Shown one piece after another: positions 1 to 47,599 of a stretch of DNA of 47,599 nucleotides (position 1 is its first letter; each line of letters opens with the position of its first letter). Source of the DNA: Candidatus Iainarchaeum sp. Lineage in GTDB: Archaea; Micrarchaeota; Micrarchaeia; Anstonellales; Bilamarchaeaceae. Location of the stretch: positions 1 through 47,599 of the forward strand of contig JAQTOF010000001.1 of assembly GCA_028713495.1 (NCBI GenBank). Direction: 5' to 3'. The notes below the pieces were generated by a model. The model was not told where the DNA came from. It saw only the letters and a list, made by a program, of their open reading frames with translations, and ran no database searches. The position numbers were made by a program, and so were the translations under genes.

Positions 1-1
1 G

Positions 2-289
2 GCGGGATTCCAGTGCTATACAGTCATGCTTAGGCTCTCTGCTGTTTCAGAAGAGAGATTGAAGAGCTTGGGTGCGTATCTGACAGGGAATAAGAATGTG
101 AAGTTCGCCTTCAGGACCGCAGGCGAGCTCGGCATCGTCTTCACCTGCGCCTACAGGACCAATGCTGAGCTGGATATTTTCTTATCTAACCTGGAAGGCC
201 AGTATGGCAACATCATCAGGCAGATGGACGTGCTGATAGTGAATGAGCAACTGAAATTCGACTACTTCCCTGAAGGGCTCAGGCAATAA
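2..289 (+). CDS. Lrp/AsnC-type regulator, C-terminal effector-binding domain only; 5' end lies outside the window
   Basis: ORF 26..289 stays open in frame to the window edge. The pattern VKFAFRTAGELGIVFTCAYRTNAELDIFL resembles AsnC-type ligand domains. Confidence 0.45.
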   Translation, partial: AGFQCYTVMLRLSAVSEERLKSLGAYLTGNKNVKFAFRTAGELGIVFTCAYRTNAELDIFLSNLEGQYGNIIRQMDVLIVNEQLKFDYFPEGLRQ

Positions 290-307
290 TTAGCAAGCTA
301 GTTTTTG

Positions 308-330
308 GTTCTTTTTTCCTAAAAAAGAAC
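308..330. terminator. Perfect 10-bp A/T-rich hairpin (GTTCTTTTTT-CCT-AAAAAAGAAC) between two convergent 3' ends
   Basis: Inverted repeat read directly: 308-317 pairs with 321-330, with a 3-nt loop. It lies 2 nt from the 3' end of tRNA-Ser and 19 nt after the stop at 289. Confidence 0.4.
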
Positions 331-332
331 AA

Positions 333-416
333 CGCTAGGGGGGAGATTTGAACTCCCGGACGCTTGCGCGCAAAAGGTTAGCAACCTTTCGCCCTACCGG
401 ACTAGGCGACCCCAGC
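333..416 (-). tRNA. tRNA-Ser (anticodon GCU), class II with long variable arm, no encoded CCA
   Basis: Reverse complement folds as acceptor GCTGGGG/CCCTAGC and anticodon arm AAAGG-TTGCTAA-CCTTT. It has a long variable arm, T arm GGGAG-TTCAAAT-CTCCC and discriminator G. Confidence 0.9.
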
Positions 417-418
417 AC

Positions 419-439
419 AAACTTTTTAGTAAAAAGTTT
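419..439. other. Perfect 9-bp A/T hairpin (AAACTTTTT-AGT-AAAAAGTTT) 2 nt upstream of the tRNA-Ser 5' end
   Basis: Inverted repeat read directly. A third arm, AAAAACTT at 444-451, can pair alternatively with 434-439. Confidence 0.5.
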
Positions 440-505
440 GATCAAAAACTTACAGTTAATACGATTTATCAAACTTTCTAAGATAAGACAGAAGCAAGAT
501 TCTAA

Positions 506-1699
506 CTAAACCACTTTGCCCCAGGCACTCAGGCGCCATCTCTGGCCCATCTTCCTGGAAAGAGCTACATGCATGTCCTTGTAGGCCACTACCGGCTTCT
601 TCAGCTTTATGGTGGCTACGCCCTTTGAGAGCTTGGCCAGCAATCCTACCCCTGTGCAAGTGTGGATGTTCACGACCACTGGCTCGTTCTCGCGCAGTGG
701 TACGTTCTGTATGTCGGCCCGCTCCAATAAGCTGTACTTCACGTTGAGCGTATCGACCGGGTCAGGAACTTCCCCTTTCCTTCCGACAACAGAGCCGACT
801 AGGGCATCGGATTTGGTGAGCGACGGATCAAGAGTTGTCGCCACTGCCACAAGCCCTCCTGGTTTGGCGCTTTCAAGGACCTCGGTCTCCTCCATCAGGC
901 TCTGGGCCTTGCATGCCACAGTGATGGGCTTCCCACCTTCCTTGCGGACGATACCGGGTTTTATCTCTATCTCGTCCCCAACCTTCAGCACGCCCTGGAC
1001 TATGGAGCCCCCTAGGACTCCACCCTTCAGGTCCTTGATGGTTGCACCGGGCCGGTTGACATCGAATGAGCGCGACACGTACATCCTCAGCTGGGCCTTT
1101 TCATCGTGCGGCTGGGGTTTCATGACGTCGTTTATCTTCTTGAGCAGCACATCCATGTTGAGGCCGGCATTGGCAGATACTGGTATGATAGGCGCGTTCT
1201 CTGCCACGCTGCCCTTCAGGAATGTCTTTATCTGTTTGTAGTTCTCTATGGCTTTCTCCTTGGTGACCAGGTCTATCTTGGTCTGGACGACTATGACGTT
1301 CTTTATGCCTGTGGAATTCAGCACGAGCAGGTGCTCGGTCGTCTGGGGTTGCGGGCATGGCTCGTTGGCCGCGATTAGGAAAAGCACGCCGTCCAGGATG
1401 CTGGTAGCCGCTATTACTGTGGTCATCAGCGTCTCATGGCCAGGTGCGTCCACGATGGAGAGCTTCCTGGCGAGCTTGGACTTGCCGCCGCATTTTGGGC
1501 ACTTGGCATCAGGGGAATAAAGATCGCATTTTGAGCAGTAGTATATGTAGGCGTCGGCGTAACCGAGGCGGATGGATATCCCCCGCTTTATCTCCTCGCT
1601 GTGCGTGTCGGTCCATTTGCCTGTGAGCGCTTTGGTGAGGGTGGTCTTGCCATGGTCGACATGCCCGAGCATGCCGATGTTCATCTCAGCCTGCATCAT
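506..1699 (-). CDS. eif2g: Translation initiation factor aIF2 gamma subunit
   Basis: GTPase motifs GHVDHGKTT, DAPGH and QTKID, plus zinc knuckle CSKC..CPKC. Full-length family resemblance; the start overlaps the S6e stop. Confidence 0.95.
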   Translation of the reverse strand: MMQAEMNIGMLGHVDHGKTTLTKALTGKWTDTHSEEIKRGISIRLGYADAYIYYCSKCDLYSPDAKCPKCGGKSKLARKLSIVDAPGHETLMTTVIAATSILDGVLFLIAANEPCPQPQTTEHLLVLNSTGIKNVIVVQTKIDLVTKEKAIENYKQIKTFLKGSVAENAPIIPVSANAGLNMDVLLKKINDVMKPQPHDEKAQLRMYVSRSFDVNRPGATIKDLKGGVLGGSIVQGVLKVGDEIEIKPGIVRKEGGKPITVACKAQSLMEETEVLESAKPGGLVAVATTLDPSLTKSDALVGSVVGRKGEVPDPVDTLNVKYSLLERADIQNVPLRENEPVVVNIHTCTGVGLLAKLSKGVATIKLKKPVVAYKDMHVALSRKMGQRWRLSAWGKVV

Positions 1700-2085
1700 T
1701 TGGTCTCCTTCTTCTCAGCCTTCGGGAAGAGCTGCTCCAGGGGCACTGCGCCAGGCGCTTTCACCTTGGCGTTCACCTGGATTATCTCGGCTGAGTAGGT
1801 GTTGCCGCGCATATAGCGCCTCCGTCTCGCGCCCTTGTCCTTGGCATGGAAGCCCACCCCGTCGCTGGTTAGCACGAGCTTCTTCGCAGAGCCGTGCACT
1901 TCCACGCGCATCGGGAAGCCGCTGTTGTCGCTTCCGCCGGTCAGCTCAAGGGTATAACCCGCTGCGCCGACCAGGTTGCCGTCCAGCTCGTCGCCTATCT
2001 TCTTGCCGACTAGGCTGGACTCCTTGTCCTTCGCGAGCTCGACCTGGTAACTTTTTCCGCTGGATTCCGATATCACTATACGCAT
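1696..2085 (-). CDS. rps6e: Ribosomal protein S6e
   Basis: 129 aa with MRIVISESSGKSYQVEL and GGSDNSGFPMR, typical of archaeal S6e. GAGGTGG Shine-Dalgarno lies just upstream of the ATG. Confidence 0.9.
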   Translation of the reverse strand: MRIVISESSGKSYQVELAKDKESSLVGKKIGDELDGNLVGAAGYTLELTGGSDNSGFPMRVEVHGSAKKLVLTSDGVGFHAKDKGARRRRYMRGNTYSAEIIQVNAKVKAPGAVPLEQLFPKAEKKETK

Positions 2086-2171
2086 TTGTCCACCTCAATA
2101 TAAGTAGATTGAAAAGAATTGGCAGGATTTGATTTAAAAAAGAATAGGAAAGAAAAAAAAGATGAAGCTGT

Positions 2172-2387
2172 TTATGAGTTCTTCAGCTTCGCCTTGTATA
2201 CATATCCGTCTTTGCCAAGGTAGTACATGAATCCGCTTTCCTTGGAGATCTTCTCGCCGCCTACTTTCTTTTTCCTCCCTTTCTTGTTGTGCTTCATAGG
2301 AGCTGCCCAGACATAGCCATCCTTGCCTACAAAGTACAGGTATCCGTCTTCCCTAGAGATCTTTTCGCTTCCGATTTTCTGTCCCAT
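2172..2387 (-). CDS. Small basic protein made of two ~30-aa internal repeats (EKISxExG-YxxGKDGYV)
   Basis: 71-aa ORF with an obvious internal duplication and a Lys-rich linker. GGTGA Shine-Dalgarno precedes the ATG, and TATA-like TTTATAAAATATA lies about 60 nt upstream. Confidence 0.6.
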   Translation of the reverse strand: MGQKIGSEKISREDGYLYFVGKDGYVWAAPMKHNKKGRKKKVGGEKISKESGFMYYLGKDGYVYKAKLKNS

Positions 2388-2493
2388 GTTGTCACCTTCT
2401 TATGCCCCCCCGCGGGAGCGTTTGTTGATTGCACCCCTTATCACCGAGGTATATTTTATAAAGGTATCGTCGGTGGTACGTCGTAAATGATAG

Positions 2494-2502
2494 CTTTTAA
2501 AA
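2494..2502 (+). promoter_or_regulatory. TATA-like box CTTTTAAAA for the wHTH gene (leaderless spacing)
   Basis: A/T box 23-31 nt upstream of the ATG at 2525, with no Shine-Dalgarno. Confidence 0.4.
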
Positions 2503-2524
2503 CCAGCGGACGATATAGGGCGTC

Positions 2525-2785
2525 ATGTTCTCCATGTTCGCGCGTCCGAAACCCTGCCGTATAATGACCGTGCTGCGCGACAGTGAGACGCCATGGCACT
2601 TATCGAAGCTGGCGAAAAGCAGCGACATCACTTATGTGTATGTGACCAAGCTGGTGTCCCGGCTCCAGAAAGGCGGCTTCGTAACAATAGAGCCCAAGGG
2701 CAAGAAAAGGATCGTGAAACTGACAGAGAAAGGGATGAAGGTCGCCAAGGCGATAGAAGAATTGAAGAATAGCCTGGAAGGCTAG
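2525..2785 (+). CDS. Small winged-helix transcriptional regulator (ArsR/MarR-like)
   Basis: 86 aa with a helix-turn-helix plus wing pattern: HLSKLAKSSDITYVYVTKLVSRLQKGGFVTIEPKGKKRIVKLTEKG. Confidence 0.7.
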   Translation: MFSMFARPKPCRIMTVLRDSETPWHLSKLAKSSDITYVYVTKLVSRLQKGGFVTIEPKGKKRIVKLTEKGMKVAKAIEELKNSLEG

Positions 2786-3213
2786 ACAGCCCTTATCGAC
2801 GTGCTCTTTTTGATGTAGCTGAGCACCTTCTCGTAGTTTATGTAGTGCGAGAACACGGTCACTTCGACAGGATAGTTGCCTTCTTTTGTTTGGCTGCTGG
2901 ACCACATGGGGATGTGCACTTCGATCGCGCCCCCTGCTTTGAGCTCTCCGACGCGCTTCTCGGCAGCCTTGTTTATGCAGGCAGGATCAAAGCCGAGCAG
3001 CGCATCCTTGGGCAGCAATGCATCCACAGATACGAGCTGCGGGGAATCTGAGATGTTCTTCACCTTGACCAGCAGGTTCACCGAGCTCTTGGCCTTGGCG
3101 GACAGGCGCAGAGGCGCGAACGCTATGGTCACGTTGAACGGATTTGATGTCTTGACACCTACGGGTGCTTCAGAGGACTTATCGCTTCCAAGTATAGAAT
3201 CCCAGAATCCCAT
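2782..3213 (-). CDS. Hypothetical protein, beta-rich (Ig/CARDB-like pattern)
   Basis: 143-aa ORF with alternating beta-strand pattern and coding-like composition. No recognised motif. Confidence 0.55.
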   Translation of the reverse strand: MGFWDSILGSDKSSEAPVGVKTSNPFNVTIAFAPLRLSAKAKSSVNLLVKVKNISDSPQLVSVDALLPKDALLGFDPACINKAAEKRVGELKAGGAIEVHIPMWSSSQTKEGNYPVEVTVFSHYINYEKVLSYIKKSTSIRAV

Positions 3214-3243
3214 GCTAAATCACCTTGATAGTTCCATATACCA

Positions 3244-3792
3244 TTATAGTATTAAAACGGCTGCGGCGATGACCGAAGTCCATTTGCCGGTCTTGTCAGC
3301 GATGGCTGACTGCGTTGTGTTGGTCGTGCGGACGATTCTGCCGCTCATCTTGAAGTACTGTTCGCGTTCATCCCACGCCTTCTCCGTGTCGAATTCCATG
3401 CCAAGGGTGGATGCAAGCATGGAAGCGGCCAGGTCCTCTGCGTATTCGCCTGCCTTCTCTTCTGTCTGGCCGAAGCTGTGGTGTTCGCTCAGGTAGCCGT
3501 ACATCTCTTTTTCCGAGGGGATCGCGCAGCCTACCGATGCTGCGAGCAACCGGTTCGGTTCGTTGGAGGCTATGCGTGACATGACAACGAATAGCACCTG
3601 GCCGTTCTTGAGCTCCTTGAGGCCTTCTGTTCTGGAGACTATCTGAGCGCCAGGAGGCATGATGCTCGATACCGTGACCAGGTTATATGGTGCGATGCCT
3701 GCATCGCGAAGAGCGAGCTCGAATGAAGTCAATTGTTCGGTGCTCCTGCCAACGCCTTTCGTGAAGAATACCTTCTTTGGTACAAAATCCAT
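3244..3792 (-). CDS. pdaD: Pyruvoyl-dependent arginine decarboxylase
   Basis: [13 protein letters not shown] and [12 protein letters not shown] (Ser-Ser self-cleavage site) match the PdaD family. I chose the ATG at 3792; the longer ORF to 3915 adds a non-homologous extension that overlaps the next gene. Confidence 0.85.
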
Positions 3793-3860
3793 GTGTATGA
3801 CATCGGGAGAAGTATTTAATAAGATTTTACTTCTAGACAAACTGAAGAGGTGGAGTGCAG

Positions 3861-5162
3861 ATGGAATACCAGCATAAATTATTGTTATTGGCAGCGCTGC
3901 TTGTGGCAGTAGCATTATACGTCATGTCAACGACGGCCCAGCCGATTCAGCCCAGCAATGAAACTGAAACGCTTCTCATGAAAAGCGCGGGATTCGGCAA
4001 AGGACTTGGGGATTACACCTATTCCTACAGCGAGACTATGAACGGGTACAAGACCACTTACTTGCTCACCAGATCCGGCGGCAGCGAACTTATCGAGATA
4101 CAGAATGCGCTCTCCACCAAGAAGGTCTACCTGCTGCCGAATGACACCATATTCTGCATAAGATACCCGATCAACGAATCGTGCACTTCAATCCAGCAGG
4201 ACGCTGAGATGCAGAACTACATAAGCTTCGCGAGATCCAAGTTCTTCAACGATACGAATCTAGCTAAGGCAGAAAGCGATCTCCAGACCCTGCTTGACAA
4301 GGAATATCTGCAGCTCGATACCGGGATCGTGGATTCGAGCGTAGGTTCAGTGGCCTGCAAGCAGCTGAGCTATGTCATAGACTACACCAACGCTACCGTA
4401 GGCGATGCGGCCAAATATGGAATCGGCGCAGACTCGCCCAAGCTCTATTATGTGACCAGGTGCATAGCTGAGAACGGCCTGGCTTATGACACCACGCTCA
4501 GATGGTACGATAAAGGCATCAACAACACCCGCGTCATGAGGGTGCTTTCATTCAGGGAGAACGCCACCACGGCCATAACGCCGCCGGCAGAGCTTGTCGG
4601 CGATGCAGTGGAGGTCTTCAGGCAAGAAAGAGAGTGGTGGATCGATCTGGCGACTTGCCACACCGACAAGCAGGGCGATGATAGGGATAAATGCGTATCC
4701 GAGATCGCCCTCAAGCTGCAGAGGAAAGACATCTGCGAATTGGGCGGTGCGAGGAGAAATCTATGCCTGCTGTCCATAGTCCCGTACACCAAGGACGAGA
4801 CCATATGCACGGCCATATCCGACCAGTCGTTCAAAGACGACTGCTATGGCGTGCTGGCAGATGTGAATGAGGACAGCTCTTATTGCGCTAGGATCCAGAA
4901 TGCGTCCAAGGTGCAGACATGCATCAATGTTTCCACGCCCCACGCGCCTGACCAGAGCGGAAATCAGACTGTTGGGGGCGATGAGACCGACACAGCGGCC
5001 AGTGGCGGCAACGAGACTGATACTACGGTAGATGGAGGCAACGATAGCGGCGTGGACATGAACGAGTTCCTCAACTACATAGACAAGAACGACGGCAGCG
5101 ATGGGAATCAGACAGGGGGCAACGAAACGGATACCACAGCCAACGGCGGCGATGAGGGCTGA
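3861..5162 (+). CDS. Secreted or anchored protein with signal peptide, Cys-rich region and N-x-T-rich C-terminal tail
   Basis: N-terminus [22 protein letters not shown]. Many N-x-S/T sequons and a tail of GGNETDTT-type repeats. GAGGTGG Shine-Dalgarno lies 7 nt before the ATG at 3861; the ORF track used the GTG at 3855. Confidence 0.75.
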
Positions 5163-5181
5163 CTGCTGTGCAGGCGATTGA

Positions 5182-6348
5182 ATGAAAATCGCGCTTTTCA
5201 CAGATACCTACCTGCCGCAGATAAACGGCGTCAGCATCTACATCTCTGATGCCATCAGGGTGCTGTCCAAGGAGCACGATGTGGTCCTTTTCGCACCTGG
5301 AGAAGGCCGCCTCAGGATGGAGCAGGTCTCGCCACGGTTCAGAATCTGGTGGATACCTTCCTCGCCTTTCCCATTCTACGAGGGCTACCGAATAGCTTCC
5401 ATGAATTATAAGAGGGTAAGCGACCTCCTGAGGAAGGAAAAACCAGATGTGGTCCATGCTCATGCGCCCATAAACCTCGGCCTGCAGGGCATAGTGGCGG
5501 CCAAAAGGAAGCGGATACCGACCGTGGCGACATATCACACTCATTATCCGGATTACGTACCGCACCTCCTCAGCGGCAAGCTGCCAGGGGTGCTGCGCCA
5601 GGCCACCCAGTTCACGGCGAAGAAGTTCGTCAAGCACACGTTCGGCATGGCAGATGTGGTCACCGCGCCTACCCACGAGCTCGTGGCAGAGCTGCGCTCC
5701 TATGGCATGGACAACGTCGTGCATCTTCCCGACGGCATAGACCTGGCCAAGCTGAAATGCACGAAGAAGGAGGTTATGGCGTTCAGGAAGACGCACCGCA
5801 TAACTGCAGGGAAAAAAGTGGTGCTCTACCTGGGCAGGATCAGCTTCGAGAAACGGCTGGACGTGCTGCTGGAGGCTTTCAGGAGCATCGAGAGGCGGGA
5901 TCGTCTCCTGGTGGTCGCTGGCGGAGGGCCATACCTGAAAGGGTTCAGGAACATCGCAGGCGGGCTTGGCATAAAGAATATCATATTCACAGGATACGTG
6001 AAGGACAAGGACCTGGGTGCGGCATATTGCTGCGCGGATGTATTCGCATCCGCATCTGATAGCGAGACGTTCGGCCTCACCTTCGTGGAGGCCATGTATG
6101 CCGGAGTACCCGTTATAGGCGTTGGAAGATTGGGACCCAAGGACATAATAAAGGACGGGAGGAACGGCATCCTCGTGAAGCCCGGTGATACCGATTGCCT
6201 GGCACGGGCCATGGCAAAACTGCTTACCCATTCTGCGCTAAGGGAGAGGATGGGCAAAGAAGCCAGGAAGACAGCGTTAGGATATTCCATAGAAAAGAGC
6301 GCCAAGAGGACCCTGGACATATACCGCTTGCTTGGTGCTGGACGGTGA
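5182..6348 (+). CDS. Glycosyltransferase, GT4 (GT-B fold) family
   Basis: MKIALFTDTYLPQINGVS N-terminus and SETFGLTFVEAMYAGVPVI nucleotide-sugar motif. It starts 19 nt after the upstream secreted-protein gene. Confidence 0.9.
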   Translation: MKIALFTDTYLPQINGVSIYISDAIRVLSKEHDVVLFAPGEGRLRMEQVSPRFRIWWIPSSPFPFYEGYRIASMNYKRVSDLLRKEKPDVVHAHAPINLGLQGIVAAKRKRIPTVATYHTHYPDYVPHLLSGKLPGVLRQATQFTAKKFVKHTFGMADVVTAPTHELVAELRSYGMDNVVHLPDGIDLAKLKCTKKEVMAFRKTHRITAGKKVVLYLGRISFEKRLDVLLEAFRSIERRDRLLVVAGGGPYLKGFRNIAGGLGIKNIIFTGYVKDKDLGAAYCCADVFASASDSETFGLTFVEAMYAGVPVIGVGRLGPKDIIKDGRNGILVKPGDTDCLARAMAKLLTHSALRERMGKEARKTALGYSIEKSAKRTLDIYRLLGAGR

Positions 6349-6811
6349 GCGGATCCATATCATCGTCGGCATAGATCCAGGGATAAAGACCGGCTATGCA
6401 ATCCTGGACCTGAAAGGCGCGCTGGTGGCGAGCGGATGCGTCAAGGAGGCCAGCGACGAAAAGATGGTCGAGATAATCTCGGAAGTCGGTGTGCCCGTCC
6501 TGGTGGCGTCTGATACCCATCCTGCATCGCATTTCGTCCAGAAGATAGCGGCCAGGCTCAATATCAGGGTGTTCTCGCCGAAAGAAAGCCTCAAGAAGAT
6601 AGAGAAACGGGAGATGGGCAGGAAGATCACGGACGTGCACATACGGGATGCTTATGCAGCCGCCATAAAGGCTTATAGGAAGTACCAGAACCGCCTAAGG
6701 CAGATAGACGCAATAGATCCGCCGGACGCAGAGGAACTCAAAAAGATGGTCATAATGGGCCATAGGATCGCGGAAAGACTGGAAAGCCAAACATTTAAAT
6801 ATAAAGAATGA
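6332..6811 (+). CDS. DUF460 / COG2433-type RNase H-fold (RuvC/YqgF-like) protein
   Basis: IIVGIDPGIKTGYAILDLKG and VLVASDTHP resemble the archaeal DUF460 family. Non-ATG start (TTG/GTG) overlaps the GT4 stop. Confidence 0.65.
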   Translation: MVLDGERIHIIVGIDPGIKTGYAILDLKGALVASGCVKEASDEKMVEIISEVGVPVLVASDTHPASHFVQKIAARLNIRVFSPKESLKKIEKREMGRKITDVHIRDAYAAAIKAYRKYQNRLRQIDAIDPPDAEELKKMVIMGHRIAERLESQTFKYKE

Positions 6812-6817
6812 GCAAAT

Positions 6818-7642
6818 ATGATAGTATTTGTTGCAATGGGTGATACTGTGACGTTCAAGAGAAATAAGGCTAAAAAGACACGACAATTGACGAAGAAGTC
6901 CAAGAAACACGTCGTAGCTTTCAAGCGTAAAGCTCCTAAGTCCAAGGCTAGCCTGAGGAAGATGGCTAAGATTACGGCTCGTCAGCCTGCCAGGGTCATC
7001 CGAAAGGCTATGAAAGGCAGCTTTAAGGCAGGCAAAGCCAGGAAGACCACCAAACTCAAGGTGAAGACCCCCAAAACCATGGTCAAAGCGCCCCTTCCGA
7101 AGGTGCCAGAGAAACCAGTCAAGAAGGAGCTCACAGAGAAAGAGATTGCTATCCTCCAGAAAGAGCATCTACAGAAGATATCCACGGTACTCAGTGATTC
7201 ATCCGTGAGGCAGAACCTCATAGAGATAGGCGGTGAAAACGCGCTCGCCATCGTCAGGAGCTTCTACGGCAACCATAGCGACGAGGAGCTTGCCAAGAGG
7301 CTCAAGATAAAGATAAGCGATGTCCGTGCCACCCTGAACAGGCTGCATAACGAGGGCCTAGTCAACTATCTGAGGGAAAAGGACAGCGAAACCGGATGGT
7401 ATTCCTACAGCTGGACGCTCAACCATCAGAGGATGGAGAAGTGGGCGAACAGCCAGGTGACTAAGCTCAGCGCCCTCACCGGCACTGGTGTGGATTATTA
7501 TTTCTGCCCTGCCTGCGGGACGTCGAGCATAACCAATTTTGAATCCGCAGCAGGCACTGATTTCAGGTGCGAGCGCTGTAATAGGCTCCTGGAGTTCATA
7601 GACGAGAAGAAGATGGCAGAGCTCCATGAGAAAAGGCTTTAG
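6818..7642 (+). CDS. tfe: Transcription factor E (TFE/TFIIE-alpha homologue) with a long Lys/Arg-rich N-terminal extension
   Basis: Winged helix (LAKRLKIKISDVRATLNRLHNEGLV) plus zinc ribbon CPACG..CERC in the C-terminal ~150 aa. The N-terminal ~125 aa is highly basic. An in-frame alternative ATG lies at 6836. Confidence 0.8.
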   Translation: MIVFVAMGDTVTFKRNKAKKTRQLTKKSKKHVVAFKRKAPKSKASLRKMAKITARQPARVIRKAMKGSFKAGKARKTTKLKVKTPKTMVKAPLPKVPEKPVKKELTEKEIAILQKEHLQKISTVLSDSSVRQNLIEIGGENALAIVRSFYGNHSDEELAKRLKIKISDVRATLNRLHNEGLVNYLREKDSETGWYSYSWTLNHQRMEKWANSQVTKLSALTGTGVDYYFCPACGTSSITNFESAAGTDFRCERCNRLLEFIDEKKMAELHEKRL

Positions 7643-7666
7643 ACTTATCACCCGAAAGGGGTATTG

Positions 7667-8047
7667 ATGAAGATACAGGAGCTAAATGTCTACATGGTCC
7701 TTTTCAACAAGGACAGGATACTCCTTCTGAAGCGGGAAAACGGCTTCTGGGAGTTCCCAGGCGGCGGGGTGGATTGGGGCGAGGATCCGAGGGATGCGGC
7801 CATCCGCGAGACCAGGGAAGAGACAGGCCTGACAGCGCATGATGCTAGTTTTGTCATGATAACCTCTGCCACTTATCCAAAAGGCGAGGATGAGAAGCAC
7901 TCGGTCTATATCGTCTATAAAGGGCAGACGGATGGGCTTGATGTGCGGATGTCGTCCGAGCATGTGGAGCATAGGTGGCTCGGTTTGTCAGAGGCCAGGT
8001 TCATGAAGATGGCCATGAACGCCGAGGGCGTACTGGACTATCTCTAA
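7667..8047 (+). CDS. NUDIX hydrolase
   Basis: Nudix box GGGVDWGEDPRDAAIRETREETGL. I chose the ATG at 7667, preceded by AAAGGGG; the ORF track used the TTG at 7664. Confidence 0.85.
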   Translation: MKIQELNVYMVLFNKDRILLLKRENGFWEFPGGGVDWGEDPRDAAIRETREETGLTAHDASFVMITSATYPKGEDEKHSVYIVYKGQTDGLDVRMSSEHVEHRWLGLSEARFMKMAMNAEGVLDYL

Positions 8048-10609
8048 TTACATCGACTTGAATTCTATCAGCATCTTCTCGAGCTCTTCTGCTGTCAGGA
8101 GGAGCAGCGAGCTGCTATCGAGCTCCATCTTTGTTATCAGAGGAGCCACAGACGCAGAGGAATTCAGGAGCGTCTGGAAGTTGTTCTTATCGGCCGGGTT
8201 CTTGAAAACCACTATGGATATGCCATTGCCGATTGTCGAAAGGATCTTCTTCAGGAGTTCCTTCGGATCGCCGCCCTTCTCGTAGAAGTGCAGGAACATC
8301 TGCTGGCCGACCACAGTGAGGACGCTGTCGGCCTCCTTGGATTCGCCAAGCAATGTGAAGGGAATGGCATTGTTGACGCAGATATCGCGCAGGCGGCGCA
8401 TCAGCGCCAGGTATTCGATGGAACGCTTGGTCTTTTCCTCCCAGCTGGCGAGGCCGTAATATCCGAGCGATTCCTTGAGCAGGCCGTGTTTCTCCAAGGT
8501 GTCCAGCAGGAACTCCACGTTGTAGTCGGTTATGTATATCGGCTTGCCCTGGTAGAATATGTCCTTGAAGCCGTTCTTTATCTCGGTGGGCGCCAGAGGC
8601 GTGCACTGCCACCTGTATGTCTCGTTTATCTTCTCGAATATGCCCAGGATGGTGTCTGGAGCCAGGGGTATCTTGGTCCTGGCCACTGGCGGGAAGTCAG
8701 GGACGTCCAGGGAGAAATATATCGCCTCCTGCCTGGCGAAGAGCACGCCTATGCCGACTATGCCTCCTGTCAGTATGATCATGATCCAGAAAAGCGGTTC
8801 AGTGAATATGGTCCTCGCTGCGGCGCGGCTGACTGGCACCGTGGTCTTGAGGCCGCCTGCAGTGAACTCGAACGTGTGCTGACCTAGAGGCAAGGAGGCA
8901 TCACCGAGGAAGCGGCTCATGTCCACAGCCATATGGGTTGTGTCGGTGAACTTATAGGTGCCGTATTTGCCGCCATCGACGCTCACGCTCACATCCTTGA
9001 GCTCGAACGGCTGGCCGGCCATGGATATGTCAAAGTAATAGGTGGATGGTTTCTTCTGATCCTGGCCGGCCCATGTGATGTCTACGGACACCACTTTCAT
9101 GTAGGCCTGCGTGTACACATTGCTTTCATCATCCATCAGTTTCACTATGTATTCGCCGCGGTCCACGTATATCGGCACATCGAAGGACTTGTCGGCCTGC
9201 ACGTTGACATTGCCCTGACTGATGCTTTCAACCTCTGTGCCGTTGCTGTCGGTTATTGTAAGGAACATGTTGGGCTGCGCCGCCTTCGGTTCGCGGAGCA
9301 TCGCGTTCATCCTGATGACGCTGCCGCTTATGTTGGTGGGGACGACCGTGCCGCCCTGCTCGATGAACATATCATTGCTCCGTTTCTTCTCAAGACGTGT
9401 GTACAAAGTCTCGCGCACAGGGAAATCCGATGCTGATGAATAGCCTATGAAATCCACCTTGACAGTGACGTTCGGATTCGTGAACTGATCTGAGAAGAAG
9501 TAGCTCTCGCCTGCGTAGAACGACTGGTTGGCGAACAGGTACTCCTTGGATGCTGCATTGGGCTCTGCCCAGGGGATGTCGAATACGATCGTTGAGACGT
9601 CGTCAGCTGCGCTTGTGTAGTTGCCGCGCCAGCCCCCGTCCAGGGTCTGCGGCAGGAAAACGAATGCGCCATCGCCTTTGCGGATGATGCTGACCGAACC
9701 GTATTTCATTTCACCCTCCCAACCGCCTATCGGCGCAGCCCTGTAGAGCGGCTGGAAGATGTGCATCGCAGGGTCAGTCTCTAGCTGGATGTTCTCATCG
9801 AATGTCACTGGTAGCGATCGTAGGACCTCCTGCGGGGTCGTCTGCACCAGGGTCCCGTTGAGCATCTTGTTGAACGGCTGGCCGATATATACCACGACCA
9901 CGCCGCGGTCAGCCAGGTGGTTCATGGTTATCATGCTGTTCACGCCGAGCATTTCCATGGGTATCACGCCGCTCGGCACTATGACGACCGCTCCACTGGG
10001 GATCGTCTCAAGCTGCTTCAGCGTTATCTCGTTGAGTATTATCTTGCGCTTGGCCAGGTTGGAGCGCAAAGAACGTATGAAGTCAGGATACATTCCGGCC
10101 TCGAAGCGCTCGCTGTTGAGGATGAACACCTCGGAGGGCAGCTCCTGATCATAGGTCGATATGATGACGGAATAATTGACGAGATTGCTCGTGTTATAGT
10201 CTATGAAGACCGCGGCCACGTTCTTCGGGCTTCCCCTTTCGCCTGCGCTGAGGACATCGCCGCTCACGATCGTGTTTTCTATGCCCGGCTTCTCAGAAGG
10301 CGGCTGGAAGACGCCTGCGCCCTGGAACGCTTGGGTGTTGAGGAAAAGCCAGCCTATGGCCAGCACGATTATGGCTATGAAGACGAAAGCACCGAAGACG
10401 ACGAAGTTGAAACCCCCGGGCGGAGCCTGAGAGACCATCGCTTCGGCTTTCTTCTCCTCTTTCTTCGGAGTGAGGACCTTGCGGAGCATGTCCTTTATCT
10501 TTTCTATGGGCGGCCTTTCCTTTGTCCGATAGTGGCTCACGTACTGGTACTTCTTCCTGAGCTCGAACCTGTAGGTCTTTTTCTTTATAGCCGCGTCCAT
10601 CCCTGCCAT
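8048..10609 (-). CDS. Large bitopic membrane protein: basic N-tail, TM, ~500-aa extracytoplasmic region, second TM, ~220-aa C-terminal domain
   Basis: 853-aa ORF. Hydrophobic segments FNFVVFGAFVFIAIIVLAIGWLF and LFWIMIILTGGIVGIGVLFA. Last gene of the ATPase operon, 7 nt after the preceding gene. Confidence 0.8.
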   Translation of the reverse strand: MAGMDAAIKKKTYRFELRKKYQYVSHYRTKERPPIEKIKDMLRKVLTPKKEEKKAEAMVSQAPPGGFNFVVFGAFVFIAIIVLAIGWLFLNTQAFQGAGVFQPPSEKPGIENTIVSGDVLSAGERGSPKNVAAVFIDYNTSNLVNYSVIISTYDQELPSEVFILNSERFEAGMYPDFIRSLRSNLAKRKIILNEITLKQLETIPSGAVVIVPSGVIPMEMLGVNSMITMNHLADRGVVVVYIGQPFNKMLNGTLVQTTPQEVLRSLPVTFDENIQLETDPAMHIFQPLYRAAPIGGWEGEMKYGSVSIIRKGDGAFVFLPQTLDGGWRGNYTSAADDVSTIVFDIPWAEPNAASKEYLFANQSFYAGESYFFSDQFTNPNVTVKVDFIGYSSASDFPVRETLYTRLEKKRSNDMFIEQGGTVVPTNISGSVIRMNAMLREPKAAQPNMFLTITDSNGTEVESISQGNVNVQADKSFDVPIYVDRGEYIVKLMDDESNVYTQAYMKVVSVDITWAGQDQKKPSTYYFDISMAGQPFELKDVSVSVDGGKYGTYKFTDTTHMAVDMSRFLGDASLPLGQHTFEFTAGGLKTTVPVSRAAARTIFTEPLFWIMIILTGGIVGIGVLFARQEAIYFSLDVPDFPPVARTKIPLAPDTILGIFEKINETYRWQCTPLAPTEIKNGFKDIFYQGKPIYITDYNVEFLLDTLEKHGLLKESLGYYGLASWEEKTKRSIEYLALMRRLRDICVNNAIPFTLLGESKEADSVLTVVGQQMFLHFYEKGGDPKELLKKILSTIGNGISIVVFKNPADKNNFQTLLNSSASVAPLITKMELDSSSLLLLTAEELEKMLIEFKSM

Positions 10610-10616
10610 AGTAACA

Positions 10617-11417
10617 CTACTGGACGACTTCCAGATATCCTTCGTTCACTAGCTTGTTCAGCATCTCCTCTACCCGGCCATCCGCCACCTTGAACACCTT
10701 GGCGAACTCCGTGATGTTTATGGAACCGCTGTGCTCGGATACCCATTCCTGGAGCTTGGCCTTGAGGGCATCGTCCGATAACCCTTCCAGCTGCTGCACC
10801 CTGAGCTTATACTCGTCATTCTGTGTCTTGAGTTCGTAATTCTGCGATGTCAGCGCCTGGCTCTGCTCTGTGAGGCGGTCCACCTTCTTGCGGTAGTCAT
10901 CCACCTCCTTCTTGAGCGAGTCATAGGCTGTGTAGAGCTTGGTGTAGTCCATGGTCACAGAGCCCGCGAGCTCCTTTATGGCATTCTCCACCAACTGATA
11001 AAGCGTCTTGTTGTCCACCTGGTAATAGGATTCTATTAGGGAGAGGATGTTGAGCAGGTAGCGGATGACGTCCACCCTGCGTTTTTTGGGACCGATCTCC
11101 GGAGGGATGGTGTAGAGGACCTCGACCTCGTCCTCCTTTATCTTGACTATGGAGAAGAGATAGGGGTTCTTGTCTATGTCCCTGCTCTCCACGTATATCA
11201 CGTTCAGGATGTCCTTCTCCGGCGCGATCTCCAGGAAGGATATGGAACGCAGGATCGTGGCCAGGTCCTTGGGCTTGCCCTTCACGAGCTTGCCTTTTAT
11301 CTTGAAGGCATCCACCTGCGGGGGATGGGGCGCTTCTGTTGCGCCGGCTGGGCGGGCTGGTGCTCCTGGCATCGCAGGGGCTTTCACAGACTTTGCGGTC
11401 GGTAATGGAAGCGGCAT
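10617..11417 (-). CDS. Orphan protein: Pro/Ala-rich N-terminus, globular core, heptad coiled coil, C-terminal winged-helix-like module
   Basis: 266-aa ORF. Coiled-coil stretch KKEVDDYRKKVDRLTEQSQALTSQNYELKTQNDEYKLRVQQLE, and C-terminus ITEFAKVFKVADGRVEEMLNKLVNEGYLEV. Confidence 0.75.
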   Translation of the reverse strand: MPLPLPTAKSVKAPAMPGAPARPAGATEAPHPPQVDAFKIKGKLVKGKPKDLATILRSISFLEIAPEKDILNVIYVESRDIDKNPYLFSIVKIKEDEVEVLYTIPPEIGPKKRRVDVIRYLLNILSLIESYYQVDNKTLYQLVENAIKELAGSVTMDYTKLYTAYDSLKKEVDDYRKKVDRLTEQSQALTSQNYELKTQNDEYKLRVQQLEGLSDDALKAKLQEWVSEHSGSINITEFAKVFKVADGRVEEMLNKLVNEGYLEVVQ

Positions 11418-11427
11418 TGGTCACACC

Positions 11428-11910
11428 TCATCTCTTTTTCTTGGCCTTGGCTCTCGGCTTCTTTTTAGCCAGCCTTTCAGGCCTTTCCTCTGGCTCCTCG
11501 GGTTCCTCTGGCTCAGGCATCGGCACCGGAGGCGGAGGCTTGGGTGGCTGAGCCATGCCCAGTTCCACGGCCGGCGTGTATCTGAATAACGGCAGGGCCA
11601 GGACGAACAGGGCCACCACGAACGCTGATACCATGGCCCAGGCATCGAACCTGCCTGAGCTTATGATGGAATATAGCAGGAGGATGATGACGAGGCCTGC
11701 GAATATGCTTGCGAAAAGCATTGTCCTCTCGAAGGAACGCCGCCTCTCCATGTGCTTCGGCAGATCGGCCTCGCATACGTAGAGCTCGTTCATCTGGGCC
11801 ACTCCGAAAAATTTCTTTATGGCCCTTATGGTCCGGATGATGCGATCCTCCTTGATCGGGACCGCGGCCTTGTTCTCCACATTCGCTTGGCAAGCGACAC
11901 AGACTTTCAT
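11428..11910 (-). CDS. Small membrane protein: N-terminal Cys motif (CVAC..C), two TM helices, Pro/Glu/Lys-rich tail
   Basis: 160-aa ORF with TM segments MLFASIFAGLVIILLLYSII and AMVSAFVVALFVLALPLF. Tail is PPKPPPPVPMPEPEEPEEPEE..KKKPRAKAKKKR. Confidence 0.7.
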   Translation of the reverse strand: MKVCVACQANVENKAAVPIKEDRIIRTIRAIKKFFGVAQMNELYVCEADLPKHMERRRSFERTMLFASIFAGLVIILLLYSIISSGRFDAWAMVSAFVVALFVLALPLFRYTPAVELGMAQPPKPPPPVPMPEPEEPEEPEERPERLAKKKPRAKAKKKR

Positions 11911-11921
11911 GGCAAATCCCT

Positions 11922-13505
11922 CTACTCTTCGAGAATGACCTGGCTTATCTCACGCCCGACACCGCCGCTCTTCTTCAGGTCGACCTTGCCGAAGATGTTG
12001 ATGATCGTGATATCATCTATGCCGGCGTCCTTGAGGAAGTCACCGATGTTCCTGCGGGCGATCCCGTCGCGTTCCAGAGTGATGACGAACGACACCACGT
12101 CCATGCGGCGGTTGCCCTTGTCGAATATCTTGGTGAGTTCCTCAGTCTTGTCATCGGCCAGACCGAACTGGCGCAGCTTCCTCCTGAAATCCTCCTTAAG
12201 GAACGATACGCTTCTTGACACTGCAACATCCCTCCTCTGTTTTTCTGTAAGAACCTCGCTAAGGTCAAGGAAGTATTCCTTGCTCGGCTCCTCTCCCTCG
12301 ATCTTGCTGATTAGGAATGTCGAGGGGTACGGAGTCGGGAGAGTAAGCGATAGGTTGACGGCGCACTGGCCGACACCCAGCCTGCTTATCTCGTCGCGCA
12401 TGTAGTCGCTGAAGTTGAGAGAGCCCTGAAGATAGTCCAGGAACTTCTCGAACTTGACCTTGAGCATGAATGTGGTACCGACGTTGGAGAATATGGCCTC
12501 GCTTATGTCTGTCGGGTTCTGCGATGCGATTATCATGGCGAAGTTGTACTTACGGCCTTCACGGACGATCATGACCGCGTCGCTGTTCTCCTCTTTGCCT
12601 ATCTTCCAGGCTTCGTCCAGCACTATCAGCAGTTTGAGCCCTTTGACATTGGACGCGCCTTCCAGCCTCATCTTCTCCTTGATGAACTGCAGGAGGGTAA
12701 GGGCGGCCAGGGCACGGGATGTCTCGTCAGGAAGGCCTGAGAGATCCAGGTCCACGAGGCCTGATGTGACGAGCTCGTCCAGCTTCACTGTGCTCTGCTG
12801 GGCGAAGAAGTCCTCGCCGGACTTGGTGAACTGCTTGAGCCTGTATATCGCGTTCTCCAGCTCAGCCGGGAACTCGTAGGAGCCTACCTGAGCCTGCTCT
12901 GTGAGCACACGGACCACGTCCTTCAATGTGGGGGGGCTGAGCGGCTTGCCCAGCTCGTCCTTCTGTTCCCTGGCATCCATCCTGAACTTGTCCTCTATGT
13001 AGATCTTCTCTATGGCCTGCTCTGTGAGCCGCCTCTGCTCAGGGTAATTGGCGATGTCTGTTAGCAGCTCCAGGGTCCTCATGACCTGTTTTATGCGGTC
13101 ATAGGGCTTCATGCCGCCCAGATCCAGCAGGTTGAGATAGGAACCCTTGCCCAGGGATATGACCTTGCCGCCGCTCTGCTTAACCCAGTCCTTGTACTCG
13201 CCCGCCCAGTCTATGATGAGGGCGTTGCTGTTCCAGACAAAGGCTGAACGGAGCAGGAAGGTCTTGATGAAATAGGACTTACCTGAACCTGATATGCCGA
13301 CCACGGCGATGTGTGGGTTGGCGACGTTCTCGAAGCTCCAGTAGAAAGGGACGTTGAATATCTTGGTCCTGCCGATATAGATGGCATTGGTCGGGTCACT
13401 GAAAAGGACCTCCATGGGCGGCTCTGGAGGGTAGACCAGTATGCTGCGCCTGGCTATGGCCGTGTTTGGCAGTTTGACGAGCTTAAGCTTGCCTGCTATC
13501 GGCAT
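11922..13505 (-). CDS. FtsK/HerA-superfamily P-loop ATPase (HerA/VirB4-like, DUF87-type)
   Basis: Walker A VVGISGSGKSY, Walker B LLIVLDEAWK, and VREGRKYNFAMIIASQNPTD (Arg-finger/sensor region shared by HerA and VirB4). The start overlaps the upstream stop (TGATG). Confidence 0.85.
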   Translation of the reverse strand: MPIAGKLKLVKLPNTAIARRSILVYPPEPPMEVLFSDPTNAIYIGRTKIFNVPFYWSFENVANPHIAVVGISGSGKSYFIKTFLLRSAFVWNSNALIIDWAGEYKDWVKQSGGKVISLGKGSYLNLLDLGGMKPYDRIKQVMRTLELLTDIANYPEQRRLTEQAIEKIYIEDKFRMDAREQKDELGKPLSPPTLKDVVRVLTEQAQVGSYEFPAELENAIYRLKQFTKSGEDFFAQQSTVKLDELVTSGLVDLDLSGLPDETSRALAALTLLQFIKEKMRLEGASNVKGLKLLIVLDEAWKIGKEENSDAVMIVREGRKYNFAMIIASQNPTDISEAIFSNVGTTFMLKVKFEKFLDYLQGSLNFSDYMRDEISRLGVGQCAVNLSLTLPTPYPSTFLISKIEGEEPSKEYFLDLSEVLTEKQRRDVAVSRSVSFLKEDFRRKLRQFGLADDKTEELTKIFDKGNRRMDVVSFVITLERDGIARRNIGDFLKDAGIDDITIINIFGKVDLKKSGGVGREISQVILEE

Positions 13506-14329
13506 CAGACCACACTCTCTTCAAGCTCTTGGGCAGTGACCGGGAAGAACTTCTCCCATTCGAAGCACTTGAGCATCTCGTCGCCAGTTAGCTGGACGAC
13601 TTCCACATTCAGGGCGTTCGCCAGCACGGTCCTCAGCTCGTTGGACTGGGTGCGCGCCGCGGCTATGGCCGCATCCTTGCTCAGGCCGACCGCAGTGGTC
13701 TGCGCATAGGCGATGATGCCCATGGGCTTCACGCCCTTTATCAGGCGTGTGAGCTCAGCATCCCTGATGGTGACTTCCTTCTCGAACTTGTCCATCTTGA
13801 GCACATCAGGCTGGGGCTTGTCCCTTTCCCTGGCCAGCCTAAGCTGGGCTTCTGCTCTCTTGGTCTCGATCATCTTCCTTTTCTCGCCCACGTCCTCCAC
13901 GAAAAGCATGTAGGCGATCTTTGTGACGTATTTGATGTTGGATATAGCCCTTTCGAAGAACTGCGTGTAGGCGATATTCTCCTCAGCAGACTTCTCGGTC
14001 GCTGACTCGAATATCTTCAGGCCCATGAAGGCAGATGCATAGAAGACGCCGTTGACGTTCTTGACTATGACGTCCTGGGATGGCGGGATCTCATAGCCTG
14101 TGTCGGTCATCATGACGATCTTGGCCCTTTCAGTGACAAGGGGTATGAACAGATAGCCATAGCGCCAGAAGAGCACGCCGAACAACGAGCCCAGTCCGGC
14201 CAGTAGGCCGCCTATAAGGGCGAATGGGCCGACGCCTGCGGTGCCTCCGATGAAGGCGAGCAGGGCTCCCACAATGCCGACAGCTATAGAAGCTATTGTA
14301 TACGTCTTCGCGCCACCAGTGATAGCCAT
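13505..14329 (-). CDS. Membrane protein with two N-terminal TM helices plus ~200-aa soluble domain; first gene of the ATPase operon
   Basis: 274-aa ORF with IASIAVGIVGALLAFIGGTAGVGPFALIGGLLAGLGSLFGVLFW, followed by a mixed alpha/beta region. Confidence 0.8.
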   Translation of the reverse strand: MAITGGAKTYTIASIAVGIVGALLAFIGGTAGVGPFALIGGLLAGLGSLFGVLFWRYGYLFIPLVTERAKIVMMTDTGYEIPPSQDVIVKNVNGVFYASAFMGLKIFESATEKSAEENIAYTQFFERAISNIKYVTKIAYMLFVEDVGEKRKMIETKRAEAQLRLARERDKPQPDVLKMDKFEKEVTIRDAELTRLIKGVKPMGIIAYAQTTAVGLSKDAAIAAARTQSNELRTVLANALNVEVVQLTGDEMLKCFEWEKFFPVTAQELEESVV

Positions 14330-14370
14330 GGAGTATCCCTCGATTCAAGGTTAATAGCATAGTTCCAAAA

Positions 14371-14383
14371 GGGTATAAAAACC
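14371..14383 (-). promoter_or_regulatory. TATA-like element (GGTTTTTATACCC on the minus strand) upstream of the ATPase operon
   Basis: It is the only A/T box in the 102-nt spacer, about 45-50 nt upstream of the ATG at 14329, which is preceded by a GAGGGA Shine-Dalgarno-like site. Confidence 0.35.
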
Positions 14384-14431
14384 GCTCGATTGAGGAGACG
14401 GCGGGCGGACGGTAGCCACGAAGGCACGGAA

Positions 14432-15742
14432 TCAGTCCTTGACCGCATCCTCAACTATCTTCTTCGCATGCCCTATATAGGTGGAATAGTCGAACAGCTC
14501 ATCCGCCTCTTTCTTTGTGAGCAGTTTCTGCGCAATTACCAGGTCCTTGAGATGACGGCCTTTGGAGAACGCTTCCTGGGCGAGCTGGCGCACTGTCTCA
14601 TGGGCATCCTGCCTGCCGAACTTGCCTGTCTCCACCAGGTGTATCATCACCCGCTCTGACATTATCAGGCCCTGGGTGAGCTCAAGATTGCGCTTTATGT
14701 TCTCAGGATAGAAGACCAGACCATCCAGTATCTTAGCCATCTGGAGAGCCATGTAATCCACGCAGATGAAGCTTTCGCCGAATATCGCACGCTCGTTCGC
14801 GCTGTTGGTGAGGTCCCTCTCGTGTTCTAGCGAGATGTTCTCCATCGCGGTCATGGCGTTGGCGCGGACCAGCCTCGCGAGGGAACAGACGCGCTCGCTC
14901 TTGTGCGGGTTGCGTTTCTGCGGCATAGTCGATGAGCCGACCTGCTTTGAAGAGAACGGCTCGGATATTTCGCATATCTCGGTCCTTTGGAGGTTGCGGA
15001 TCTCTTTCGCGATCTTCTCCATGAATGCTGCGGTGAGGGCCAGGGCGCATAGCACTTCTGCGTGCCTGTCCCTTTGGACGACCTGGTTCGTGACAGGATC
15101 CTCTTCCAAACCGAGCTCTTTCATGACAAGCTCCTGTATCTTCGGGCCGTGCTTGCCGAATGTCGCCATCGTGCCGACAGCTCCTGACATCTTGCCTACC
15201 GCGATGCGTCTCTTAGCCTCGGAGAGGCGTTCCTGGTTCCTTTTCAGCTCCTGATAGTATAATGCGAACTTCATCCCGTAGGTTGTCGGAACGGCATGCT
15301 GGCCATGTGTCCTTCCTATGCAGACCGTGCCCTTGTGCTGCAATGCGAGTTTTTTCAGCGTGGTCGCAAGAGCGCCAAGGCTCTGTTCGAGCTGTTCTAT
15401 GGCTTCTATGAAGATCAGCGCAGTGGCAGTGTCCTCTATATCATAACTGGTAGCACCGAGATGGACATATTTGCCTGCACCCCCTGCCTGTTCTGTGAGC
15501 GCACGGACCATGGCCATCAGATCATGGTGGATCTCTTCCTCTATCTCAGCAACCCGTTCAGGGGTGACCCTTTCGGCAGCAGCAGCTATCCTGGCCGGAG
15601 CGTCTTTGGGGATGTTGCCCAACTGCGCGTGCGCTTTGGCCAATGCGACTTCTACAGCCATCCATTTGCGGAGCTTGGCCTCGTCATCAAAAACAGCATT
15701 CATCTCTGTCCTGTATCTCTCTTCGAATGGAGAAACCGCCAT
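14432..15742 (-). CDS. purB: Adenylosuccinate lyase
   Basis: Fumarate-lyase signature GSSTMPQKRNP, with full-length resemblance to PurB. Confidence 0.92.
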   Translation of the reverse strand: MAVSPFEERYRTEMNAVFDDEAKLRKWMAVEVALAKAHAQLGNIPKDAPARIAAAAERVTPERVAEIEEEIHHDLMAMVRALTEQAGGAGKYVHLGATSYDIEDTATALIFIEAIEQLEQSLGALATTLKKLALQHKGTVCIGRTHGQHAVPTTYGMKFALYYQELKRNQERLSEAKRRIAVGKMSGAVGTMATFGKHGPKIQELVMKELGLEEDPVTNQVVQRDRHAEVLCALALTAAFMEKIAKEIRNLQRTEICEISEPFSSKQVGSSTMPQKRNPHKSERVCSLARLVRANAMTAMENISLEHERDLTNSANERAIFGESFICVDYMALQMAKILDGLVFYPENIKRNLELTQGLIMSERVMIHLVETGKFGRQDAHETVRQLAQEAFSKGRHLKDLVIAQKLLTKKEADELFDYSTYIGHAKKIVEDAVKD

Positions 15743-15764
15743 AGTCCATTATCTCTAGTAATGA

Positions 15765-15771
15765 TTTAAAA
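15765..15771. promoter_or_regulatory. Single shared TATA element (TTTAAAA) midway between divergent purB and the 15794 gene
   Basis: The box centre at 15768 is 26 nt from both start codons (15742 on minus, 15794 on plus). Neither has a Shine-Dalgarno. Confidence 0.45.
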
Positions 15772-15793
15772 CCGGCGCCGACAAAAGCTTGTC

Positions 15794-16579
15794 ATGGCGA
15801 AGGTACGAGTTCTCAGGAGGCAGGAGAAGGCATACATCGAGCTGCCGCCAGAGATGACCGGCCATGAGGAGCTCGAGCTCTTCCTTTTGAAAGACGGCTA
15901 TTACCTGCTCACAGCGCCGCTCGGGCAGCCGGTCAGAAAACAAAGCGGAGCGATAAGCGATGTGGAACGCGCAGTCCTCAAGAAACTTCTCGCGATACGG
16001 TTCGAGAACCGCACTCCTGCTTATGTGACGAAAGCGCTTTCAGAACGCGAGAAGGAAGTGCTGGGGGAACTCGAGCAGAAGCGCCTTGTGAACGTCTTCA
16101 GGGGCAACAAGTACAAGGACGGCGTGTACAACATCAGCGACAGCATCTACCCGCTCCTCTCGCAGAAACAAAACGAATCAAAAGAGGCCAGACCAAGCGA
16201 GAACGAAGCCGGAAGGGCTGCTCCCCCAAGAGATGCCCTGCAACCAAGCGGTGCGTTCAGCGTATTGAATACTCGGGGCTTCATCATTGTCCAGGACAAA
16301 AGGGAAGCTATGGTGCTCTCCGACCAGATGTCCCAGCAGATGAAAAAAGGGGAAGTCGTCGGGGTGAAGGGCTTTGACGGCAGGTTCTACATAGTCACAA
16401 GGAGTTATCTCGCAGAGGCGTGCAAGAAGATAAATTCAGTGCTGAAGGAAGACATGGACGCGCCATCAATCGCATCCGCTGCCAAACTCGATCCTGATGG
16501 ATGCATCGCTGCGCTGAGGCTGATGGCCGAGAACGGCGATGTGATAGAGAGGAAAAGGGGCGTCTTCGCCCCGGTGTAA
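15794..16579 (+). CDS. Hypothetical protein with possible AbrB-like N-terminus and winged-helix-like segments
   Basis: 261-aa ORF at leaderless spacing from the TATA. It contains MAKVRVLRRQEKAYIELPPEM, and the C-terminal LRLMAENGDVIERKRGVF resembles a wHTH wing. Confidence 0.65.
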   Translation: MAKVRVLRRQEKAYIELPPEMTGHEELELFLLKDGYYLLTAPLGQPVRKQSGAISDVERAVLKKLLAIRFENRTPAYVTKALSEREKEVLGELEQKRLVNVFRGNKYKDGVYNISDSIYPLLSQKQNESKEARPSENEAGRAAPPRDALQPSGAFSVLNTRGFIIVQDKREAMVLSDQMSQQMKKGEVVGVKGFDGRFYIVTRSYLAEACKKINSVLKEDMDAPSIASAAKLDPDGCIAALRLMAENGDVIERKRGVFAPV

Positions 16580-16588
16580 GGGTTCTCC

Positions 16589-17710
16589 ATGATAATAAAG
16601 GACCAGCTGCATGGCACGATCGAATTCGACGAATTGGAAGGCAGGATAATAGACACGGCAACCTTCCAGCGGCTGAGACGGATAAAACAGATGTCCATCA
16701 CCAACCTGGTCTATCCAGGCGCCAACCACAGCCGGTTCGAGCATTCCATAGGCACTGCGCATCTTTCTGAGATCATAGCGCGGAGGGTGGGGCTGGACGA
16801 GGACGAGATAAAGAAAGTGAAGCTCTACGGCCTGCTCCATGACATCGGCCATACCGCCTTTTCGCATGAAGGCGAGGATGTCGTGAAGAAGTATATAGGC
16901 GACCATGAGGAGCTGGGCAGGAGAAAGATGGTAAAAGGCGAGATAGCGGACCTGCTTTCAGAGAACTACAAGCCTGCTGAGATAGCTGATATAGAGAAGT
17001 CCGGCCATGGCAGCATAATAGACTCTGCCCTTGGCGCAGATAGGATGGACTACCTGAAAAGGGACGCGATAAACACAGGCGTGGCTTATGGCCTGATAGA
17101 CACCGACAGGATAGTGCATACCTTGGAGATGAAAGATGGCCAGCTCTGCATAAGCAAAGGAGGGTTGGAAGCTGCGGAATACCTGCTGATAGCGCGGTTC
17201 ATGATGTTCTCCACTGTCTATCTCCATAGGACCGTGAGGATAGCCACTGCCATGCTCTATAGGGCCATAGAAGGCGCGATAGAGGACAAGACACTCAAGC
17301 CAGAGCAGCTGGCAGAGATGGATGACGAGAGCGCGCTCACAACCATGGCGCGGTCCGGGAAAGGCGCTCCGTATGCGAAAGCGTTGCTCCAGAGGCGCTT
17401 ATACAAAGAGGTCTGTTCTGTGCCCAAAGAGGGATGGAGCATCGAAAAGGCGCAGAGCGTGGGGAAGGAACTGTCGAAAAGGTTCAACTGCGACATGATA
17501 GTCGACTATCCGCACGAGTTCTTCAAGCCTGTCGAGTTCAAGGTGGACACAGGCAACGGCCTCAGGCCCATAGCAGAGCTTTCCGAGCTTGTGCGTTCGC
17601 TCAAGAAGGCAGAGGAAGGCAGGATGAGGGTGCTTGTGCTGGCTGAGGAGAATGTCAGGGAAAAGAAGGGGCAGGATATCGAGAAGGCAGTCAGCCCACT
17701 ACGAAGTTAG
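16589..17710 (+). CDS. HD-domain phosphohydrolase (COG1078 / dNTPase-like)
   Basis: HSRFEHSIGT and LLHDIGHTAFSH metal-binding motifs. Confidence 0.85.
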   Translation: MIIKDQLHGTIEFDELEGRIIDTATFQRLRRIKQMSITNLVYPGANHSRFEHSIGTAHLSEIIARRVGLDEDEIKKVKLYGLLHDIGHTAFSHEGEDVVKKYIGDHEELGRRKMVKGEIADLLSENYKPAEIADIEKSGHGSIIDSALGADRMDYLKRDAINTGVAYGLIDTDRIVHTLEMKDGQLCISKGGLEAAEYLLIARFMMFSTVYLHRTVRIATAMLYRAIEGAIEDKTLKPEQLAEMDDESALTTMARSGKGAPYAKALLQRRLYKEVCSVPKEGWSIEKAQSVGKELSKRFNCDMIVDYPHEFFKPVEFKVDTGNGLRPIAELSELVRSLKKAEEGRMRVLVLAEENVREKKGQDIEKAVSPLRS

Positions 17711-17852
17711 CCGCCACCACTATGATAACTGTACCCACCACGAATGCGACCAGGACCTTTGGGTCTATCTCCACACCGCTGATTTTCATGTCTGGCGAAA
17801 AGCCGATTATGCCCGCCGAACCCATCGGCATCGAGACCTTATCTTCTCTCAT
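17691..17852 (-). CDS. secG: Preprotein translocase Sec61-beta (archaeal SecG); 53 aa, absent from the supplied ORF track
   Basis: Hand translation gives MREDKVSMPMGSAGIIGFSPDMKISGVEIDPKVLVAFVVGTVIIVVAANFVVG. This has the SAG(L/I)I(R/G)(Y/F) motif and a C-terminal TM as in archaeal Sec61-beta. The ATG lies 27 nt from the TATA at 17876-17882. Confidence 0.65.
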   Translation of the reverse strand: MREDKVSMPMGSAGIIGFSPDMKISGVEIDPKVLVAFVVGTVIIVVAANFVVG

Positions 17853-17875
17853 AAATCGCTTTGTGATACGAATGA

Positions 17876-17882
17876 TATAAAA
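17876..17882. promoter_or_regulatory. Shared TATA element (TATAAAA) between divergent Sec61-beta and the PAC2-family gene
   Basis: The box centre at 17879 is 27 nt from the ATG at 17852 (minus) and 28 nt from the ATG at 17907 (plus). Confidence 0.45.
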
Positions 17883-17906
17883 GCCTTTGGCACTTCATAA
17901 TAGCTC

Positions 17907-18647
17907 ATGGGCGACGTTGAGATCCGCAGGACAGCGGACTTGAAGAAATTGAGGAAACCGATCGTGATAATGGGCTTCCCGGGCACTGGCCTCGTGGGAA
18001 GCGTCGCAGCATCCCAGGTCGTTGAATCTCTGCAGATGCAATTCGGCGGCTATATCTCAAGCGCAGAGTTCGCGCCCCTCGCCGCTATCCATGACTACAA
18101 GCCCATGCCGGCCGCACGTGTCCATTTCTCAGAGAAACACAATATGATCGTCATAATATCCGAGATGACCATACCTGTCGGCTCGTCCATGGATGTGGCC
18201 AACAAGATATACGATTTCGCCAAATCCGTTGACGCGTCCACTATAATATCGCTTGGAGGCATATCCCTGCAGGACGAGAAGAAAGGGGTTTATGTCGTCT
18301 CCAGCGACCAGACTATCGTGAAGGATATCATAGCCAAGAAGATCGCCAAGCCGATAAAGGAAGGCGCGACGACCGGAGTGACAGGTTTGCTGCTGTCCAA
18401 AGGTACGCTGGAGCACTTCCCGATAACGACCATACTCGCGGAATCCTCAGAAGAGTATCTTGATCCAAGAGCCGCATCCAATGTGCTGAAGGTGCTGAAC
18501 AGGATATTAGGCATTGACATAAGCACTGCAAGGCTCGAGAAAGAGGCTGCTGAGTTCTCCAAGGACATCAAGGAGGCCGTCATGAAGTCCAGGGTTATGA
18601 AGAAGAAAGGCCCTGGGACGAGCGAAGGCGGCTCGATGTACGGATGA
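17907..18647 (+). CDS. PAC2-family proteasome assembly chaperone/activator (PbaA/PbaB-like)
   Basis: IVIMGFPGTGLVGSVAA N-terminal motif, family-like layout, and C-terminal Met-Tyr-Gly (HbYX-type) tail. Confidence 0.75.
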   Translation: MGDVEIRRTADLKKLRKPIVIMGFPGTGLVGSVAASQVVESLQMQFGGYISSAEFAPLAAIHDYKPMPAARVHFSEKHNMIVIISEMTIPVGSSMDVANKIYDFAKSVDASTIISLGGISLQDEKKGVYVVSSDQTIVKDIIAKKIAKPIKEGATTGVTGLLLSKGTLEHFPITTILAESSEEYLDPRAASNVLKVLNRILGIDISTARLEKEAAEFSKDIKEAVMKSRVMKKKGPGTSEGGSMYG

Positions 18648-18666
18648 AAGAACCTACGGTTCTTTC
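18646..18666 (+). terminator. Perfect 9-bp hairpin (GAAAGAACC-TAC-GGTTCTTTC) overlapping the stop codon
   Basis: Inverted repeat read directly after the PAC2-family gene. Confidence 0.35.
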
Positions 18667-18739
18667 GATCTCCCTCGATTTGATGCGAACGGGACCACCT
18701 TAGCTATTTTTAGTATTTGCCAGTCACAAGTTTTACGTA

Positions 18740-18825
18740 GCAGGGGTGGCAGAGCCCGGTCAAATGCGCAGGACTTAAGATCCTGTGACTTAGTGTCTTC
18801 GAAGGTTCAAATCCTTCCCCCTGCA
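18740..18825 (+). tRNA. tRNA-Leu (anticodon UAA), class II
   Basis: Acceptor GCAGGGG/CCCCTGC, anticodon arm CAGGA-CTTAAGA-TCCTG, long variable arm, T arm GAAGG-TTCAAAT-CCTTC and discriminator A. An oligo-T tract follows. Confidence 0.9.
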
Positions 18826-18832
18826 ACTTTTT

Positions 18833-19777
18833 TCAAAGAATCCGCGCTTTTCTTCCATCGAAATAAATCGTCTCCTCGTATCTCATGCCGTAGTCCTTCA
18901 GGTAGAATGCCGGTTCTATTGCCATCGTGGCTCCAGCGAGCTTGTCATCGGATTTGAGACGCAAGCTGGGCAGCTCGTGGATGTCAAGCCCCACCCCATG
19001 ACCAGGCGCATGTATCATCTTCGGGAAATGGGCTTTCGCCATCAACCTTCCGCATTGTTTGGAGACATCGCGGCCTTTTCTCATCTCTGGAAGCGAATCT
19101 ATGAGCGAATGGCAGACGTCCTGCAATTTCTCGTACTGCTCTTTCTTTTTCCTGTCGCCATCCCTGATGAAACAGTGGGTGACGTCTGAGCAATAATGTC
19201 CGTACTTCACCCCATAGTCGACCATCACCAGCGAACCGAGCTTCTTGCTTGTGGGTGTGGAGTGCGGATAGGAGGTGTTCTGGTCTGTGGAGATGATAGG
19301 CTCGAATGCAGGCTCCAATCCGAGTTCCATGGTGGCGATGAGTATCTGCTTCTTCAGGCCAAGCTCAGTCTTCGCTTTCCTGAAATCGAGCGAATCGAAT
19401 ATCTGGTGGGTGTATTTCGCAGCTTTGGCTATCTTCGCGACCTCGTCCTTCCGTTTCACCATGCGCATCCTGACAAGCTCGAGCGAATGGTCCTTGAGCC
19501 TGCAAAAACGCGAGAGGCGTTTCGCCATAAGCGCGTTGAGCGAGTGGAAATCTGCGAGGACAGTCTTACGTTTTATGTATGGAGAGAGCGCTTCTAATAC
19601 GTCTTCATAAACCACGACCCGCCCATGGAAACGCGCCTTTGCGAGAGCCTCGTTCATCTTCGGGACGAAGATGGTGCGGGACTTTCCGTTGACAAGGAGG
19701 AAACAGTGGTCGATCTCCAGTCCGGAATGGTAGTAGAAGTTCGTATCGAGACGTCCGCCGCTATAGAGCAGGAGCAT
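18833..19777 (-). CDS. M24-family metallopeptidase (Xaa-Pro dipeptidase/aminopeptidase P-like)
   Basis: MVDYGVKYGHYCSDVT, PGHGVGLDIHELP and MAIEPAFY match the pita-bread fold metal-ligand pattern. Confidence 0.85.
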   Translation of the reverse strand: MLLLYSGGRLDTNFYYHSGLEIDHCFLLVNGKSRTIFVPKMNEALAKARFHGRVVVYEDVLEALSPYIKRKTVLADFHSLNALMAKRLSRFCRLKDHSLELVRMRMVKRKDEVAKIAKAAKYTHQIFDSLDFRKAKTELGLKKQILIATMELGLEPAFEPIISTDQNTSYPHSTPTSKKLGSLVMVDYGVKYGHYCSDVTHCFIRDGDRKKKEQYEKLQDVCHSLIDSLPEMRKGRDVSKQCGRLMAKAHFPKMIHAPGHGVGLDIHELPSLRLKSDDKLAGATMAIEPAFYLKDYGMRYEETIYFDGRKARIL

Positions 19778-19875
19778 GAGACGGATTGGAAGGCGTGTAA
19801 TAAATTGCTTGCGGTCAGGAACGCAGCAAAAACAAAAACGTTTATTTATGCAGCGGGATAGCAGTAGCGGTGGTT

Positions 19876-20730
19876 ATGTTGAAACAAATCGCGGTTCTTG
19901 TGATGTTGATAGCTATCCTGGCTTTCGGTTGCATCGGCCAGGAAGGGATTTCACTCCCTTCAAGCGGTGGCACTGAGGGCATGCCGTCCGCACCGGCATA
20001 TGAAGACGTAGGTAAATCGTCCTATGACGGTGGGCAGTATGTCACCAAGGAAGGCTCTATAACGCTGAAGGTGGCTGAAGGCACTCTCGAATCGAAGTTC
20101 GCTGAGATGAAAGAGACGCTCAGGATCCAAGGCGCTGAGACGAGCGATGTGACATACAACGAATATTCCGACAGGAAGCAGTACACGCTCACCGTCAAGG
20201 TCGAGCCGAACAAATTCGAAAGTGTGAATGCGATGCTCCAGCAGCTGGGCGAGGTCAAGGATATGTCGGTCCAGCTGGAGGACGTGACCCAGCAGTACAC
20301 GGACCTGGACACTAGGATAAAGAATCGCGAGATCGAGCTGGAAAGGCTCTATGAGCTCTACAACCAGACAAGCAATGTCAGCGACCTGCTGGAAGTCGAG
20401 CGCGAGATAACAAGAGTAGAGACCGAGCTGGAGTTATTGAAGCAGGAGAAGCAGTATCTGGTCTCCCAGGTGGAGCAGTCCACGATCAGGATAACGGTCT
20501 ATGAGGACAAGCCGGCCACCCAACAGCTGACATTGTCTCTGGAAGGCTTAGGGACAATGTTCTTCGCAGCCTTGGCCGCTGCGGTGACGTTGGTCGTGCT
20601 CGCGATTGGATTCCTGCTGCCGTTCGCGATAGTGGTGGGCATCCTGTGGCTTGTGTACAAGGCGTTCTGGGGGAGCAAGAAGGCTAAACCTCGACAACCC
20701 GAACATTCCCGGATTCCACCTCAACCGTGA
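19876..20730 (+). CDS. DUF4349-like lipobox protein with coiled coil and C-terminal TM helices
   Basis: Signal plus lipobox MLKQIAVLVMLIAILAFGC. The central coiled coil and C-terminal hydrophobic pair resemble DUF4349. I chose the ATG at 19876 over the GTG at 19870. Confidence 0.7.
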   Translation: MLKQIAVLVMLIAILAFGCIGQEGISLPSSGGTEGMPSAPAYEDVGKSSYDGGQYVTKEGSITLKVAEGTLESKFAEMKETLRIQGAETSDVTYNEYSDRKQYTLTVKVEPNKFESVNAMLQQLGEVKDMSVQLEDVTQQYTDLDTRIKNREIELERLYELYNQTSNVSDLLEVEREITRVETELELLKQEKQYLVSQVEQSTIRITVYEDKPATQQLTLSLEGLGTMFFAALAAAVTLVVLAIGFLLPFAIVVGILWLVYKAFWGSKKAKPRQPEHSRIPPQP

Positions 20731-21010
20731 GCTTGGCCGGTTTTTGCGATGTGGGGTAGACGAAATCCACGCTCTGCCCCTTCCTTATTCTTCTTCTTTC
20801 AAATGTTATCTCTTCGCTGTCGAAGCTGGCAGTGACCGAGGCCTTGTTGAGATTGTGCTTTGCGGTCAGGGTGAGGCAGGTGTTGGTGCCCTCCTTCCTT
20901 TTCTCGTACGTGAAGGGCTTGAGATTGATTACGAGGAAAATGAGCACTAACAGGGCCAGGAGGATTAGCACTCCGACGCAGATCATTGGCAACAGGTCTT
21001 CTTCCATCAC
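20684..21010 (-). CDS. Small single-TM protein
   Basis: 108-aa ORF with ICVGVLILLALLVLIFLVI. The start overlaps the stop of the upstream PIN gene (ATGA). Confidence 0.55.
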   Translation of the reverse strand: MMEEDLLPMICVGVLILLALLVLIFLVINLKPFTYEKRKEGTNTCLTLTAKHNLNKASVTASFDSEEITFERRRIRKGQSVDFVYPTSQKPAKLTVEVESGNVRVVEV

Positions 21011-21396
21011 ACAACACCTAGTTTCGACTTTGATTTCATGCTGATGACCTTTATGTCAAGAGATTTAAGCTTCTTGCGGAGGGCGCCATCATTGGTGCAG
21101 ACGATGGCGCCATGTTGCTTGGCATAGTCGACAATCCACTCATCGACATATTTTGAGCTGCGGATTACTTCTATCTTGGAGCGGTTAGCCTCGACGAGCT
21201 TGATCGCAAGGCGGGCGGCCATCCCATCCTTCCCTATCATCTTCCCGAGCTTCTTGAGTTCGTCCATAGTCTTGGATGAAATCACATAGTGGTGGCTGGT
21301 CTCGAGCAGGTATTCCAGCTCCCTCAGTATGTTTATCTTGAACTGGAAGGGGACAAGCAGGAAATTGGTATCCAGTATGACTGGTCTGGAGGGCAT
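21007..21396 (-). CDS. PIN-domain protein, Fcf1/Utp24-like (COG1412)
   Basis: VILDTNFLLVPFQFKINILRELEYLL and VCTNDGALRKKLKSLDIKVI match the archaeal Fcf1-type PIN pattern. TATA-like CTTTATATT lies about 21 nt upstream. Confidence 0.8.
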   Translation of the reverse strand: MPSRPVILDTNFLLVPFQFKINILRELEYLLETSHHYVISSKTMDELKKLGKMIGKDGMAARLAIKLVEANRSKIEVIRSSKYVDEWIVDYAKQHGAIVCTNDGALRKKLKSLDIKVISMKSKSKLGVV

Positions 21397-21541
21397 AACC
21401 TAGCTAGAATGCTCTTAGCAATATAAAGGTTATCTTCGGCGAGAGGGTCCCAAAAGGTGTGGGAAATGATGCAAATAAAGGAATATTTATAAACCTTTGG
21501 CCTCATAAAGGTAATCAGATAATGGGAGAGGGTGAAACAAT

Positions 21542-22261
21542 ATGGTTGAACTAACAAGGAAAGAAGATGGAAATGATGCTAAAAAGACTGCACGTGCAGA
21601 CGGCAAAGCGCCGGTTCTCAGCGAGAGGATGAAGACAGGCCTCACTGCGGGTCTTATGCTACTCGGTGCGACTGCGGTCGGCGTCTCCAACGTGAAATGC
21701 GCTGATGACAGCAATAAGGTGGACCTGGACAGCGGTGTTGATGGCGGCCCTGATGCGGCCAGTGACACTGATACTGACATGGATACTGATACGGACTCAG
21801 ATACTGATAGCGATACGGATACTGATACCGATTCAGACACTGATACGGATACAGGCGACAGCGGAGTAGACGGCAGTGTGGATGGCAGTGTTGATACTGA
21901 TACGGATACCGATTCAGACACTGACAGCGATACGGATTCAGACACTGATTCTGATACGGACACTGGCGATGCTGGAGTTGCATGCGCCGATGCCACTACT
22001 GGTTATTTCTATGGCAGCATGTCATTAGATACCCCGGAGACAGTGGGCGGCTATGTGTTTGAATACGCCGGTCCGGACGGAACCAACGCCAAGATTGACA
22101 TAACCTGCGGTGGCAACGTCGTAGGTGGTGGCCAGCTGTCATGTCCGGAGAACACGTACACAGAATTAGAAGTGACTGTCGACGGCAAAAGGATAAAAAT
22201 CGATCCGCTCGTGGTGATGCCAGAGCTGGTCGCTGCAGAGATAGTAGTCGAAAGCCTCTGA
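21542..22261 (+). CDS. Acidic Asp-Thr/Ser-repeat surface protein, family copy A
   Basis: N-terminal hydrophobic segment, (D-T/S)n tracts, and a C-terminal ~98-aa Cys-containing domain about 90% identical to the copies at 45492 and 46357. GGGTGA Shine-Dalgarno. Confidence 0.8.
21764..21964 (+). repeat. In-frame GAY-ACN/AGY microsatellite-like tract encoding (D-T/S)n
   Basis: Visible 6-nt periodicity (gatactgacagcgatacggat...), interrupted by a [13 protein letters not shown] segment. Confidence 0.85.
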
Positions 22262-22281
22262 TTATTTTTCTTTTCTAATCT

Positions 22282-22292
22282 CTTTTTAAATT
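22282..22292 (+). promoter_or_regulatory. TATA-like box CTTTTTAAATT
   Basis: The box centre is about 27 nt upstream of the ATG at 22314, with no Shine-Dalgarno. Confidence 0.4.
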
Positions 22293-22313
22293 CTCAAATA
22301 CCTAGAGCAATCC

Positions 22314-22811
22314 ATGCGCATACCCCCTGCGGTCAAGAGGCAGCTCAAAAAGCCCCTCGGAAGGCTCTATAAAAGCCTTCAGAAGCTGAAAACGCTCAGC
22401 CGCTATCGGATCATATCCATAGGGGATGTCTGCACCCTTGCGCTTCTTGACATCGGCATAAGGCCCCATCTCGCTATATTCGACCATAGGTTCATGAGGA
22501 GGAAGCTCGGCCCTGAGGGCATAGGAACCCTCTCCAGGCACTTCAAAAGGCCGAAAAAATACAAGAATCCCCCTGGAATGCTGTCAGAAGCCATAGTCAA
22601 GGATGCGAAACGGCTTATAGCAAAGGGCGGCGCGGTGCTGATAGACGGGGAAGAAGACCTCACCGCATTGGCATTCATAAGAAGCGCTACGGCCAAAGAC
22701 CTGGTGCTATACGGCCAGCCGCATAAAGGGATAGTCCTGGTAAGGCCTAACAAGAAGATAAAAAGAAGGATAGAAAGCTGGCTCTCTTATGCTAAAGAAA
22801 ATGACTACTGA
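22314..22811 (+). CDS. DUF359/UPF0218 family protein (archaeal GTP-dependent dephospho-CoA kinase family)
   Basis: KKPLGRLY, ISIGDVCTLALLDIGIRPHLAIFDHRFMRR and IDGEEDLTALAFI match the family pattern. Confidence 0.7.
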   Translation: MRIPPAVKRQLKKPLGRLYKSLQKLKTLSRYRIISIGDVCTLALLDIGIRPHLAIFDHRFMRRKLGPEGIGTLSRHFKRPKKYKNPPGMLSEAIVKDAKRLIAKGGAVLIDGEEDLTALAFIRSATAKDLVLYGQPHKGIVLVRPNKKIKRRIESWLSYAKENDY

Positions 22812-23062
22812 GAGTGGCCTGGGGCGGTCGGACCCTTTGTCACCACGATGACGTCCTCGACCGACTTGACATTCTTGTAGAGGATGCTCTTCTCGCGGAG
22901 AGCCTTCTTGGCATCGTCCTTGCCTATCGGGAGCGCCTCAAGTAGTACCCTTGAAACCTCACCGCTTTCCAGATCCACAATGAAGTCCTGAGCATTGCCG
23001 ATGAACTTCCCGGAGTCCGTGAAAATGTCCATACCGTATAGTCTCGAAAGCTTTGTGCTCAT
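22805..23062 (-). CDS. PRC-barrel domain protein
   Basis: 85 aa; LYGMDIFTDSGKFIGNAQDFIVDLESGEVSRVLL is typical of small archaeal PRC-barrel proteins. AGGTGA Shine-Dalgarno. Confidence 0.8.
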   Translation of the reverse strand: MSTKLSRLYGMDIFTDSGKFIGNAQDFIVDLESGEVSRVLLEALPIGKDDAKKALREKSILYKNVKSVEDVIVVTKGPTAPGHSQ

Positions 23063-23127
23063 CAGATCACCTATGGGCAGTAATCTCTGAATTAATTAAA
23101 AAACCTTTCCCTTACCTAGATACGACG

Positions 23128-23739
23128 ATGAAAATCGAGCATGCGGTGTACGGGGCATATGTCGGCTTCTTCCTCATCATCATGGCAGCTATCCTGGCGG
23201 TCCCTTTGCTGGCGTTCCAGCAGGATATGGGAGCCGCCTATGACGCCTTCGCTTATACCTGCCACCAGAAGCTTTCCCGCTCGCTCTGCGTCTTCAGCGA
23301 CGGTGATGGGTACTGGATAGGGGACTGCACAAACCAGACTGGCGGTTATGTCGCTACGGCAGCAGACCGCAGGATAGTGGAGGTGCGGACCGACTCCATA
23401 GTAGGATATAAGATGCCGGTGTGCGCAAGGGACTTCGGTCTCTATGGTGCGATGCTGCTCGGCGCCATCATCTATCCGTTCGTGAGGAAACTCGACGATA
23501 AGACCATATATCCGGCGATCTATCTGATACTCGCCATAGTTCCGCTCGCGCTAGATGGCGGGATCCAGCTGGTATCAGAGATAGGCATCCTGCCGTTCGT
23601 CTATGAGAGCAGCAATGCCATCCGCTTGTTGACAGGCGCGATCGCCGGCTTCGCTGCCACTTTCTATGCGATACCGATGCTGATGAACATGTTCGGCTCG
23701 AGCAACGATGGGAAGAAAAAGGATGGAGCCAAAAGCTAG
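23128..23739 (+). CDS. DUF2085 membrane protein
   Basis: CHQKLSRSLCVF and VCARDFGLYGAML motifs with multiple TM helices. I chose the ATG at 23128, which avoids overlap with the PRC gene and has a TATA-like box about 30 nt upstream. Confidence 0.75.
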   Translation: MKIEHAVYGAYVGFFLIIMAAILAVPLLAFQQDMGAAYDAFAYTCHQKLSRSLCVFSDGDGYWIGDCTNQTGGYVATAADRRIVEVRTDSIVGYKMPVCARDFGLYGAMLLGAIIYPFVRKLDDKTIYPAIYLILAIVPLALDGGIQLVSEIGILPFVYESSNAIRLLTGAIAGFAATFYAIPMLMNMFGSSNDGKKKDGAKS

Positions 23740-24989
23740 AAGTCGCTCAGGCTCTTCTGCTTCTTGTCCACGGACTTGTCTTTCTTAGCTACTTCATCCA
23801 GCAGCAGTTCTCCGAAGACACCATCATAGCCAGGGACCCATCTGACCTTGCCGGTATTGACCCGGACCAGAGCATCCGCGATCTCCTTGCTGGTGGCTAG
23901 GCGCACCTGCTCTTCAGGAGCCTCATAGACAGCGAACTCATTGCCGAAATAGCGGATGAGTTTCGCATACTCCTCTGCGACGACCTGCGAGGTCTCGGCT
24001 TTCTTCATGGCCTTGGATATCACGGTCCCAAGGGGGACTGTGTACTGGAATGGCACTGCCTTTTCTGGCTTGAAACCTAACTTGCGGTCGGCGAGATCGC
24101 TGACCCGATGGAGCACTCCGATCGTGAGCTTGCGCCTGCAGACCGGGCAGATATTGTTCAGGTTTTTCGCTTCTGCCGGGGAAAGAAGGACCTTGCAGTT
24201 CCGGTGGCCGTCATAGTGGTATTTCCCTTCCTCAGGATAGAACTCGTACGTCTTCACGAAACCTTTGCGCGTCTTTATCGCATCGGTGATTGATTTGTAT
24301 GTGACTTTCTCCAGATCGAAGACGTTCGCTTCCCTACCGAGCTTGGCCAGGCTGTGCGCATCGCTGTTGGACACAAGGCTGTAGCGGTCGAGCGAGCTGA
24401 GCATCCAGTTCATGGCCGGATCCGATGACAATCCGGTCTCCAATGCGTGTATCCTGTGGGCTTGGTCCTCGAACGCCTCTTCCACAGAGTCCACTCCGGC
24501 CTTGGAGCCGAAGACAGAGAACCATGGCGTCCAGACGTGGGCGGGGATGAGCATTATGTCCTGCGATATGGCGAACACCTCTTCGGCGAGCGCTGCGCTG
24601 GAAAGCATCAGCGTCGGCCTGCCATCGGCTTTCAGATCGCCGTATTTCGAGATGCGGTCGTTTATCTGCCCGGCGACATCTAGCGAGGGCGCAAGAAGGA
24701 TATGGTGCATCTTCTTGAATTTGCCATCCAGTTCGAAGATCACGCTCACTTCTGTGGAAAGGATGAAGGAAACGCCGCCATGATCGAAAAGGCCGCGTTC
24801 TTGTTCTTCCGCAGCTCCTGCGAACGTGCTTTTTATCTCGTTGAAATACGCAGGGTGGGTGAAATCCCCGCTTGCCATGACATTTATGCCCTTCATGCGG
24901 GCGCCTTCGGCGAGCCCAGGTATGTCACATCTGGGGCTCGTCGCACGGGCGTATTTGCTGTGGACATGGAGATCCGCGATGATGCGCAT
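23736..24989 (-). CDS. PHP-domain nuclease resembling endonuclease Q
   Basis: ADLHVHSKYARATS and NSDAHS PHP motifs, with an internal zinc finger CPVCRRKLTIGVLHRV. I chose the ATG at 24989; the ORF track used the TTG at 24998. Confidence 0.65.
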   Translation of the reverse strand: MRIIADLHVHSKYARATSPRCDIPGLAEGARMKGINVMASGDFTHPAYFNEIKSTFAGAAEEQERGLFDHGGVSFILSTEVSVIFELDGKFKKMHHILLAPSLDVAGQINDRISKYGDLKADGRPTLMLSSAALAEEVFAISQDIMLIPAHVWTPWFSVFGSKAGVDSVEEAFEDQAHRIHALETGLSSDPAMNWMLSSLDRYSLVSNSDAHSLAKLGREANVFDLEKVTYKSITDAIKTRKGFVKTYEFYPEEGKYHYDGHRNCKVLLSPAEAKNLNNICPVCRRKLTIGVLHRVSDLADRKLGFKPEKAVPFQYTVPLGTVISKAMKKAETSQVVAEEYAKLIRYFGNEFAVYEAPEEQVRLATSKEIADALVRVNTGKVRWVPGYDGVFGELLLDEVAKKDKSVDKKQKSLSDF

Positions 24990-25008
24990 GTGGAACAAAG
25001 GTGAGAGA

Positions 25009-25020
25009 ATTTATTTAAAC
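25009..25020. promoter_or_regulatory. Shared TATA element (ATTTATTTAAAC) between the divergent EndoQ-like gene and the 25042 gene
   Basis: The TTTAAA centre near 25016.5 is 27.5 nt from the ATG at 24989 (minus) and 25.5 nt from the ATG at 25042 (plus). Confidence 0.45.
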
Positions 25021-25041
25021 CGGCCCTACGATAACCTTTCA

Positions 25042-25779
25042 ATGAAAAGCGGGAGAAAACAGGAGAGCAACCAGGAGAAGTTCCACAAGCTGGCCCGATG
25101 GTGGGATGGGACGGCCACGCCTTTCGCCAGGAGCTGGGAGAGCGCGAAGAACCTGTTCTACCATGATAAGGTAGCCAGCACTCTGGATGGGGCCCTCAAA
25201 CGCGCAGACGCCAGGCACACGGCGTACATATTCGCCCTTGCGGCATTGATGACATTCATCATATCCGTCATCGCTACGCTGGAATCGCTTGAAATCACCA
25301 AATACACCGTTGATATCCTAGAAGAGATTAGCGGGACGACGCTTCAGACGGATTTCGGCAACCTGGGAGCGCTGATCGTGTTCCAATACACCACCGTCCC
25401 GATTACTCTCGTGTTCATAGCCATCCACGAGCTTCTGGTATACCGGATAGCGCGGCTCACAGGTGGCAAAGGCACGTTCGGCCAGCAGTTCTATCTTTCC
25501 TCGCTCGTCTCGCTCGCCATGGCGTTCCTGTCAGCGCTCTACCTGTTCATGGCGCTGCCTTGCATCGGCATACTGGCCCTGCTCGGCCTCGTGATCGGAA
25601 GCGCATATCTGGTGCTCTATGTGAGCCCCAAAGCGTACGCGCGGGTCCATGGTATAAGCTACGTCCATGCATTCGCCATAAACATCGTGCTCCTGATATT
25701 GCGCATGGCAGCGTTGTACTTCATATCCAATGCGATGGCCGGCCTCCTGGGAATCCAGCTGGTCGGAGGATCATTCTAA
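25042..25779 (+). CDS. Multi-pass membrane protein (Yip1-like topology)
   Basis: Soluble N-terminus followed by about 5 hydrophobic helices. I chose the ATG at 25042; the longer ORF from 24826 would overlap the divergent gene. Confidence 0.6.
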   Translation: MKSGRKQESNQEKFHKLARWWDGTATPFARSWESAKNLFYHDKVASTLDGALKRADARHTAYIFALAALMTFIISVIATLESLEITKYTVDILEEISGTTLQTDFGNLGALIVFQYTTVPITLVFIAIHELLVYRIARLTGGKGTFGQQFYLSSLVSLAMAFLSALYLFMALPCIGILALLGLVIGSAYLVLYVSPKAYARVHGISYVHAFAINIVLLILRMAALYFISNAMAGLLGIQLVGGSF

Positions 25780-25790
25780 CGGTGCGTCAT

Positions 25791-26747
25791 ATGGCATTCA
25801 AAGCTGAGAAATTCATAGTTGAATCTATAGGGGAGATACAGAAGAAGATAGGCACGGAGAAGGCGATAACCGCCCTTTCAGGAGGGGTGGACTCCTTTGT
25901 CGCGGCCACGCTCGCAGCCAAAGCCATCCCTGGCCAGCTCCGCATAGTCTATGTGGACAACGGCCTCATGAGGAAGGATGAGACAAAACGGGTGAGCGAG
26001 ACGGCCAAGAGCGTGGGTGTGGACCTCAAGGTCGTTGATGCGAGGAAAAGGTTCCTGGACGCATTGAAGGGAGTCAGTGACCCTGAGACCAAACGGAAGA
26101 TCATAGGTGAAGCGTTCGTGAGGATATTCGAGGAGCAGGCCAAGGAGCACGGCTCCACATTCCTTATCCAGGGCACCATAGCGCCCGACTGGATAGAAAG
26201 CGGCGGCATGGGCCGGGACACGATAAAGAGCCACCACAACGTCGGTGGCCTACCTGAGAAGATGCACCTCAAGCTATGCGAGCCGCTGCGCGAGCTTTAC
26301 AAGCATGAAGTGAGGATGGTCGGGAAGGCATTAGGCTTGCCCGAAGCGATCTACCAAAGACAGCCCTTCCCTGGCCCTGGCCTTGGCGTGCGGATAGTGG
26401 GCGAGGTGACAGAGGAGAAGGTGGCGATCGTGCAGGGGGCCTGCGATATTGTCGAGGCCGAGCTCGATTCCGCTGTCGCGTCAGGCAAGATGGAGAAGCC
26501 ATGGCAGTATTTCGCTGCGCTTCTCCCCTCGAAGACGGTCGGCGTCAGAGGAGATGAGAGGGCGTACCAGTACACTGTTATCGTGAGGGCAGTGAGGAGC
26601 CTGGATGGCATGACAGCCAATTTTTCGCACATACCTCCCGAAGTGCTTGAGAAGATATCGACAAGGATGACTAACGAGATACGCTCTGTGGGAAGAGTAG
26701 TCTACGATATAACCAACAAGCCGCCCGGGACCATAGAGATGGAATGA
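25791..26747 (+). CDS. guaAB: GMP synthase, ATP-pyrophosphatase subunit (subunit B)
   Basis: PP-loop SGGVDS, and C-terminal KPPGTIEME typical of the GMPS dimerisation domain. Homology begins at the ATG at 25791. Confidence 0.92.
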   Translation: MAFKAEKFIVESIGEIQKKIGTEKAITALSGGVDSFVAATLAAKAIPGQLRIVYVDNGLMRKDETKRVSETAKSVGVDLKVVDARKRFLDALKGVSDPETKRKIIGEAFVRIFEEQAKEHGSTFLIQGTIAPDWIESGGMGRDTIKSHHNVGGLPEKMHLKLCEPLRELYKHEVRMVGKALGLPEAIYQRQPFPGPGLGVRIVGEVTEEKVAIVQGACDIVEAELDSAVASGKMEKPWQYFAALLPSKTVGVRGDERAYQYTVIVRAVRSLDGMTANFSHIPPEVLEKISTRMTNEIRSVGRVVYDITNKPPGTIEME

Positions 26748-27014
26748 TCAGCGGAGCGCGGTCAGCATGTTTCTGAAACGTTCTGGCACCGGGATGGGTC
26801 GGGTCTTGTCTACATTCGCTGCGATGTCCATATCTTTGCCTGCCTTGGCGATTGCTTTCGGGCCGCCCACATAAGTGGATTCGGCGCTGAGCAGGAAGTT
26901 GGCTGCGCTGGCACCTAAAGTGTGAATCGGCCCGTGGAGCTCTTCGCTGGTTCTGCTTACGCCAGGAAGGAGGGATTTCTCAACTGCTTCCTTTTTCTTG
27001 TATGTTTCGGCCAT
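26748..27014 (-). CDS. Hypothetical small protein
   Basis: ORF with ATG at 27014 (MAETYKKKE); the longer version starts at a TTG. No recognised motif. Confidence 0.45.
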   Translation of the reverse strand: MAETYKKKEAVEKSLLPGVSRTSEELHGPIHTLGASAANFLLSAESTYVGGPKAIAKAGKDMDIAANVDKTRPIPVPERFRNMLTALR

Positions 27015-27075
27015 ATTCCCACTTTTTAACGCTATTAGCAATAGTATAGTATATCAAACTCTTTAAAACCTTGCT

Positions 27076-27600
27076 ATGAGAGGTTTATTCATGGAGGATA
27101 TGGAGCAGGCTAGGTCCCTACTGGCGAAACAGCGCTATAGGGAGGCCGCGGACCTGTTGGATCGTCTCCTGCCCAGGGATTCTGACAACGACGAATTGTG
27201 GTACCTGAGGGGCATGGTATCGCTCAAGCTCAAAAACTACGATGCGGCCCAGGAATGCTTCGAACGGGCGCTCCTCCTTGGCAAGAAATCAAGATACTAC
27301 CAGATAAAGGGCATGGCGCATTTCGAGGTTTTCGAGATGGAGGAGGCAGCAGAGGCTTTCCTGAACGCACTGGCCCTTGAACCCAACGACGCCACCAGCA
27401 ATTTCTTCCTTGCGATGTGCTACCTTTTCCTGGATGACCCAAGGTCGGATGCCCATATCAAAAGGGCCCACGAGATCAACAGCAAGAAGACCAAGCAGCT
27501 GCTCCTGAATTTTTACACCCTTTTCCTCAAGGATGACCCGAGAACGAGCGTTGCGCAGAGGAACGCGATAGAAGCGCAGATAAAGAGCCTGAAGGGCTGA
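27076..27600 (+). CDS. TPR-repeat protein
   Basis: Repeated 34-aa units (W-LG-Y-A-F-A-P pattern, for example ELWYLRGMVSLKLKNYDAAQECFERAL). The start may be the ATG at 27091, given the TATA-like CTTTAAAAC at 27058-27066. Confidence 0.75.
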   Translation: MRGLFMEDMEQARSLLAKQRYREAADLLDRLLPRDSDNDELWYLRGMVSLKLKNYDAAQECFERALLLGKKSRYYQIKGMAHFEVFEMEEAAEAFLNALALEPNDATSNFFLAMCYLFLDDPRSDAHIKRAHEINSKKTKQLLLNFYTLFLKDDPRTSVAQRNAIEAQIKSLKG

Positions 27601-28494
27601 CTATTTCTCCAGCCGTTTCTTCATCTCGTTCAGCCATGCCCTCTCTTTCAGGCTGTGCGGGGTGATGTTTTGGGCGAAGCGCTCCAGCGTGCTCCCTTTC
27701 TCGCGCGATAGCCAGTTCTTCTTCTTTTTGAGCGACTTGAGGTAGGCTGGGTTCGCGAGCAATATCTGGGTCACCAACCTCTCATAGTGCTCTCTGTCCC
27801 TGCTGATCTCCCGGAGCTTCTTTGTGGCTGCAGCCTCTGCGACAGTACCCCTTCCCGTGGCTTTCTGGTGCTCTGCCTTTGCCTTGACCTCCTCGTACGA
27901 CAAGTGGTTTATCATGGCCATGAACTTCGTCAGGGGCATCTGGATGAGCGTATCTGTTATCAGGACCAGCCAACCCTCGCGCAACAGCGTCCGGTCCACC
28001 TTCTTTATGAGCTCGAGGGCTTCATCCTTATCCATATCCGCTGTCATATGCCCTTTGAGCACGGGATAGGTGGCTACTAAGGAGCGGGCCTGGACCTTCC
28101 CTATCCATTTCCTGAGGAACTTTTTCGCATCCCTGAGCGAGGCCCTGGAAGCCTTGAGCTGCTGCAGCTTGGCTAAGGCCTGTTGGGGCGGTGTGTTCTT
28201 GAAATCCACCAGCCAGGATTTCTTTGATAGCGCTCTGCCGACGTATTCGTCTTCCATGTAAGCGCCCAGCAATTCAGGGAAATATTTGTGCAGGGCCCGG
28301 AATTCCTCCAGATTGAGGAGGAGCTCCATCGTGATCTCGCCCTCCTTCTTCCGGATCTGCTGGCGGATCCGGTTGGCTTCCAGCTTCAGGTCCGGATCGT
28401 ATGCATGGCGGTACTGGTTCTCCAGCTTCCGCAGGGCGTCCCACCTCTCCCGCAGATATGCCGCTGATTCCTCCAGGTAGTCTATGAGCAGCAT
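27601..28494 (-). CDS. Hypothetical all-alpha protein
   Basis: 297-aa ORF whose start overlaps the stop of the upstream nfo-like gene by 1 nt. No recognised motif. Confidence 0.65.
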   Translation of the reverse strand: MLLIDYLEESAAYLRERWDALRKLENQYRHAYDPDLKLEANRIRQQIRKKEGEITMELLLNLEEFRALHKYFPELLGAYMEDEYVGRALSKKSWLVDFKNTPPQQALAKLQQLKASRASLRDAKKFLRKWIGKVQARSLVATYPVLKGHMTADMDKDEALELIKKVDRTLLREGWLVLITDTLIQMPLTKFMAMINHLSYEEVKAKAEHQKATGRGTVAEAAATKKLREISRDREHYERLVTQILLANPAYLKSLKKKKNWLSREKGSTLERFAQNITPHSLKERAWLNEMKKRLEK

Positions 28495-29327
28495 TAGTGT
28501 TTCACCAGCCGTTCATACTCGGCCTTCATGGTGAGGGCGTCTATGTCCAGCTTGGGAGATTCGCATATCACCGTGCCTGAATATCCGTTCTCTGCGAGCA
28601 CCTTCATGAATGGCTTGAAAGGCGGCTCGTTGCTGGTGCCGAGCACGAGATGGTTGAGCTCGCCCTTGTCAGAATATTTTATCTCGGAGAAGTGGCAGTG
28701 GAACCGTTTGACATAGCTGCCGAGCTCTTTCTCGAGCAGGTCGAATATCTTCTTGTAATCATCCGCGCCGCGTATGCGCACGTCGCCGCGCGCGTGGAGA
28801 TGGGCGAAATCCACAGCCGGCTCCACCATGTCGAGCTGCTGGGATAGCCTTATGTTCTCGAGCAGGCCGCCGAAAGCGCTCTTCTTGCCGACAGTCTCTG
28901 CGCCCAGCCTTATCTTCACCCCATCCTGCTTCAATCGTTCCTCGATCTCCTTGAGGTTCTTCTTCGCCGTGGCAAAGGCTTCCTCAGGAGTCTGCTTCTG
29001 GTAGAAGCCGGGGTGGAAGACCGTGATGTCCCCGCCTGCCAGGGCCGTGATGCGGGCTGATGAGAGGATGTGCCTGTGCGAATTCTTTATCTTCGCCTCG
29101 TCTTTGGAGCAGAGATTGACATAATAGGGCGCATGCGATGATAGCCAGGTGCCGGTCTCCTCGGCCGCCTTTCTGACCTCTGCGGCGGCAGCTTCCCCCA
29201 TGCGCACGCCCTGCACGAATTCCATCTCCATGGCCGTGAGGCCGAGCTCAGCGCAGCATCTCACGCCCTCAAGGGTGCTGCTGCCCTTGCACTGGATGGG
29301 GATTCCGGCAGGACCGAACCGTATCAT
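28494..29327 (-). CDS. nfo: AP endonuclease family 2 / endonuclease IV-like TIM-barrel protein
   Basis: Metal-ligand pattern SHAPYYVNL, VFHPG, GAETVG, DFAHLHA and HCHFSE. Confidence 0.75.
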   Translation of the reverse strand: MIRFGPAGIPIQCKGSSTLEGVRCCAELGLTAMEMEFVQGVRMGEAAAAEVRKAAEETGTWLSSHAPYYVNLCSKDEAKIKNSHRHILSSARITALAGGDITVFHPGFYQKQTPEEAFATAKKNLKEIEERLKQDGVKIRLGAETVGKKSAFGGLLENIRLSQQLDMVEPAVDFAHLHARGDVRIRGADDYKKIFDLLEKELGSYVKRFHCHFSEIKYSDKGELNHLVLGTSNEPPFKPFMKVLAENGYSGTVICESPKLDIDALTMKAEYERLVKH

Positions 29328-29357
29328 GAACAGGATGGGAGGGTAAAAAGATAAAAA

Positions 29358-30203
29358 TCATTGGCAGACGTGGGTTTCCTGGTTGCAGACTTCGCCCTGC
29401 ACGCAGTCGGCGTTGTCATTGCAGAAACCGCTCTTGGCGCTGCAGTAATGGCCGCTGTCGCAGACCTGCCAGCTGCCGCAATCGGCGTTGGTCCCGCAGC
29501 GGTCCTTGCCAGGTTCGCAGCGGTGGCTGGTGCTGCTGCAGAATTCCCACTCATTGCATTCATTGTCAGCCAGGCAGTAGCCCTGGCGGGCGATGCATTT
29601 CTTGGAAACCTGGTCGCAGCGTGACCAGGCCTTGCAGTCCTCGTCGTTGATGCAGTAGCCCACTTTCGGCTGGCAGAAATGGGTCTTCAGCTCGCAGACC
29701 TGCCAGGTCTCGCAATCTCCGTCCAGATCGCACCTGCCTTCCAGCATGTAGCACCGCTTGCTGACGATGTCGCATTTCTTCCATGAATCGCAGTCGGTGT
29801 CAGAGAGACAGTAGCCAGGCGCAGGGCCGCACTGGTGGGTGGCCGGGTTGCAGAATTCGAAAACAGGATCGCATTGAGAATCCGAATCGCAGTAGCTGGC
29901 TGCGGCTCTGCAATACTGCTCTGTGTCGCACACCTGCCAGTTCTCGCAATTGGCGTTGCTCCTGCATCGGCCCTCCTGATAGACGCACAGATGCGTCCTC
30001 TCCGCGTCGCAGCGGGTGAGGTTGTCGGTGCACTGCTCGTCCAAGTCGCAGTAGCCGGCCATGGTAGCGCAGCTTCCGCTGCTTGTATTGCAGGATTGCC
30101 AGGCCTCGCAATCAGCATTGCTCTTGCAAGCGGCCTCTCCTGTGCTTCCGCACCCTGCCAAAACCAATGCCAGCGCTATAAAACCGAGTAAGAGGATCCT
30201 CAT
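29358..30203 (-). CDS. Lipobox protein made of ten tandem 4-Cys repeats
   Basis: Signal plus lipobox LALVLAGC, then 10 units of C-x5-C-x5/6-C-x5/7-C-x6 (motif C-x-[SDN]-[DN]-x-[DEQN]-C-x2-W-x2-C). I counted 41 Cys in 281 aa by hand. Confidence 0.85.
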   Translation of the reverse strand: MRILLLGFIALALVLAGCGSTGEAACKSNADCEAWQSCNTSSGSCATMAGYCDLDEQCTDNLTRCDAERTHLCVYQEGRCRSNANCENWQVCDTEQYCRAAASYCDSDSQCDPVFEFCNPATHQCGPAPGYCLSDTDCDSWKKCDIVSKRCYMLEGRCDLDGDCETWQVCELKTHFCQPKVGYCINDEDCKAWSRCDQVSKKCIARQGYCLADNECNEWEFCSSTSHRCEPGKDRCGTNADCGSWQVCDSGHYCSAKSGFCNDNADCVQGEVCNQETHVCQ

Positions 30204-30227
30204 GTGGGACTATTGGAGTGGTAATTC

Positions 30228-30893
30228 TTATAAGCGTTGCAGGATTCTGATGAGGCCGCTGATATCCTTCAGGCTGTGATGGGCCCGTGTCGGTATTCTG
30301 GAATGCTTGCCTGCCAGCACACGGACCGTGGCGATGCCGATCTTCCTGGCTGGCGCGATGTCAGCATCCTCACGGTCGCCGACCATCATGCACTCTTCTG
30401 GTCTTGCGCCAAGACGCCTGAGCACCTTGCGGTAGAACGAGACGCTCTTTTCAGTGCCGAGCTCCTCTGACACGAAAACGCCGTCAAAATAGAGCGCTAT
30501 GCGCAGGCGGATGAGCTTGTCCCACTGCTTCACCGCATCGCCGTTCGTGGCTATATAGAGCTTGTAGCCGGCTTCCTTGAGCCTGAGCAGGGTGAGGGGC
30601 ACCTTCGGGAAGGGCTGGATGGCGGTCTTGGTGTCATGGTAGGCGGCCACTGCGGCTGCCGTGTAGCGGGCAGGATCCTTTATACCGAGCTGTTTGCACA
30701 GGTCATCGAAATGGCCGCCATAGTTGGAGCCTTTCCTGTCGATTATCCTGGTCAGCTTTGCCATGATGGCGTTCTGATCGCCTGGCAGGCCCATGCTTAT
30801 CATGGCGTTTATAGCGTTCTTCCTGGCCAGGGTGGAGAATTCGGTGGATGGGAAAAGCGTGTCGTCTATGTCGAAAAGGATGTATTTGATCAT
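30228..30893 (-). CDS. HAD-superfamily hydrolase
   Basis: Motif I FDIDDTLFPS and motif IV MVGDREDADI. I chose the ATG at 30893, where homology begins. Confidence 0.85.
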   Translation of the reverse strand: MIKYILFDIDDTLFPSTEFSTLARKNAINAMISMGLPGDQNAIMAKLTRIIDRKGSNYGGHFDDLCKQLGIKDPARYTAAAVAAYHDTKTAIQPFPKVPLTLLRLKEAGYKLYIATNGDAVKQWDKLIRLRIALYFDGVFVSEELGTEKSVSFYRKVLRRLGARPEECMMVGDREDADIAPARKIGIATVRVLAGKHSRIPTRAHHSLKDISGLIRILQRL

Positions 30894-30937
30894 GAAGGAT
30901 ATGCGTAGAAAGAAAATAAAATAGAGAGGGAAGACAA

Positions 30938-31255
30938 CTAGCCGGAGCGGCCTTCCTTCGGTATCTCGGCCGGTACTGGGAGGATGCACCCGCATTCGTC
31001 TCCTGATGCGCCGACTTTCACGTTGGACATGTTGACCGGGTTGTCGAGCTTTGTGGTTTGTCCGCCGCAGCTGGCAGAGATGGCCCCTCGCTGCGAAGGA
31101 ACGCCTTCAGGGCTCACGAAGAAGCTGGCTGACAAGCTTATATCGTCAGAGCAGCCGAGGTCTTTTCTCAGCTGTGATGCGTCTACAGAACGGAGCAGAC
31201 GGCCGACCAGCGGACCTGGTTTGACACGGCTCGTGTCGCAGTCAGACGGGGTGCA
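30938..31255 (-). repeat. 318-nt duplicated 3' coding module, copy 1
   Basis: Aligns without gaps to 33815..34132 at high identity by eye. Confidence 0.8.
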
Positions 31256-32257
31256 TTTAGGGGGTTCTGGCTCCGGCACCTTAACTTGTATACATTCGCA
31301 CTCCGCACAGACATAGCCCTCTCCGCAGCCACCCCGGGGTCTTGTCGGGGATGTCGTGGATTCATCGCACTCCTCTGTGGGCTGCGCTATGCCGTCGTTG
31401 CATGTCTTGGACGGTTTTACGCAGTTGCACCGCACGCAGCGCTCGCCCTTATCGCAGCCTCCGCGCGGCTTGCCGCTGCTTGGGTCGCATTCCTCGCCCG
31501 GGTTTATGCCTTCGCTGCCGCAGAGATCGTGGTAGAGGTTCGAGCAGAAACATGGCTCAGGCGGAAAATCTGCGCAGTCAGGCAGGGTCACATCAATCGT
31601 CTCGCTGTAGTCATTGACCACAGTGAAGAGATCGCCACCTTCAGTGCGGTAAGCACCAGGTTGGGCATAGAGCTTTTCTATCTCCTCCTGGGTACGCAGC
31701 CTTTTCCTAGTGTTAGGGTTCTTGACTAGCTCCGGAAGGGATACCTTCTCCCTGGTGAGCAAAGGCGCTTCCTGGCCACGCCTGGCGCATGGATCCGCTT
31801 TGACCCTCGCCATTATGCAGTCCGGAGAATTCTCGTCCTCCAGAGGAAGCTTGATGAACCTGCCGTCAGTGTACGTATCCCTGAACTCCTGCAGCAGGTT
31901 GCCTGCAGGATCCTTGAGCTCGGACTTTTCGTCAGTAGTATCGCAGACGTTATCTCCCCTGTAGCCGTCTTCCTTGGAATAGTTCTGATTCTTGACAGGC
32001 TTACCGCTGCTGTCCAGCAGCACTTTGCCGGTCCGTATATCACGTTTGTATGGATGGCCTTCGATGTCGGCCATGAATATGCCGTCGGCTTTGATAGCTA
32101 TGGGTTCCACCTTCGGCTCGGTGTGGCGGAACAAAAGGACCGCGGCGGCTGCGGCAACCACGACTACCGTGGCGACTCCAGCTACGATACGGCTACTGGT
32201 CCTTGAGCTTTTAAACGTCTGGCTTCTCTGCGCCCTCTGTTCGTGTTCCAACATCAT
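30938..32257 (-). CDS. N-terminally anchored extracytoplasmic Cys-rich protein, paralogue 1 (shared C-terminal ~105-aa module)
   Basis: TM segment IVAGVATVVVVAAAAAVLLF. Contains C-N-D-G-x4-E-E-C-D-type Cys repeats. The C-terminal module is about 80% identical to that of 33815..34705. Confidence 0.8.
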   Translation of the reverse strand: MMLEHEQRAQRSQTFKSSRTSSRIVAGVATVVVVAAAAAVLLFRHTEPKVEPIAIKADGIFMADIEGHPYKRDIRTGKVLLDSSGKPVKNQNYSKEDGYRGDNVCDTTDEKSELKDPAGNLLQEFRDTYTDGRFIKLPLEDENSPDCIMARVKADPCARRGQEAPLLTREKVSLPELVKNPNTRKRLRTQEEIEKLYAQPGAYRTEGGDLFTVVNDYSETIDVTLPDCADFPPEPCFCSNLYHDLCGSEGINPGEECDPSSGKPRGGCDKGERCVRCNCVKPSKTCNDGIAQPTEECDESTTSPTRPRGGCGEGYVCAECECIQVKVPEPEPPKCTPSDCDTSRVKPGPLVGRLLRSVDASQLRKDLGCSDDISLSASFFVSPEGVPSQRGAISASCGGQTTKLDNPVNMSNVKVGASGDECGCILPVPAEIPKEGRSG

Positions 32258-32267
32258 AACATCAACC

Positions 32268-33710
32268 TCATGATCGTGATCTGTTGCGGTCCAGCTGCAG
32301 ATATTTGTTGCGGTCCAGCAGCAGGTAATCGCCCCTTATGATAGACACATTCTCCTGTCCGCGCATTCCGCCGCCCATCGCGAACTCCAAACGTATCTTC
32401 TTGGCGCGGTAGAACGCACTGCCATACTCCTGTGTCCTAAACATTTCGTCCAGCTTGCGCCTGAGCAATGGGTCGCTGTCGAAGAGCGACTGGAGCACGG
32501 CGGGCCTGTCTTCTGGGCTTGCGCCAAGGTAAGGATTTAGCCTGGCCAGCACGACATCCGTCTCTGCTTCGGTAAGCAGCCCCCCCATCCTATTCACCAT
32601 GCGATTCGACAGTTTGGCTTCCTGCATGGCCGCGACAAAGACCTTCGCATCCCTGCTGAGGATGTCAAGAGCATCGAAAAGCGTTTCGTCTCCCCTCAGC
32701 TCCTCCTGAATGGCTCTGGAAATGGCTGGGCCCCGCCCTGCGACCTTGGCTATAGATGCTAGCTTTCTGATCGCATAGTCGTGCGCCTCATCGAGCCTTT
32801 CCGCGCTTATGCCGGCATAATGTTTAGCCATCCTTCTCTTGGTCAGGTAATTGGAAATCATGCTGGCGAGGAAGCCAAGGCCTGTGAGGCCATAGAAAAC
32901 TGATATGACGCCTTTCACGCTGTCAAGCGGAGGGAGGTGCAGTTTGGTTTCCCAGATGTCTCTTATGACTGCGGAGACATCTTTATGGGACTCCATCACA
33001 CCGTTGATTCCTGTGGCGATGACCTGGAATGCGTCTGTCGAGAACAAGGCATAGCTGACCATGCCAATGGTCGCAACGGTCCAGGTAAACGGACTGGTGA
33101 GGAACCGCTTCACACGGCTAGGGCGTTTCAGCGGTGTTGCTGGACGCGGGAGCACTACGGTTGCAAGAGGTAGTGGGGCTAGATTAGGCGCTGGAGCAGC
33201 AGGAACTGCTTCGACAGCGGGATCGCCGAGGTCCACTGTCCCTGGCGCTGCAGATGCTTGCCTGGCCTCGATGACACTAAGAACGTTATTGATGCCGTCG
33301 TCGATGGAATCATCAGCTTTTGGAGCATCTGAGATATCTACATCATCTGAAGCGAACTCGGTCGCAGCGCGGGCATCTGCGCTATCCACATTGTTGCCTG
33401 GCGCCGGAGATGGAGCGAACAGTTCCCGCAGTAAGCCTTTTTTGGTGATTGCCATGCGAAGGGGCGCCAGCTCAGGGTTAGTTGCGAAATCCTTTACTTC
33501 GCTAATGCCGCGCTCTCCACAGGCCTTTTTGGCAGATGCCAGGAGTTCGTCCCTGCCCATCTGCATGAGAGAATCAAGGCTATAGGCGACCTTTAGGGCA
33601 GCAGGCGGTTCACTGAGCGGAGCTTCCTGTGATCTGACTGCTGCCGTGGGCTTGACCCCATTGGCTCCATCAGGCTTGCCCTTACGTTTTCTGTCTTCCA
33701 ATACACCCAT
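32268..33710 (-). CDS. Orphan membrane protein: basic/disordered N-region, two central TM helices, helical C-domain
   Basis: 480-aa ORF with TM segments FTWTVATIGMVSYALF and VISVFYGLTGLGFLASMI. GGTGGG Shine-Dalgarno, and TATA-like TATTTAAAAAC about 60 nt upstream. Confidence 0.75.
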   Translation of the reverse strand: MGVLEDRKRKGKPDGANGVKPTAAVRSQEAPLSEPPAALKVAYSLDSLMQMGRDELLASAKKACGERGISEVKDFATNPELAPLRMAITKKGLLRELFAPSPAPGNNVDSADARAATEFASDDVDISDAPKADDSIDDGINNVLSVIEARQASAAPGTVDLGDPAVEAVPAAPAPNLAPLPLATVVLPRPATPLKRPSRVKRFLTSPFTWTVATIGMVSYALFSTDAFQVIATGINGVMESHKDVSAVIRDIWETKLHLPPLDSVKGVISVFYGLTGLGFLASMISNYLTKRRMAKHYAGISAERLDEAHDYAIRKLASIAKVAGRGPAISRAIQEELRGDETLFDALDILSRDAKVFVAAMQEAKLSNRMVNRMGGLLTEAETDVVLARLNPYLGASPEDRPAVLQSLFDSDPLLRRKLDEMFRTQEYGSAFYRAKKIRLEFAMGGGMRGQENVSIIRGDYLLLDRNKYLQLDRNRSRS

Positions 33711-33814
33711 CTTTGCCCACCGCTTTTAAATGTTTTAGTACGCATATATTTGTGTAACTAAGGGTTTTTAAATATAACGATAAGGACAGAGAAGAAAGAA
33801 AAGATGAAAAAGAA

Positions 33815-34132
33815 TCAGCCGGAGCTGCCTTCCTTAGGTATCTCAGCTGATGTCGGGAGGATGCACCTGCATTCGCCGCCTGGTGCGCCGACTTTCACGT
33901 TGGACAGGTTGGCCTTGCTGTCGAGCGCTGTGGTTTTTCCTCCGCAGGTGGCAGAGATAGCCCCTTGCTGTGAAGGAACGCCTTCAGGACTCACAGAGAA
34001 CTTGGCTGACAGTCCTATATCGTCAGAGCAGCCGAGATCTTTTCTCAGCTGTGATGCGTCCACAGAACGGAGCAGACGGCCGATCAGCGGTCCTGGTTTG
34101 ACACGGCTCGTATCGCACTGTGCTGGGGTGCA
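33815..34132 (-). repeat. 318-nt duplicated 3' coding module, copy 2
   Basis: Aligns without gaps to 30938..31255. Confidence 0.8.
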
Positions 34133-34705
34133 TCCCTGGACCGGAGCTTCGACTGGCGGTTTTTCGCGTCGTTCTCTCCGATGGCCTGCCTCGGCCTTCG
34201 CCTCTTCCTTCGGGCAGTCAGCCTCGCAGTAGTTCGTGTCTGCCTTGTCGCATGATTCGGTTATCGTGACCAGACCCCAGACATAGACGCCTGACTGGTC
34301 TGTGACTTTGACCATCGCAGGATAGGTTTTGCCTTGATCCACCTCGCCGTTGCCGCAGTGGAAGTCCACAGGGCAGTTCAAAGCGGTCTCATGAGCCTGC
34401 TGCTTGCCGTCGCCGCATGTGCCGCAGTCTTCAGGAGCGAACCGTGAGATCGTGTCGTGCTCTCCCTTATTTATCTCGCACTTGCCGTCGCCATGGTAGG
34501 GCGCAGGACAAACTTCCACGGTCGTTTGTTTCTCCTTGACGATCGGCTCGACCTCGGGTCCGCTGCACTTCTGGAACATCAATAGCGCTCCTACAGCCAG
34601 TGCGCTCACACCGATCGCACCCGCAGCGAATTTGCTGGAGCTCGTTGGCTTCCTGCCACCATTCCCTGCACTAGCATTTTCATGTCTCAATCCTTGCATA
34701 TCCAC
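33815..34705 (-). CDS. N-terminally anchored extracytoplasmic Cys-rich protein, paralogue 2
   Basis: TM segment FAAGAIGVSALAVGALLMF and a Cys-rich middle. The C-terminal module is shared with 30938..32257. It starts 1 nt after the upstream gene. Confidence 0.8.
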   Translation of the reverse strand: MDMQGLRHENASAGNGGRKPTSSSKFAAGAIGVSALAVGALLMFQKCSGPEVEPIVKEKQTTVEVCPAPYHGDGKCEINKGEHDTISRFAPEDCGTCGDGKQQAHETALNCPVDFHCGNGEVDQGKTYPAMVKVTDQSGVYVWGLVTITESCDKADTNYCEADCPKEEAKAEAGHRRERREKPPVEAPVQGCTPAQCDTSRVKPGPLIGRLLRSVDASQLRKDLGCSDDIGLSAKFSVSPEGVPSQQGAISATCGGKTTALDSKANLSNVKVGAPGGECRCILPTSAEIPKEGSSG

Positions 34706-34706
34706 A

Positions 34707-35957
34707 TCACCTTGTTAGTATTTTTTCCTCTTTCAATTCTTTTGCTCTTTGGCGAACAGAAACCAAAACCAACGCAGCCGACACAGTGTACACAACCGCG
34801 ACGGCCGGTACGAGCGCAGCGCCAAGGAACTCTCCCACACCAGGAGCGATCAGCGCGGCCCCAGCCACTGCAGTAACGCAGGCGCCAGCTATGATTTGGC
34901 GCGCATATTGCTTCAACTTGGAAGGTGTTTCGGCTTTATTTTCCTCGGGCGCCTTGGCTTTCTTTGCCTTGGCCTTTTTGACCTTCTCAGGCACTTCCAC
35001 AATGACCTCAACCTCTTTCTGGGGACCAGTCACTTTCGTGCTTGTGATGGTGATTGTAGCCTCGCCTGCCTTGAACGTTCGGGTATCTCCAACCCTGAGC
35101 GCGAACTTTTCATCGATGTTCTTGCCAGTCAGCCTGAATTCCTGGCCATAGACGCCGCTCGGGCGGATATATGTCAGCTTGTATCCACTGAAGAGGCCGT
35201 TATCGCCTGGGTTCATGAACGCTATTATCTTTGTGGTCTTCTTGGAAGCTGCGTCTGCGACAGGTTCTGTCACGGCTTCTGCCGGGGCTTCTGCCACGGC
35301 TTCTGCCGGGGCAGCAGGGCCTAAATCGAAGAATGGATGGCCAAGCGATGCAGCCGCTATAGCTGGTGTGGCAAGATCGAACGGTACTGAAGCAGGCGCA
35401 GCGGCTTGCTGAGCTGCAGGCGCAGAAGCCTCAGGTTCTCTAGGTATACCAGCAAAAATACTGCCTGGACCTTCAAGCTCGAAAGTCCCTACGGGTTCAC
35501 CTTCCAGAAGATGATCATCTGGGTAATCCGGACCTTTCACGATGGTTCCTTCTGGTGCCGCTACGAGTGTGGATAGGTCGTCATCACCATCTTCTTCTGG
35601 TGCCCTTGTGAGTGTGGATAGTTCATCTTCTTCCGGCCTTGGCGCAGCTGGAATCACAGGTGGAGTGCCAGGACCTCTAGAGGCAGGCTCAGCCGCGCGC
35701 ACTGGCGCTGCCGCGCTAGCTACTTGAGGAACGGCCGGCGTTCCTTCATCTGCCGGGGCTACTGCTGGTAGCGCTGGCGGAACTGGCGGCTTGGCTGCAG
35801 CAGGCGCTGTGTCTACGAGAGGATTTGGAAGATCAAGGCGCATAGCTGCAGGCGCTGCTGAAGTTGCCACAGCTGGCTTAGCAGCCTCTGAAGGCTTACC
35901 CTCTCCTTTCTCTTTCGCAGCTTTCCTTCGCATTGCGTCTTCAACATATCCCATCAA
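34707..35957 (-). CDS. Pro/Ala-rich protein with small beta domain, Lys-rich linker and C-terminal TM hairpin (tail-anchored)
   Basis: 416-aa ORF with C-terminus IIAGACVTAVAGAALIAPGVGEFLGAALVPAVAVVYTVSAALVLV. It has a 4-nt overlap with the upstream gene. Confidence 0.7.
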   Translation of the reverse strand: MMGYVEDAMRRKAAKEKGEGKPSEAAKPAVATSAAPAAMRLDLPNPLVDTAPAAAKPPVPPALPAVAPADEGTPAVPQVASAAAPVRAAEPASRGPGTPPVIPAAPRPEEDELSTLTRAPEEDGDDDLSTLVAAPEGTIVKGPDYPDDHLLEGEPVGTFELEGPGSIFAGIPREPEASAPAAQQAAAPASVPFDLATPAIAAASLGHPFFDLGPAAPAEAVAEAPAEAVTEPVADAASKKTTKIIAFMNPGDNGLFSGYKLTYIRPSGVYGQEFRLTGKNIDEKFALRVGDTRTFKAGEATITITSTKVTGPQKEVEVIVEVPEKVKKAKAKKAKAPEENKAETPSKLKQYARQIIAGACVTAVAGAALIAPGVGEFLGAALVPAVAVVYTVSAALVLVSVRQRAKELKEEKILTR

Positions 35958-37153
35958 GCATCCCCTCCGACTTCATTCCAGTTAATGATATTTTCGTTGA
36001 CGAGCTTATTTGCCCTTGCAACGGCCAGCTCTACTCTCTGTTCAAACTCTCCTTTCTCTGGCTCGGTGAGTGGTTCTTCGGAGATGCCATAGAATTCTAT
36101 CAGTGAGGCAACGACCACTTCGCGGCTCTTGGAGAACGTCTCCAATATTTCCCGAGTCTCCTGCACGCCGCATTCTTTGGCTGCAATCTTCACGTCTTCT
36201 TTTGTAAGTTTAGGCTTTACGAGAAGACCGGCTAATGCCCTGCGTTTTGTATCTGCATGAAGGGGATTCGCCTCAGGGCGTTTCGACTCGAGGGCTTCTT
36301 TCACACCGGCAGTCAGCTGCGGAATGACCGGCGCATCCCCGAATGGCTCCAAGGTGGCTTTCTCATCCTTTCCGAACAGCTGGACACGGAGACCTGAGAC
36401 CTCTCCTTCAGCGACCGTTACTTTGTCTAGGAGGCCAGGCTGGGCAGGCGTTTCGCCTTCTGCTTCTGTGCCGAAGACGACTGCTACCAAGCCAGGCTGG
36501 GCAGGCGTTTCGCCTTCTGCTTTTTTACCTATAAGCACATCTGCTATTCCATTTACACTCTCTTCAAGCCAGTTAGCACGATCCAGGAGACCTTTCTTAG
36601 CCTCTTTGCCTTCTTCTGCTTCTCTGCCAACGAGTTCCGCTGTGAACTCTTGGGCGGTGTCATCCAGATATTTAACAGTTCCTTTGAGCGCCTCGAGCTC
36701 CGCCATTATAGGTGCAATGGCAGCATTGACCTGCGCCTTGACTATCTTTTTCACGTCCTCAGGCGTAACGCCGCGGGCCCTTGGGGCCGGTAGTGGCACA
36801 CTCGCCCGTGGGGTAGCTGAAGGTGCATGTCCTGCTTGAGCACCTGCTGCGGACGCTCCAGCGCTTTGTTCATCATGAACATCTTCCATTTCATCAAGAT
36901 CGAGCTCTCCGAAATCGCTTTCATCTGGTGCACCTTCGCCTCTTGCATCCAGCTCGAGAGTAGACTTTCCCATGCTAGCGGCGACCGCTTTCTGTACGGC
37001 CGGCCTGGCGATTGTCGCTGCTGTGTCGGGCGGATCAACTCCTTGTCGACCTTCTGCAAGCGGACCAGCGCGAGGCTTCGCACCTTGGCCTTCCGATGCC
37101 CTTCTCCTTTGTTCAATAAGTTCCTTGATAGTTGGACCTGCCATCATAATCAC
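35954..37153 (-). CDS. Orphan acidic/disordered protein with 19-aa tandem duplication and UBA-like C-terminal helices
   Basis: 399-aa ORF with AEGETPAQPGL repeated, and a C-terminus (EDVKIAAKECGVQETREILETF..VVVASLIEF) of UBA/NAC-like pattern. It has 4-nt overlaps on both sides. Confidence 0.7.
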   Translation of the reverse strand: MIMMAGPTIKELIEQRRRASEGQGAKPRAGPLAEGRQGVDPPDTAATIARPAVQKAVAASMGKSTLELDARGEGAPDESDFGELDLDEMEDVHDEQSAGASAAGAQAGHAPSATPRASVPLPAPRARGVTPEDVKKIVKAQVNAAIAPIMAELEALKGTVKYLDDTAQEFTAELVGREAEEGKEAKKGLLDRANWLEESVNGIADVLIGKKAEGETPAQPGLVAVVFGTEAEGETPAQPGLLDKVTVAEGEVSGLRVQLFGKDEKATLEPFGDAPVIPQLTAGVKEALESKRPEANPLHADTKRRALAGLLVKPKLTKEDVKIAAKECGVQETREILETFSKSREVVVASLIEFYGISEEPLTEPEKGEFEQRVELAVARANKLVNENIINWNEVGGDA

Positions 37154-38265
37154 CCTTTCTTTCCGAGTTTGAAGCTCGGGTCTTCTATGGCCTTTGCCTC
37201 CTCTTCGTTTAGTCCTGCGGCCAGCGCAACCAACTGAATTTTCTGGTCAATAGCAGCAAAAGCTTCAGTCACGGCCGTGACAAGATCAGTATATTTTAAT
37301 TCCAGCCCTTTGGCCAGTGCAAGAGCTTGCTTTGCGATGGGTCCCTTGCCCAGGGCTTCGTCAAATTCCGCAAGTACTCCTTCCTCTTCGTCCAGATCAT
37401 CAGTGCCTGGCCTCGGTGTGGGTTTGTCCCCTTCCCTTGCCCTGCGCACGACTTCGTCGAGGCCAAGCGGAGCCGCTGTCCGTGGAGGCGGAGGGGGGCT
37501 TATTGAGGTCCTGACTTCCGCAATCTCGCGGTTAGCAGTATCTATCCTTGCATTCGCGCCTTCCACCGCTTCTCTAGTGTATGTGTGCACTTCCTCTACC
37601 AGTTTCCCTGCAGTAGCGATAAGGTCTGTAGCATGCTCTGCGTCTGCTGAAGCTTTTTCAGCCAATCCCAACGCCTTTTCGACTTCTTTGCCGAAAGCAT
37701 CAACTGCATGGCCAAGCTCTCTCAGTTTGCCAGCGAGTTCATCCACGCGCCCATCAGTCTCTTTCAGGCCATCCGCAACCTTGCGGTCAGTCTTATCCAA
37801 TGCCGTCTGTGTGCTGGATGCGACTTCCTCGACTTTTTCAGCTGCGGTATTGGCAGTATCTACAGCACCCTGCGCGGTCTGACATGCTTCAGATGCCGCG
37901 CCAAGCGCTTGCTCGGCTTTGCTGTTTGAATGAGCAGCGGTCTCTCTTGCGTCCTGGGCATCCCTTTTCACGCCTTCAACTTCCTCCACTGCTTTGGCGG
38001 CCGTTGACTTGGCGCCCTCGGCCAGTTGCACTGCAGCAGCCGCCCTTGTCCTTATGGGATCTATTGAACCGCCCAGAGCTTCCGCGGACTTCTCAGCGGC
38101 TATGCCTCTCTCTTCGAGAATAACCAATCCTTCGGCCAGAGCTTCTCCAAGCTCTCCGCCGACAACCTTCTGAAGACGAGGAACGACTGTGTCCTTCACT
38201 GATTTGCGTGCGCCTGCAGCGCCGTTAGCCTTGCCATCCTTCTGAACTTCTACCACCCATATCAC
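37150..38265 (-). CDS. Ala/Glu-rich long helical (coiled-coil/apolipoprotein-like) protein
   Basis: 371-aa ORF with GAGGTGA Shine-Dalgarno and TATA-like TTTAAATATATATA about 55-70 nt upstream. Confidence 0.7.
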   Translation of the reverse strand: MIWVVEVQKDGKANGAAGARKSVKDTVVPRLQKVVGGELGEALAEGLVILEERGIAAEKSAEALGGSIDPIRTRAAAAVQLAEGAKSTAAKAVEEVEGVKRDAQDARETAAHSNSKAEQALGAASEACQTAQGAVDTANTAAEKVEEVASSTQTALDKTDRKVADGLKETDGRVDELAGKLRELGHAVDAFGKEVEKALGLAEKASADAEHATDLIATAGKLVEEVHTYTREAVEGANARIDTANREIAEVRTSISPPPPPRTAAPLGLDEVVRRAREGDKPTPRPGTDDLDEEEGVLAEFDEALGKGPIAKQALALAKGLELKYTDLVTAVTEAFAAIDQKIQLVALAAGLNEEEAKAIEDPSFKLGKKG

Positions 38266-38362
38266 CTCATATGAATATGTCTATTGTGTTGTAATCTATA
38301 CTTTAGTGGGTATATATATTTAAATGTTTGCATTGGTAAATAAACGTGGTTTTTCATAGCTT

Positions 38363-40663
38363 TCACCGGCTCATGGCCCCTGATGCATAGCGAAGGATGA
38401 ACGACTTGTCATCATTCTTGCCTTCCCTGGGTTCGCACGCATATCCGAACTCAGCGCATCTGACCGGATACGATGCATCTGGATCCGGCCTGGACTCTGC
38501 GAGCGTAATAGCATTGTCCCTAGCCACATTCAGGTTGCCATCCGTCTCGTGTATGAGCAATGGACATTCATGATCAACGCAGACCGGCTCCAGGCCGTCT
38601 GAATTAACGCTTATCACATCATCAGACATGAGCTCGAATGGGATGAAACCGAGATCATCCATACCGTTTATCTGCAGATATTCGATAGAACTGCCCAGGA
38701 CTGAAGTGACGATGTTCCCCTGGGTCCTTAGAAATTCCCGCATGTCCGGGTGATTTACCGGAGATCCACGCCTCCTGAAGTCGTATTCCAGCGTATGGCT
38801 CACAGTCTTGAAGACGACTGCGTCTCCGCGTATCACGCGGCATTCGCTGTCGCCGCAGTGCACGGCATAGAATTTGTTGCCCTGCTGGAATGCTACCACC
38901 GCGGTGGTGCCCATGTCATTTCTCCTGCGGTTGTTGCCCATATCCTTCAGATCATCCTTTTCCGCTATCTGCTCCATTGTTATGGCCATATCCGCGATAA
39001 TGAGGACGCGCCTAACGTCTTCCACGGTTTTTATCCATCCGGCCAAAGCCGATATGGCGATTACCTGCTTGGCCATCGCGCTGGCCCTGGCCCCGCCTGC
39101 ATGGCCGCCCATCCCGTCAAAGACAGCGTCCAGCATTATCGGCCCTTCAGGAGAGTCGATCATCACGGAAATGATAGTATCCTGATTGACTTTGGCATGG
39201 TTTCCATCCTTGCCCTTCTTGGCGACTGTGACTCCGTAGCCTTCGAGGCATCTTGCAGTTATCCTCTCTGCAGGCAGGCCGATGAATTCCATGACCGTGT
39301 CCCATTCGCTCTGCATCTGGACCGACTCGCGGAGGTTATCGAAACACGTGAGAGGTCCGTATAGCCGCATGATTTCTGGATAGTACTTTTTGGCGCCGCT
39401 GGCCGTGTCGGTCTTTTTCATCAGGATGTCGGACAACGGACGCGGATCAAAGCCCGGGATGCATCCTTGCCTAAGCACTCCTGGGAAAAAGGCCGCTTCC
39501 TCTTTGCTGTAACCCTCGGTAGGGCGATACCTCAGCTTGTGCACCAGGTCGCCCAATGTGAGCAGGTCTGATCTGCCTTTCCTCCAAAGGTTCCTTATGT
39601 CATGAAGAGTAATATTTTCCCGCTCCAGCGCCCATTTTGTGAAATCCTCGATGTGCTGGGGTCTGAGAGCTGCTGCATCCGCCATCCGCAGCTGCGATGC
39701 GATTACTTTCCTCTGGGATTTGGTCAGATTATTCGGGTTCAACAGCGCCTGATACATCTGCCCTGGCGTCGGCACAGCCAGACCCAGTTTAGTGTAGAGG
39801 ATCCTCTTGGCGATTGAGAACTGCTCCAGGGAATCTGACAGGAGCTTCGGGTCAGCAGCCAGCGCCTCATCGCTCCATAAGGAAGATACGTGATTCCTCA
39901 TCCTCAGTTCGCGGACACCCGGATGCATTTTTATGAACTTGGATAATGCGGCTGAATCCAAGGAACCTCCGGCAACAGCGGATACGAGGTCGTGTTCATG
40001 GTCGCTGAGTGATTCCATGATTGCCTCTGGCCTGTGGTCTGCCACGATTTTGACCGCAAGCTCGACTGCCTTCTTATGTGAATAGCCTTTGAGCAGTTCA
40101 TTCACTGCTTCGCGATAGAAAGGGTGGAGTTCCCCTATTTCAGTCCCCTTATGCCTCGTGAATTTCGTTCCTATGAACTCGCCGAGCTGGCTCTTCACCC
40201 TCTCGTCGCACGCCATCCAGTAGTAATTGACTAACGTCCTGGCGACCCGCCTTACGAGCATGTTACCTGCTGATTCGTAGGTCTGGCATTGCTGCCTACC
40301 ATCTACGACGCCGCAGGGTTGTTCGATATGGCGCGGATAATGCCAATCCAACAGTTTCTCAAGCTCAGGCTGCATAGCCACGTTCGGCAGCGGGAACGGT
40401 ATGCCTGCTATTACCTCTGGCTCGGGTGCTTCGGCTTGCGCGGGTTCATGTGCCTCTTCTTTAGGTTCCCCGGCATGCACTTCTTCACGCATCGGGGCCG
40501 CATGAACGCCCCATCGTGCAGCGACAGAACGTGCGAGCTCCGAGGGATCCTTGTTTTTGCCAAATTTTGACATAAGAGACTGCGCTGACACTGATGCGAT
40601 ATGTTTCCTGCATTCCAGGACGCATTTCATGAATGGTGAGTTAACCTGAGCCAAAAAGGACAC
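38363..40663 (-). CDS. Fusion protein: ~470-aa unknown N-terminal region plus C-terminal PP2C-type Ser/Thr phosphatase domain
   Basis: PP2C motifs DAVFDGMGGHAGGARAS, MGTTAVVA, HCGDSE, NSDGL and RDNAIT. The start is uncertain: GTG at 40663 or ATG at 40630. Confidence 0.8.
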   Translation of the reverse strand: MSFLAQVNSPFMKCVLECRKHIASVSAQSLMSKFGKNKDPSELARSVAARWGVHAAPMREEVHAGEPKEEAHEPAQAEAPEPEVIAGIPFPLPNVAMQPELEKLLDWHYPRHIEQPCGVVDGRQQCQTYESAGNMLVRRVARTLVNYYWMACDERVKSQLGEFIGTKFTRHKGTEIGELHPFYREAVNELLKGYSHKKAVELAVKIVADHRPEAIMESLSDHEHDLVSAVAGGSLDSAALSKFIKMHPGVRELRMRNHVSSLWSDEALAADPKLLSDSLEQFSIAKRILYTKLGLAVPTPGQMYQALLNPNNLTKSQRKVIASQLRMADAAALRPQHIEDFTKWALERENITLHDIRNLWRKGRSDLLTLGDLVHKLRYRPTEGYSKEEAAFFPGVLRQGCIPGFDPRPLSDILMKKTDTASGAKKYYPEIMRLYGPLTCFDNLRESVQMQSEWDTVMEFIGLPAERITARCLEGYGVTVAKKGKDGNHAKVNQDTIISVMIDSPEGPIMLDAVFDGMGGHAGGARASAMAKQVIAISALAGWIKTVEDVRRVLIIADMAITMEQIAEKDDLKDMGNNRRRNDMGTTAVVAFQQGNKFYAVHCGDSECRVIRGDAVVFKTVSHTLEYDFRRRGSPVNHPDMREFLRTQGNIVTSVLGSSIEYLQINGMDDLGFIPFELMSDDVISVNSDGLEPVCVDHECPLLIHETDGNLNVARDNAITLAESRPDPDASYPVRCAEFGYACEPREGKNDDKSFILRYASGAMSR

Positions 40664-40742
40664 CTGTTTGAGTACATCTACTTTTGTGTAAAGCTATTTT
40701 AAAAGGTTCCGCTTGATTCCACTCTTTCGGACAATCAGCGGC

Positions 40743-41459
40743 TCATGCGACAGGTACCTGGAAAAGCGCGCCGACAGCGTAGCCAGCAAGGGCCGCCGCT
40801 CCGCCGATCAGCATCATCTCGAGGCCGCCCTGGAGCCATTTGCCGGAGGTGAGCTGGCTCTTATATGCACCAATCAGGAAAAGCAGGCTGGATGACACCA
40901 CAACCGCAGCGGCCATGGAAGCTGCGATTGGCAGGAAGAAGAACGGGGCAAGGGGGACAAAGGAGCCGATTATGGCGCTGCCACCCACAAGGACGCCCTG
41001 CCAGAAAGGGGACATGGATGCGATAGGATTCGCCAGGTGGAGCTCTTCGCGCATCATGGTGTCCAGCCACACCCTTTTATCTGAGCATATCTTGTCAACG
41101 ACATCCTTGAGGAGCTTGCCAGAGAATCCCTTGTTCTTGTATATGTCCTCTATCTCCTTGCGTTCGGCCTCCGCAAGATTGTCCATCTCGTATTTCTCCC
41201 GTTTCACCTCGGAATCGTAGTGCTCCTGTTCTGCGCGGGAGGATGTATATGCGACCGCGGCCATGCTTATGCTCTCTGCGAATGTCGCGGCAAGACCGGC
41301 GAGGAGGACTATGCTGGTGGAATGGGTAGATACCGCCACACCGAGGATTATTCCTAGCACATTGACTATGCCGTCCTGGCTGCCCAGGATGATATTGCGG
41401 AGTAGCTGGCCCCTCCCGCTGCGGTGCTTTTCGGCATGCACTATTGCTTTGTCCGCCAT
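40743..41459 (-). CDS. VIT1/CCC1-family iron/manganese transporter
   Basis: ILGSQDGIVNVLGIILGVA, a central cytoplasmic acidic helix region and C-terminal TM helices. Confidence 0.85.
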   Translation of the reverse strand: MADKAIVHAEKHRSGRGQLLRNIILGSQDGIVNVLGIILGVAVSTHSTSIVLLAGLAATFAESISMAAVAYTSSRAEQEHYDSEVKREKYEMDNLAEAERKEIEDIYKNKGFSGKLLKDVVDKICSDKRVWLDTMMREELHLANPIASMSPFWQGVLVGGSAIIGSFVPLAPFFFLPIAASMAAAVVVSSSLLFLIGAYKSQLTSGKWLQGGLEMMLIGGAAALAGYAVGALFQVPVA

Positions 41460-41477
41460 CCATTTTGACTAGGGTAC

Positions 41478-41489
41478 AAATTTAATAAG
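41478..41489 (+). promoter_or_regulatory. TATA-like box AAATTTAATAAG upstream of tRNA-Ala
   Basis: Centred about 31 nt upstream of tRNA position 1. Confidence 0.35.
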
Positions 41490-41514
41490 CGTTACGACCA
41501 TACCTCTAATCCTT

Positions 41515-41694
41515 GGGCTCGTAGCTCAGCAGCAGAGCGCTCCGTTCGCAGGAACTTTTTGGAAAGAAGTTTCACAAAAAACTTGCTGGAAAAGTTTCGA
41601 AAATCGGAGAGGCCGGGGGTGCGAGTTCCGCCTTTTAGTAAAAGACGGCCCAAAACGGGTCGTTAAACGGCGGACGTAATTCCCCCCGAGTCCA
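41515..41694 (+). tRNA. tRNA-Ala (anticodon CGC) interrupted by two BHB introns (41551-41603 at position 37/38; 41626-41680 at position 59/60)
   Basis: Acceptor GGGCTCG/CGAGTCC gives G3:U70, with discriminator A. Anticodon stem is CTCCG/CGGAG with loop TTCGCA|T, and T stem is GGGGG/CCCCC. Both insertions fold as strict helix-bulge(3)-helix(4)-bulge(3)-helix motifs. Removing them leaves a 72-nt cloverleaf. Confidence 0.8.
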
Positions 41695-41798
41695 TTTCTA
41701 ATTTTATTACCATCGCTTCCATGTCTTTATGCGGTTATGATGATAAGAGGTATTATTGATTGGTGATAGGAACGTCATTGCTGAACCGCACTGATGAT

Positions 41799-42326
41799 AT
41801 GGAAAAGAAGACCGTGGGCATCCTGCAGATCGCGTTCGCTGTCGCTATAGCTGCGGCAGTGCTCTATTTCTCTGCAGACATAGCGTCCCTCGGCACCTAT
41901 GGATACATCGGCGCTTTCCTGATAGCGCTCCTGAGCTCCGCCACCATATTCTTCCCTGCGCCCGGGTGGGCGGTGGTGGTGGCGATGAGCGCCACCCTCA
42001 ATCCGATAGCCCTTGGGGTTGTGGCTGGGATAGGATCTGCCATCGGGGAGCTCACAGGATACGTGGCTGGCGATGGCATACGTGGCATGATGAATGATCG
42101 GATAAAGGAGATGAAGAAGATAGAAGCGCTGGTGCAGAGATACGATGTGCTCGCCATATTCGTCCTTGCTTTCATCCCTAACCCGTTGTTCGATGTGGCT
42201 GGATTGGCGGCAGGCGGACTGAAGATCTCCTGGTGGCGCTTCGTCCTGGCCTGCGCAGCAGGAAGGGTACTGAGATATATCCTCCTCGCGATGATCGGCG
42301 CATTCGCGGTCAGTTTGCTGACTTGA
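41799..42326 (+). CDS. DedA/VTT-domain (SNARE-associated) membrane protein
   Basis: YIGAFLIALLSSATIFFPAPGWAVVVAM and GIGSAIGELTGYVAG motifs. I chose the ATG at 41799 over the TTG at 41760. Confidence 0.8.
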   Translation: MEKKTVGILQIAFAVAIAAAVLYFSADIASLGTYGYIGAFLIALLSSATIFFPAPGWAVVVAMSATLNPIALGVVAGIGSAIGELTGYVAGDGIRGMMNDRIKEMKKIEALVQRYDVLAIFVLAFIPNPLFDVAGLAAGGLKISWWRFVLACAAGRVLRYILLAMIGAFAVSLLT

Positions 42327-42351
42327 AAAAGAGCTAACGCTGAGAAAAAAA

Positions 42352-42426
42352 TAGCGGGGAGTGGATTTGAACCACCGATCTCTGGGTTATGAGCCCAGCG
42401 GGAACTCCAAGCTTCCCTACCCCGCT
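42352..42426 (-). tRNA. Initiator tRNA-Met (anticodon CAU)
   Basis: Reverse complement AGCGGGG...CCCCGCT-A gives A1:U72. Anticodon arm CTGGG-CTCATAA-CCCAG has three G:C pairs next to the loop. T loop is TTCAAAT, and an oligo-T tract follows. Confidence 0.9.
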
Positions 42427-42559
42427 TTGCTTGGAGATTTATCCAGAGATAAGATGTTCTGACCAGTTAGAAGCCAGAACGAATATACTATGAGGCGGCA
42501 CTGTTTTATAAATTAAGTTGCTGCCTCATGGCACGTTTTTGTTAAGAAACAAAAGAAAG

Positions 42560-43054
42560 CTATCTTTTCTTTGGAGCAGGCTTTTGAGGCGGCGGCTCTT
42601 CCTCTTGTTCTTCTTCGGCTTCCTCAGGTGCTGCTTTCCCCGTAGGAGCCTTTGGCTGCAGAGCCTCGGCCTTTTCGCCCTCCATCCTCCGCCTTATCTT
42701 GTGGACGAGCTCCTGCTTGAGTTCCTCATGCTTGCGGCTATCGTCCTGGAACTTGCCCCAGCGGTAGTGGAAACCGGCCATGAACATCAGTGCCGAGAGC
42801 ACTATGAGGAGCAGAGGGAGCCCTATGAAAAGCGCAGGAAGTATCATAGTAGCGAATTCCGCCTTGAGCTTGTCGAATTGGGGCGGATAGGAGACACCGC
42901 ATTGCTGAAGCTTGGAATAGTCGTTCGTGGTCACGAAGTTCACTATAGCGTTGATAAGGTCGCTTGCATAGGTGATTATGACGTATAATGATCCTACTAC
43001 TACGATCACACCTAGCAATATGAAGAAATAGCTCATGAGTTTGTACCTGTTCAT
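42560..43054 (-). CDS. Small two-TM protein with charged C-terminal tail (paralogue of 43138..43419)
   Basis: MNRYKLMSYFFILLGVIVVVGS with GGGGAGGTG Shine-Dalgarno. Its layout is shared with the upstream neighbour. Confidence 0.7.
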   Translation of the reverse strand: MNRYKLMSYFFILLGVIVVVGSLYVIITYASDLINAIVNFVTTNDYSKLQQCGVSYPPQFDKLKAEFATMILPALFIGLPLLLIVLSALMFMAGFHYRWGKFQDDSRKHEELKQELVHKIRRRMEGEKAEALQPKAPTGKAAPEEAEEEQEEEPPPQKPAPKKR

Positions 43055-43137
43055 CCGAACACCTCCCCATAGTACAACCACAATAAAATAAATAAAAGCT
43101 CCTGTTGCCCCCGACTGCCGGGATTTGGCAGGATAAG

Positions 43138-43419
43138 TTAGCTTGTAGATTTGCCCTTCGCAACTTTCCTGACGATCTTCTGGAGCATCTCGCGCTGGCG
43201 CAATTCGCTTTTCTGCGCTTCGTCATCCACCTTGGCCTTGTAGTAGTAGAAACCGGAGAGGAACATCAGGATGGATAGCACCACCAGCAGGACAGTGAGC
43301 ATCGGGAAGACCACGGAGAGTATCTCCTTCGGATAATTCAAAGAGAAATACACAGACCCTACGATAGAAATTAGGGAAAGCAGAATGAAAAAGTAGCTTA
43401 CGAATCTTGAACTTGCCAT
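43138..43419 (-). CDS. Small two-TM protein (paralogue of 42560..43054)
   Basis: MASSRFVSYFFILLSLISIVGS..LMFLSGFYYYKAKVDDE parallels MSYFFILLGVIVVVGS..LMFMAGFHYRWGKFQDD. Confidence 0.65.
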   Translation of the reverse strand: MASSRFVSYFFILLSLISIVGSVYFSLNYPKEILSVVFPMLTVLLVVLSILMFLSGFYYYKAKVDDEAQKSELRQREMLQKIVRKVAKGKSTS

Positions 43420-43437
43420 GATAACACCACATATCGT

Positions 43438-44175
43438 CTATCCTGACAAAGTAAAATAAATCCTCCTATTCTCCTTGCCTTTGTTCTCGAGCTTCATTAT
43501 ACCGATCTTTCCGACCTCTTTCAGGCTCTTCACATGGGTCCCGCCGTCGGCCTGAAGGTCTATCCCGGGGATTTCCACTATGCGGAGGATAGTTATGGAA
43601 GGAGGCAATGCTCCGGCCAGCTTGACAACCCCGGGTATCTTCATGGCCTCTTCCCTCGGCAAATCGTATATCTTGAGTTCCACACCGGTCGCGAGCGCTT
43701 CATTCGCCTTGTTGACCATGGTATCGAACATCGTCCTGTCGAAGTTCTCCATCGCGAAATCGAATCTTGTCTTTTCTTCTTCCAGCTGGTTGCCAGTGAT
43801 GAGGATGTTGAGCTCGCGGTGCATGACGGCTGAGAGCACATGGGCAGCGGTGTGCATGCGCATGAGCTTGTAGCGCCGTCCCCAATCCAAAACGCACTTT
43901 ACCTTCGCTCCGCTCGCGAAATCAGCGTCCCGGTCAAGCTCGTGGATGATCTTCCCTTCTTTCTTCATCACATTGACCACGCGGAACTCGCTTGCGCTAT
44001 CAACAACATCACCCGCACTCGCGCCGACAATGATCTTGCCGGTATCTGTGGGCTGGCCCCCTCCTCGCGGATAGAAAATAGTCTGGTCCAGCATGACTTC
44101 CTTGCCGCTGACCGATTGCACTGCAGCCTCGCATTCCCTGAGGTAGCTGTCCTGAAGATAAAGTGGGATTGTCAT
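43438..44175 (-). CDS. alaX: AlaX-type alanyl-tRNA editing protein
   Basis: LYLQDSYL, FYPRGGGQPTD, MHTAAHVL and DGGTHV motifs of the AlaX-M/AlaRS editing domain. Confidence 0.85.
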   Translation of the reverse strand: MTIPLYLQDSYLRECEAAVQSVSGKEVMLDQTIFYPRGGGQPTDTGKIIVGASAGDVVDSASEFRVVNVMKKEGKIIHELDRDADFASGAKVKCVLDWGRRYKLMRMHTAAHVLSAVMHRELNILITGNQLEEEKTRFDFAMENFDRTMFDTMVNKANEALATGVELKIYDLPREEAMKIPGVVKLAGALPPSITILRIVEIPGIDLQADGGTHVKSLKEVGKIGIMKLENKGKENRRIYFTLSG

Positions 44176-44224
44176 AAACCTTATAAATGTAGGAAAGCAT
44201 TATTACTGTTGAGGAGTTGAAACG

Positions 44225-44755
44225 ATGCCTGGAGAATCGCAAGCGAAGAGGGAAAAACTACTCGACATGTATACGCAGTCGAAGCCTCCGGCAGAAGCGA
44301 TCGCGCCTCCTGTGCAAGCACCGAAGCAGATTGATCTCTCCAGGTTGCGACCCACGGTCCGCAGGGAAGTGGAAGCAGGAGTTACAAGACAATCGGAAGC
44401 GGCGATGAAGGTGGCGGCGATATTCGTCCAGACCGCGGGCAGCTTCATGAAAGCATCGCGACGGATCGAAGATGAGATGGGCGGGGCGGACTCCCAGATT
44501 CTCAGGTTCTATAAAACGACGCAGGCCAATCCAGAAGACATATTCAAGGACTGCAAGGTCCAGTACGCCTACAACCAGCGGCAGAAGATATATAGCATCA
44601 GTGCGATGCTTGAAGGCCGCCCGAGGATAATAACGATCAGGGTCGGAGATAATTTCACCGAGCTCTCGCTTGCAGACCAAAAAAACAATAATAAAATATT
44701 GGAGGTCCTCCGTCAGGATGATGGAAAAGGCGTGACCTTCTCAAAGATAGGATGA
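44225..44755 (+). CDS. Hypothetical protein
   Basis: 176-aa ORF with GAGGAG Shine-Dalgarno. Its stop overlaps the rpiA start. Confidence 0.6.
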   Translation: MPGESQAKREKLLDMYTQSKPPAEAIAPPVQAPKQIDLSRLRPTVRREVEAGVTRQSEAAMKVAAIFVQTAGSFMKASRRIEDEMGGADSQILRFYKTTQANPEDIFKDCKVQYAYNQRQKIYSISAMLEGRPRIITIRVGDNFTELSLADQKNNNKILEVLRQDDGKGVTFSKIG

Positions 44756-45414
44756 TTATGACAGACCATTCCAAGATAAACGCTGCCAAGGCCGCGCTCG
44801 CTTACGTGAAGGACGGCATGTGCGTCGGACTGGGAAGCGGCAGCACGGTCAGGGAGTTCATCAAGCTGCTGGGAGAAAAGGTCAAGCTGGGCCTGAAGGT
44901 GACCTGCGTCACAACTTCATTCGATTCCAGGATGCTCGCCATAGAGAACGGGATATTCGTGACCGAGACCGATGCCATAGAGGACATAGATCTGGCGGTG
45001 GACGGTGCCGATAGGGTGACTCCGGATGCGCTCCTCAAGGGCGGCGGAGGCGCGCTCACCCGCGAGAAGATAATAGGCTACAACGCCAAGAAATTCATCA
45101 TCATAGTGGATGAGAGCAAGGTCATGGATGGAGTGCTTGAGGGCGAAGTAAACCTTGAGGTGCTTCCTTTCGCATCGCCATTGATAATGAAGAAACTCAA
45201 GGACTACAACCCTCGGGTGCGGATGGCTAAGGCGAAGCTCGGCCCTGTGATAAGCGACAATGGCAGCTTCATAATAGACTGCCAGATGAAGCTGGAGAAT
45301 CCCAAGAAGGTCGAACAGTGGCTGAAAAGCATACCTGGTATAATAGAGAATGGCGTGTTCACTCGTTTTGACATGATAATTGTAGGCAATGAGAAAGGCC
45401 ACAGGATATTGTGA
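44752..45414 (+). CDS. rpiA: Ribose-5-phosphate isomerase A
   Basis: VGLGSGST, DGADRV and KGGGGALTREK motifs. Confidence 0.92.
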   Translation: MIMTDHSKINAAKAALAYVKDGMCVGLGSGSTVREFIKLLGEKVKLGLKVTCVTTSFDSRMLAIENGIFVTETDAIEDIDLAVDGADRVTPDALLKGGGGALTREKIIGYNAKKFIIIVDESKVMDGVLEGEVNLEVLPFASPLIMKKLKDYNPRVRMAKAKLGPVISDNGSFIIDCQMKLENPKKVEQWLKSIPGIIENGVFTRFDMIIVGNEKGHRIL

Positions 45415-45491
45415 ACGCACTCCGTAGGGGGCGTTTAAAAGCGTTTTTATACATATACCTACACAATCCTGATTGATTTGGTGTGGGTGTT

Positions 45492-46277
45492 ATGGTAAGG
45501 GAACTCATGAAAGAAGGGGTTGGGAAACCTTCTGAAAGAAATACTGGAGATGCTAATCCTAAGAATGCGAAGACAAGGACGTGGGGGAAGTGGCTGCTTA
45601 CCGCAAGCGTTACGCCAATAGTATGCTGCTGCAGCCTTATCGTTCCTCCTGCGGACAAGAAGAGCGATATGGATAGCGGGCCCGATAGTGATAGCGATAC
45701 TGATATCGATACAGACACCGATACGGATGTGGATAGCGGACCGGATACTGATAGCGATACAGACACGGACACTGATACGGATAGCGACAGTGATACGGAT
45801 ACTGATAGCGATACTGACGTGGATGGCAGCACCGACACGGATAGTGATACCGATACAGACGCTGATACGGATACCGATGCCGATACTGACACGGATACGG
45901 ATAGCGATGCGGATACAGATGGAGATACGGACGTGGACGCAGGTCTGGACGGCGGCACGGATGCTGGAGTGGACGCAGGCACTGATACTGATATCCCTTG
46001 TGCCGATGCGACGACTGATTATTTCTATGGCGCCATAACGTTAGGCACCCCAGAGACAGTGGGCGGCTATGTGTTTGAATACGCCGGTCCGGACGGAACC
46101 AACGCCAAGATCGACATAACCTGCGGTGGCAACGTCGTAGGGGGTGGCCAGCTGTCATGCCCGGAGAGCATGTATACAGAGGTAGAAGTGACGGTCGATG
46201 GCAAGAGGATAAAAATTGACCCCCTTGTGGTGATGTCAGGATCGGTTGCTGCAGAGATAATAGTCGAGAATTTGTAA
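45492..46277 (+). CDS. Acidic Asp-Thr/Ser-repeat surface protein, family copy B
   Basis: Hydrophobic N-segment ending in Cys residues, a long (D-T/S/A)n tract and the conserved C-terminal domain. I chose the ATG at 45492 after GGTGTGGGTG; the ORF track used the GTG at 45483. Confidence 0.8.
   Translation: MVRELMKEGVGKPSERNTGDANPKNAKTRTWGKWLLTASVTPIVCCCSLIVPPADKKSDMDSGPDSDSDTDIDTDTDTDVDSGPDTDSDTDTDTDTDSDSDTDTDSDTDVDGSTDTDSDTDTDADTDTDADTDTDTDSDADTDGDTDVDAGLDGGTDAGVDAGTDTDIPCADATTDYFYGAITLGTPETVGGYVFEYAGPDGTNAKIDITCGGNVVGGGQLSCPESMYTEVEVTVDGKRIKIDPLVVMSGSVAAEIIVENL
45684..45938 (+). repeat. In-frame (D-T/S/A)n coding microsatellite-like tract
   Basis: 6-nt periodicity (gatagcgatactgat...). Confidence 0.85.
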
Positions 46278-46356
46278 ACTTGTTTATAGAAATGTTTAAA
46301 AATGTTTCTGCATAAAACACAAATAGACAAAAACATTAACAAAAGGTGGGATAAAC

Positions 46357-47193
46357 ATGGTAGGACCTACAGAATTGCGTGCTGAAAGCGGCGTTGATGC
46401 TAAAAGAAGCGCTGACAAGAGTAAGGAAAAGGATGGCATTAAGGCGAAGTTTGCCAAATATCTTCTTGCTCCGGCAGTTGCTGCCACGGCAGTGGCTTGC
46501 GGGGGAAATGACAATTACATACCAGTAAATCTTACTGATGCCGGAACCGATACGGAAACCGATACTGGACCGGATAGCGATACTGACACAGATACCGACG
46601 GTGACACTGATACAGATTCTGATAGCGATACGGATGTAGACGCTGGACCTGATGCAGGGCCGGATAGCGGAACTGATACAGATAGCGATACCGATAGTGA
46701 TACGGACAGCGATACTGACACGGACACAGATACGGATACTGACAGCGATACCGATAGTGATACGGACAGCGATACGGATATCGATGGCGGACCTGATGCC
46801 AGCACTGACACGGACAGCGACACGGATTCAGACACTGATTCTGATACGGACACTGACGTGGATACTGACAGTGATACCGATTCCGATACTGACACTGGCG
46901 ATGCTGGAGTTGCATGCGCCGATGCCACTACCGGTTATTTCTACGGTACCATTCCATTAGACACTCCGCAGACAGTGGGCGGCTATGTGTTTGAATACGC
47001 CGGTCCGGACGGAACCAATGCCAAGATCGACATAACCTGCGGTGGTAACATCGTAGGGGGTGGCCAACTGACATGCCCAGAAAATACGTATACGCAGATA
47101 GAAGTGACTGTCGATGGCAAGAGGATAAAGATTGATCCGCTCGTGGTGATGCCAGGATTGGTCGCTGCAGAGATAGTGGTCGAAAACCTCTGA
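46357..47193 (+). CDS. Acidic Asp-Thr/Ser-repeat lipobox protein, family copy C
   Basis: Lipobox-like AVAATAVAC, a long (D-T/S)n tract and the conserved C-terminal domain. GGTGGG Shine-Dalgarno. Confidence 0.8.
   Translation: MVGPTELRAESGVDAKRSADKSKEKDGIKAKFAKYLLAPAVAATAVACGGNDNYIPVNLTDAGTDTETDTGPDSDTDTDTDGDTDTDSDSDTDVDAGPDAGPDSGTDTDSDTDSDTDSDTDTDTDTDTDSDTDSDTDSDTDIDGGPDASTDTDSDTDSDTDSDTDTDVDTDSDTDSDTDTGDAGVACADATTGYFYGTIPLDTPQTVGGYVFEYAGPDGTNAKIDITCGGNIVGGGQLTCPENTYTQIEVTVDGKRIKIDPLVVMPGLVAAEIVVENL
46549..46896 (+). repeat. In-frame (D-T/S)n coding microsatellite-like tract
   Basis: 6-nt periodicity, interrupted by AGPDAGPDSG and IDGGPDAS segments. Confidence 0.85.
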
Positions 47194-47284
47194 TCCTTTT
47201 TTCTTTTCATTAGACTTTCCATTTAAAAATGTTTTTGTTTAAAACACAAAAATACAATAAAATTAACAAAAGGGTGGGAGAGAT

Positions 47285-47599
47285 ATGGCAGGACCGAAAC
47301 AATTACAGTTCGATAATCCAGTGGATACTAGGCATGAAAATAATGAAAACACAAGAGGTATGAAGACGACTGTATTCGCTAAATGGCTTCTTGGGGCGGG
47401 CGCAGTTGCACTGACTGCGTGCACCAGCGTTCAGCCAGACAATGTCATACCAATACCTGATGCTGGACCGGACACTAGTTCTGACGTTGATACTGACAGC
47501 GATACAGATACGGACAACGATTCTGATACAGATAGCGATACCGATAGTGATACGGACAGCGATACTGACACGGACACAGATACGGATACTGACAGCGAT
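47285..47599 (+). CDS. Acidic Asp-Thr/Ser-repeat lipobox protein, family copy D (3' end outside window)
   Basis: Hand translation gives [43 protein letters not shown]. The upstream region and Shine-Dalgarno (GGGTGGG) parallel copy C. The ORF is open to the window end. Confidence 0.7.
   Translation, partial: MAGPKQLQFDNPVDTRHENNENTRGMKTTVFAKWLLGAGAVALTACTSVQPDNVIPIPDAGPDTSSDVDTDSDTDTDNDSDTDSDTDSDTDSDTDTDTDTDTDSD
47471..47599 (+). repeat. In-frame (D-T/S)n coding tract, truncated by the window end
   Basis: Same 6-nt periodicity. The last ~70 nt are nearly identical to part of the copy C tract (gatagcgataccgatagtgatacggacagcgatactgacacggacacagatacggatactgacagcgat). Confidence 0.8.

Follow-up and report, generated by a model that had tools for sequence, protein, structure and literature searches.

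Layout and conservation of the five-gene operon

The window analyzed here, a stretch of 47,599 nucleotides from Candidatus Iainarchaeum sp., carries five consecutive genes on the minus strand, designated A to E (Table 1). The ORF list agreed with the original prediction on their coordinates and junctions: A and B overlap by 1 nt within the sequence TGATG, which couples their translation, and spacers of 11, 10 and 7 nt separate B from C, C from D and D from E. The TATA-like element anticipated upstream was confirmed as a defined box, and in 69 of 70 related loci a box of the form T[TA]T[AT][TA]A precedes the A start by 25–70 nt (mostly ~40–55 nt). GAGG(G/T)A occupies the position of the Shine-Dalgarno-like motif before A in most of the related loci displayed. 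Hydropathy analysis identified A, C and E as membrane proteins with two transmembrane (TM) helices each, in line with the two N-terminal helices predicted for A.

Table 1 Genes and features of the operon, numbered by position in the window
Feature	Residues	Position (nt)	Strand	Basis or remark
TATA-like box TTTTTATA		14374-14381	minus	~45 nt upstream of gene A ATG; read directly
Shine-Dalgarno-like GAGGGA		14336-14341	minus	6 nt before gene A ATG; read directly
Gene A (274 aa)		13505-14329	minus	ORF list
A, two N-terminal TM helices	~8-56	14162-14308	minus	hydropathy
A, soluble domain	~62-269	13523-14146	minus	putative homolog of the N-domain of Ced-like VirB4-type ATPases
Gene B (527 aa)		11922-13505	minus	ORF list
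B, Walker A GISGSGKS		13275-13298	minus	
B, Walker B LIVLDEAW		12606-12629	minus	
Gene C (160 aa)		11428-11910	minus	ORF list
C, N-domain (~60 aa)			minus	basic, cytoplasmic; Cys motif conserved only in part
C, two-TM hairpin	~66-112	11575-11715	minus	hydropathy; conserved Y-x-P after TM2
C, tail			minus	variable, basic, Pro/Glu/Lys-rich
Gene D (266 aa)		10617-11417	minus	ORF list
D, disordered N-tail, then alpha/beta domain	34-134		minus	AlphaFold2
D, single helix (75 residues)	136-210	10788-11012	minus	AlphaFold2
D, C-terminal winged helix	215-258	10644-10775	minus	AlphaFold2
Gene E (853 aa)		8048-10609	minus	ORF list
E, cytoplasmic N-tail and TM1	~67-93	10331-10411	minus	hydropathy
E, ectodomain (~510 aa)	between TM1 and TM2			beta-sandwich, alpha/beta domain 171-346, three Ig/macroglobulin-like sandwiches
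E, TM2	~603-627	8729-8803	minus	hydropathy
E, cytoplasmic C-domain (~225 aa)	630-853	8051-8722	minus	

Of 263 confirmed matches to B, we inspected the 80 best, and these 80 all come from Micrarchaeota-type MAGs. The order A-B-C-D-E was kept in all 80 species-representative loci, 69 of which were complete while the rest were cut by contig ends; the arrangement is conserved far beyond chance, and the linkage on which the original prediction had hinged is present throughout. The identity of the B orthologs across these loci ranged from 66 to 95%. The flanks consist of housekeeping genes, and the same chromosomal neighbors recur across species, which bears out the predicted setting outside a mobile element. 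In 32 of 63 loci, the gene directly upstream on the same strand encodes adenylosuccinate lyase (ADSL), and a PRPP synthase gene was located 20 nt upstream of B in two loci (L084 and L085). More distant orthologous loci hold A-B-D or B-D only, with neither C nor E detected in these variants, and among them B is linked to D more widely than to any other partner.

Some related ATPases of ~450 aa have element-like surroundings, as with P0149, which adjoins TnpB, a methylase and a T2SSE-type ATPase, and B itself gives weak matches to PHROG terminase and FtsK-like models. It is nevertheless exceedingly improbable that the operon belongs to an integrated plasmid or virus as its module for conjugation or packaging: no relaxase, integrase, capsid or replication gene was found at the locus, GC content is even throughout, the chromosomal neighbors are shared across species, and conservation at this level of identity tracks vertical descent.

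The ATPase B and the N-terminal domain of A

In Pfam, B matched DUF87 (1e-15), AAA_10 (2e-13) and the TraG P-loop family (1e-10), each above its cut-off. Its best NCBIfam scores were 73 bits for CedB, 70 for VirB4, 67 for CedD and 50 for HerA, all far under the respective cut-offs (CedB 700, CedD 600, VirB4_CagE 643, TraC 567 and the HerA models 800–970 bits); VirB4_CagE and TraC gave 46 and 50 bits, respectively. The score against FtsK_SpoIIIE (PF01580) was 20.2 bits with a cut-off of 24 and covered the P-loop region alone, and PDB profile matches were confined to the ATPase cores of HerA, DptH and VirB4. Judging by these matches, B is a P-loop ATPase of the FtsK-HerA superfamily, VirB4/CedB branch, and together with the hydropathy of its partners this supports the predicted association of a HerA/VirB4-type ATPase with membrane proteins. 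Its scores fall under every named equivalog cut-off, and B forms a separate orthologous group, distinct from CedB, CedD and VirB4 proper. The outcome that would have spoken against novelty, an ATPase within a known clade beside already named components, was not what we observed, as no equivalog cut-off was reached and the neighbors are not named components.

The Walker A and Walker B motifs, along with REGRKYN and SQNPTD, were present as predicted, with nearly all residues invariant across 13 orthologs (69–86% identity), and the C-terminal domain of ~140 aa is conserved and has no assigned fold. Median identity was 76% for B versus 71% for ADSL and 50% for TFE, both flanking housekeeping genes. 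Inteins occupy Walker A or Walker B in some B orthologs, a trait typical of indispensable ATPases.

A central DUF87/HerA P-loop domain is shared with the HerA-NurA end-resection helicase; B matches several PADLOC HerA and DndH models in addition to DUF87 (E-values from 1e-12 to 1e-19), and defense HerA proteins are included among its PDB profile matches. Even so, we consider it very unlikely that B is a soluble HerA-type repair helicase or part of a HerA-based antiphage defense system, since NurA, Mre11, Rad50, Sir2, DUF4297 and Dnd partners are all missing from the locus and three of the partners found in their place are membrane proteins. The HerA equivalog models score B at only 35–50 bits, PADLOC searches returned nothing for A, C or E and three weak coiled-coil matches (E-values 0.002–0.009) for D, and the chromosomal position is fixed in the loci examined, unlike that of defense islands.

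Sequence searches of Pfam, NCBIfam and the PDB returned no match for A. Using hhalign, we compared A with the N-termini of seven ATPases of 689–913 aa, six of them full-length (~870–910 aa), and obtained a probability of 83% and an E-value of 9e-6 over 229 collinear columns; without the TM helices, the comparison gave 88.5% and 2.7e-6. The hhalign score was 46.3, whereas none of 60 column shuffles exceeded 19.4 (best E-value among them 0.055) and reversal gave 18.9. D and E, run as control comparisons, lacked such similarity (E-values 0.12–0.13). The template ATPases (~890 aa) match the CedB model from end to end (positions 72–587 of 590); among them, P0175 of locus L086 adjoins CedA/CedA1-like genes. 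These results suggest that A corresponds by remote homology (Prob 83–88%) to the TM-anchored N-terminal domain typical of VirB4, CedB and CedD, split off from the ATPase. [quoted passage not shown]

Partner proteins C, D and E

Curated families gave no match to C, D or E. The original description of four orphan partners and a novel component set holds for these three proteins but not for A, whose soluble domain appears to be of the known VirB4 type. C was found in every complete five-gene locus. Its two TM helices and Pro-rich tail were as described, but the Cys motif is conserved only in part. Family matches of C in Pfam and NCBIfam were all sub-threshold and driven by composition, and none of the CedA1 models matched it, pilins being so short and divergent that sequence search is insensitive to them.

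The AlphaFold2 model of D (pLDDT 74.5) showed a long helix followed by the expected winged helix and revealed a structured N-terminal alpha/beta domain that had been missed. The winged helix is closest, by structure and by sequence, to that of CdvB (2xvc), on which it superimposes with prob 1.0, a TM-score of 0.74 (target length), an rmsd of 1.4 Å and 27% identity (profile E-value 0.002); the fold is very common, and the match spans 48 residues. Pfam EAP30/Vps36 was matched under its cut-off (1e-4), the coiled coil repeatedly attracted ZapB, FtsB and YabA annotations, and the pairing of a beta-rich N-domain with a coiled coil recalls CdvA. Such features would suit an intracellular DNA-handling or cell-division module, in which B would either pump DNA in the manner of FtsK or serve as a membrane-remodeling ATPase, D would recruit B, and A, C and E would provide a tether at the division site. 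FtsK reportedly belongs to the same ATPase superfamily as B (Iyer et al. 2004); a universal core of A-B-D or B-D, and a B that hosts inteins and is conserved like an essential housekeeping protein, would also be consistent with such a module. However, the ESCRT, ZapB and YabA matches all lie under the family cut-offs and reflect a generic winged helix or coiled-coil composition. Unlike in CdvA/CdvB systems, neither a Snf7/ESCRT-III domain nor a Vps4 neighbor was detected here, and in L084 and L085 the AAA protein close to B is RFC-like; B stays under the FtsK_SpoIIIE cut-off and is nearer to CedB and VirB4, and A carries the putative VirB4-type N-domain. We regard a division module as possible but unlikely.

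For E, the predicted large ectodomain was recovered, but the protein is not bitopic: it has a second TM helix, followed by a cytoplasmic domain. The AlphaFold2 model (pLDDT 83.4) retrieved only generic MG/Ig-like structures in Foldseek, and sequence searches of Pfam, NCBIfam and the PDB returned nothing for E, including its C-domain alone. Median identity was 48% in the cytoplasmic domain, the best-conserved part, and 29% in the Ig-like region; the ectodomain evolves fastest, as expected of a surface-exposed part.

The same motor might instead act on protein, building or anchoring a surface structure or delivering effectors at the host contact site, with E serving as an adhesin or stalk and B extracting or inserting subunits, as VirB4 does for pilins. 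A fast-diverging ectodomain with Ig/macroglobulin-like sandwiches fits this possibility, as does the host-associated life of Micrarchaeota, which are DPANN archaea. VirB4 of bacterial T4SS is described as having a role in machine assembly and pilus biogenesis (PMC12102498), and in the SPEARE-type giant surface proteins of Nanohaloarchaeota, a proposed host-directed secretion device, a VirB4/TraG-like ATPase is joined by Ig-like repeats, a TM helix and a coiled coil (PMC10266531). The SPEARE proteins, which also come from a DPANN lineage, resemble the operon in this combination of elements; a single fused giant polypeptide there corresponds to five separate small-to-medium proteins here, and the ectodomain of E measures 510 aa and not thousands of residues. 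A protein substrate nonetheless seems doubtful, given that no pilin-like or effector-like gene was detected in the operon and that the A-B-D and B-D variants lack both E and C, which puts the extracellular component outside the universal core. The best conservation within E, moreover, falls on the cytoplasmic domain and not on the ectodomain.

Relation to known systems and proposed mechanism

The Ced (CedA, CedA1, CedA2, CedB, CedD and CedE; Sulfolobales) and Ted (Thermoproteales) systems are chromosomal domesticated T4SS that import DNA (PMC9905601, PMC11868833). CedB and CedD, both required for import, each consist of a TM segment, a VirB4-like N-domain and an ATPase (PMC11868833). The operon resembles these systems in its motor, a TM-anchored ATPase of the VirB4/HerA clade with an apparent VirB4-type N-domain, and in being chromosomal, without relaxase and set in a monoderm archaeal envelope; with Ced in particular, it shares that B scores highest against CedB among the curated families and that A aligns with the N-domains of Ced-like ATPases. 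Unlike in Ced and Ted, the N-domain and the ATPase are encoded by separate genes, and the operon contains no VirB6/CedA/TedA-like polytopic channel and no VirB2/CedA1-like or TedC pilin detectable by profile search. A, C and E match neither CedA nor CedE, whereas a neighbor in the Ced-like locus L086 does match a CedA/CedE-type model (82 bits); conversely, C, D and E have no homologs in that locus. Furthermore, B scores about ten-fold under the CedB and CedD cut-offs, and every related locus examined belongs to Micrarchaeota, in contrast to the Thermoproteota that carry Ced and Ted.

Ultra-small Patescibacteria (CPR) have kept a chromosomal T4SS without relaxase, which they require for epibiotic growth (PMC12102498). 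The operon is similarly present as one vertically inherited copy, without relaxase, in an ultra-small host-dependent lineage, and with bacterial VirB4 it shares the ATPase superfamily branch and the succession of VirB3-like TM segments and an N-domain before the ATPase. It differs from these systems in its accessory proteins and archaeal lineage, in the 46–70 bits that VirB4 family models give B, and in that no VirB6, VirB8, VirB2 or TrsD-type partner was detected in it.

Our preferred reading, to which we assign a probability of about 0.5, is that the operon is a chromosomally fixed, vertically inherited relative of Ced and Ted, with a VirB4/CedB-type hexameric ATPase split over two genes and nucleic acid as its likeliest substrate. 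Nucleic acid is favored because the closest characterized relatives, CedB and CedD, have no demonstrated activity other than DNA import, and because the locus repeatedly adjoins purine-nucleotide salvage genes. A, as a two-TM anchor with a VirB4-type N-domain, and B, as the ATPase core, whose Walker A, Walker B and arginine motifs are intact, would form a membrane-docked ring. D would serve as a cytoplasmic adaptor, probably dimeric through its 75-residue helix, with the CdvB-like winged helix available for protein-protein contact, and C and E would constitute a lineage-specific membrane and surface module, in which E places its conserved cytoplasmic domain inside and an Ig-like stalk outside. 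ATP hydrolysis by B would then power the passage of a polymer, most likely nucleic acid from outside or from the host, through the single membrane. The operon ranks as a strong candidate for the transport of DNA or other large molecules through the envelope, possibly for nucleic-acid import, and may encode the self-contained apparatus originally proposed to carry DNA or protein across it, one in which neither a polytopic channel nor a pilin was detected. What is new here, on the best reading, is the partner set C, D and E around a motor related to Ced and T4SS.

In weighing this reading, we counted against it the undetected channel and pilin and the absence of C, D and E from L086, the A-B-D and B-D loci, which imply a cytoplasmic or membrane-peripheral universal core that need not span the envelope, the 66–95% identity of B across the phylum, unusual for secretion or conjugation ATPases, the structural proximity of the D winged helix to a cell-division protein, and the remoteness of the A/N-domain similarity at the sequence level. 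Counted in its favor were the ranking of CedB and VirB4 above HerA among the family scores of B, the apparent homology of A to the TM segment and N-domain of Ced-like ATPases alongside negative D and E controls, the conservation of gene order, promoter and chromosomal neighbors, the higher conservation of B than of the flanking genes together with its inteins at the Walker motifs, the three membrane proteins, including E with its fast-evolving ectodomain, the purine-salvage neighbors and, by analogy, the chromosomal T4SS of Patescibacteria. Micrarchaeota are ultra-small archaea, and the machine would sit in their host-dependent cells.

A conserved five-gene operon in Micrarchaeota

The five minus-strand open reading frames (ORFs) called in the original prediction were recovered with exact coordinates, and the proposed TATA-like element does precede the first of them. 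A GAGGGA stretch lies downstream of TTTTTATA and ahead of gene A. Genes A and B share a single base in a TGATG junction, and the B/C, C/D and D/E gaps measure 11, 10 and 7 nt. In 69 of 70 related loci a TATA-like box is likewise found 25-70 nt (mostly ~40-55) upstream of the A start. Genes A-E form a promoter-led, translationally coupled five-gene operon; no tRNA or Rfam element was found inside it by the window scan, and GC content is flat over the locus.

Positions of the operon genes and their TATA-like box
Feature	Position (nt)	Strand	Description
Gene A	13505-14329	-	ORF, 274 aa
Gene B	11922-13505	-	ORF, 527 aa
Gene C	11428-11910	-	ORF, 160 aa
Gene D	10617-11417	-	ORF, 266 aa
Gene E	8048-10609	-	ORF, 853 aa
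TATA-like box TTTTTATA	14374-14381	-	~45 nt before the gene A ATG

Scanning one genome per GTDB species, we confirmed 263 relatives of the ATPase encoded by gene B and inspected the best 80 loci (66-95% identity). The order A-B-C-D-E on one strand was present in all of these best 80 loci (69 complete, 11 cut by contig ends), which is the conserved linkage that the original prediction demanded of related genomes. Median identity to the window proteins in related loci was 76% for B, 65% for A, 57% for D and 43% for both C and E; adenylosuccinate lyase (71%), PAC2 (69%), HD phosphohydrolase (64%) and TFE-alpha (50%), neighbours in the same loci, were all below B. The operon is flanked by housekeeping genes, as originally described (eIF2-gamma, glycosyltransferase, DUF460, TFE-alpha, NUDIX, adenylosuccinate lyase, HD phosphohydrolase and PAC2), and the neighbours recur across related loci, with adenylosuccinate lyase upstream and TFE-alpha, glycosyltransferase and NUDIX downstream. 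It is a real, strongly conserved feature, and its vertical conservation at this chromosomal site is strict. The rival reading of the operon as a mobile element is at odds with this conservation; in its favour, one short member of the wider family of B does lie in an element-like context (see the profile search of B).

E is 100% identical to an NCBI MAG protein on a 47,599-bp contig labelled 'Candidatus ainarchaeum sp.'. Nearly all proteins closely related to B, D and E are labelled Micrarchaeota, Micrarchaeia or Bilamarchaeaceae; the NCBI label of the contig is probably out of line with its phylogenetic position.

The predicted split ATPase of genes A and B

B comprises a HerA central domain, AAA_10 and a TraG P-loop. 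The predicted ATPase motifs are present, with almost every residue invariant among orthologues, and its position outside the named CedB, VirB4 and HerA families holds on scores: among curated families CedB scores highest (73 bits), before a VirB4 (70), a second VirB4-like family (69), CedD (67) and, lower down, HerA (50), every one of them far short of its cut-off. As judged by these scores, B is a member of no named equivalog. A role in HerA repair or defence, another rival reading, could appeal to the HerA central domain; the HerA score is the lowest of this series, and searches of PADLOC and PHROGs returned no matches to the partner proteins except weak coiled-coil ones to D. LAGLIDADG inteins interrupt the Walker A or Walker B site of some B orthologues, among them P0122 (1196 aa; homing-endonuclease intein at Walker A) and P0123 (1026 aa; the same type at Walker B), each from another metagenome.

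When the B profile was searched against 1.84 billion representative proteins, the matches formed three graded tiers: full-length orthologues in archaeal housekeeping contexts (350-580 bits), ~890-aa proteins with the ATPase at residues ~286-650 (140-215 bits), and 360-460-aa proteins, one of them in the element-like context. The ~890-aa ATPases start with two transmembrane (TM) helices and a soluble domain equal in length to A. A itself has two TM helices by hydropathy, as anticipated, and profile searches gave it neither a family match nor a PDB sequence match. With hhalign, the A family aligned to the ~890-aa ATPases over 229 collinear columns (Prob 83%, E 9e-6), and removal of the TM helices from A left the similarity in place (Prob 88.5%, E 2.7e-6). 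Against the score of 46.3, none of 60 column shuffles exceeded 19.4 and the alignment run in reverse reached 18.9; D and E, run as controls against the same template with its C-terminal extensions included, showed no similarity (E 0.12-0.13). The match of the template proteins to the CedB model spans positions 72-587 of 590, and one of these proteins is encoded directly after CedA1-like and CedA-like genes. These alignments identify A and B as a predicted split VirB4/CedB-type ATPase, because A aligns with the N-domain of ATPases that match the CedB model, and CedB and CedD are themselves built from a TM segment, a VirB4-like N-domain and an ATPase (PMC11868833). The A+B motor would share common descent and a like mode of working with CedB, TedB and VirB4.

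Partner proteins and operon variants

The original prediction had described all four partners of the ATPase as orphans. A no longer qualifies, being homologous to a VirB4-type N-domain, whereas C, D and E remain without a counterpart in the Ced-like locus L086, where no homologues of them were found. This locus (L086:8659-14396, an archaeon from a Logan assembly) encodes CedA1-like (84 aa) and CedA-like (291 aa) proteins, a 65-aa two-TM protein and a 913-aa protein with TM segment, N-domain and ATPase, the last with a C-terminal extension of ~270 aa; unannotated 432-aa and 119-aa genes follow.

In C, a basic N-domain of ~60 aa precedes a two-TM hairpin that agrees with the predicted pair of helices (hydropathy); a Y-x-P motif is conserved, and the tail varies. 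The model of D (pLDDT 74.5) contains the coiled coil and winged helix expected of it, the former as one 75-residue helix, together with an alpha/beta domain. Its winged helix is closest to that of CdvB (2xvc), the point at which a further rival reading, an FtsK/Cdv-like role inside the cell, finds its likeness; beyond the winged helix, Foldseek with the D model gave nothing significant, and other D matches were discounted as coiled-coil noise.

E had been called bitopic, a topology at odds with the two TM helices detected by hydropathy (~67-93 and 603-627). Its model (pLDDT 83.4) has, outside the cell, a beta-sandwich, an alpha/beta domain and three Ig/macroglobulin-like sandwiches and, inside, a winged-helix-like and an alpha/beta domain. 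Identity is highest in the cytoplasmic C-domain (48%) and lowest in the Ig-like region (29%). Profile searches with E, or with its cytoplasmic domain alone, gave no PDB sequence match, and no sequence relatives of E were found outside these operon loci. The extracellular part would suit a rival reading in which the operon serves a protein or a surface structure at the site of contact with the host (compare SPEARE proteins; PMC10266531); with the E model, Foldseek found generic Ig/macroglobulin domains only. For a possible PD-(D/E)xK nuclease motif noticed by eye in the C-domain (RDIC...GESK), no profile match supports a nuclease fold; across a 77-sequence alignment D742 never varies and E756 and S757 hardly do, and the lysine is absent from the conserved positions. 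Three of the operon products, A, C and E, are membrane proteins.

A metagenome scan added a further 80 loci, which profile HMMs of the five proteins sorted into four classes: A-B-C-D-E, a tandem-A variant, a reduced A-B-D set and B-D. The tandem-A variant (loci L119, L121-L124, L126-L130, L135, L138 and L153) has two A paralogues and the last ~100 aa of B as an ORF of its own, followed by C, D and E; it recalls the CedB/CedD pair, whose members carry different VirB4 N-domain parts (PMC11868833). In the reduced A-B-D and B-D loci, C and E were not detectable with the profile HMMs, and the large unannotated proteins near B in loci L081, L084 and L085, considered as divergent E analogues, turned out to be polytopic, with 8-12 TM helices, and unrelated to E. 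B and D therefore make up the universal core, to which A usually belongs as well. AAA proteins neighbouring B in L084 and L085, considered as a link to ESCRT, were found to be RFC-like.

Candidate functions and surrounding genes

We know of no established route by which nucleotides, lipids and other building blocks pass from the hosts to DPANN archaea, and of no conserved uptake or host-interaction machine defined for Micrarchaeota. To our knowledge, Ced and Ted are the only systems of archaea for which DNA import has been demonstrated. The operon, whose gene order is unchanged in all the related species-level loci examined and which is slower-evolving than the housekeeping genes beside it, membrane-embedded and Ced/Ted-related, is a concrete candidate for such a machine and, for the few Micrarchaeota-host pairs in cultivation, a gene set that can be tested. 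It would add to the Ced/Ted/type IV secretion system (T4SS) family an architecture with a split motor and three orphan partners, and literature searches found no published description of it.

The operon products may form one complex at the membrane, in which the ATPase would drive a polymer across. Among possible functions we infer nucleic-acid import as the first-ranked, because DNA import is the activity of the closest relatives that have been characterised (PMC9905601, PMC11868833), and because genes for purine nucleotides are repeatedly found next to the operon. Two observations count against import: no VirB6/CedA-like channel and no pilin was recognised in the operon by sequence, which leaves it without the channel component that marks Ced and T4SS, and the core A-B-D or B-D set has no extracellular part. 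CPR bacteria, the other ultra-small symbiont radiation, possess a chromosomal, relaxase-less T4SS that is essential (PMC12102498), and the parallel is striking. Tentatively, at roughly one chance in five, the operon may be the Micrarchaeota (DPANN) counterpart of that system, a host-feeding conduit in which the split motor A+B, a new adaptor D and a new surface stalk of E with C would draw nucleic acids or other macromolecules from the host into the symbiont. In that case it would be the molecular basis, long sought, of how these archaea acquire nutrients, and its set of components would resemble no described secretion or uptake system.

In 32 of 63 loci the gene directly upstream of the operon, and co-directional with it, is adenylosuccinate lyase. 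Nucleotide-metabolism genes cluster around it in the window (14432-15742, 7664-8047, 16589-17710 and 25560-26747), the set comprising adenylosuccinate lyase, NUDIX, HD/HD_assoc_2 phosphohydrolase and GMP synthase; a PRPP synthase ends 20 nt upstream of the B orthologue in L084 and L085. Two plus-strand ORFs of the window are without a Pfam match, one of 435 aa (3855-5162) and one of 261 aa (15794-16579), the latter at most 4 kb upstream of the operon in 29 of 80 related loci. A second uncharacterised cluster (30938-38265, minus strand) consists of six consecutive co-directional ORFs of 439, 480, 296, 416, 399 and 371 aa, with no Pfam match at E<=0.01 except an alanine-zipper coiled coil in the last. 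Directly upstream of it on the same strand lies a 766-aa PP2C phosphatase-domain protein (38363-40663).

Follow-up and report, generated by a model that had tools for sequence, protein, structure and literature searches.

Seven open reading frames (ORFs) lie back to back on the minus strand (30938-40663) of a 47.6-kb MAG contig from Candidatus Iainarchaeum sp., and this locus raises the question of whether they encode parts of one system or are only neighbours. We analysed the whole stretch of DNA, hereafter the window, by comparison with related genomes, domain and structure searches, and sequence features of the encoded proteins.

Layout of the seven-gene block

ORF calling recovered all seven of the minus-strand genes (7/7) that had been proposed in the first-pass annotation, with the same boundaries. 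These genes and the putative signals between them are as follows:

38363-40663, minus strand: gene 1, PP2C fusion (766 aa as the longest ORF; 755 aa in the NCBI annotation, with the ATG at 40630)
37150-38265, minus strand: gene 2, family A (371 aa)
35954-37153, minus strand: gene 3, family B (399 aa)
34707-35957, minus strand: gene 4, family C (416 aa)
33815-34705, minus strand: gene 5, family D (296 aa)
32268-33710, minus strand: gene 6, family E (480 aa)
30938-32257, minus strand: gene 7, family D paralogue, D2 (439 aa)
40695-40704, minus strand: A/T-rich TATA-like box, TTTTAAAATA, about 30-65 nt 5' of the candidate start codons of gene 1 (read by eye)
38311-38326, minus strand: TATA-like box, CATTTAAATATATATA, in the 97-nt gap between genes 1 and 2 (read by eye)
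38260-38267, minus strand: GAGGTGAT, directly 5' of the GTG start codons of gene 2 (read by eye)
33711-33814, minus strand: 104-nt gap between genes 5 and 6 (sequence read by eye)

As evident from the coordinates, genes 2 and 3 overlap by 4 nt (37150-37153), as do genes 3 and 4 (35954-35957), and genes 4 and 5 are separated by 1 nt (34706), as had been claimed. Similarly tight A-B-C-D coupling was found in the coordinates of relatives, and together these junctions argue for co-translation. The TATA and Shine-Dalgarno signals claimed before 38265 and 33710 were also seen by eye, as A/T-rich TATA-like and GGTG-type Shine-Dalgarno-like sequences; in the gap between genes 5 and 6, the gene 5 stop is followed by a T-rich tract, A/T-rich TATA-like boxes and GGTGGG adjoining the ATG at 33710. 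Comparison of the N-termini of orthologues suggested that gene 2 may instead start at the GTG at 38256.

A PP2C phosphatase fused to a family-specific helical region

Gene 1 was divided into the following two components:

38381-39211, minus strand: PP2C (PPM) catalytic domain (Pfam, NCBIfam, conserved columns, Foldseek)
39221-40417, minus strand: family-specific N-terminal region of about 390 aa (profile search; secondary structure from the model)

The catalytic domain matched Pfam PP2C_2 (30.3 bits) and PP2C (28.5 bits) above their gathering cut-offs of 24 and 20.3 bits, respectively, and the NCBIfam Stp1-type family at 3e-19 over residues 486-725. All metal-binding motifs were intact, namely NQD, DGMGGH (39101-39127), GTT, GDSE, SDGL and GKNDDKS (38402-38422), and the catalytic Asp and Gly columns were invariant in an alignment of 65 homologues. 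Every motif quoted in the first-pass annotation was present, but DNAIT is not a catalytic motif; that role belongs to GKNDDKS, which contains the invariant aspartates of the last motif (D740/D741 in the 755-aa numbering). An AlphaFold2 model built with the 65 homologues as input had a pLDDT of 90.3 and a pTM of 0.83. The Foldseek comparison of its PP2C domain with Stp1, PstP and tPphA gave TM-scores of 0.73-0.79, and the fold is that of the bacterial-type PPM/PP2C phosphatases, which also include PppA. In contrast, gene 1 is not an orthologue of Stp1 (69 bits versus a cut-off of 230 bits), and it differs from the bacterial enzymes by its additional N-terminal region and its confined family.

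This N-terminal region was mostly alpha-helical in the model, contained the conserved motifs MHPGVRELRMRN (39893-39928) and LLTLGDLVHKLRY, and had no match in Pfam or among PDB sequences. In all family members, a core of about 260 aa lies directly N-terminal to the PP2C domain. A profile search found this core in about 87 cluster representatives among 1.84 billion; in nearly all of them, the PP2C domain that came after the core was of this one subfamily, and every named one belonged to Micrarchaeota. In the model, gene 1 is a PPM phosphatase of intact structure with a rigid connection to the helical domain specific to its family, a new all-alpha region fused to one PP2C subfamily. Gene 1 encodes a PP2C phosphatase of a new type. 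SpoIIE, RsbU and FEM-2 likewise have an N-terminal domain without catalytic function that packs against a PP2C domain at the C-terminus, and SpoIIE links PP2C with the membrane-bound division apparatus. Gene 1 shares this architecture, although its N-terminal domain has no sequence similarity to theirs, hydropathy revealed no transmembrane segments, and the structural alignment with FEM-2 (4jnd) was poor (TM-score 0.38).

Coiled-coil, membrane-tethered and Cys-rich proteins

The topologies of the block proteins were derived solely from hydropathy and the positive-inside rule. Family A (gene 2) is Ala/Glu-rich, acidic (pI 4.8) and, by its sequence features, cytoplasmic. It carries a conserved N-terminal motif, VVPRLQKVVGGELGEALAEGL (38110-38187), followed by a continuous heptad coiled coil of about 200 residues (37480-38088), which we read as a putative rod of about 30 nm. 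The hydrophobicity period was 3.54 with a power of 271, compared with a shuffle maximum of 48±10, and the orthologues behaved alike (L009_b335, 41%; L1_379, 35%); the protein matched Alanine_zipper and SMC coiled-coil families. Family B (gene 3) is also acidic (pI 4.8), as the first-pass annotation had stated; its N-terminal half looks disordered, AEGETPAQPGL is duplicated internally (36488-36520 and 36431-36463), and its C-terminal region of about 110 aa is conserved among the homologues (L1_447, L009_b375, L008_b389 and L014_b463). The UBA-like C-terminus once proposed for this protein found no support, as there was no Pfam match.

Families C and E appear, by sequence features, to be anchored in the membrane through hydrophobic hairpins and to carry long flexible cytoplasmic linkers. 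Family C (gene 4) consists of a basic N-terminal module, a Pro/Ala-rich linker of about 220 aa, a short region that is conserved (34989-35231) and, at the C-terminus, two neighbouring hydrophobic segments (34755-34895, residues 355-401). The claimed Pro/Ala-rich protein with a C-terminal hairpin was thus recovered, whereas its description as tail-anchored was not: judged by eye with the positive-inside rule, the pair is better described as a putative membrane hairpin with both ends cytoplasmic. Homologues were found in L001, L007 (two copies), L008, L009, L013 and L014. Family E (gene 6) begins with a basic module like that of gene 4, continues with a variable region of about 200 aa, and ends in a conserved core (32310-33113) that comprises a weaker (33006-33089) and a stronger (32844-32912) hydrophobic segment and a C-terminal part of about 190 aa; its homologues are L009_b575 (41%) and L013_b640 (27%).

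Similar N-termini had been noted in the 399-, 416- and 480-aa proteins, and a pattern formulated post hoc matched 3 of 114 ORFs, exactly these three. In composition-preserving shuffles, the similarity was significant for the 416/480 pair (z=3.1), marginal for 399/480 (z=2.5) and not significant for 399/416 (z=0.4), which confirms the claim only in part. The module common to C and E also co-varies within genomes (z=3.1, 4.2 and 9.5).

Family C resembles ZipA and TonB/TolA in its make-up of membrane anchor, long Pro/Ala-rich linker and binding modules at the termini, and family A, being Ala/Glu-rich and helical, resembles TolA domain II; both are resemblances of composition. The polarity of family C is reversed and its anchor is a hairpin, and no TonB_C, TolA or ZipA domains were detected in the block proteins. 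Archaea are not known to possess an outer membrane.

Family D, with 13 members in the loci compared, and D2 are predicted from sequence features to use one N-terminal helix as an anchor for Cys-rich ectodomains, in line with the first-pass annotation. Gene 5 has a short cytoplasmic tail, a single transmembrane anchor (34574-34630), an ectodomain with 16 Cys and a C-terminal domain of about 105 aa (33818-34132). Gene 7 has an anchor at 32129-32188 and a larger ectodomain with 24 Cys; its C-terminal domain (30941-31255) shares 81% identity with the gene 5 counterpart over 105 aa, and its orthologues are L009_b448 (46%) and L013_b462 (34%). A repeat covers the 3' ends of both genes:

30908-31207 and 33785-34084, no strand assigned: direct DNA repeat, 300 nt, 84% identity

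The dS between the C-terminal domains of D paralogues was 0.17-0.26 within a genome versus more than 1.2 between genomes; for genes 5 and 7 it was 0.26, versus more than 1.2 against their orthologues. These domains evolve in concert, and we read the repeat as a probable gene-conversion tract.

Conservation of the locus and a proposed membrane-associated assembly

The block is flanked by the following genes:

40743-41459, minus strand: upstream flank, VIT1-family membrane protein (65-88% identity to relatives)
30228-30893, minus strand: downstream flank, HAD hydrolase (homologues begin at an internal Met, not at 30995)
29358-30203, minus strand: downstream flank, Cys-rich DUF5885 protein of 281 aa with a lipobox-like LAGC (Pfam/NCBIfam, relatives)

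With families assigned by BLAST, HMM and hhalign, the order PP2C-A-B-C-D between VIT1 and HAD was found to be kept in six further distinct loci of relatives, most of them labelled Micrarchaeota, and all seven genes were collinear in one relative (L009). The order VIT1, PP2C, block, HAD, Cys-rich 281-aa protein and AP-endonuclease-2 was found in L001, L002/L006, L003, L007, L009/L010, L013 and L014; L015 kept PP2C through AP-endonuclease-2 without VIT1 upstream. VIT1 lay directly or one gene 5' of the long PP2C gene in seven distinct loci (L001, L002/L006, L003, L007, L008, L009/L010 and L014), and HAD and the DUF5885 protein followed the block immediately in each relative with enough sequence. 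PP2C and D were the sole universal families, E-D2 is an accessory pair beside PP2C, A, B, C and D, and the A, B and C positions in the more distant loci L002/L003 and L015 were occupied by proteins whose similarity was slight or undetectable. The genes had been called orphans, which proved wrong, as every one of them has homologues in relatives, and conservation at the protein level across genomes extends to the low-complexity ORFs. The block is a real chromosomal cluster that is inherited vertically and is specific to a lineage, DPANN archaea of the Micrarchaeota type.

A run of unknown genes on one strand, with coiled-coil and Cys-rich products, can also have the look of an integrated virus or mobile-element structural module, and there are weak PHROG tail-protein matches to gene 2 (E 0.002 or weaker) and a tRNA-Met 1.7 kb from the block. 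This origin is scarcely credible and effectively refuted by the conserved position: in at least six divergent genomes, the locus is bordered by the same housekeeping genes. Additionally, the PHROG matches reflect coiled-coil composition, the block and its flanks have equal GC content, the block was found to contain no gene for an integrase, a capsid or packaging and no defence or mobile signature, and searches of IMG/VR, INPHARED and BFVD and a phage tblastn gave no match. Across viral, defence, Pfam and PDB families, the block proteins matched nothing beyond PP2C and coiled-coil noise, and the cluster matches no described system. None of the three observations that the first-pass annotation named as speaking against a system was made here: lost synteny, a match to viral or proviral structural modules, and low-complexity ORFs without a coding signature.

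Conserved order could also reflect a frozen small-genome neighbourhood of seven unrelated lineage-specific proteins, with the PP2C as a general cellular phosphatase. In genomes that are very small and stable, genes can keep their order without a functional link; flanks of unrelated function (VIT1, HAD, AP endonuclease and a 298-aa protein) are just as syntenic as the block, the promoter-like boxes divide it into three units, and A, B and C are not recognisably conserved in L002/L003. We consider this explanation unlikely, though worth serious attention, given the A-B-C-D coupling, the co-variation of the C/E module, the complementary parts (scaffold, membrane tethers and ectodomain proteins) and the common fast rate across the block, which shows 33-50% identity to L009 compared with 77-87% in the flanking genes.

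We hold with moderate confidence that the block most likely encodes one membrane-associated assembly, outside any described system, whose cytoplasmic face is under Ser/Thr phospho-control. The regulated trans-envelope or cell-surface complex of the first-pass annotation is plausible to this extent because its predicted layout (scaffold, membrane-tethered and extracellular Cys-rich proteins) agrees with the sequence features and the tight coupling is conserved. In the proposed assembly, the rod protein A and the acidic protein B would make up a cytoplasmic scaffold that C and E would tether to the membrane through their common N-terminal module, and D and D2 would form the outer part within the space beneath the S-layer. 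The PP2C would reset phosphorylation on disordered, Ser/Thr-containing cytoplasmic segments, opposing receptor-type Hanks kinases encoded a few kb upstream in relatives. A search found no kinase or FHA protein in the window, as first reported; the phospho-signalling link is strengthened by relatives, in which one or two Hanks-type (receptor Ser/Thr) kinase genes lie 3-6 kb upstream, one encoding a transmembrane segment and an ectodomain. The PP2C may nevertheless be a general regulator, because gene 2 lies beyond a gap with its own promoter-like box.

The block may work like the Gram-positive Hanks kinase/PP2C systems (StkP/PhpP with MapZ, DivIVA and GpsB; PknA/B-PstP-FhaA/B with Wag31 and CwsA), as its PP2C is genomically linked to a coiled-coil protein and to bitopic membrane proteins whose cytoplasmic parts are disordered, and receptor kinases lie near the cluster in relatives. 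Unlike these systems, it contains no DivIVA, FHA or PASTA domains and shows no homology for any scaffold component, its window has no detected kinase, and its host is an archaeon without peptidoglycan.

Two more specific readings concern the outer part. Many DPANN archaea are ectosymbionts, and in a DPANN archaeon the block could be a cell-cell or host-contact apparatus whose ectodomains, evolving fast, would recognise the partner cell and use the phosphatase for signalling; its rate relative to the flanks and the surface paralogues homogenised by gene conversion fit this role. We regard it as quite improbable: no adhesin-type domains were found in the block proteins, much of the fast evolution falls in low-complexity cytoplasmic proteins, and strict core-genome synteny with a single-copy layout is unlike typical variable adhesin loci. 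Alternatively, the D proteins may span the pseudoperiplasm of about 20-25 nm as S-layer anchors or stalks, with A, B, C and E as the base in the cytoplasm and membrane. Micrarchaeota have an S-layer above a 20-25 nm space, and its anchoring has been proposed to require a second, membrane-anchored protein (bioRxiv 10.1101/2021.04.28.441871). The N-terminally anchored, predicted disulfide-rich ectodomains of 250-400 aa would suit such a role, and the gene two places downstream always encodes a Cys-rich protein with a lipobox. This reading is doubtful, as no S-layer domain or gene was found in the block and the cluster was not reported for the cultivated species of that study.

For the preferred membrane-associated assembly under phospho-control, candidate outputs are organisation of the envelope or S-layer, host contact, and morphogenesis or division. 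Nothing favours the specific role in cell-cell contact first suggested; strict vertical conservation within a core chromosomal neighbourhood would be just as expected of a housekeeping function in the envelope, in morphogenesis or related to the S-layer.

Gene content and conservation of the block

ORF calling in the window recovered the seven minus-strand genes of the first-pass annotation, with the same lengths and junctions. The block and its immediate neighbours were arranged as follows.

40743-41459, VIT1-family gene, upstream flank
30938-40663, minus strand, the seven-gene block
38363-40663, minus strand, gene 1 (PP2C fusion), followed by genes 2, 3 and 4 (families A, B and C), gene 5 (family D), gene 6 (family E) and gene 7 (family D, here also D2)
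30228-30893, HAD hydrolase, downstream flank
29358-30203, minus strand, 281-aa Cys-rich protein

The gaps before genes 2 (97 nt) and 6 (104 nt), where TATA and Shine-Dalgarno signals had been proposed, contained A/T-rich boxes and GGTG-type motifs, and a T-tract was present after gene 5. If read from its longest ORF (start 30995; window 30894-30995), the HAD gene would share 58 nt with gene 7 and its product would gain a hydrophobic N-terminus. Because the homologues begin at an internal Met (MIKYILFDIDDT, 30893), the HAD start is probably 30893, which leaves a 44-nt T-rich gap after gene 7. The window spans one whole MAG contig of 47,599 bp. At NCBI, a protein with 100% identity to the product of gene 1 is named 'protein phosphatase 2C domain-containing protein', and gene 5 (PHF60_00220) and gene 7 (PHF60_00210) are both annotated as 'hypothetical protein'. 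Outside the block, the contig is ordinary archaeal housekeeping, with genes for eIF2-gamma, a GT4 glycosyltransferase, adenylosuccinate lyase, an HD hydrolase, PAC2, an M24 peptidase, GMP synthase, an AlaX-like protein, a VTT/DedA protein and three tRNAs. Another conserved block of uncharacterised genes (8048-14329, minus strand) adjoins the adenylosuccinate lyase gene. Its products are 853, 266, 160, 527 and 274 aa long; the 266-aa protein has a weak EAP30/Vps36-like winged-helix match, and the 527-aa protein is a HerA/FtsK-like ATPase (DUF87, AAA_10). In L015, one of the relatives' loci (L001-L015) fetched for comparison, the same six genes lie directly upstream of the PP2C gene.

Synteny was established mostly from look-ups of the contigs of phosphatase-family members; pattern scans of GTDB and of metagenomes gave 1 and 3 loci, respectively. 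The window shares one gene order with L002/L006, L003, L007 (Ca. Bilamarchaeum dharawalense), L009/L010, L013 and L014: VIT1-family gene, block, HAD hydrolase, 281-aa Cys-rich protein, AP-endonuclease-2-family protein and ~298-aa protein. The same layout was present on the HAD side in L015, and L001 carried the first five genes up to its contig end. The block proteins had been described as orphans, which is wrong, as homologues are present in relatives; the low-complexity ORFs are likewise conserved as proteins there, which supports them as real coding sequence. The flanking housekeeping proteins showed 57-88% identity to those of relatives. Bilamarchaeum has been placed in the order Anstonellales (PMC8561730), and these flank identities indicate that the window organism is probably close to the Bilamarchaeum/Anstonellales clade. 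The 281-aa protein contains 14.6% cysteine, a lipobox-like LAGC after its signal sequence and repeated C..W..C modules; it matched Pfam DUF5885 at 37.6 bits and always directly followed the HAD gene. As it is 60-77% identical in relatives, it is much more conserved than the Cys-rich proteins of the block.

In L009, all seven block genes were collinear with those of the window.

Table. Protein identity between the window and L009
PP2C fusion (gene 1): 42%
Family A: 41%
Family B: 35% (partial)
Family C: 33%
Family D: 49%
Family E: 41%
D2: 46%
VIT1-family protein (flank): 87%
HAD hydrolase (flank): 78%
281-aa Cys-rich protein (flank): 77%

This collinearity and these identities indicated that the block was vertically inherited and is evolving much faster than its neighbours. 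Families A-E were defined by BLAST clustering, family HMMs and hhalign, and family D had 13 members in the fetched loci. The order PP2C-A-B-C-D was found in the window, L001, L009, L013/L012 and L014; L008 followed it as far as C, where the locus ended, and L007 in part. The E-D2 pair was confined to the window, L009 and L013. In L002/L003, two D genes were kept and the A-C positions were occupied by proteins of 576-590, 1138-1176 and 276-346 aa. The L002/L003 proteins (590, 1138 and 346 aa) and two of three L015 proteins showed no similarity to families A-E by hhalign, and the 498-aa protein of L015 was A-like at 65% probability; with similarity absent or weak, an A-B-C core cannot be claimed for these loci. 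Coupling of 0-5 nt between successive genes recurred in the coordinates of relatives. The block is syntenic in relatives, as a system would be, and tightly coupled in several genomes; that its genes are syntenic without a function of their own as a set is a reading we regard as somewhat unlikely.

We also considered viral and defence origins. A viral structural module was not matched: PHROGs matches were limited to a functionally uncharacterised PP2C-like family and to weak coiled-coil similarity, BFVD gave PP2C matches only, and neither IMG/VR scans with genes 6 and 7 nor phage tblastn with gene 7 gave any match. The GC content of the block (0.51-0.57) is similar to that of the remaining contig, so there is no compositional island, and this likeness, together with the same housekeeping flanks in relatives, led us to reject a provirus. 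A viral or proviral origin is extremely improbable. Anti-phage defence was rejected as well, since the PADLOC matches were confined to the coiled coil of gene 2, which hit JetC and DndD arms at E 2e-4 or weaker.

The phosphatase and the kinase genes near it in relatives

The PP2C domain of gene 1 was found to be genuine, scoring 30.3 bits with PF13672 (PP2C_2; cut-off 24) and 28.5 bits with PF00481 (PP2C; cut-off 20.3), and an NCBIfam Stp1-type model matched at 3e-19. Gene 1 is not the Stp1/IreP equivalog (NF033484), for which it reached 69.4 bits against a cut-off of 230. The motifs ED, DGxGG, GDS, DG and DD/DN were kept; the catalytic last motif is GKNDDKS and not DNAIT, as had been proposed. 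Across 65 homologues, D484, D505/G506, G593/D594, D678/G679 and D740/D741 were either invariant or conserved to at least 90%, and because the metal-binding aspartates are invariant, the enzyme is predicted very probably to be active. With the 65-sequence alignment, AlphaFold2 gave a model of gene 1 with a pLDDT of 90.3 and a pTM of 0.83 (a 3-sequence alignment gave a pLDDT of 40 and was unusable). Foldseek matched this model to 2pk0, 1txo and 2j86 with E about 1e-9 and TM-scores of 0.73-0.79, and its C-terminal half superposed on the bacterial PP2Cs Stp1, PstP and tPphA; the modelled domain has the PP2C beta-sandwich fold.

The first ~470 residues of gene 1 had no match in Pfam, as the first-pass annotation had implied. 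In the model, this region is almost wholly alpha-helical with two small beta-hairpins, and the high pTM suggests that it packs rigidly on the catalytic domain. A profile of window residues 88-478 and two homologues was used in an exhaustive HMMER search of 1.84 billion cluster representatives, which returned 87 proteins, 39 of them at E<=1e-30. Domain mapping revealed that nearly all of the 87 carry a ~260-residue core followed directly by the same PP2C subfamily, in proteins of about 550 to 2,111 aa with variable N-terminal extensions and, in some, ankyrin repeats. All named members are Micrarchaeota. A FliG C-terminal/MgtE-N-like identity was rejected: a 5-sequence profile reached 3hjl_A at E=0.01, the match was lost with a 24-sequence profile, and none of 24 family members had a Pfam FliG or MgtE match. 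Foldseek with the whole model gave PP2C matches only, in both the PDB and BFVD. Profile searches of Pfam and PDB sequences turned up no known relative of the N-terminal domain. Gene 1 belongs to a known enzyme family but has a new domain architecture. In archaea, phosphatases of the PPM type are uncommon.

Other members of the family differed in length. The PP2C-family protein at L004 992-4789 (1,265 aa) has a long N-terminal extension and an extra ~345-aa C-terminal extension without a Pfam match. Relatives also encode a second, shorter N-domain/PP2C paralogue (540-660 aa), usually across VIT1, between secDF and the long form; none was found on the window contig.

Table. Loci of the short PP2C paralogue
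L007: 7293-8960
L009: 4993-6675 and 7846-9825
L014: 7086-8708
L008: 10001-11746

No kinase or FHA protein had been recognised in the window, and none was found by tblastn with the relatives' kinases or by Pfam on 20 other window ORFs. Four loci (L008, L009, L011 and L012) carry one or two Pkinase genes beside secDF, at a distance of 3-6 kb upstream from a PP2C gene of this family; most of them have VIT1 and a short PP2C-family paralogue in between. In the L009 kinase, a hydrophobic segment lies near residue 355, in addition to the kinase domain, and the C-terminal region of ~150 aa looks PEGA-like by eye. The kinase neighbourhood in this MAG is rearranged or lies on another contig. At window 41760-42426, a VTT/DedA-family gene and tRNA-Met occupy the place where most relatives have secDF, the kinases and the PP2C paralogue, which suggests that the gene order of this genome was broken by rearrangement directly upstream of VIT1. 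FHA, PASTA and DivIVA-type domains were absent from the window block and from 29 block proteins of relatives in Pfam and NCBIfam searches.

The accompanying protein families

Hydropathy analysis agreed with the topologies first proposed: genes 1-3 have no transmembrane segment, gene 4 has two adjacent C-terminal hydrophobic segments, and genes 5 and 7 each have a single N-terminal anchor, with 16 and 24 cysteines, respectively. Gene 6 showed one strong and one weaker hydrophobic segment in mid-protein. The six non-PP2C block proteins contained no Pfam or NCBIfam domains, apart from an alanine-zipper match in gene 2 (Lpp/OprI lipoproteins, PF11839; 29 bits, cut-off 23.1). Gene 2 has neither signal peptide nor lipobox and scored 23.8 against a cut-off of 43 with NCBIfam Ala_zip_lipo; the PF11839 match probably reflects its Ala-rich heptads.

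Genes 2 and 3 both have a pI of 4.8. Family A has a conserved N-terminal motif, RLxxVLGGELGxxLAEGL, and a ~200-residue segment with a hydrophobic periodicity of 3.54 (power 271, compared with a shuffle maximum of 48±10); two orthologues behaved alike. We infer that this segment may form an unbroken heptad coiled coil, which, with full helicity, would measure about 30 nm. In family B, the N-terminal half is acidic and variable and the C-terminal ~110 residues are conserved; the UBA-like C-terminus suggested for gene 3 was unsupported (no Pfam UBA match at E<=0.1). In gene 3, the 11-residue AEGETPAQPGL is exactly duplicated (window 36431-36520) with a start-to-start spacing of 19 residues, and its orthologues have one related 'P..GL' unit at this position.

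Family C starts with a basic module; a Pro/Ala linker, a small conserved region and a membrane hairpin follow, and the basic residues flanking the hairpin suggest, by eye, that both ends are cytoplasmic. Family E begins with a module like that of C, followed by a variable region, the two hydrophobic segments and a conserved C-terminal part of ~190 residues. Three proteins of the block had been said to share similar short N-termini; this held for C and E (genes 4 and 6), whereas family B was not significantly similar. Over residues 2-45, the within-genome likeness of C and E exceeded that of composition-preserving shuffles.

Table. Likeness of the C and E N-termini within genomes
Window: z 3.1, score reached by 6/500 shuffles
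L009 (corrected start used for the C gene): z 4.2, 2/500 shuffles
L013: z 9.5, 0/500 shuffles

The pattern would fit a short module, shared by C and E, that docks onto the same partner and co-evolves with it. Whole-gene duplication of C-D to E-D2 was rejected: hhalign found no global homology between C and E, and only the N-terminal ~45 aa are similar.

Family D proteins have a short cytoplasmic tail, often Ser/Thr- and Arg/Lys-rich, one anchor helix and an ectodomain with conserved CxxCGDG/CGNG-like cysteine motifs, followed by a ~105-residue C-terminal domain. The family had no match in Pfam, NCBIfam or PDB sequences. A TonB-C/AgmX-like identity, raised by resemblance to the eye, gave nothing significant in Pfam, NCBIfam or the PDB profile, and the Myxococcus-type cysteine-rich repeat (TIGR02232) stayed below its cut-off of 20.8 bits, with a best score of 12.1 in one of the 12 members. 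The D tails (window 34631-34705 and 32189-32257; L007, L009, L002/L003) place Ser/Thr-rich runs beside Arg/Lys (GGRKPTSSSK, KSSRTSSR, SRSSESESRK, EKSSTRK) and resemble possible juxtamembrane phospho-acceptor sites; the L013 members are without this pattern.

Over their N-terminal parts, gene 5 was orthologous to L009 protein b256 and gene 7 to b448. The C-terminal domains, in turn, were more similar within genomes than between them.

Table. Comparison of family D C-terminal domains
Window, gene 5 and gene 7: 81% identity (105 residues), dS 0.26
L009, b256 and b448: 88% identity, dS 0.17
Window and L009: 42-52% identity, dS above 1.2

The corresponding DNA repeat in the window (30908-31207 and 33785-34084, 84% identity) runs from the domain boundary to ~30 nt past the stop codons. 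The within-genome likeness and the repeat are what recurrent gene conversion leaves behind when it is limited to a single domain, and it has acted so in both lineages; concerted evolution was not seen in the D paralogues of L013 and L002/L003. The prediction from the concerted evolution of genes 5 and 7 is that their C-terminal domains interact with one another, or with one shared partner that co-evolves.

A candidate membrane-associated assembly

We give about an even chance to the reading that the block encodes a lineage-specific membrane-associated assembly under Ser/Thr phospho-control. Its products would associate physically, with a cytoplasmic rod (A) and its acidic partner (B), hairpin-anchored flexible tethers (C and E) and N-anchored ectodomain proteins (D and D2), and the phosphatase may find its substrates among them. 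Of the steps in this reading, conservation, gene coupling, domain identities and topology features are shown by the data above. Such an assembly may work like Gram-positive Hanks-kinase/PP2C control of coiled-coil and bitopic scaffolds, or like SpoIIE. As no DivIVA, FHA or PASTA domain or other homology was found, the block is not a member of these systems.

In a rival reading, an organiser of the S-layer or pseudoperiplasm would make use of the anchored ectodomains. Gfrerer et al. proposed that a second protein, itself anchored in the membrane, may be required to fix the S-layer (bioRxiv 10.1101/2021.04.28.441871). We consider this role unlikely. The first-pass annotation had envisaged a cell-surface complex for cell-cell contact. 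Host contact, to which the same ectodomains could contribute, appears very unlikely.

A tentative possibility, to which we give less than an even chance, is an undescribed trans-membrane machine specific to Micrarchaeota-type DPANN, that is, a new envelope, division or contact system without a homologue elsewhere. The ~30-nm coiled-coil rod and its acidic partner would be docked to the hairpin-anchored tethers via the shared N-terminal module, and these parts would be coupled to disulfide-rich pseudoperiplasm proteins in which gene conversion keeps the common C-terminal domain identical. The dedicated PP2C, with its new helical targeting domain, would act as a switch opposing receptor Hanks kinases. 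By the searches described here, the five accompanying families appear to have no known relatives, and no description of the cluster or of the PP2C family was found in the literature.

DPANN archaea have tiny genomes, and a ~10-kb block kept in constant order across the clade is therefore a large investment. The five new protein families and the new PP2C architecture, which has a confident model and is linked to receptor Ser/Thr kinases in relatives, are candidates for organising the membrane, pseudoperiplasm or S-layer, or for contacting partners. A dedicated, clade-wide PPM with a private targeting domain also offers a useful way into archaeal Ser/Thr signalling. The cluster does not overturn current understanding; it is a solid, clade-defining and testable candidate system, and probably a sign of cell biology peculiar to this lineage that present annotation overlooks completely.

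Follow-up and report, generated by a model that had tools for sequence, protein, structure and literature searches.

The alanine tRNA genes of a clade within the Micrarchaeota display a strict two-site covariation at the elbow, wherein G18:U55 gives way to A18:G55 while the adjoining G19:C56 pair is retained. The contact between G18 and Psi55 is taught as one of the invariant elements that lock the L shape of cytoplasmic tRNAs, with Psi55 itself counted among the universal modifications; in this archaeal clade, an entire isoacceptor family replaces that contact with perfect covariation at the two sites. The gene under study, tRNA-Ala(CGC), lies at positions 41515–41694 (+ strand; 180 nt) of a 47,599-nt stretch of DNA from a Candidatus Iainarchaeum sp. 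(hereinafter the window), which belongs to a genome assembly of 1.02 Mb in 78 contigs with a completeness of 90%. We consider it probable that this is a functional tRNA whose 180-nt precursor is spliced by an epsilon2-type EndA and RtcB, and that its A18:G55 combination is a compensated, near-neutral swap of the UGNRA type. The intron architecture of the gene mainly extends the knowledge gained from ARMAN-2; the elbow is a conserved natural variant with structural precedent outside tRNA.

The gene occupies a 300-nt gap between a VIT1-family gene (40743–41459, −) and a VTT/DedA-type gene (41760–42326, +), and consists of three exons of 36, 22, and 14 nt separated by two introns (Table 1). The center of a putative TATA-like promoter box lies about 31 nt 5' of the first tRNA base, with similar A/T boxes at an equal distance from most other tRNA genes in this genome, and T tracts similar to the one that follows exon 3 are likewise seen 3' of other tRNA genes. 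The CCA end is not encoded. Joining the exons yields a 72-nt RNA that ARAGORN calls as tRNA-Ala(cgc), with a 7-bp acceptor stem, the D, anticodon, and T arms, the G3:U70 pair, A73, and the anticodon CGC. T8, A14, G15, C48, T54, A58, G19, and C56 are all present, and from these bases the U8:A14, G15:C48, U54:A58, and G19:C56 contacts would appear to be kept; in the place of the G18:U55(Psi55) contact stand A18 and G55. The unspliced gene receives no call from ARAGORN, with or without intron search, or from Rfam at the gathering threshold; nor does ARAGORN call it when just one of the two introns is removed. A second tRNA-Ala(CGC) was not found elsewhere in the 90%-complete genome.

Table 1. Features of the tRNA-Ala(CGC) gene and its flanks (window positions)
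Feature	Position	Strand	Content or basis
TATA-like box AATTTAATAA	41479..41488	+	read from the sequence; putative promoter
Exon 1	41515..41550	+	acceptor 5' strand, D arm, anticodon stem 5' strand, loop bases 32–37 including anticodon CGC
Intron 1, 53 nt, canonical 37/38 site	41551..41603	+	strict hBHBh' motif
Hairpin + CAAAAAC module inside intron 1	41556..41582	+	repeat search of the genome
Exon 2	41604..41625	+	base 38, anticodon stem 3' strand, variable loop AGGCC, T stem 5' strand, T-loop bases 54–59 (TGCGAG)
Intron 2, 55 nt, 59/60 in the T loop	41626..41680	+	strict hBHBh' motif
Hairpin + CAAAAC module inside intron 2	41633..41656	+	repeat search of the genome
Exon 3	41681..41694	+	T-loop base 60, T stem 3' strand, acceptor 3' strand with U70, discriminator A73
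T-rich tract TTTCTAATTTTATT	41695..41708	+	read from the sequence; likely transcription stop

Both introns were assessed against a strict bulge-helix-bulge (BHB) definition, i.e., a 4-bp helix with a 3-nt bulge at either end, the bulges lying on opposite strands, and flanking helices beyond them, with the cut placed after the second base of each bulge. Intron 1 has the outer helix CTCCG/CGGAG (5 bp), the central helix TTCG/CGAA (4 bp), the bulges CAG and AAT, and the inner helix GAACTTTT/AAAAGTTT (9 bp). In intron 2, the corresponding elements are GGGGG/CCCCC (5 bp), TGCG/CGTA with one G.U pair (4 bp), AGT and ATT, and TCCGCC/GGCGGA (6 bp), with its central helix drawing upon T-loop bases U54–G57. 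A strict 3-4-3 scan of the 180 nt returns exactly these two motifs; BHBs of this quality arise at 0.009 per dinucleotide shuffle, and two together were seen in 0 of 1000 shuffles. The unconstrained minimum free energy fold of the 180-mer contains the acceptor, D, anticodon, and T stems along with the complete BHB of intron 2, and the conformer with the BHB of intron 1 lies 2.1 kcal/mol above that minimum. The initial annotation had placed the gene and its two strict BHB introns, the second of them at 59/60, and had proposed that cuts after the second bulge base restore a 72-nt tRNA with G3:U70; the sequence, the scan, and the ARAGORN call on the spliced 72-mer bear this out in full. Where it had presented the introns as the main curiosity, the emphasis does not hold: multi-intron tRNAs are on record for ARMAN-2 (Candidatus Micrarchaeum acidiphilum), including one with two introns in a single T loop (PMC3239211), and since tRNAs with several introns and with 59/60 introns have thus already been published for Micrarchaeota, this part of the gene is ordinary.

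The genome encodes the enzymes that such a precursor would call for. Its EndA is a 403-aa protein, residues 16–403 of which align to residues 5–387 of 4FZ2_A, the ARMAN-2 epsilon2 EndA (E = 2.4e-131), and Pfam recovers an N-terminal domain followed by two catalytic-domain stretches. Determination of the EndA type, which had been suggested as a check in the initial annotation, hence gives a predicted epsilon2-type enzyme of three units collinear with 4FZ2. An RtcB ligase (545 bits) is also encoded; by gene content, an endonuclease for non-canonical sites (the epsilon2 EndA orthologue) and a 3'-P ligase (RtcB) are thus both at hand. The epsilon2 EndA has been found to cut 37/38 and 59/60 substrates in vitro (PMC3239211). 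A second EndA-like protein of 165 aa is encoded on contig 37 (3667–4164, −; locus L174, 1459–1956), with a Pfam catalytic domain at 46.7 bits and the M. jannaschii alpha4 EndA (1A79) as its best PDB match; judged by eye, it may be devoid of the catalytic His.

The elbow sets these genes apart. The T loop of the spliced product reads TGCGAGT and the D loop, in exon 1, reads AGCAGCA, as the initial annotation had reported, with exon 1 agreeing with intronless orthologues and paralogues. On the strength of an Rfam alignment of a paralogue and of sister taxa with the 7-nt loop AGCGGTA, the D-loop bases are numbered A14 G15 C16 A18 G19 C20 A21. The non-standard D/T-loop contact that had been anticipated hence takes the form of A18/G55 in place of G18/U55. 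The associated claim that the D loop lacks the GG pair stands in part: G18 is indeed missing, but G19 is retained in the alignment with sister taxa. Similarly, the description of the elbow as atypical captures its unusual character, but what is seen in 51 genes is a strict covariation of two sites rather than a loose collection of oddities. Comparison with the other tRNA-Ala isoacceptors, another check proposed at the outset, uncovers the same elbow in both: the intronless tRNA-Ala(GGC) (contig 6) and tRNA-Ala(UGC) (contig 44) of the genome both have the T loop TGCGAGT, with D loops AGTAGCA and AGCAGCA, respectively. The swap is confined to tRNA-Ala within the genome, with 38 other T-arm hairpins carrying TTCRA. 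A tRNA-His(GUG) gene (contig 64, 896–967, −) has a T loop TCCGATT with C55 instead of U55, and a D loop with the normal GG.

Beyond this genome, the loops AGYGGTA and TTCRAAT characterize tRNA-Ala in the sister families within the order, and a single genus from the same family has them as well. Given the equal loop lengths of the two forms and the Rfam alignment, the change can be resolved into two substitutions, A for G18 and G for U55, that leave G19 and C56 intact. Among 51 Micrarchaeota tRNA-Ala genes, three of which were read by hand, 43 have A18 G19 with G55 C56, 8 have G18 G19 with U55 C56, and none is mixed. A pattern search for the variant T arm found it in 43 of 75 other genomes of the family, with at most 3 copies in each, in 1 of 17 of a second family, and in 0 of 308 from the rest of the phylum, the reversed-pattern control yielding 0 matches; these counts are lower bounds, as the pattern misses genes whose T loop is interrupted by an intron. 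A genome from another family of the order, G114, has variant-elbow tRNA-Ala genes (L176, L179) that are 89–94% identical to the tRNA-Ala(UGC) query from the genome studied here, with the variant elbow being absent from the other searched genomes of that family; transfer, taxonomic misplacement, or a second origin could underlie this case.

A BLAST search with the spliced 72-mer against 40 related genomes produced matches in 23 of 24 species of the same genus, from which 18 CGC orthologues were extracted with mature sequences 0–7 positions away from this gene. The commonest change among them is a compensated one, C6:G67 to U6:A67 (11 genes). Thus, across the 18 orthologues the exons are conserved with compensatory change; intron number, length, and sequence vary freely: from 0 (in G005, locus L001) to 4 introns per gene, with lengths of 29–191 nt and sequences that are often unrelated. 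Intron sites among the relatives are 15/16, 16/17, 19/20, 37/38, and 59/60, along with a further site at 58/59 in L028 and L029 assigned solely by the BHB call; genes with an anticodon other than CGC, as well as the two D-loop introns of L030, were read by hand. The intronless orthologue from a sister species, L001, lends indirect support to the spliced form: it differs from the predicted product at 2 of 72 positions, which together make up the compensated 6:67 acceptor pair, and it shows exactly the junction sequences predicted for tRNA-Ala(CGC). Rfam RF00005 scores it at 61.7 bits (threshold 29) and the paralogue L011 at 63.4 bits. Individual introns can be followed between species. Homologues of intron 1 are found at the same site in G017 and G010 (L021, L026), with G017 (L021) combining identical exons and the intron 1 homologue with the lack of a T-loop intron. 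The 59/60 intron of G023 (L031), also 55 nt long, is a homologue of intron 2, and its five differences all preserve pairing, e.g., CGTA to CGCA in the central helix. The central helix of every 59/60 intron pairs with the T-loop bases UGCG, indicating that these introns are adapted to the variant loop. The locus L030 (G015 contig 54, 14629–15034) is a tRNA-Ala(CGC) gene apparently with four introns, at 16/17, 19/20, 37/38, and 59/60; a 2-nt micro-exon AG (A18 G19) lies between its D-loop introns, whose 3' ends are the same as those of single introns at these sites in other species. This dense series of presence and absence, in which a single 72-nt gene holds anything between 0 and 4 introns, is a resource for the study of intron gain and loss.

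Both introns harbor copies of a repeated module, a near-perfect hairpin (N4-5, T4-6, a 3-nt loop, A4-6, N4-5) followed by (C)CAAAA(A)C. The 1-Mb genome has 20 copies: in addition to the two intronic ones (Table 1), they lie at 301–326 (−) and 423–449 (+) of the window and in 16 further places of the genome. At least 14 copies are inside tRNA introns or abut mature tRNA ends, their positions having been compared with the ARAGORN list by eye, and the copy in intron 1 is identical at 26 of 32 positions to the 5' flank of tRNA-Ser at 420–451. The occurrence of the module in either orientation relative to the tRNA suggests that it has spread at the DNA level. About 1.7 kb downstream of tRNA-Ala(CGC), the window also encodes an AlaX-like free-standing editing protein of 245 aa (43438–44175, −), in which Pfam detects the end of tRNA-synt_2c and tRNA_SAD, with no C-Ala domain. 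Two loci, L039 (125–183) and L007 (− strand, 1397–1455), hold a partial copy of the tRNA-Ala 5' end (GGGCNTGTAGCTCAG...) about 59 nt upstream of the gene, which looks like a leader-borne duplicate of exon 1.

The swap also recurs independently outside the archaea, in tRNA-Ala(CGC) of Patescibacteria and in the tRNA-like domain of tmRNA. In one group of Patescibacteria, the tRNA-Ala(CGC) orthologues, which are 87–97% identical to each other, have AGTAGTA with TGCGATY in five genomes and AGTGGTM with TTCGATT in two; positions 18 and 55 covary strictly in these 7 genes, and are among the 3 positions at which one pair from either group (L180 and L182) differs. The tRNA-Ala(GGC) found next to the variant tRNA-Ala(CGC) is canonical. 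The T loop UGCGA is likewise present in tmRNAs from Acidobacteria, Elusimicrobia, Planctomycetota, and several CPR groups (L043, L059, L064, L078, L081, L090, L098, L101, and L120). In these loci other than L081 and L101, where the ARAGORN 5' end aligns with ...GGAUUCGAC, the usual tmRNA sequence as in E. coli, GG gives way to AG in the analogue of the D loop. The exact pattern used to scan globally for the variant T arm called for a G5/C5 T stem and therefore favored tRNA-Ala and tmRNA, so that the matches are a biased sample of the tRNAs with G55. Among the matches listed (at least 120), most are non-tRNA RNAs, i.e., cobalamin riboswitches, group II introns, and tmRNAs, and many are actinobacterial and acidimicrobial, two of these many having been identified (L041, L050). 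The hairpin GGGGG-UGCGANU-CCCCC occurs in cobalamin riboswitches, group II introns, and tmRNAs. The tRNA-Ala elbow described here differs from those of bacterial tRNAs in its archaeal setting; it extends to every alanine isoacceptor of the genome and occurs together with an intron in the T loop whose central helix pairs with the variant loop.

In a canonical tRNA, G18 inserts between bases 57 and 58 and touches Psi55. A different solution is known from FMN and cobalamin riboswitches, in which the T-loops read UGNRA in 88.7% of the cases and the intercalating base is A in 99.96%; this A slots in between the fourth and fifth bases of the loop and forms two hydrogen bonds with the position-2 G, and the tRNA T-loops are set apart in the same preprint from the Batey lab by a U at position 2 (bioRxiv 10.1101/2022.12.26.521914). 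The loop UGCGA of the tRNA-Ala genes fits the UGNRA sequence, and A18 replaces G18 whenever G55 replaces U55. By analogy, A18 would stack between loop positions 4 and 5 and bond to the sugar edge of G55. No description of a natural tRNA with A18 and G55 was found in a literature search that was not exhaustive, in which U55G and G18A surfaced as laboratory mutants only.

The observed anatomy, conservation, covariation, and enzyme complement suggest how the gene might be transcribed, spliced in vivo, and folded. In this tiny, symbiotic archaeon of the Micrarchaeota (DPANN), tRNA-Ala(CGC) would have a TATA-type promoter of its own that gives rise to a 180-nt precursor; the epsilon2-type EndA would cut the BHBs at 37/38 and 59/60, RtcB would join the three exons into the 72-nt tRNA, and CCA would be added afterwards. 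The mature elbow would keep G19:C56 and U54:A58 and use A18:G55 in the place of G18:Psi55, with UGCGA acting as a UGNRA-type loop like those of riboswitches, group II introns, and tmRNA, i.e., with the A lodged between loop positions 4 and 5 and hydrogen-bonded to the position-2 G. With U55 replaced by G, there is no U for conversion to pseudouridine-55. The swap is likely to have arisen in an ancestor of a part of this archaeal family, with all three alanine isoacceptors carrying it; as these share their acceptor, D, and T arms, a single ancestral event is enough for all three. Most likely, then, A18:G55 is a structurally compensated replacement and, one may suppose, a near-neutral one. In the yeast SUP4oc tRNA, no single mutation in G18-U55 is tolerated (PMC4117946), and hence a matched double change is what is expected of a compensated path. 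G18 of tRNA-Ala is, moreover, a determinant for the C-Ala domain of AlaRS in C. elegans (PMC10485164); taken with the intolerance seen in SUP4oc, this implies that the swap may not be neutral for every partner. In decoding, tRNA-Ala(UGC) could read GCG codons, and the CGC gene is in that sense not strictly required.

The same elbow might instead have been shaped by selection, as an alanine-linked trait of an episymbiotic archaeal clade that emerged in parallel in tmRNA and in CPR tRNA-Ala. It could then reflect either co-evolution with an elbow-binding C-terminal domain of AlaRS or AlaX, or an escape from an enzyme that recognizes the standard T-loop or elbow, e.g., a tRNA-cutting nuclease of host or viral origin, or the Psi55 or other modification enzymes. 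The limitation of the swap to tRNA-Ala within the genome, its maintenance in all three isoacceptors across several genera, the reading of G18 by C. elegans C-Ala (PMC10485164), its presence in several phyla in tmRNA, which is also charged by AlaRS, and the proximity of the AlaX-like gene would all be in keeping with such selection. Against this, the same patescibacterial cell has the variant elbow in tRNA-Ala(CGC) and the canonical one in tRNA-Ala(GGC), so that one AlaRS handles both; the 909-aa AlaRS of the genome studied here is normal, with a DHHA1-type domain at its C terminus, and the swap leaves G19:C56, on the outer face of the elbow, as it was. Further, the association with alanine may be due to ascertainment, given the T stem demanded by the global pattern, and the shared arms leave a single ancestral event sufficient for the three Ala genes. 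We regard selection as an unlikely account; were it true, a riboswitch-type T-loop in a tRNA, with Psi55 abolished and recognition by elbow factors altered, would confer a private identity or immunity.

That the gene is instead a decaying or unexpressed copy, with the introns and odd loops representing damage, is very improbable. U55 and G18 are otherwise near-universal in tRNA, and their loss would suit a pseudogene, as would the failure of ARAGORN and Rfam to call the unspliced gene and the potential coverage of GCG by wobble of tRNA-Ala(UGC). Yet in 18 species the exons show little or no difference against a background of diverging introns, the changes at 6:67 are compensated, both BHBs are perfect, and the promoter box and T tract are present. 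Two of the signs of a pseudogene that the initial annotation had itself named did not materialize: in place of rejection by a covariance model, the intronless orthologue L001 is accepted well above the threshold, and in place of a canonical tRNA-Ala(CGC) elsewhere, none was found in the 90%-complete genome. With no relaxation of the exons, loss of pairing, or functional copy elsewhere in evidence, the pseudogene reading is largely refuted; it fails because all three alanine isoacceptors, those for GGC and UGC being encoded without introns, share this elbow, as do dozens of related genomes. Scarcely credible, too, is a different register of the splice sites that would render the true mature T loop standard. 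A plain alignment does leave a one-base ambiguity of the border at 36/37, but the BHB geometry fixes the cuts, no alternative register gives TTCRA, and the intronless orthologues and paralogues read exactly TGCGAGT and AGCAGCA.

If the gene is, as we favor, a functional spliced tRNA with a compensated elbow, the swap links two classes of T-loops that were held distinct in the Batey-lab preprint (10.1101/2022.12.26.521914). It also offers a natural system for gauging the tolerance of the enzymes that read the elbow, namely the C-Ala domain of AlaRS, Pus10/Cbf5, RNase P, the CCA enzyme, and the ribosome. On the practical side, tRNA detectors lose about 10 bits on the variant and miss the genes altogether when introns are added; hence, the alanine tRNAs of these genomes may easily go unannotated.

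Among known systems, one comparison is with the canonical tRNA-Ala of sister Micrarchaeota genera (L161–L164, L169, and L177), which share with the variant genes G3:U70, A73, the 7-nt D loop, the 5-nt variable loop, and the GGGGG/CCCCC T stem at an overall identity of 72–86%, but have G18 (AGYGGTA) and U55 (TTCRAAT) and exceed the variant genes by about 10 bits with RF00005 (73.3 versus 61.7–63.4). As regards splicing, the parallel is with ARMAN-2 (Fujishima et al. 2011, PMC3239211; structure 4FZ2, PMC3488258), a member of the same phylum with introns at 37/38 and 59/60, T-loop introns with strict hBHBh' motifs, and a three-unit endonuclease of about 400 aa that has an orthologue here. In contrast to ARMAN-2, the present case comes from another family of the phylum and concerns another tRNA, a repeated hairpin module sits in both introns of tRNA-Ala(CGC), and one relative of this gene has four introns where a maximum of three per gene was given for ARMAN-2 (PMC3239211). 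With the UGNRA T-loops of FMN and cobalamin riboswitches, group II introns, RNase P, and rRNA (10.1101/2022.12.26.521914), the tRNA-Ala elbow shares a loop, UGCGA, that fits the consensus, an A as the partner base, and a seven-nucleotide loop following a G-C rich stem. Unlike them, it is placed in a tRNA elbow, has the D loop as its receptor, and still engages the C at position 3 in the G19:C56 pair.

Follow-up and report, generated by a model that had tools for sequence, protein, structure and literature searches.

A lineage-specific C-terminal beta domain, evolving in concert, on putative membrane-tethered surface proteins of a micrarchaeon

Four paralogous genes of Candidatus Iainarchaeum sp. 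(genes A–D) probably encode exported, membrane-tethered proteins that present a small putative binding domain on a long stalk. The domain that closes these proteins constitutes a previously undescribed, lineage-specific family, and the alignments indicate that gene conversion homogenizes it among the paralogues within a genome.

The window analyzed is an entire contig of 47,599 nt (C1); the source micrarchaeon is a tiny archaeon of symbiotic type. All four open reading frames reported in an earlier note on this DNA are real and lie on the forward strand, three of them in tandem and gene A nearby (Table 1). The ATG adopted for gene B is preceded by a GGTG-rich Shine-Dalgarno-like site. The final 98 nt of the window correspond exactly to positions 1–98 of contig C8, and because of this shared overlap gene D probably continues there to a total of 486 aa with two copies of the C-terminal domain, a join that rests on an overlap located within a repeat. 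Assembly duplication of a single gene was rejected as the source of the copies, since dS between them is 0.35–0.62 and their N-termini and flanks differ. Reverse-strand and off-frame open reading frames across the tracts (SVSVS..., RYRY...) were set aside as by-products of the repeat.

Table 1. Coordinates of the four paralogous genes and their parts; positions refer to the window unless prefixed by C8.
Feature	Position	Strand	Details
Upstream of gene A	21486-21541	+	TATA-like TTTATAAACC (21486), Shine-Dalgarno-like GGGAGAGGGTGA (21524)
Gene A	21542-22261	+	239 aa; Cys53 at 21698-21700
Gene A linker	21701-21964	+	54 residues in D-x runs
Gene A C-terminal beta domain	21965-22258	+	98 aa
Upstream of gene B	45434-45491	+	TTTAAAAGCG (45434), Shine-Dalgarno-like GGTGTGGGTG (45480)
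Gene B	45492-46277	+	261 aa from ATG 45492; triple Cys 45624-45632 past hydrophobic segment
Gene B, alternative start	GTG 45483	+	264 aa
Gene B linker	45633-45980	+	82 residues in D-x runs
Gene B C-terminal beta domain	45981-46274	+	
Upstream of gene C	46295-46356	+	TTTAAAAATG (46295), Shine-Dalgarno AAAAGGTGGGA (46341)
Gene C	46357-47193	+	278 aa; Cys48 at 46498-46500 (AVA/C)
Gene C linker	46501-46896	+	92 residues in D-x runs
Gene C C-terminal beta domain	46897-47190	+	sequence modelled: pLDDT 93.7, eight strands
Upstream of gene D	47222-47284	+	TTTAAAAATG (47222), Shine-Dalgarno AAAAGGGTGGGA (47268)
Gene D, 5' part	47285-47599	+	105 codons; lipobox LTA/C, Cys46 at 47420-47422; leaves contig
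Gene D C-terminal-type domains (joined gene)	C8:531-824 and C8:948-1241		
Exact 49-nt stretch AGACAGTGGGC...GGAACCAA	A 22038, B 46054, C 46970-47018	+	within low-dS core

Common to all four paralogues, as had been described, is a charged N-terminal region followed by a hydrophobic segment with a terminal Cys. The charged region measures 30–35 residues and the hydrophobic window lies at residues ∼35–48 (mean Kyte-Doolittle 1.8–2.2) with Lys or Arg before it, so that each of the four genes shows the positive n-region and succeeding h-region of an N-terminal signal, the n-region being unusually long. The Cys expected of lipobox proteins is conserved family-wide, with more variation in the motif around it; under the strict definition [LVI][ASTVI][GAS]C only gene D (LTAC) carries a lipobox, the corresponding motifs being AVAC in C, IVCCC in B and VKC in A. 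Across the family a strict lipobox is present in 7 of 53 complete members and Gly, Ala or Ser occupies position -1 in 43, while the Cys itself is found in ∼50. The genome encodes ∼40 proteins with typical lipobox N-termini, with Cys enriched 3-fold at that position, and the charged region of the present proteins far exceeds in length that of these typical lipoproteins, for which reason the segment may instead be an uncleaved signal anchor. The bacterial enzymes Lgt (PF01790) and LspA (PF01252) were not found in the genome, an absence expected for archaea, where lipidation is carried out by AliA and AliB (arCOG02177 and arCOG02178). The typical lipobox N-termini hint indirectly at such machinery in this genome. 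For DPANN archaea a high prevalence of lipoproteins has been predicted (PMC12462473).

The Asp-Thr/Ser tract that follows comprises 90–200 residues, about half of them Asp in strict alternation, and is predicted to be disordered. It is repetitive in the protein only. The codons are scrambled and the DNA consists of imperfect repeats, with Tandem Repeats Finder (TRF) matches of 62–80%, a longest exact period-6 run of 11–14 nt (about two units) and less than 2.3 units in the longest exact run at period 6, 12, 18 or 24. Rapid slippage is unlikely on these grounds, and the slipped-strand length change between cells that had been suggested for the tracts does not accord with them; dipeptide repeats that are evident at the protein level and written in scrambled codons are not to be taken for slippage-prone contingency loci. 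Tract length nevertheless differs between paralogues, reaching 168 residues in D-x runs in gene D, and between genomes, with all differences in frame. In relatives the linker may be built of DADTD or TDGG units or be Gly-rich or Lys/Asp/Ser-rich while both ends of the protein are kept, which is the behavior expected of a spacer. In another lipobox protein of the same genome (C4:22238-23503), the same D-T/A/S type of linker precedes an unrelated domain. None of the three complete proteins matched a Pfam family at E ≤ 1, and thus no profile of calcium-binding Asp repeats such as thrombospondin type 3 or DxDxDG loops.

The C-terminal domain is a compact unit of about 93–98 aa with eight beta strands and two invariant Cys, for which structure prediction, proposed in the earlier note, yielded a confident fold. 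In the AlphaFold2 model of full-length gene C, residues 1–185 have a pLDDT of 36–56 and no secondary structure, and residues 186–278 a pLDDT of 85–96. Between genes A and C, 88 of 98 residues are identical, exactly the ten differences that had been counted; protein identity among A, B and C is 81–90%, and the description of the domain as near-identical does not extend to the DNA (82–88%). Values of dN/dS of 0.10–0.22 place the domain under purifying selection. The proteins end in ...AAEIVVENL or ...ESL, where the folded domain closes with a beta strand; neither an LPXTG motif nor a transmembrane segment nor a basic tail is present at the C-termini, and no archaeosortase/PGF-CTERM or other C-terminal sorting signal was matched in NCBIfam.

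Its novelty, which a match to a known family would have removed, stood up to searches of Pfam, NCBIfam and PDB. Pfam gave nothing consistent for the domain among 48 members, NCBIfam gave no match, the best hit of a profile search against PDB had an E-value of 0.015 over only 26 residues, and Foldseek against PDB reached a best E of 0.13 with TM ≤ 0.43, with no known adhesin matched structurally. The closest fold match, with a TM-score of 0.60 across 91 columns, is the BFVD model of His1 virus ORF23, a putative transmembrane protein, which is no evidence of kinship because it is itself a predicted structure without known function and the match has an E-value of 0.014 and 13% identity. Lipocalin and fatty-acid-binding-protein (FABP) folds were rejected as topology-only resemblances (TM 0.2–0.3), and the weakly matching P0046, a bacterial M23-peptidase repeat protein, was taken as a case of generic beta-repeat similarity.

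When other archaea were searched, the domain proved to be confined to one Micrarchaeota family, mostly to one genus, and usually occurs as tandem clusters. A homologue search with the domain region returned three proteins only, the family becoming visible through an exhaustive representative search of 1.84 billion proteins, in which 59 representative relatives have the same layout; a contig search with a 10-sequence alignment found only one other genome (MAG DeMMO3_33) and five metagenome loci. Within the genus the layout recurs in tandem clusters, and the domain is present in only about half of the genomes searched. It always closes the protein; some members bear two or three such domains, and the simple members have no other payload domain.

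Concerted evolution of the domain, also proposed in the earlier note, is borne out by mosaic conversion tracts, a low-dS core and clustering by genome. Alignment of the paralogues delimits the core to domain nt 76–171, where dS is 0–0.25 as against 0.56–1.06 in the flanks, and run-length tests modelled on GENECONV gave p = 0.0001–0.007. The stretch of about 60 nt that had been called near-identical is shared by A, B and C, its exact part being 49 nt; it lies within ∼96 nt that hold very few differences and is interpreted as a tract of gene conversion. The linkers of C and D are in addition identical over 83 nt (46673-46755 in C). Across genomes, C-terminal domains group by genome, whereas the middle domains that accompany them in these proteins group by type, and an approximately-unbiased (AU) topology test rejected the by-architecture tree. 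Independent recent expansions could account for part of this grouping by genome.

A TTTAWA element, inferred to be the promoter, stands 56–63 nt before the start codon of all four genes. The likeness that had been noted between the upstream regions of C and D amounts to 70% identity across the spacer and ∼87% between TTTAAAAATG and the Shine-Dalgarno site, with ∼50% for the remaining pairs. A sigma-70 promoter and terminator scan was uninformative, the source being an archaeon.

The presence of a signal or anchor, a spacer and a globular end supports the view, already taken in the earlier note, that this is a surface-type family. It can be proposed that after export the Cys gains a lipid or, failing that, that the hydrophobic segment anchors the protein in the membrane, and that the polyanionic tract forms an extended stalk taking the beta domain through or past the S-layer, by analogy with the Ser-Asp repeat region of staphylococcal Clf/Sdr adhesins. 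The beta domain would bind a single partner for all paralogues of a genome, either a host surface or the cell's own envelope, and having one partner in common would account for the need to keep the copies alike. The paralogues would then differ chiefly by stalk length, which may shift by unequal recombination or conversion among the imperfect repeats on evolutionary time scales rather than by rapid slippage. As a more speculative and rather unlikely extension, the C-terminal module could be a domain for recognition or docking that is new and specific to Micrarchaeota, perhaps with a new beta fold, whose copies remain alike in order to engage one fast-evolving partner, be it the host surface or the cell's own S-layer.

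The same architecture would also suit a structural role rather than one in adhesion, with a lipid or transmembrane N-terminal anchor held in the membrane and the C-terminal domain docked against the inner side of the cell's own S-layer or of another envelope component, while the acidic linker fills the pseudo-periplasm and determines its spacing. Cultivated Micrarchaeota possess an S-layer, the domain is always C-terminal, as is usual for anchoring and sorting modules, the simple members lack any other payload, and homogenization within a genome fits co-evolution with one self-encoded partner. Such a tether is nevertheless unlikely; the presence of the domain in only about half of the same-genus genomes searched would be odd for a core envelope component, certain members carry two or three domains, and no S-layer gene or partner came to light in the analysis. 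That the acidic tract is itself the functional part, a surface polyanion that would bind and buffer Ca2+, Mg2+ or other metals or nucleate mineral, leaving capping or oligomerization to the beta domain, appears quite improbable. Its content of alternating Asp recalls biomineralization proteins, in which such tracts bind cations, and a second lipoprotein of the genome has the same linker type, but relatives keep the terminal domain behind Gly-rich or Lys-rich linkers with few Asp, so that acidity is not the conserved feature, and families of calcium-binding repeats such as thrombospondin type 3 went unmatched.

Highly improbable is the model of the earlier note in which the tracts act as contingency repeats whose frequent slipped-strand changes generate heterogeneity of stalk length in the population. 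The range of 54–168 residues among the paralogues and the assembly break inside a tract could be cited in its favor; against it stand the scrambled codons, the shortness of the exact runs, the low TRF matches and the maintenance of frame at every length difference, and the break is attributable to the 83-nt stretch that the tract shares with the neighboring paralogue. If the more speculative reading of the C-terminal module as a new docking domain for one fast-evolving partner is correct, the family would act as "rulers" that offer one head on stalks of varied length and would provide a handle on the attachment of these episymbionts. How DPANN archaea recognize and hold their hosts is largely obscure, lineage-specific surface proteins being the main candidates, and the family offers a small, defined and confidently modelled domain suited to expression and binding tests. 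It likewise defines for annotation a domain family missing from Pfam and NCBIfam, and provides a clear example of concerted evolution confined to a single module within archaeal surface proteins of several domains.

Among known systems, the archaeal lipobox lipoproteins that depend on AliA/AliB, as in Haloferax volcanii (PMC12462473), are similar in that a Cys ends the hydrophobic region of the N-terminal signal and is followed by a flexible low-complexity tether, and predictions have them occurring commonly among DPANN archaea; the present family departs from them in its 30–35 charged N-region residues and in a lipobox that three of the four genes show weakly or not at all. The variable surface lipoproteins Vsp/Vlp of Mycoplasma likewise comprise tandem tethered paralogues with repetitive regions and mosaic exchange between copies, although here conversion homogenizes the terminal domain instead of diversifying it, and perfect repeats, an invertible promoter and a silent-copy reservoir are lacking. 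In ClfA the Ser-Asp repeat forms the stalk between the cell anchor and the binding domain. The R region of ClfA, ClfB, SdrC and SdrD resembles the present linkers in that Asp is every second residue of a long dipeptide repeat encoded by imperfect, codon-mixed repeats, and in the NCBIfam models it is the SD-repeat part alone that the linkers match, at 30–115 bits against curated cut-offs of 999–2500 bits and with the A domain unmatched, which places the proteins outside the MSCRAMM Clf/Sdr families. The proteins described here are, unlike those adhesins, archaeal; they are anchored N-terminally by a hydrophobic segment and Cys rather than by a C-terminal LPXTG, their repeat is mostly Asp-Thr, and their putative binding domain lies at the C-terminus and has no relation to the A domain, so that the likeness to the Clf/Sdr stalk is best regarded as a compositional analogy and not as homology.

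Genes A-D, all ORFs of the + strand, possess the architecture that the earlier note had claimed for them, and in each the start is preceded by a TTTAWA element 56-63 nt 5′ and by a GGTG-type Shine-Dalgarno (SD) site. Between the spacers upstream of genes C and D, identity is 70% over the full length and rises to ∼87% in the stretch bounded by the TATA-like box and the SD site, whereas the other spacer pairs share only the ∼50% identity expected as background; the promoter was therefore included in the C/D duplication. The window comprises the whole of contig C1 from a 1.02 Mb genome (G000; 78 contigs, ∼90% complete), and proteins encoded there have relatives that bear the name Candidatus Micrarchaeota. 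The last 98 nt of the window (47502-47599) recur exactly at the start of another contig, C8 (nt 1-98). Read through this overlap into C8:1-1244 (locus L003), gene D would encode 486 aa with two terminal domains, arranged as a long acidic tract, a diverged domain copy (∼60-64% identical to the other copies; 64% to that of gene C) and, separated from it by a short acidic spacer, a second domain copy (D2), which is 86% identical to that of gene C. The assembly break at 47599 is explained by a coincident 83-nt stretch identical in the linkers of genes C (46673) and D (47523), and population heterogeneity need not be invoked. Beyond gene D, C8 carries genes for an ACT-domain protein, a DUF59-like protein and a beta-CASP-type RNase.

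Positions of the paralogues and associated features (window coordinates unless a contig, C, or a locus in a related genome, L, is named)
Feature	Position	Strand	Remark
Gene A	21542-22261	+	239 aa
Gene B	45492-46277	+	261 aa; alternative start GTG at 45483
Gene C	46357-47193	+	278 aa
Gene D	47285 to contig end	+	
F/W-x-K/R-W/Y-L-L motif	∼45580-45620 (B), 46440-46470 (C), 47370-47400 (D)		also in ∼16 relatives
M1-type members	L025, L028, L038, L033, L035		
M2-type members	L027:3325-4620, L040:136-1425		
Antisense ORFs across acidic tracts	45359-45982, 46515-46928, 21487-21996	-	
Adjacent ORFs, weak domain matches	C38:165-575 and 588-1559	-	G000
Lipobox protein, unrelated domain	C4:22238-23503	+	G000
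Paralogues, identical C-terminal domains	L041:1079-1864 and 2423-3265		G002

The terminal domain is a new, lineage-restricted family within a familiar class, the tethered surface proteins. The earlier note had made its novelty depend on the absence of a known family; no Pfam model matched the window proteins and none did so consistently among 48 family members, NCBIfam matches were confined to the linker (the SD-repeat parts of staphylococcal Sdr/Clf models, 30-115 bits against cut-offs of 999-2500), and a profile search of PDB sequences with the domain found nothing. A model built from a 17-sequence alignment (pLDDT 93.7, pTM 0.85) consists of eight consecutive beta strands, for which Foldseek gave no PDB match better than E 0.13 and TM 0.43 and the best viral predicted structure was the uncharacterized His1 virus ORF23 (TM 0.60, E 0.014); the comparison covered these two collections and hence no new fold is claimed. 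C7 and Y30 are invariant across the family, C48 and a V-G-G-Y-x-F-x-Y-x-G motif nearly so, and the third Cys, C60, is variable. A C7-C48 disulfide is likely.

Among 1.84 billion representative proteins, searched exhaustively, 59 relatives were detected (E ≤ 0.001; the closest ∼53% identical), almost all with a charged N-region, a hydrophobic segment ending in Cys and a low-complexity linker that leads to the domain at the extreme C-terminus. A survey of 301 genomes, representing 129 genera and 33 families of the phylum, detected the domain in the window's family only, in 9 of the 21 genomes from its genus and, as weak matches, in 2/6 genomes of one other genus; the remaining 32 families gave no match. 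Within the genus, the genes form tandem clusters of 3-6, and their linkers (DADTD-type, TDGG-type, Gly-rich or Lys/Asp/Ser-rich) range from 50 to 230 residues; variable in composition and length between two conserved ends, the linker behaves as a spacer. Many relatives also contain a middle domain of ∼105-120 aa, in subtypes M1 and M2, which is itself distantly homologous to the C-terminal domain (hhalign probability 95.9%). In G000 itself, two adjacent ORFs on contig C38, without an evident signal peptide, weakly match the C-terminal-domain profile (E 1e-5 to 3e-6) and may be distant relatives.

The earlier note had proposed that the family evolves in concert, and this is borne out for the terminal domain specifically. 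Terminal domains within G000 share 82-88% DNA identity, with dS of 0.35-0.62 and dN/dS of 0.10-0.22 between pairs. Divergence is uneven: domain nt 76-171 contain 7 polymorphic sites against 23 expected (P = 7e-6), dS there being 0-0.25 compared with 0.56-1.06 in the flanks. The 5′ 33 nt group copies A and C against B and D2, the 3′ 50 nt of C and D2 are identical, and run-length permutation tests gave p = 0.002, 0.007, and 0.0001. In a 55-sequence tree, C-terminal domains fall into genome-specific clades (support 100/99 for G000, and likewise G019, G006, and G011), genome labels requiring 13 changes versus 40 when shuffled; the middle domain, by contrast, does not cluster by genome. The M2 domains of M2-bearing proteins from G019 and G023 are sisters (100/100), yet an AU test rejects a clade of the C-terminal domains of the same proteins (delta lnL 69.7, p ∼1e-125); the M2 feature that defines this group is independent, but the group was designated only once the tree had been inspected. 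One-to-one orthologue pairs persist between the closely related G001 and G014, indicating that homogenization is slower than recent speciation. Two paralogues in G002 have identical C-terminal domains and different linkers, which looks like very recent conversion or duplication.

Hypervariability of the acidic tracts by slippage, also proposed in the earlier note, appears unlikely. The D-x runs, which cover 54 (A), 82 (B), 92 (C), and 168 (D) residues and in which x is most often Thr, then Ser and occasionally A, V or G, are encoded by imperfect repeats (62-80% matches in Tandem Repeats Finder) in which exact periodicity extends over at most 11-14 nt at period 6 and less than two units at periods 12, 18, and 24. 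Codons are mixed (both for Asp, all four for Thr, AGY and TCN for Ser); the tracts are thus repetitive at the protein level with scrambled codons, rather than a simple-sequence tract slipping at high frequency. The length differences among paralogues are real and suggest that unequal recombination or conversion has acted over evolutionary time. In an AlphaFold2 model of full-length gene C, residues 1-185 have low pLDDT (36-56) and no secondary structure, which predicts a disordered tract; residues 186-278 reach 85-96. The tract might bind cations, but acidity is not the feature that the family conserves. A G000 lipobox protein (…STPAC|SS) on contig C4 joins a similar D-T/A/S linker to an unrelated downstream domain of ∼240 aa; such acidic tethers are hence not unique to the terminal-domain family, which supports a general-purpose tether in this genome. 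Long antisense and off-frame + strand ORFs (SVSVS…, RYRYQ…, ILIRT…) across the tracts are by-products of GAY-ACN periodicity that could be miscalled as genes during annotation.

Among DPANN archaea, a wide occurrence of lipoproteins is predicted (PMC12462473), and G000 encodes ∼40 proteins with textbook lipobox N-termini (e.g., ...LLLGC, ...VLAGC), Cys being ∼3-fold enriched over background at the lipobox position, above every other residue tried. Bacterial Lgt and LspA were not found in G000, an expected absence. Among 53 complete family members, Cys follows the hydrophobic segment in ∼50 and position -1 is G, A or S in 43, but a strict bacterial lipobox is present in seven (in the window, gene D alone) and the charged N-region is much longer than in typical G000 lipoproteins; lipidation of the Cys is for these reasons probable rather than established. 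With an uncleaved signal anchor instead, the topology would be the same. A conserved F/W-x-K/R-W/Y-L-L motif is frequent at the boundary between the N-region and the hydrophobic segment, replaced in other subfamilies by FSRFSKMKGL or PLTERIMKKAA; these motifs hint at a dedicated targeting signal and recall the signal peptides, of the YSIRK or KxYKxGKxW type, found on Gram-positive adhesins.

The earlier reading of a surface family is supported by the layout of N-terminal signal or anchor, disordered linker and folded terminal domain. Proteins A-D would be held at the membrane by a Cys-linked lipid or a transmembrane anchor, with the polyanionic stalk projecting a small binding domain from the surface. 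Homogenization of the terminal domain within a genome suggests one shared partner, which may be either a host surface or the S-layer of the cell itself. Among known systems, the ClfA/Sdr adhesins offer the closest working analogy: their Ser-Asp repeat region, here likened to the acidic stalk, is needed to keep the ligand-binding domain clear of the wall. It is an analogy only, since the two differ in the anchored end, in the domain and in lineage, and tests of membership fail.
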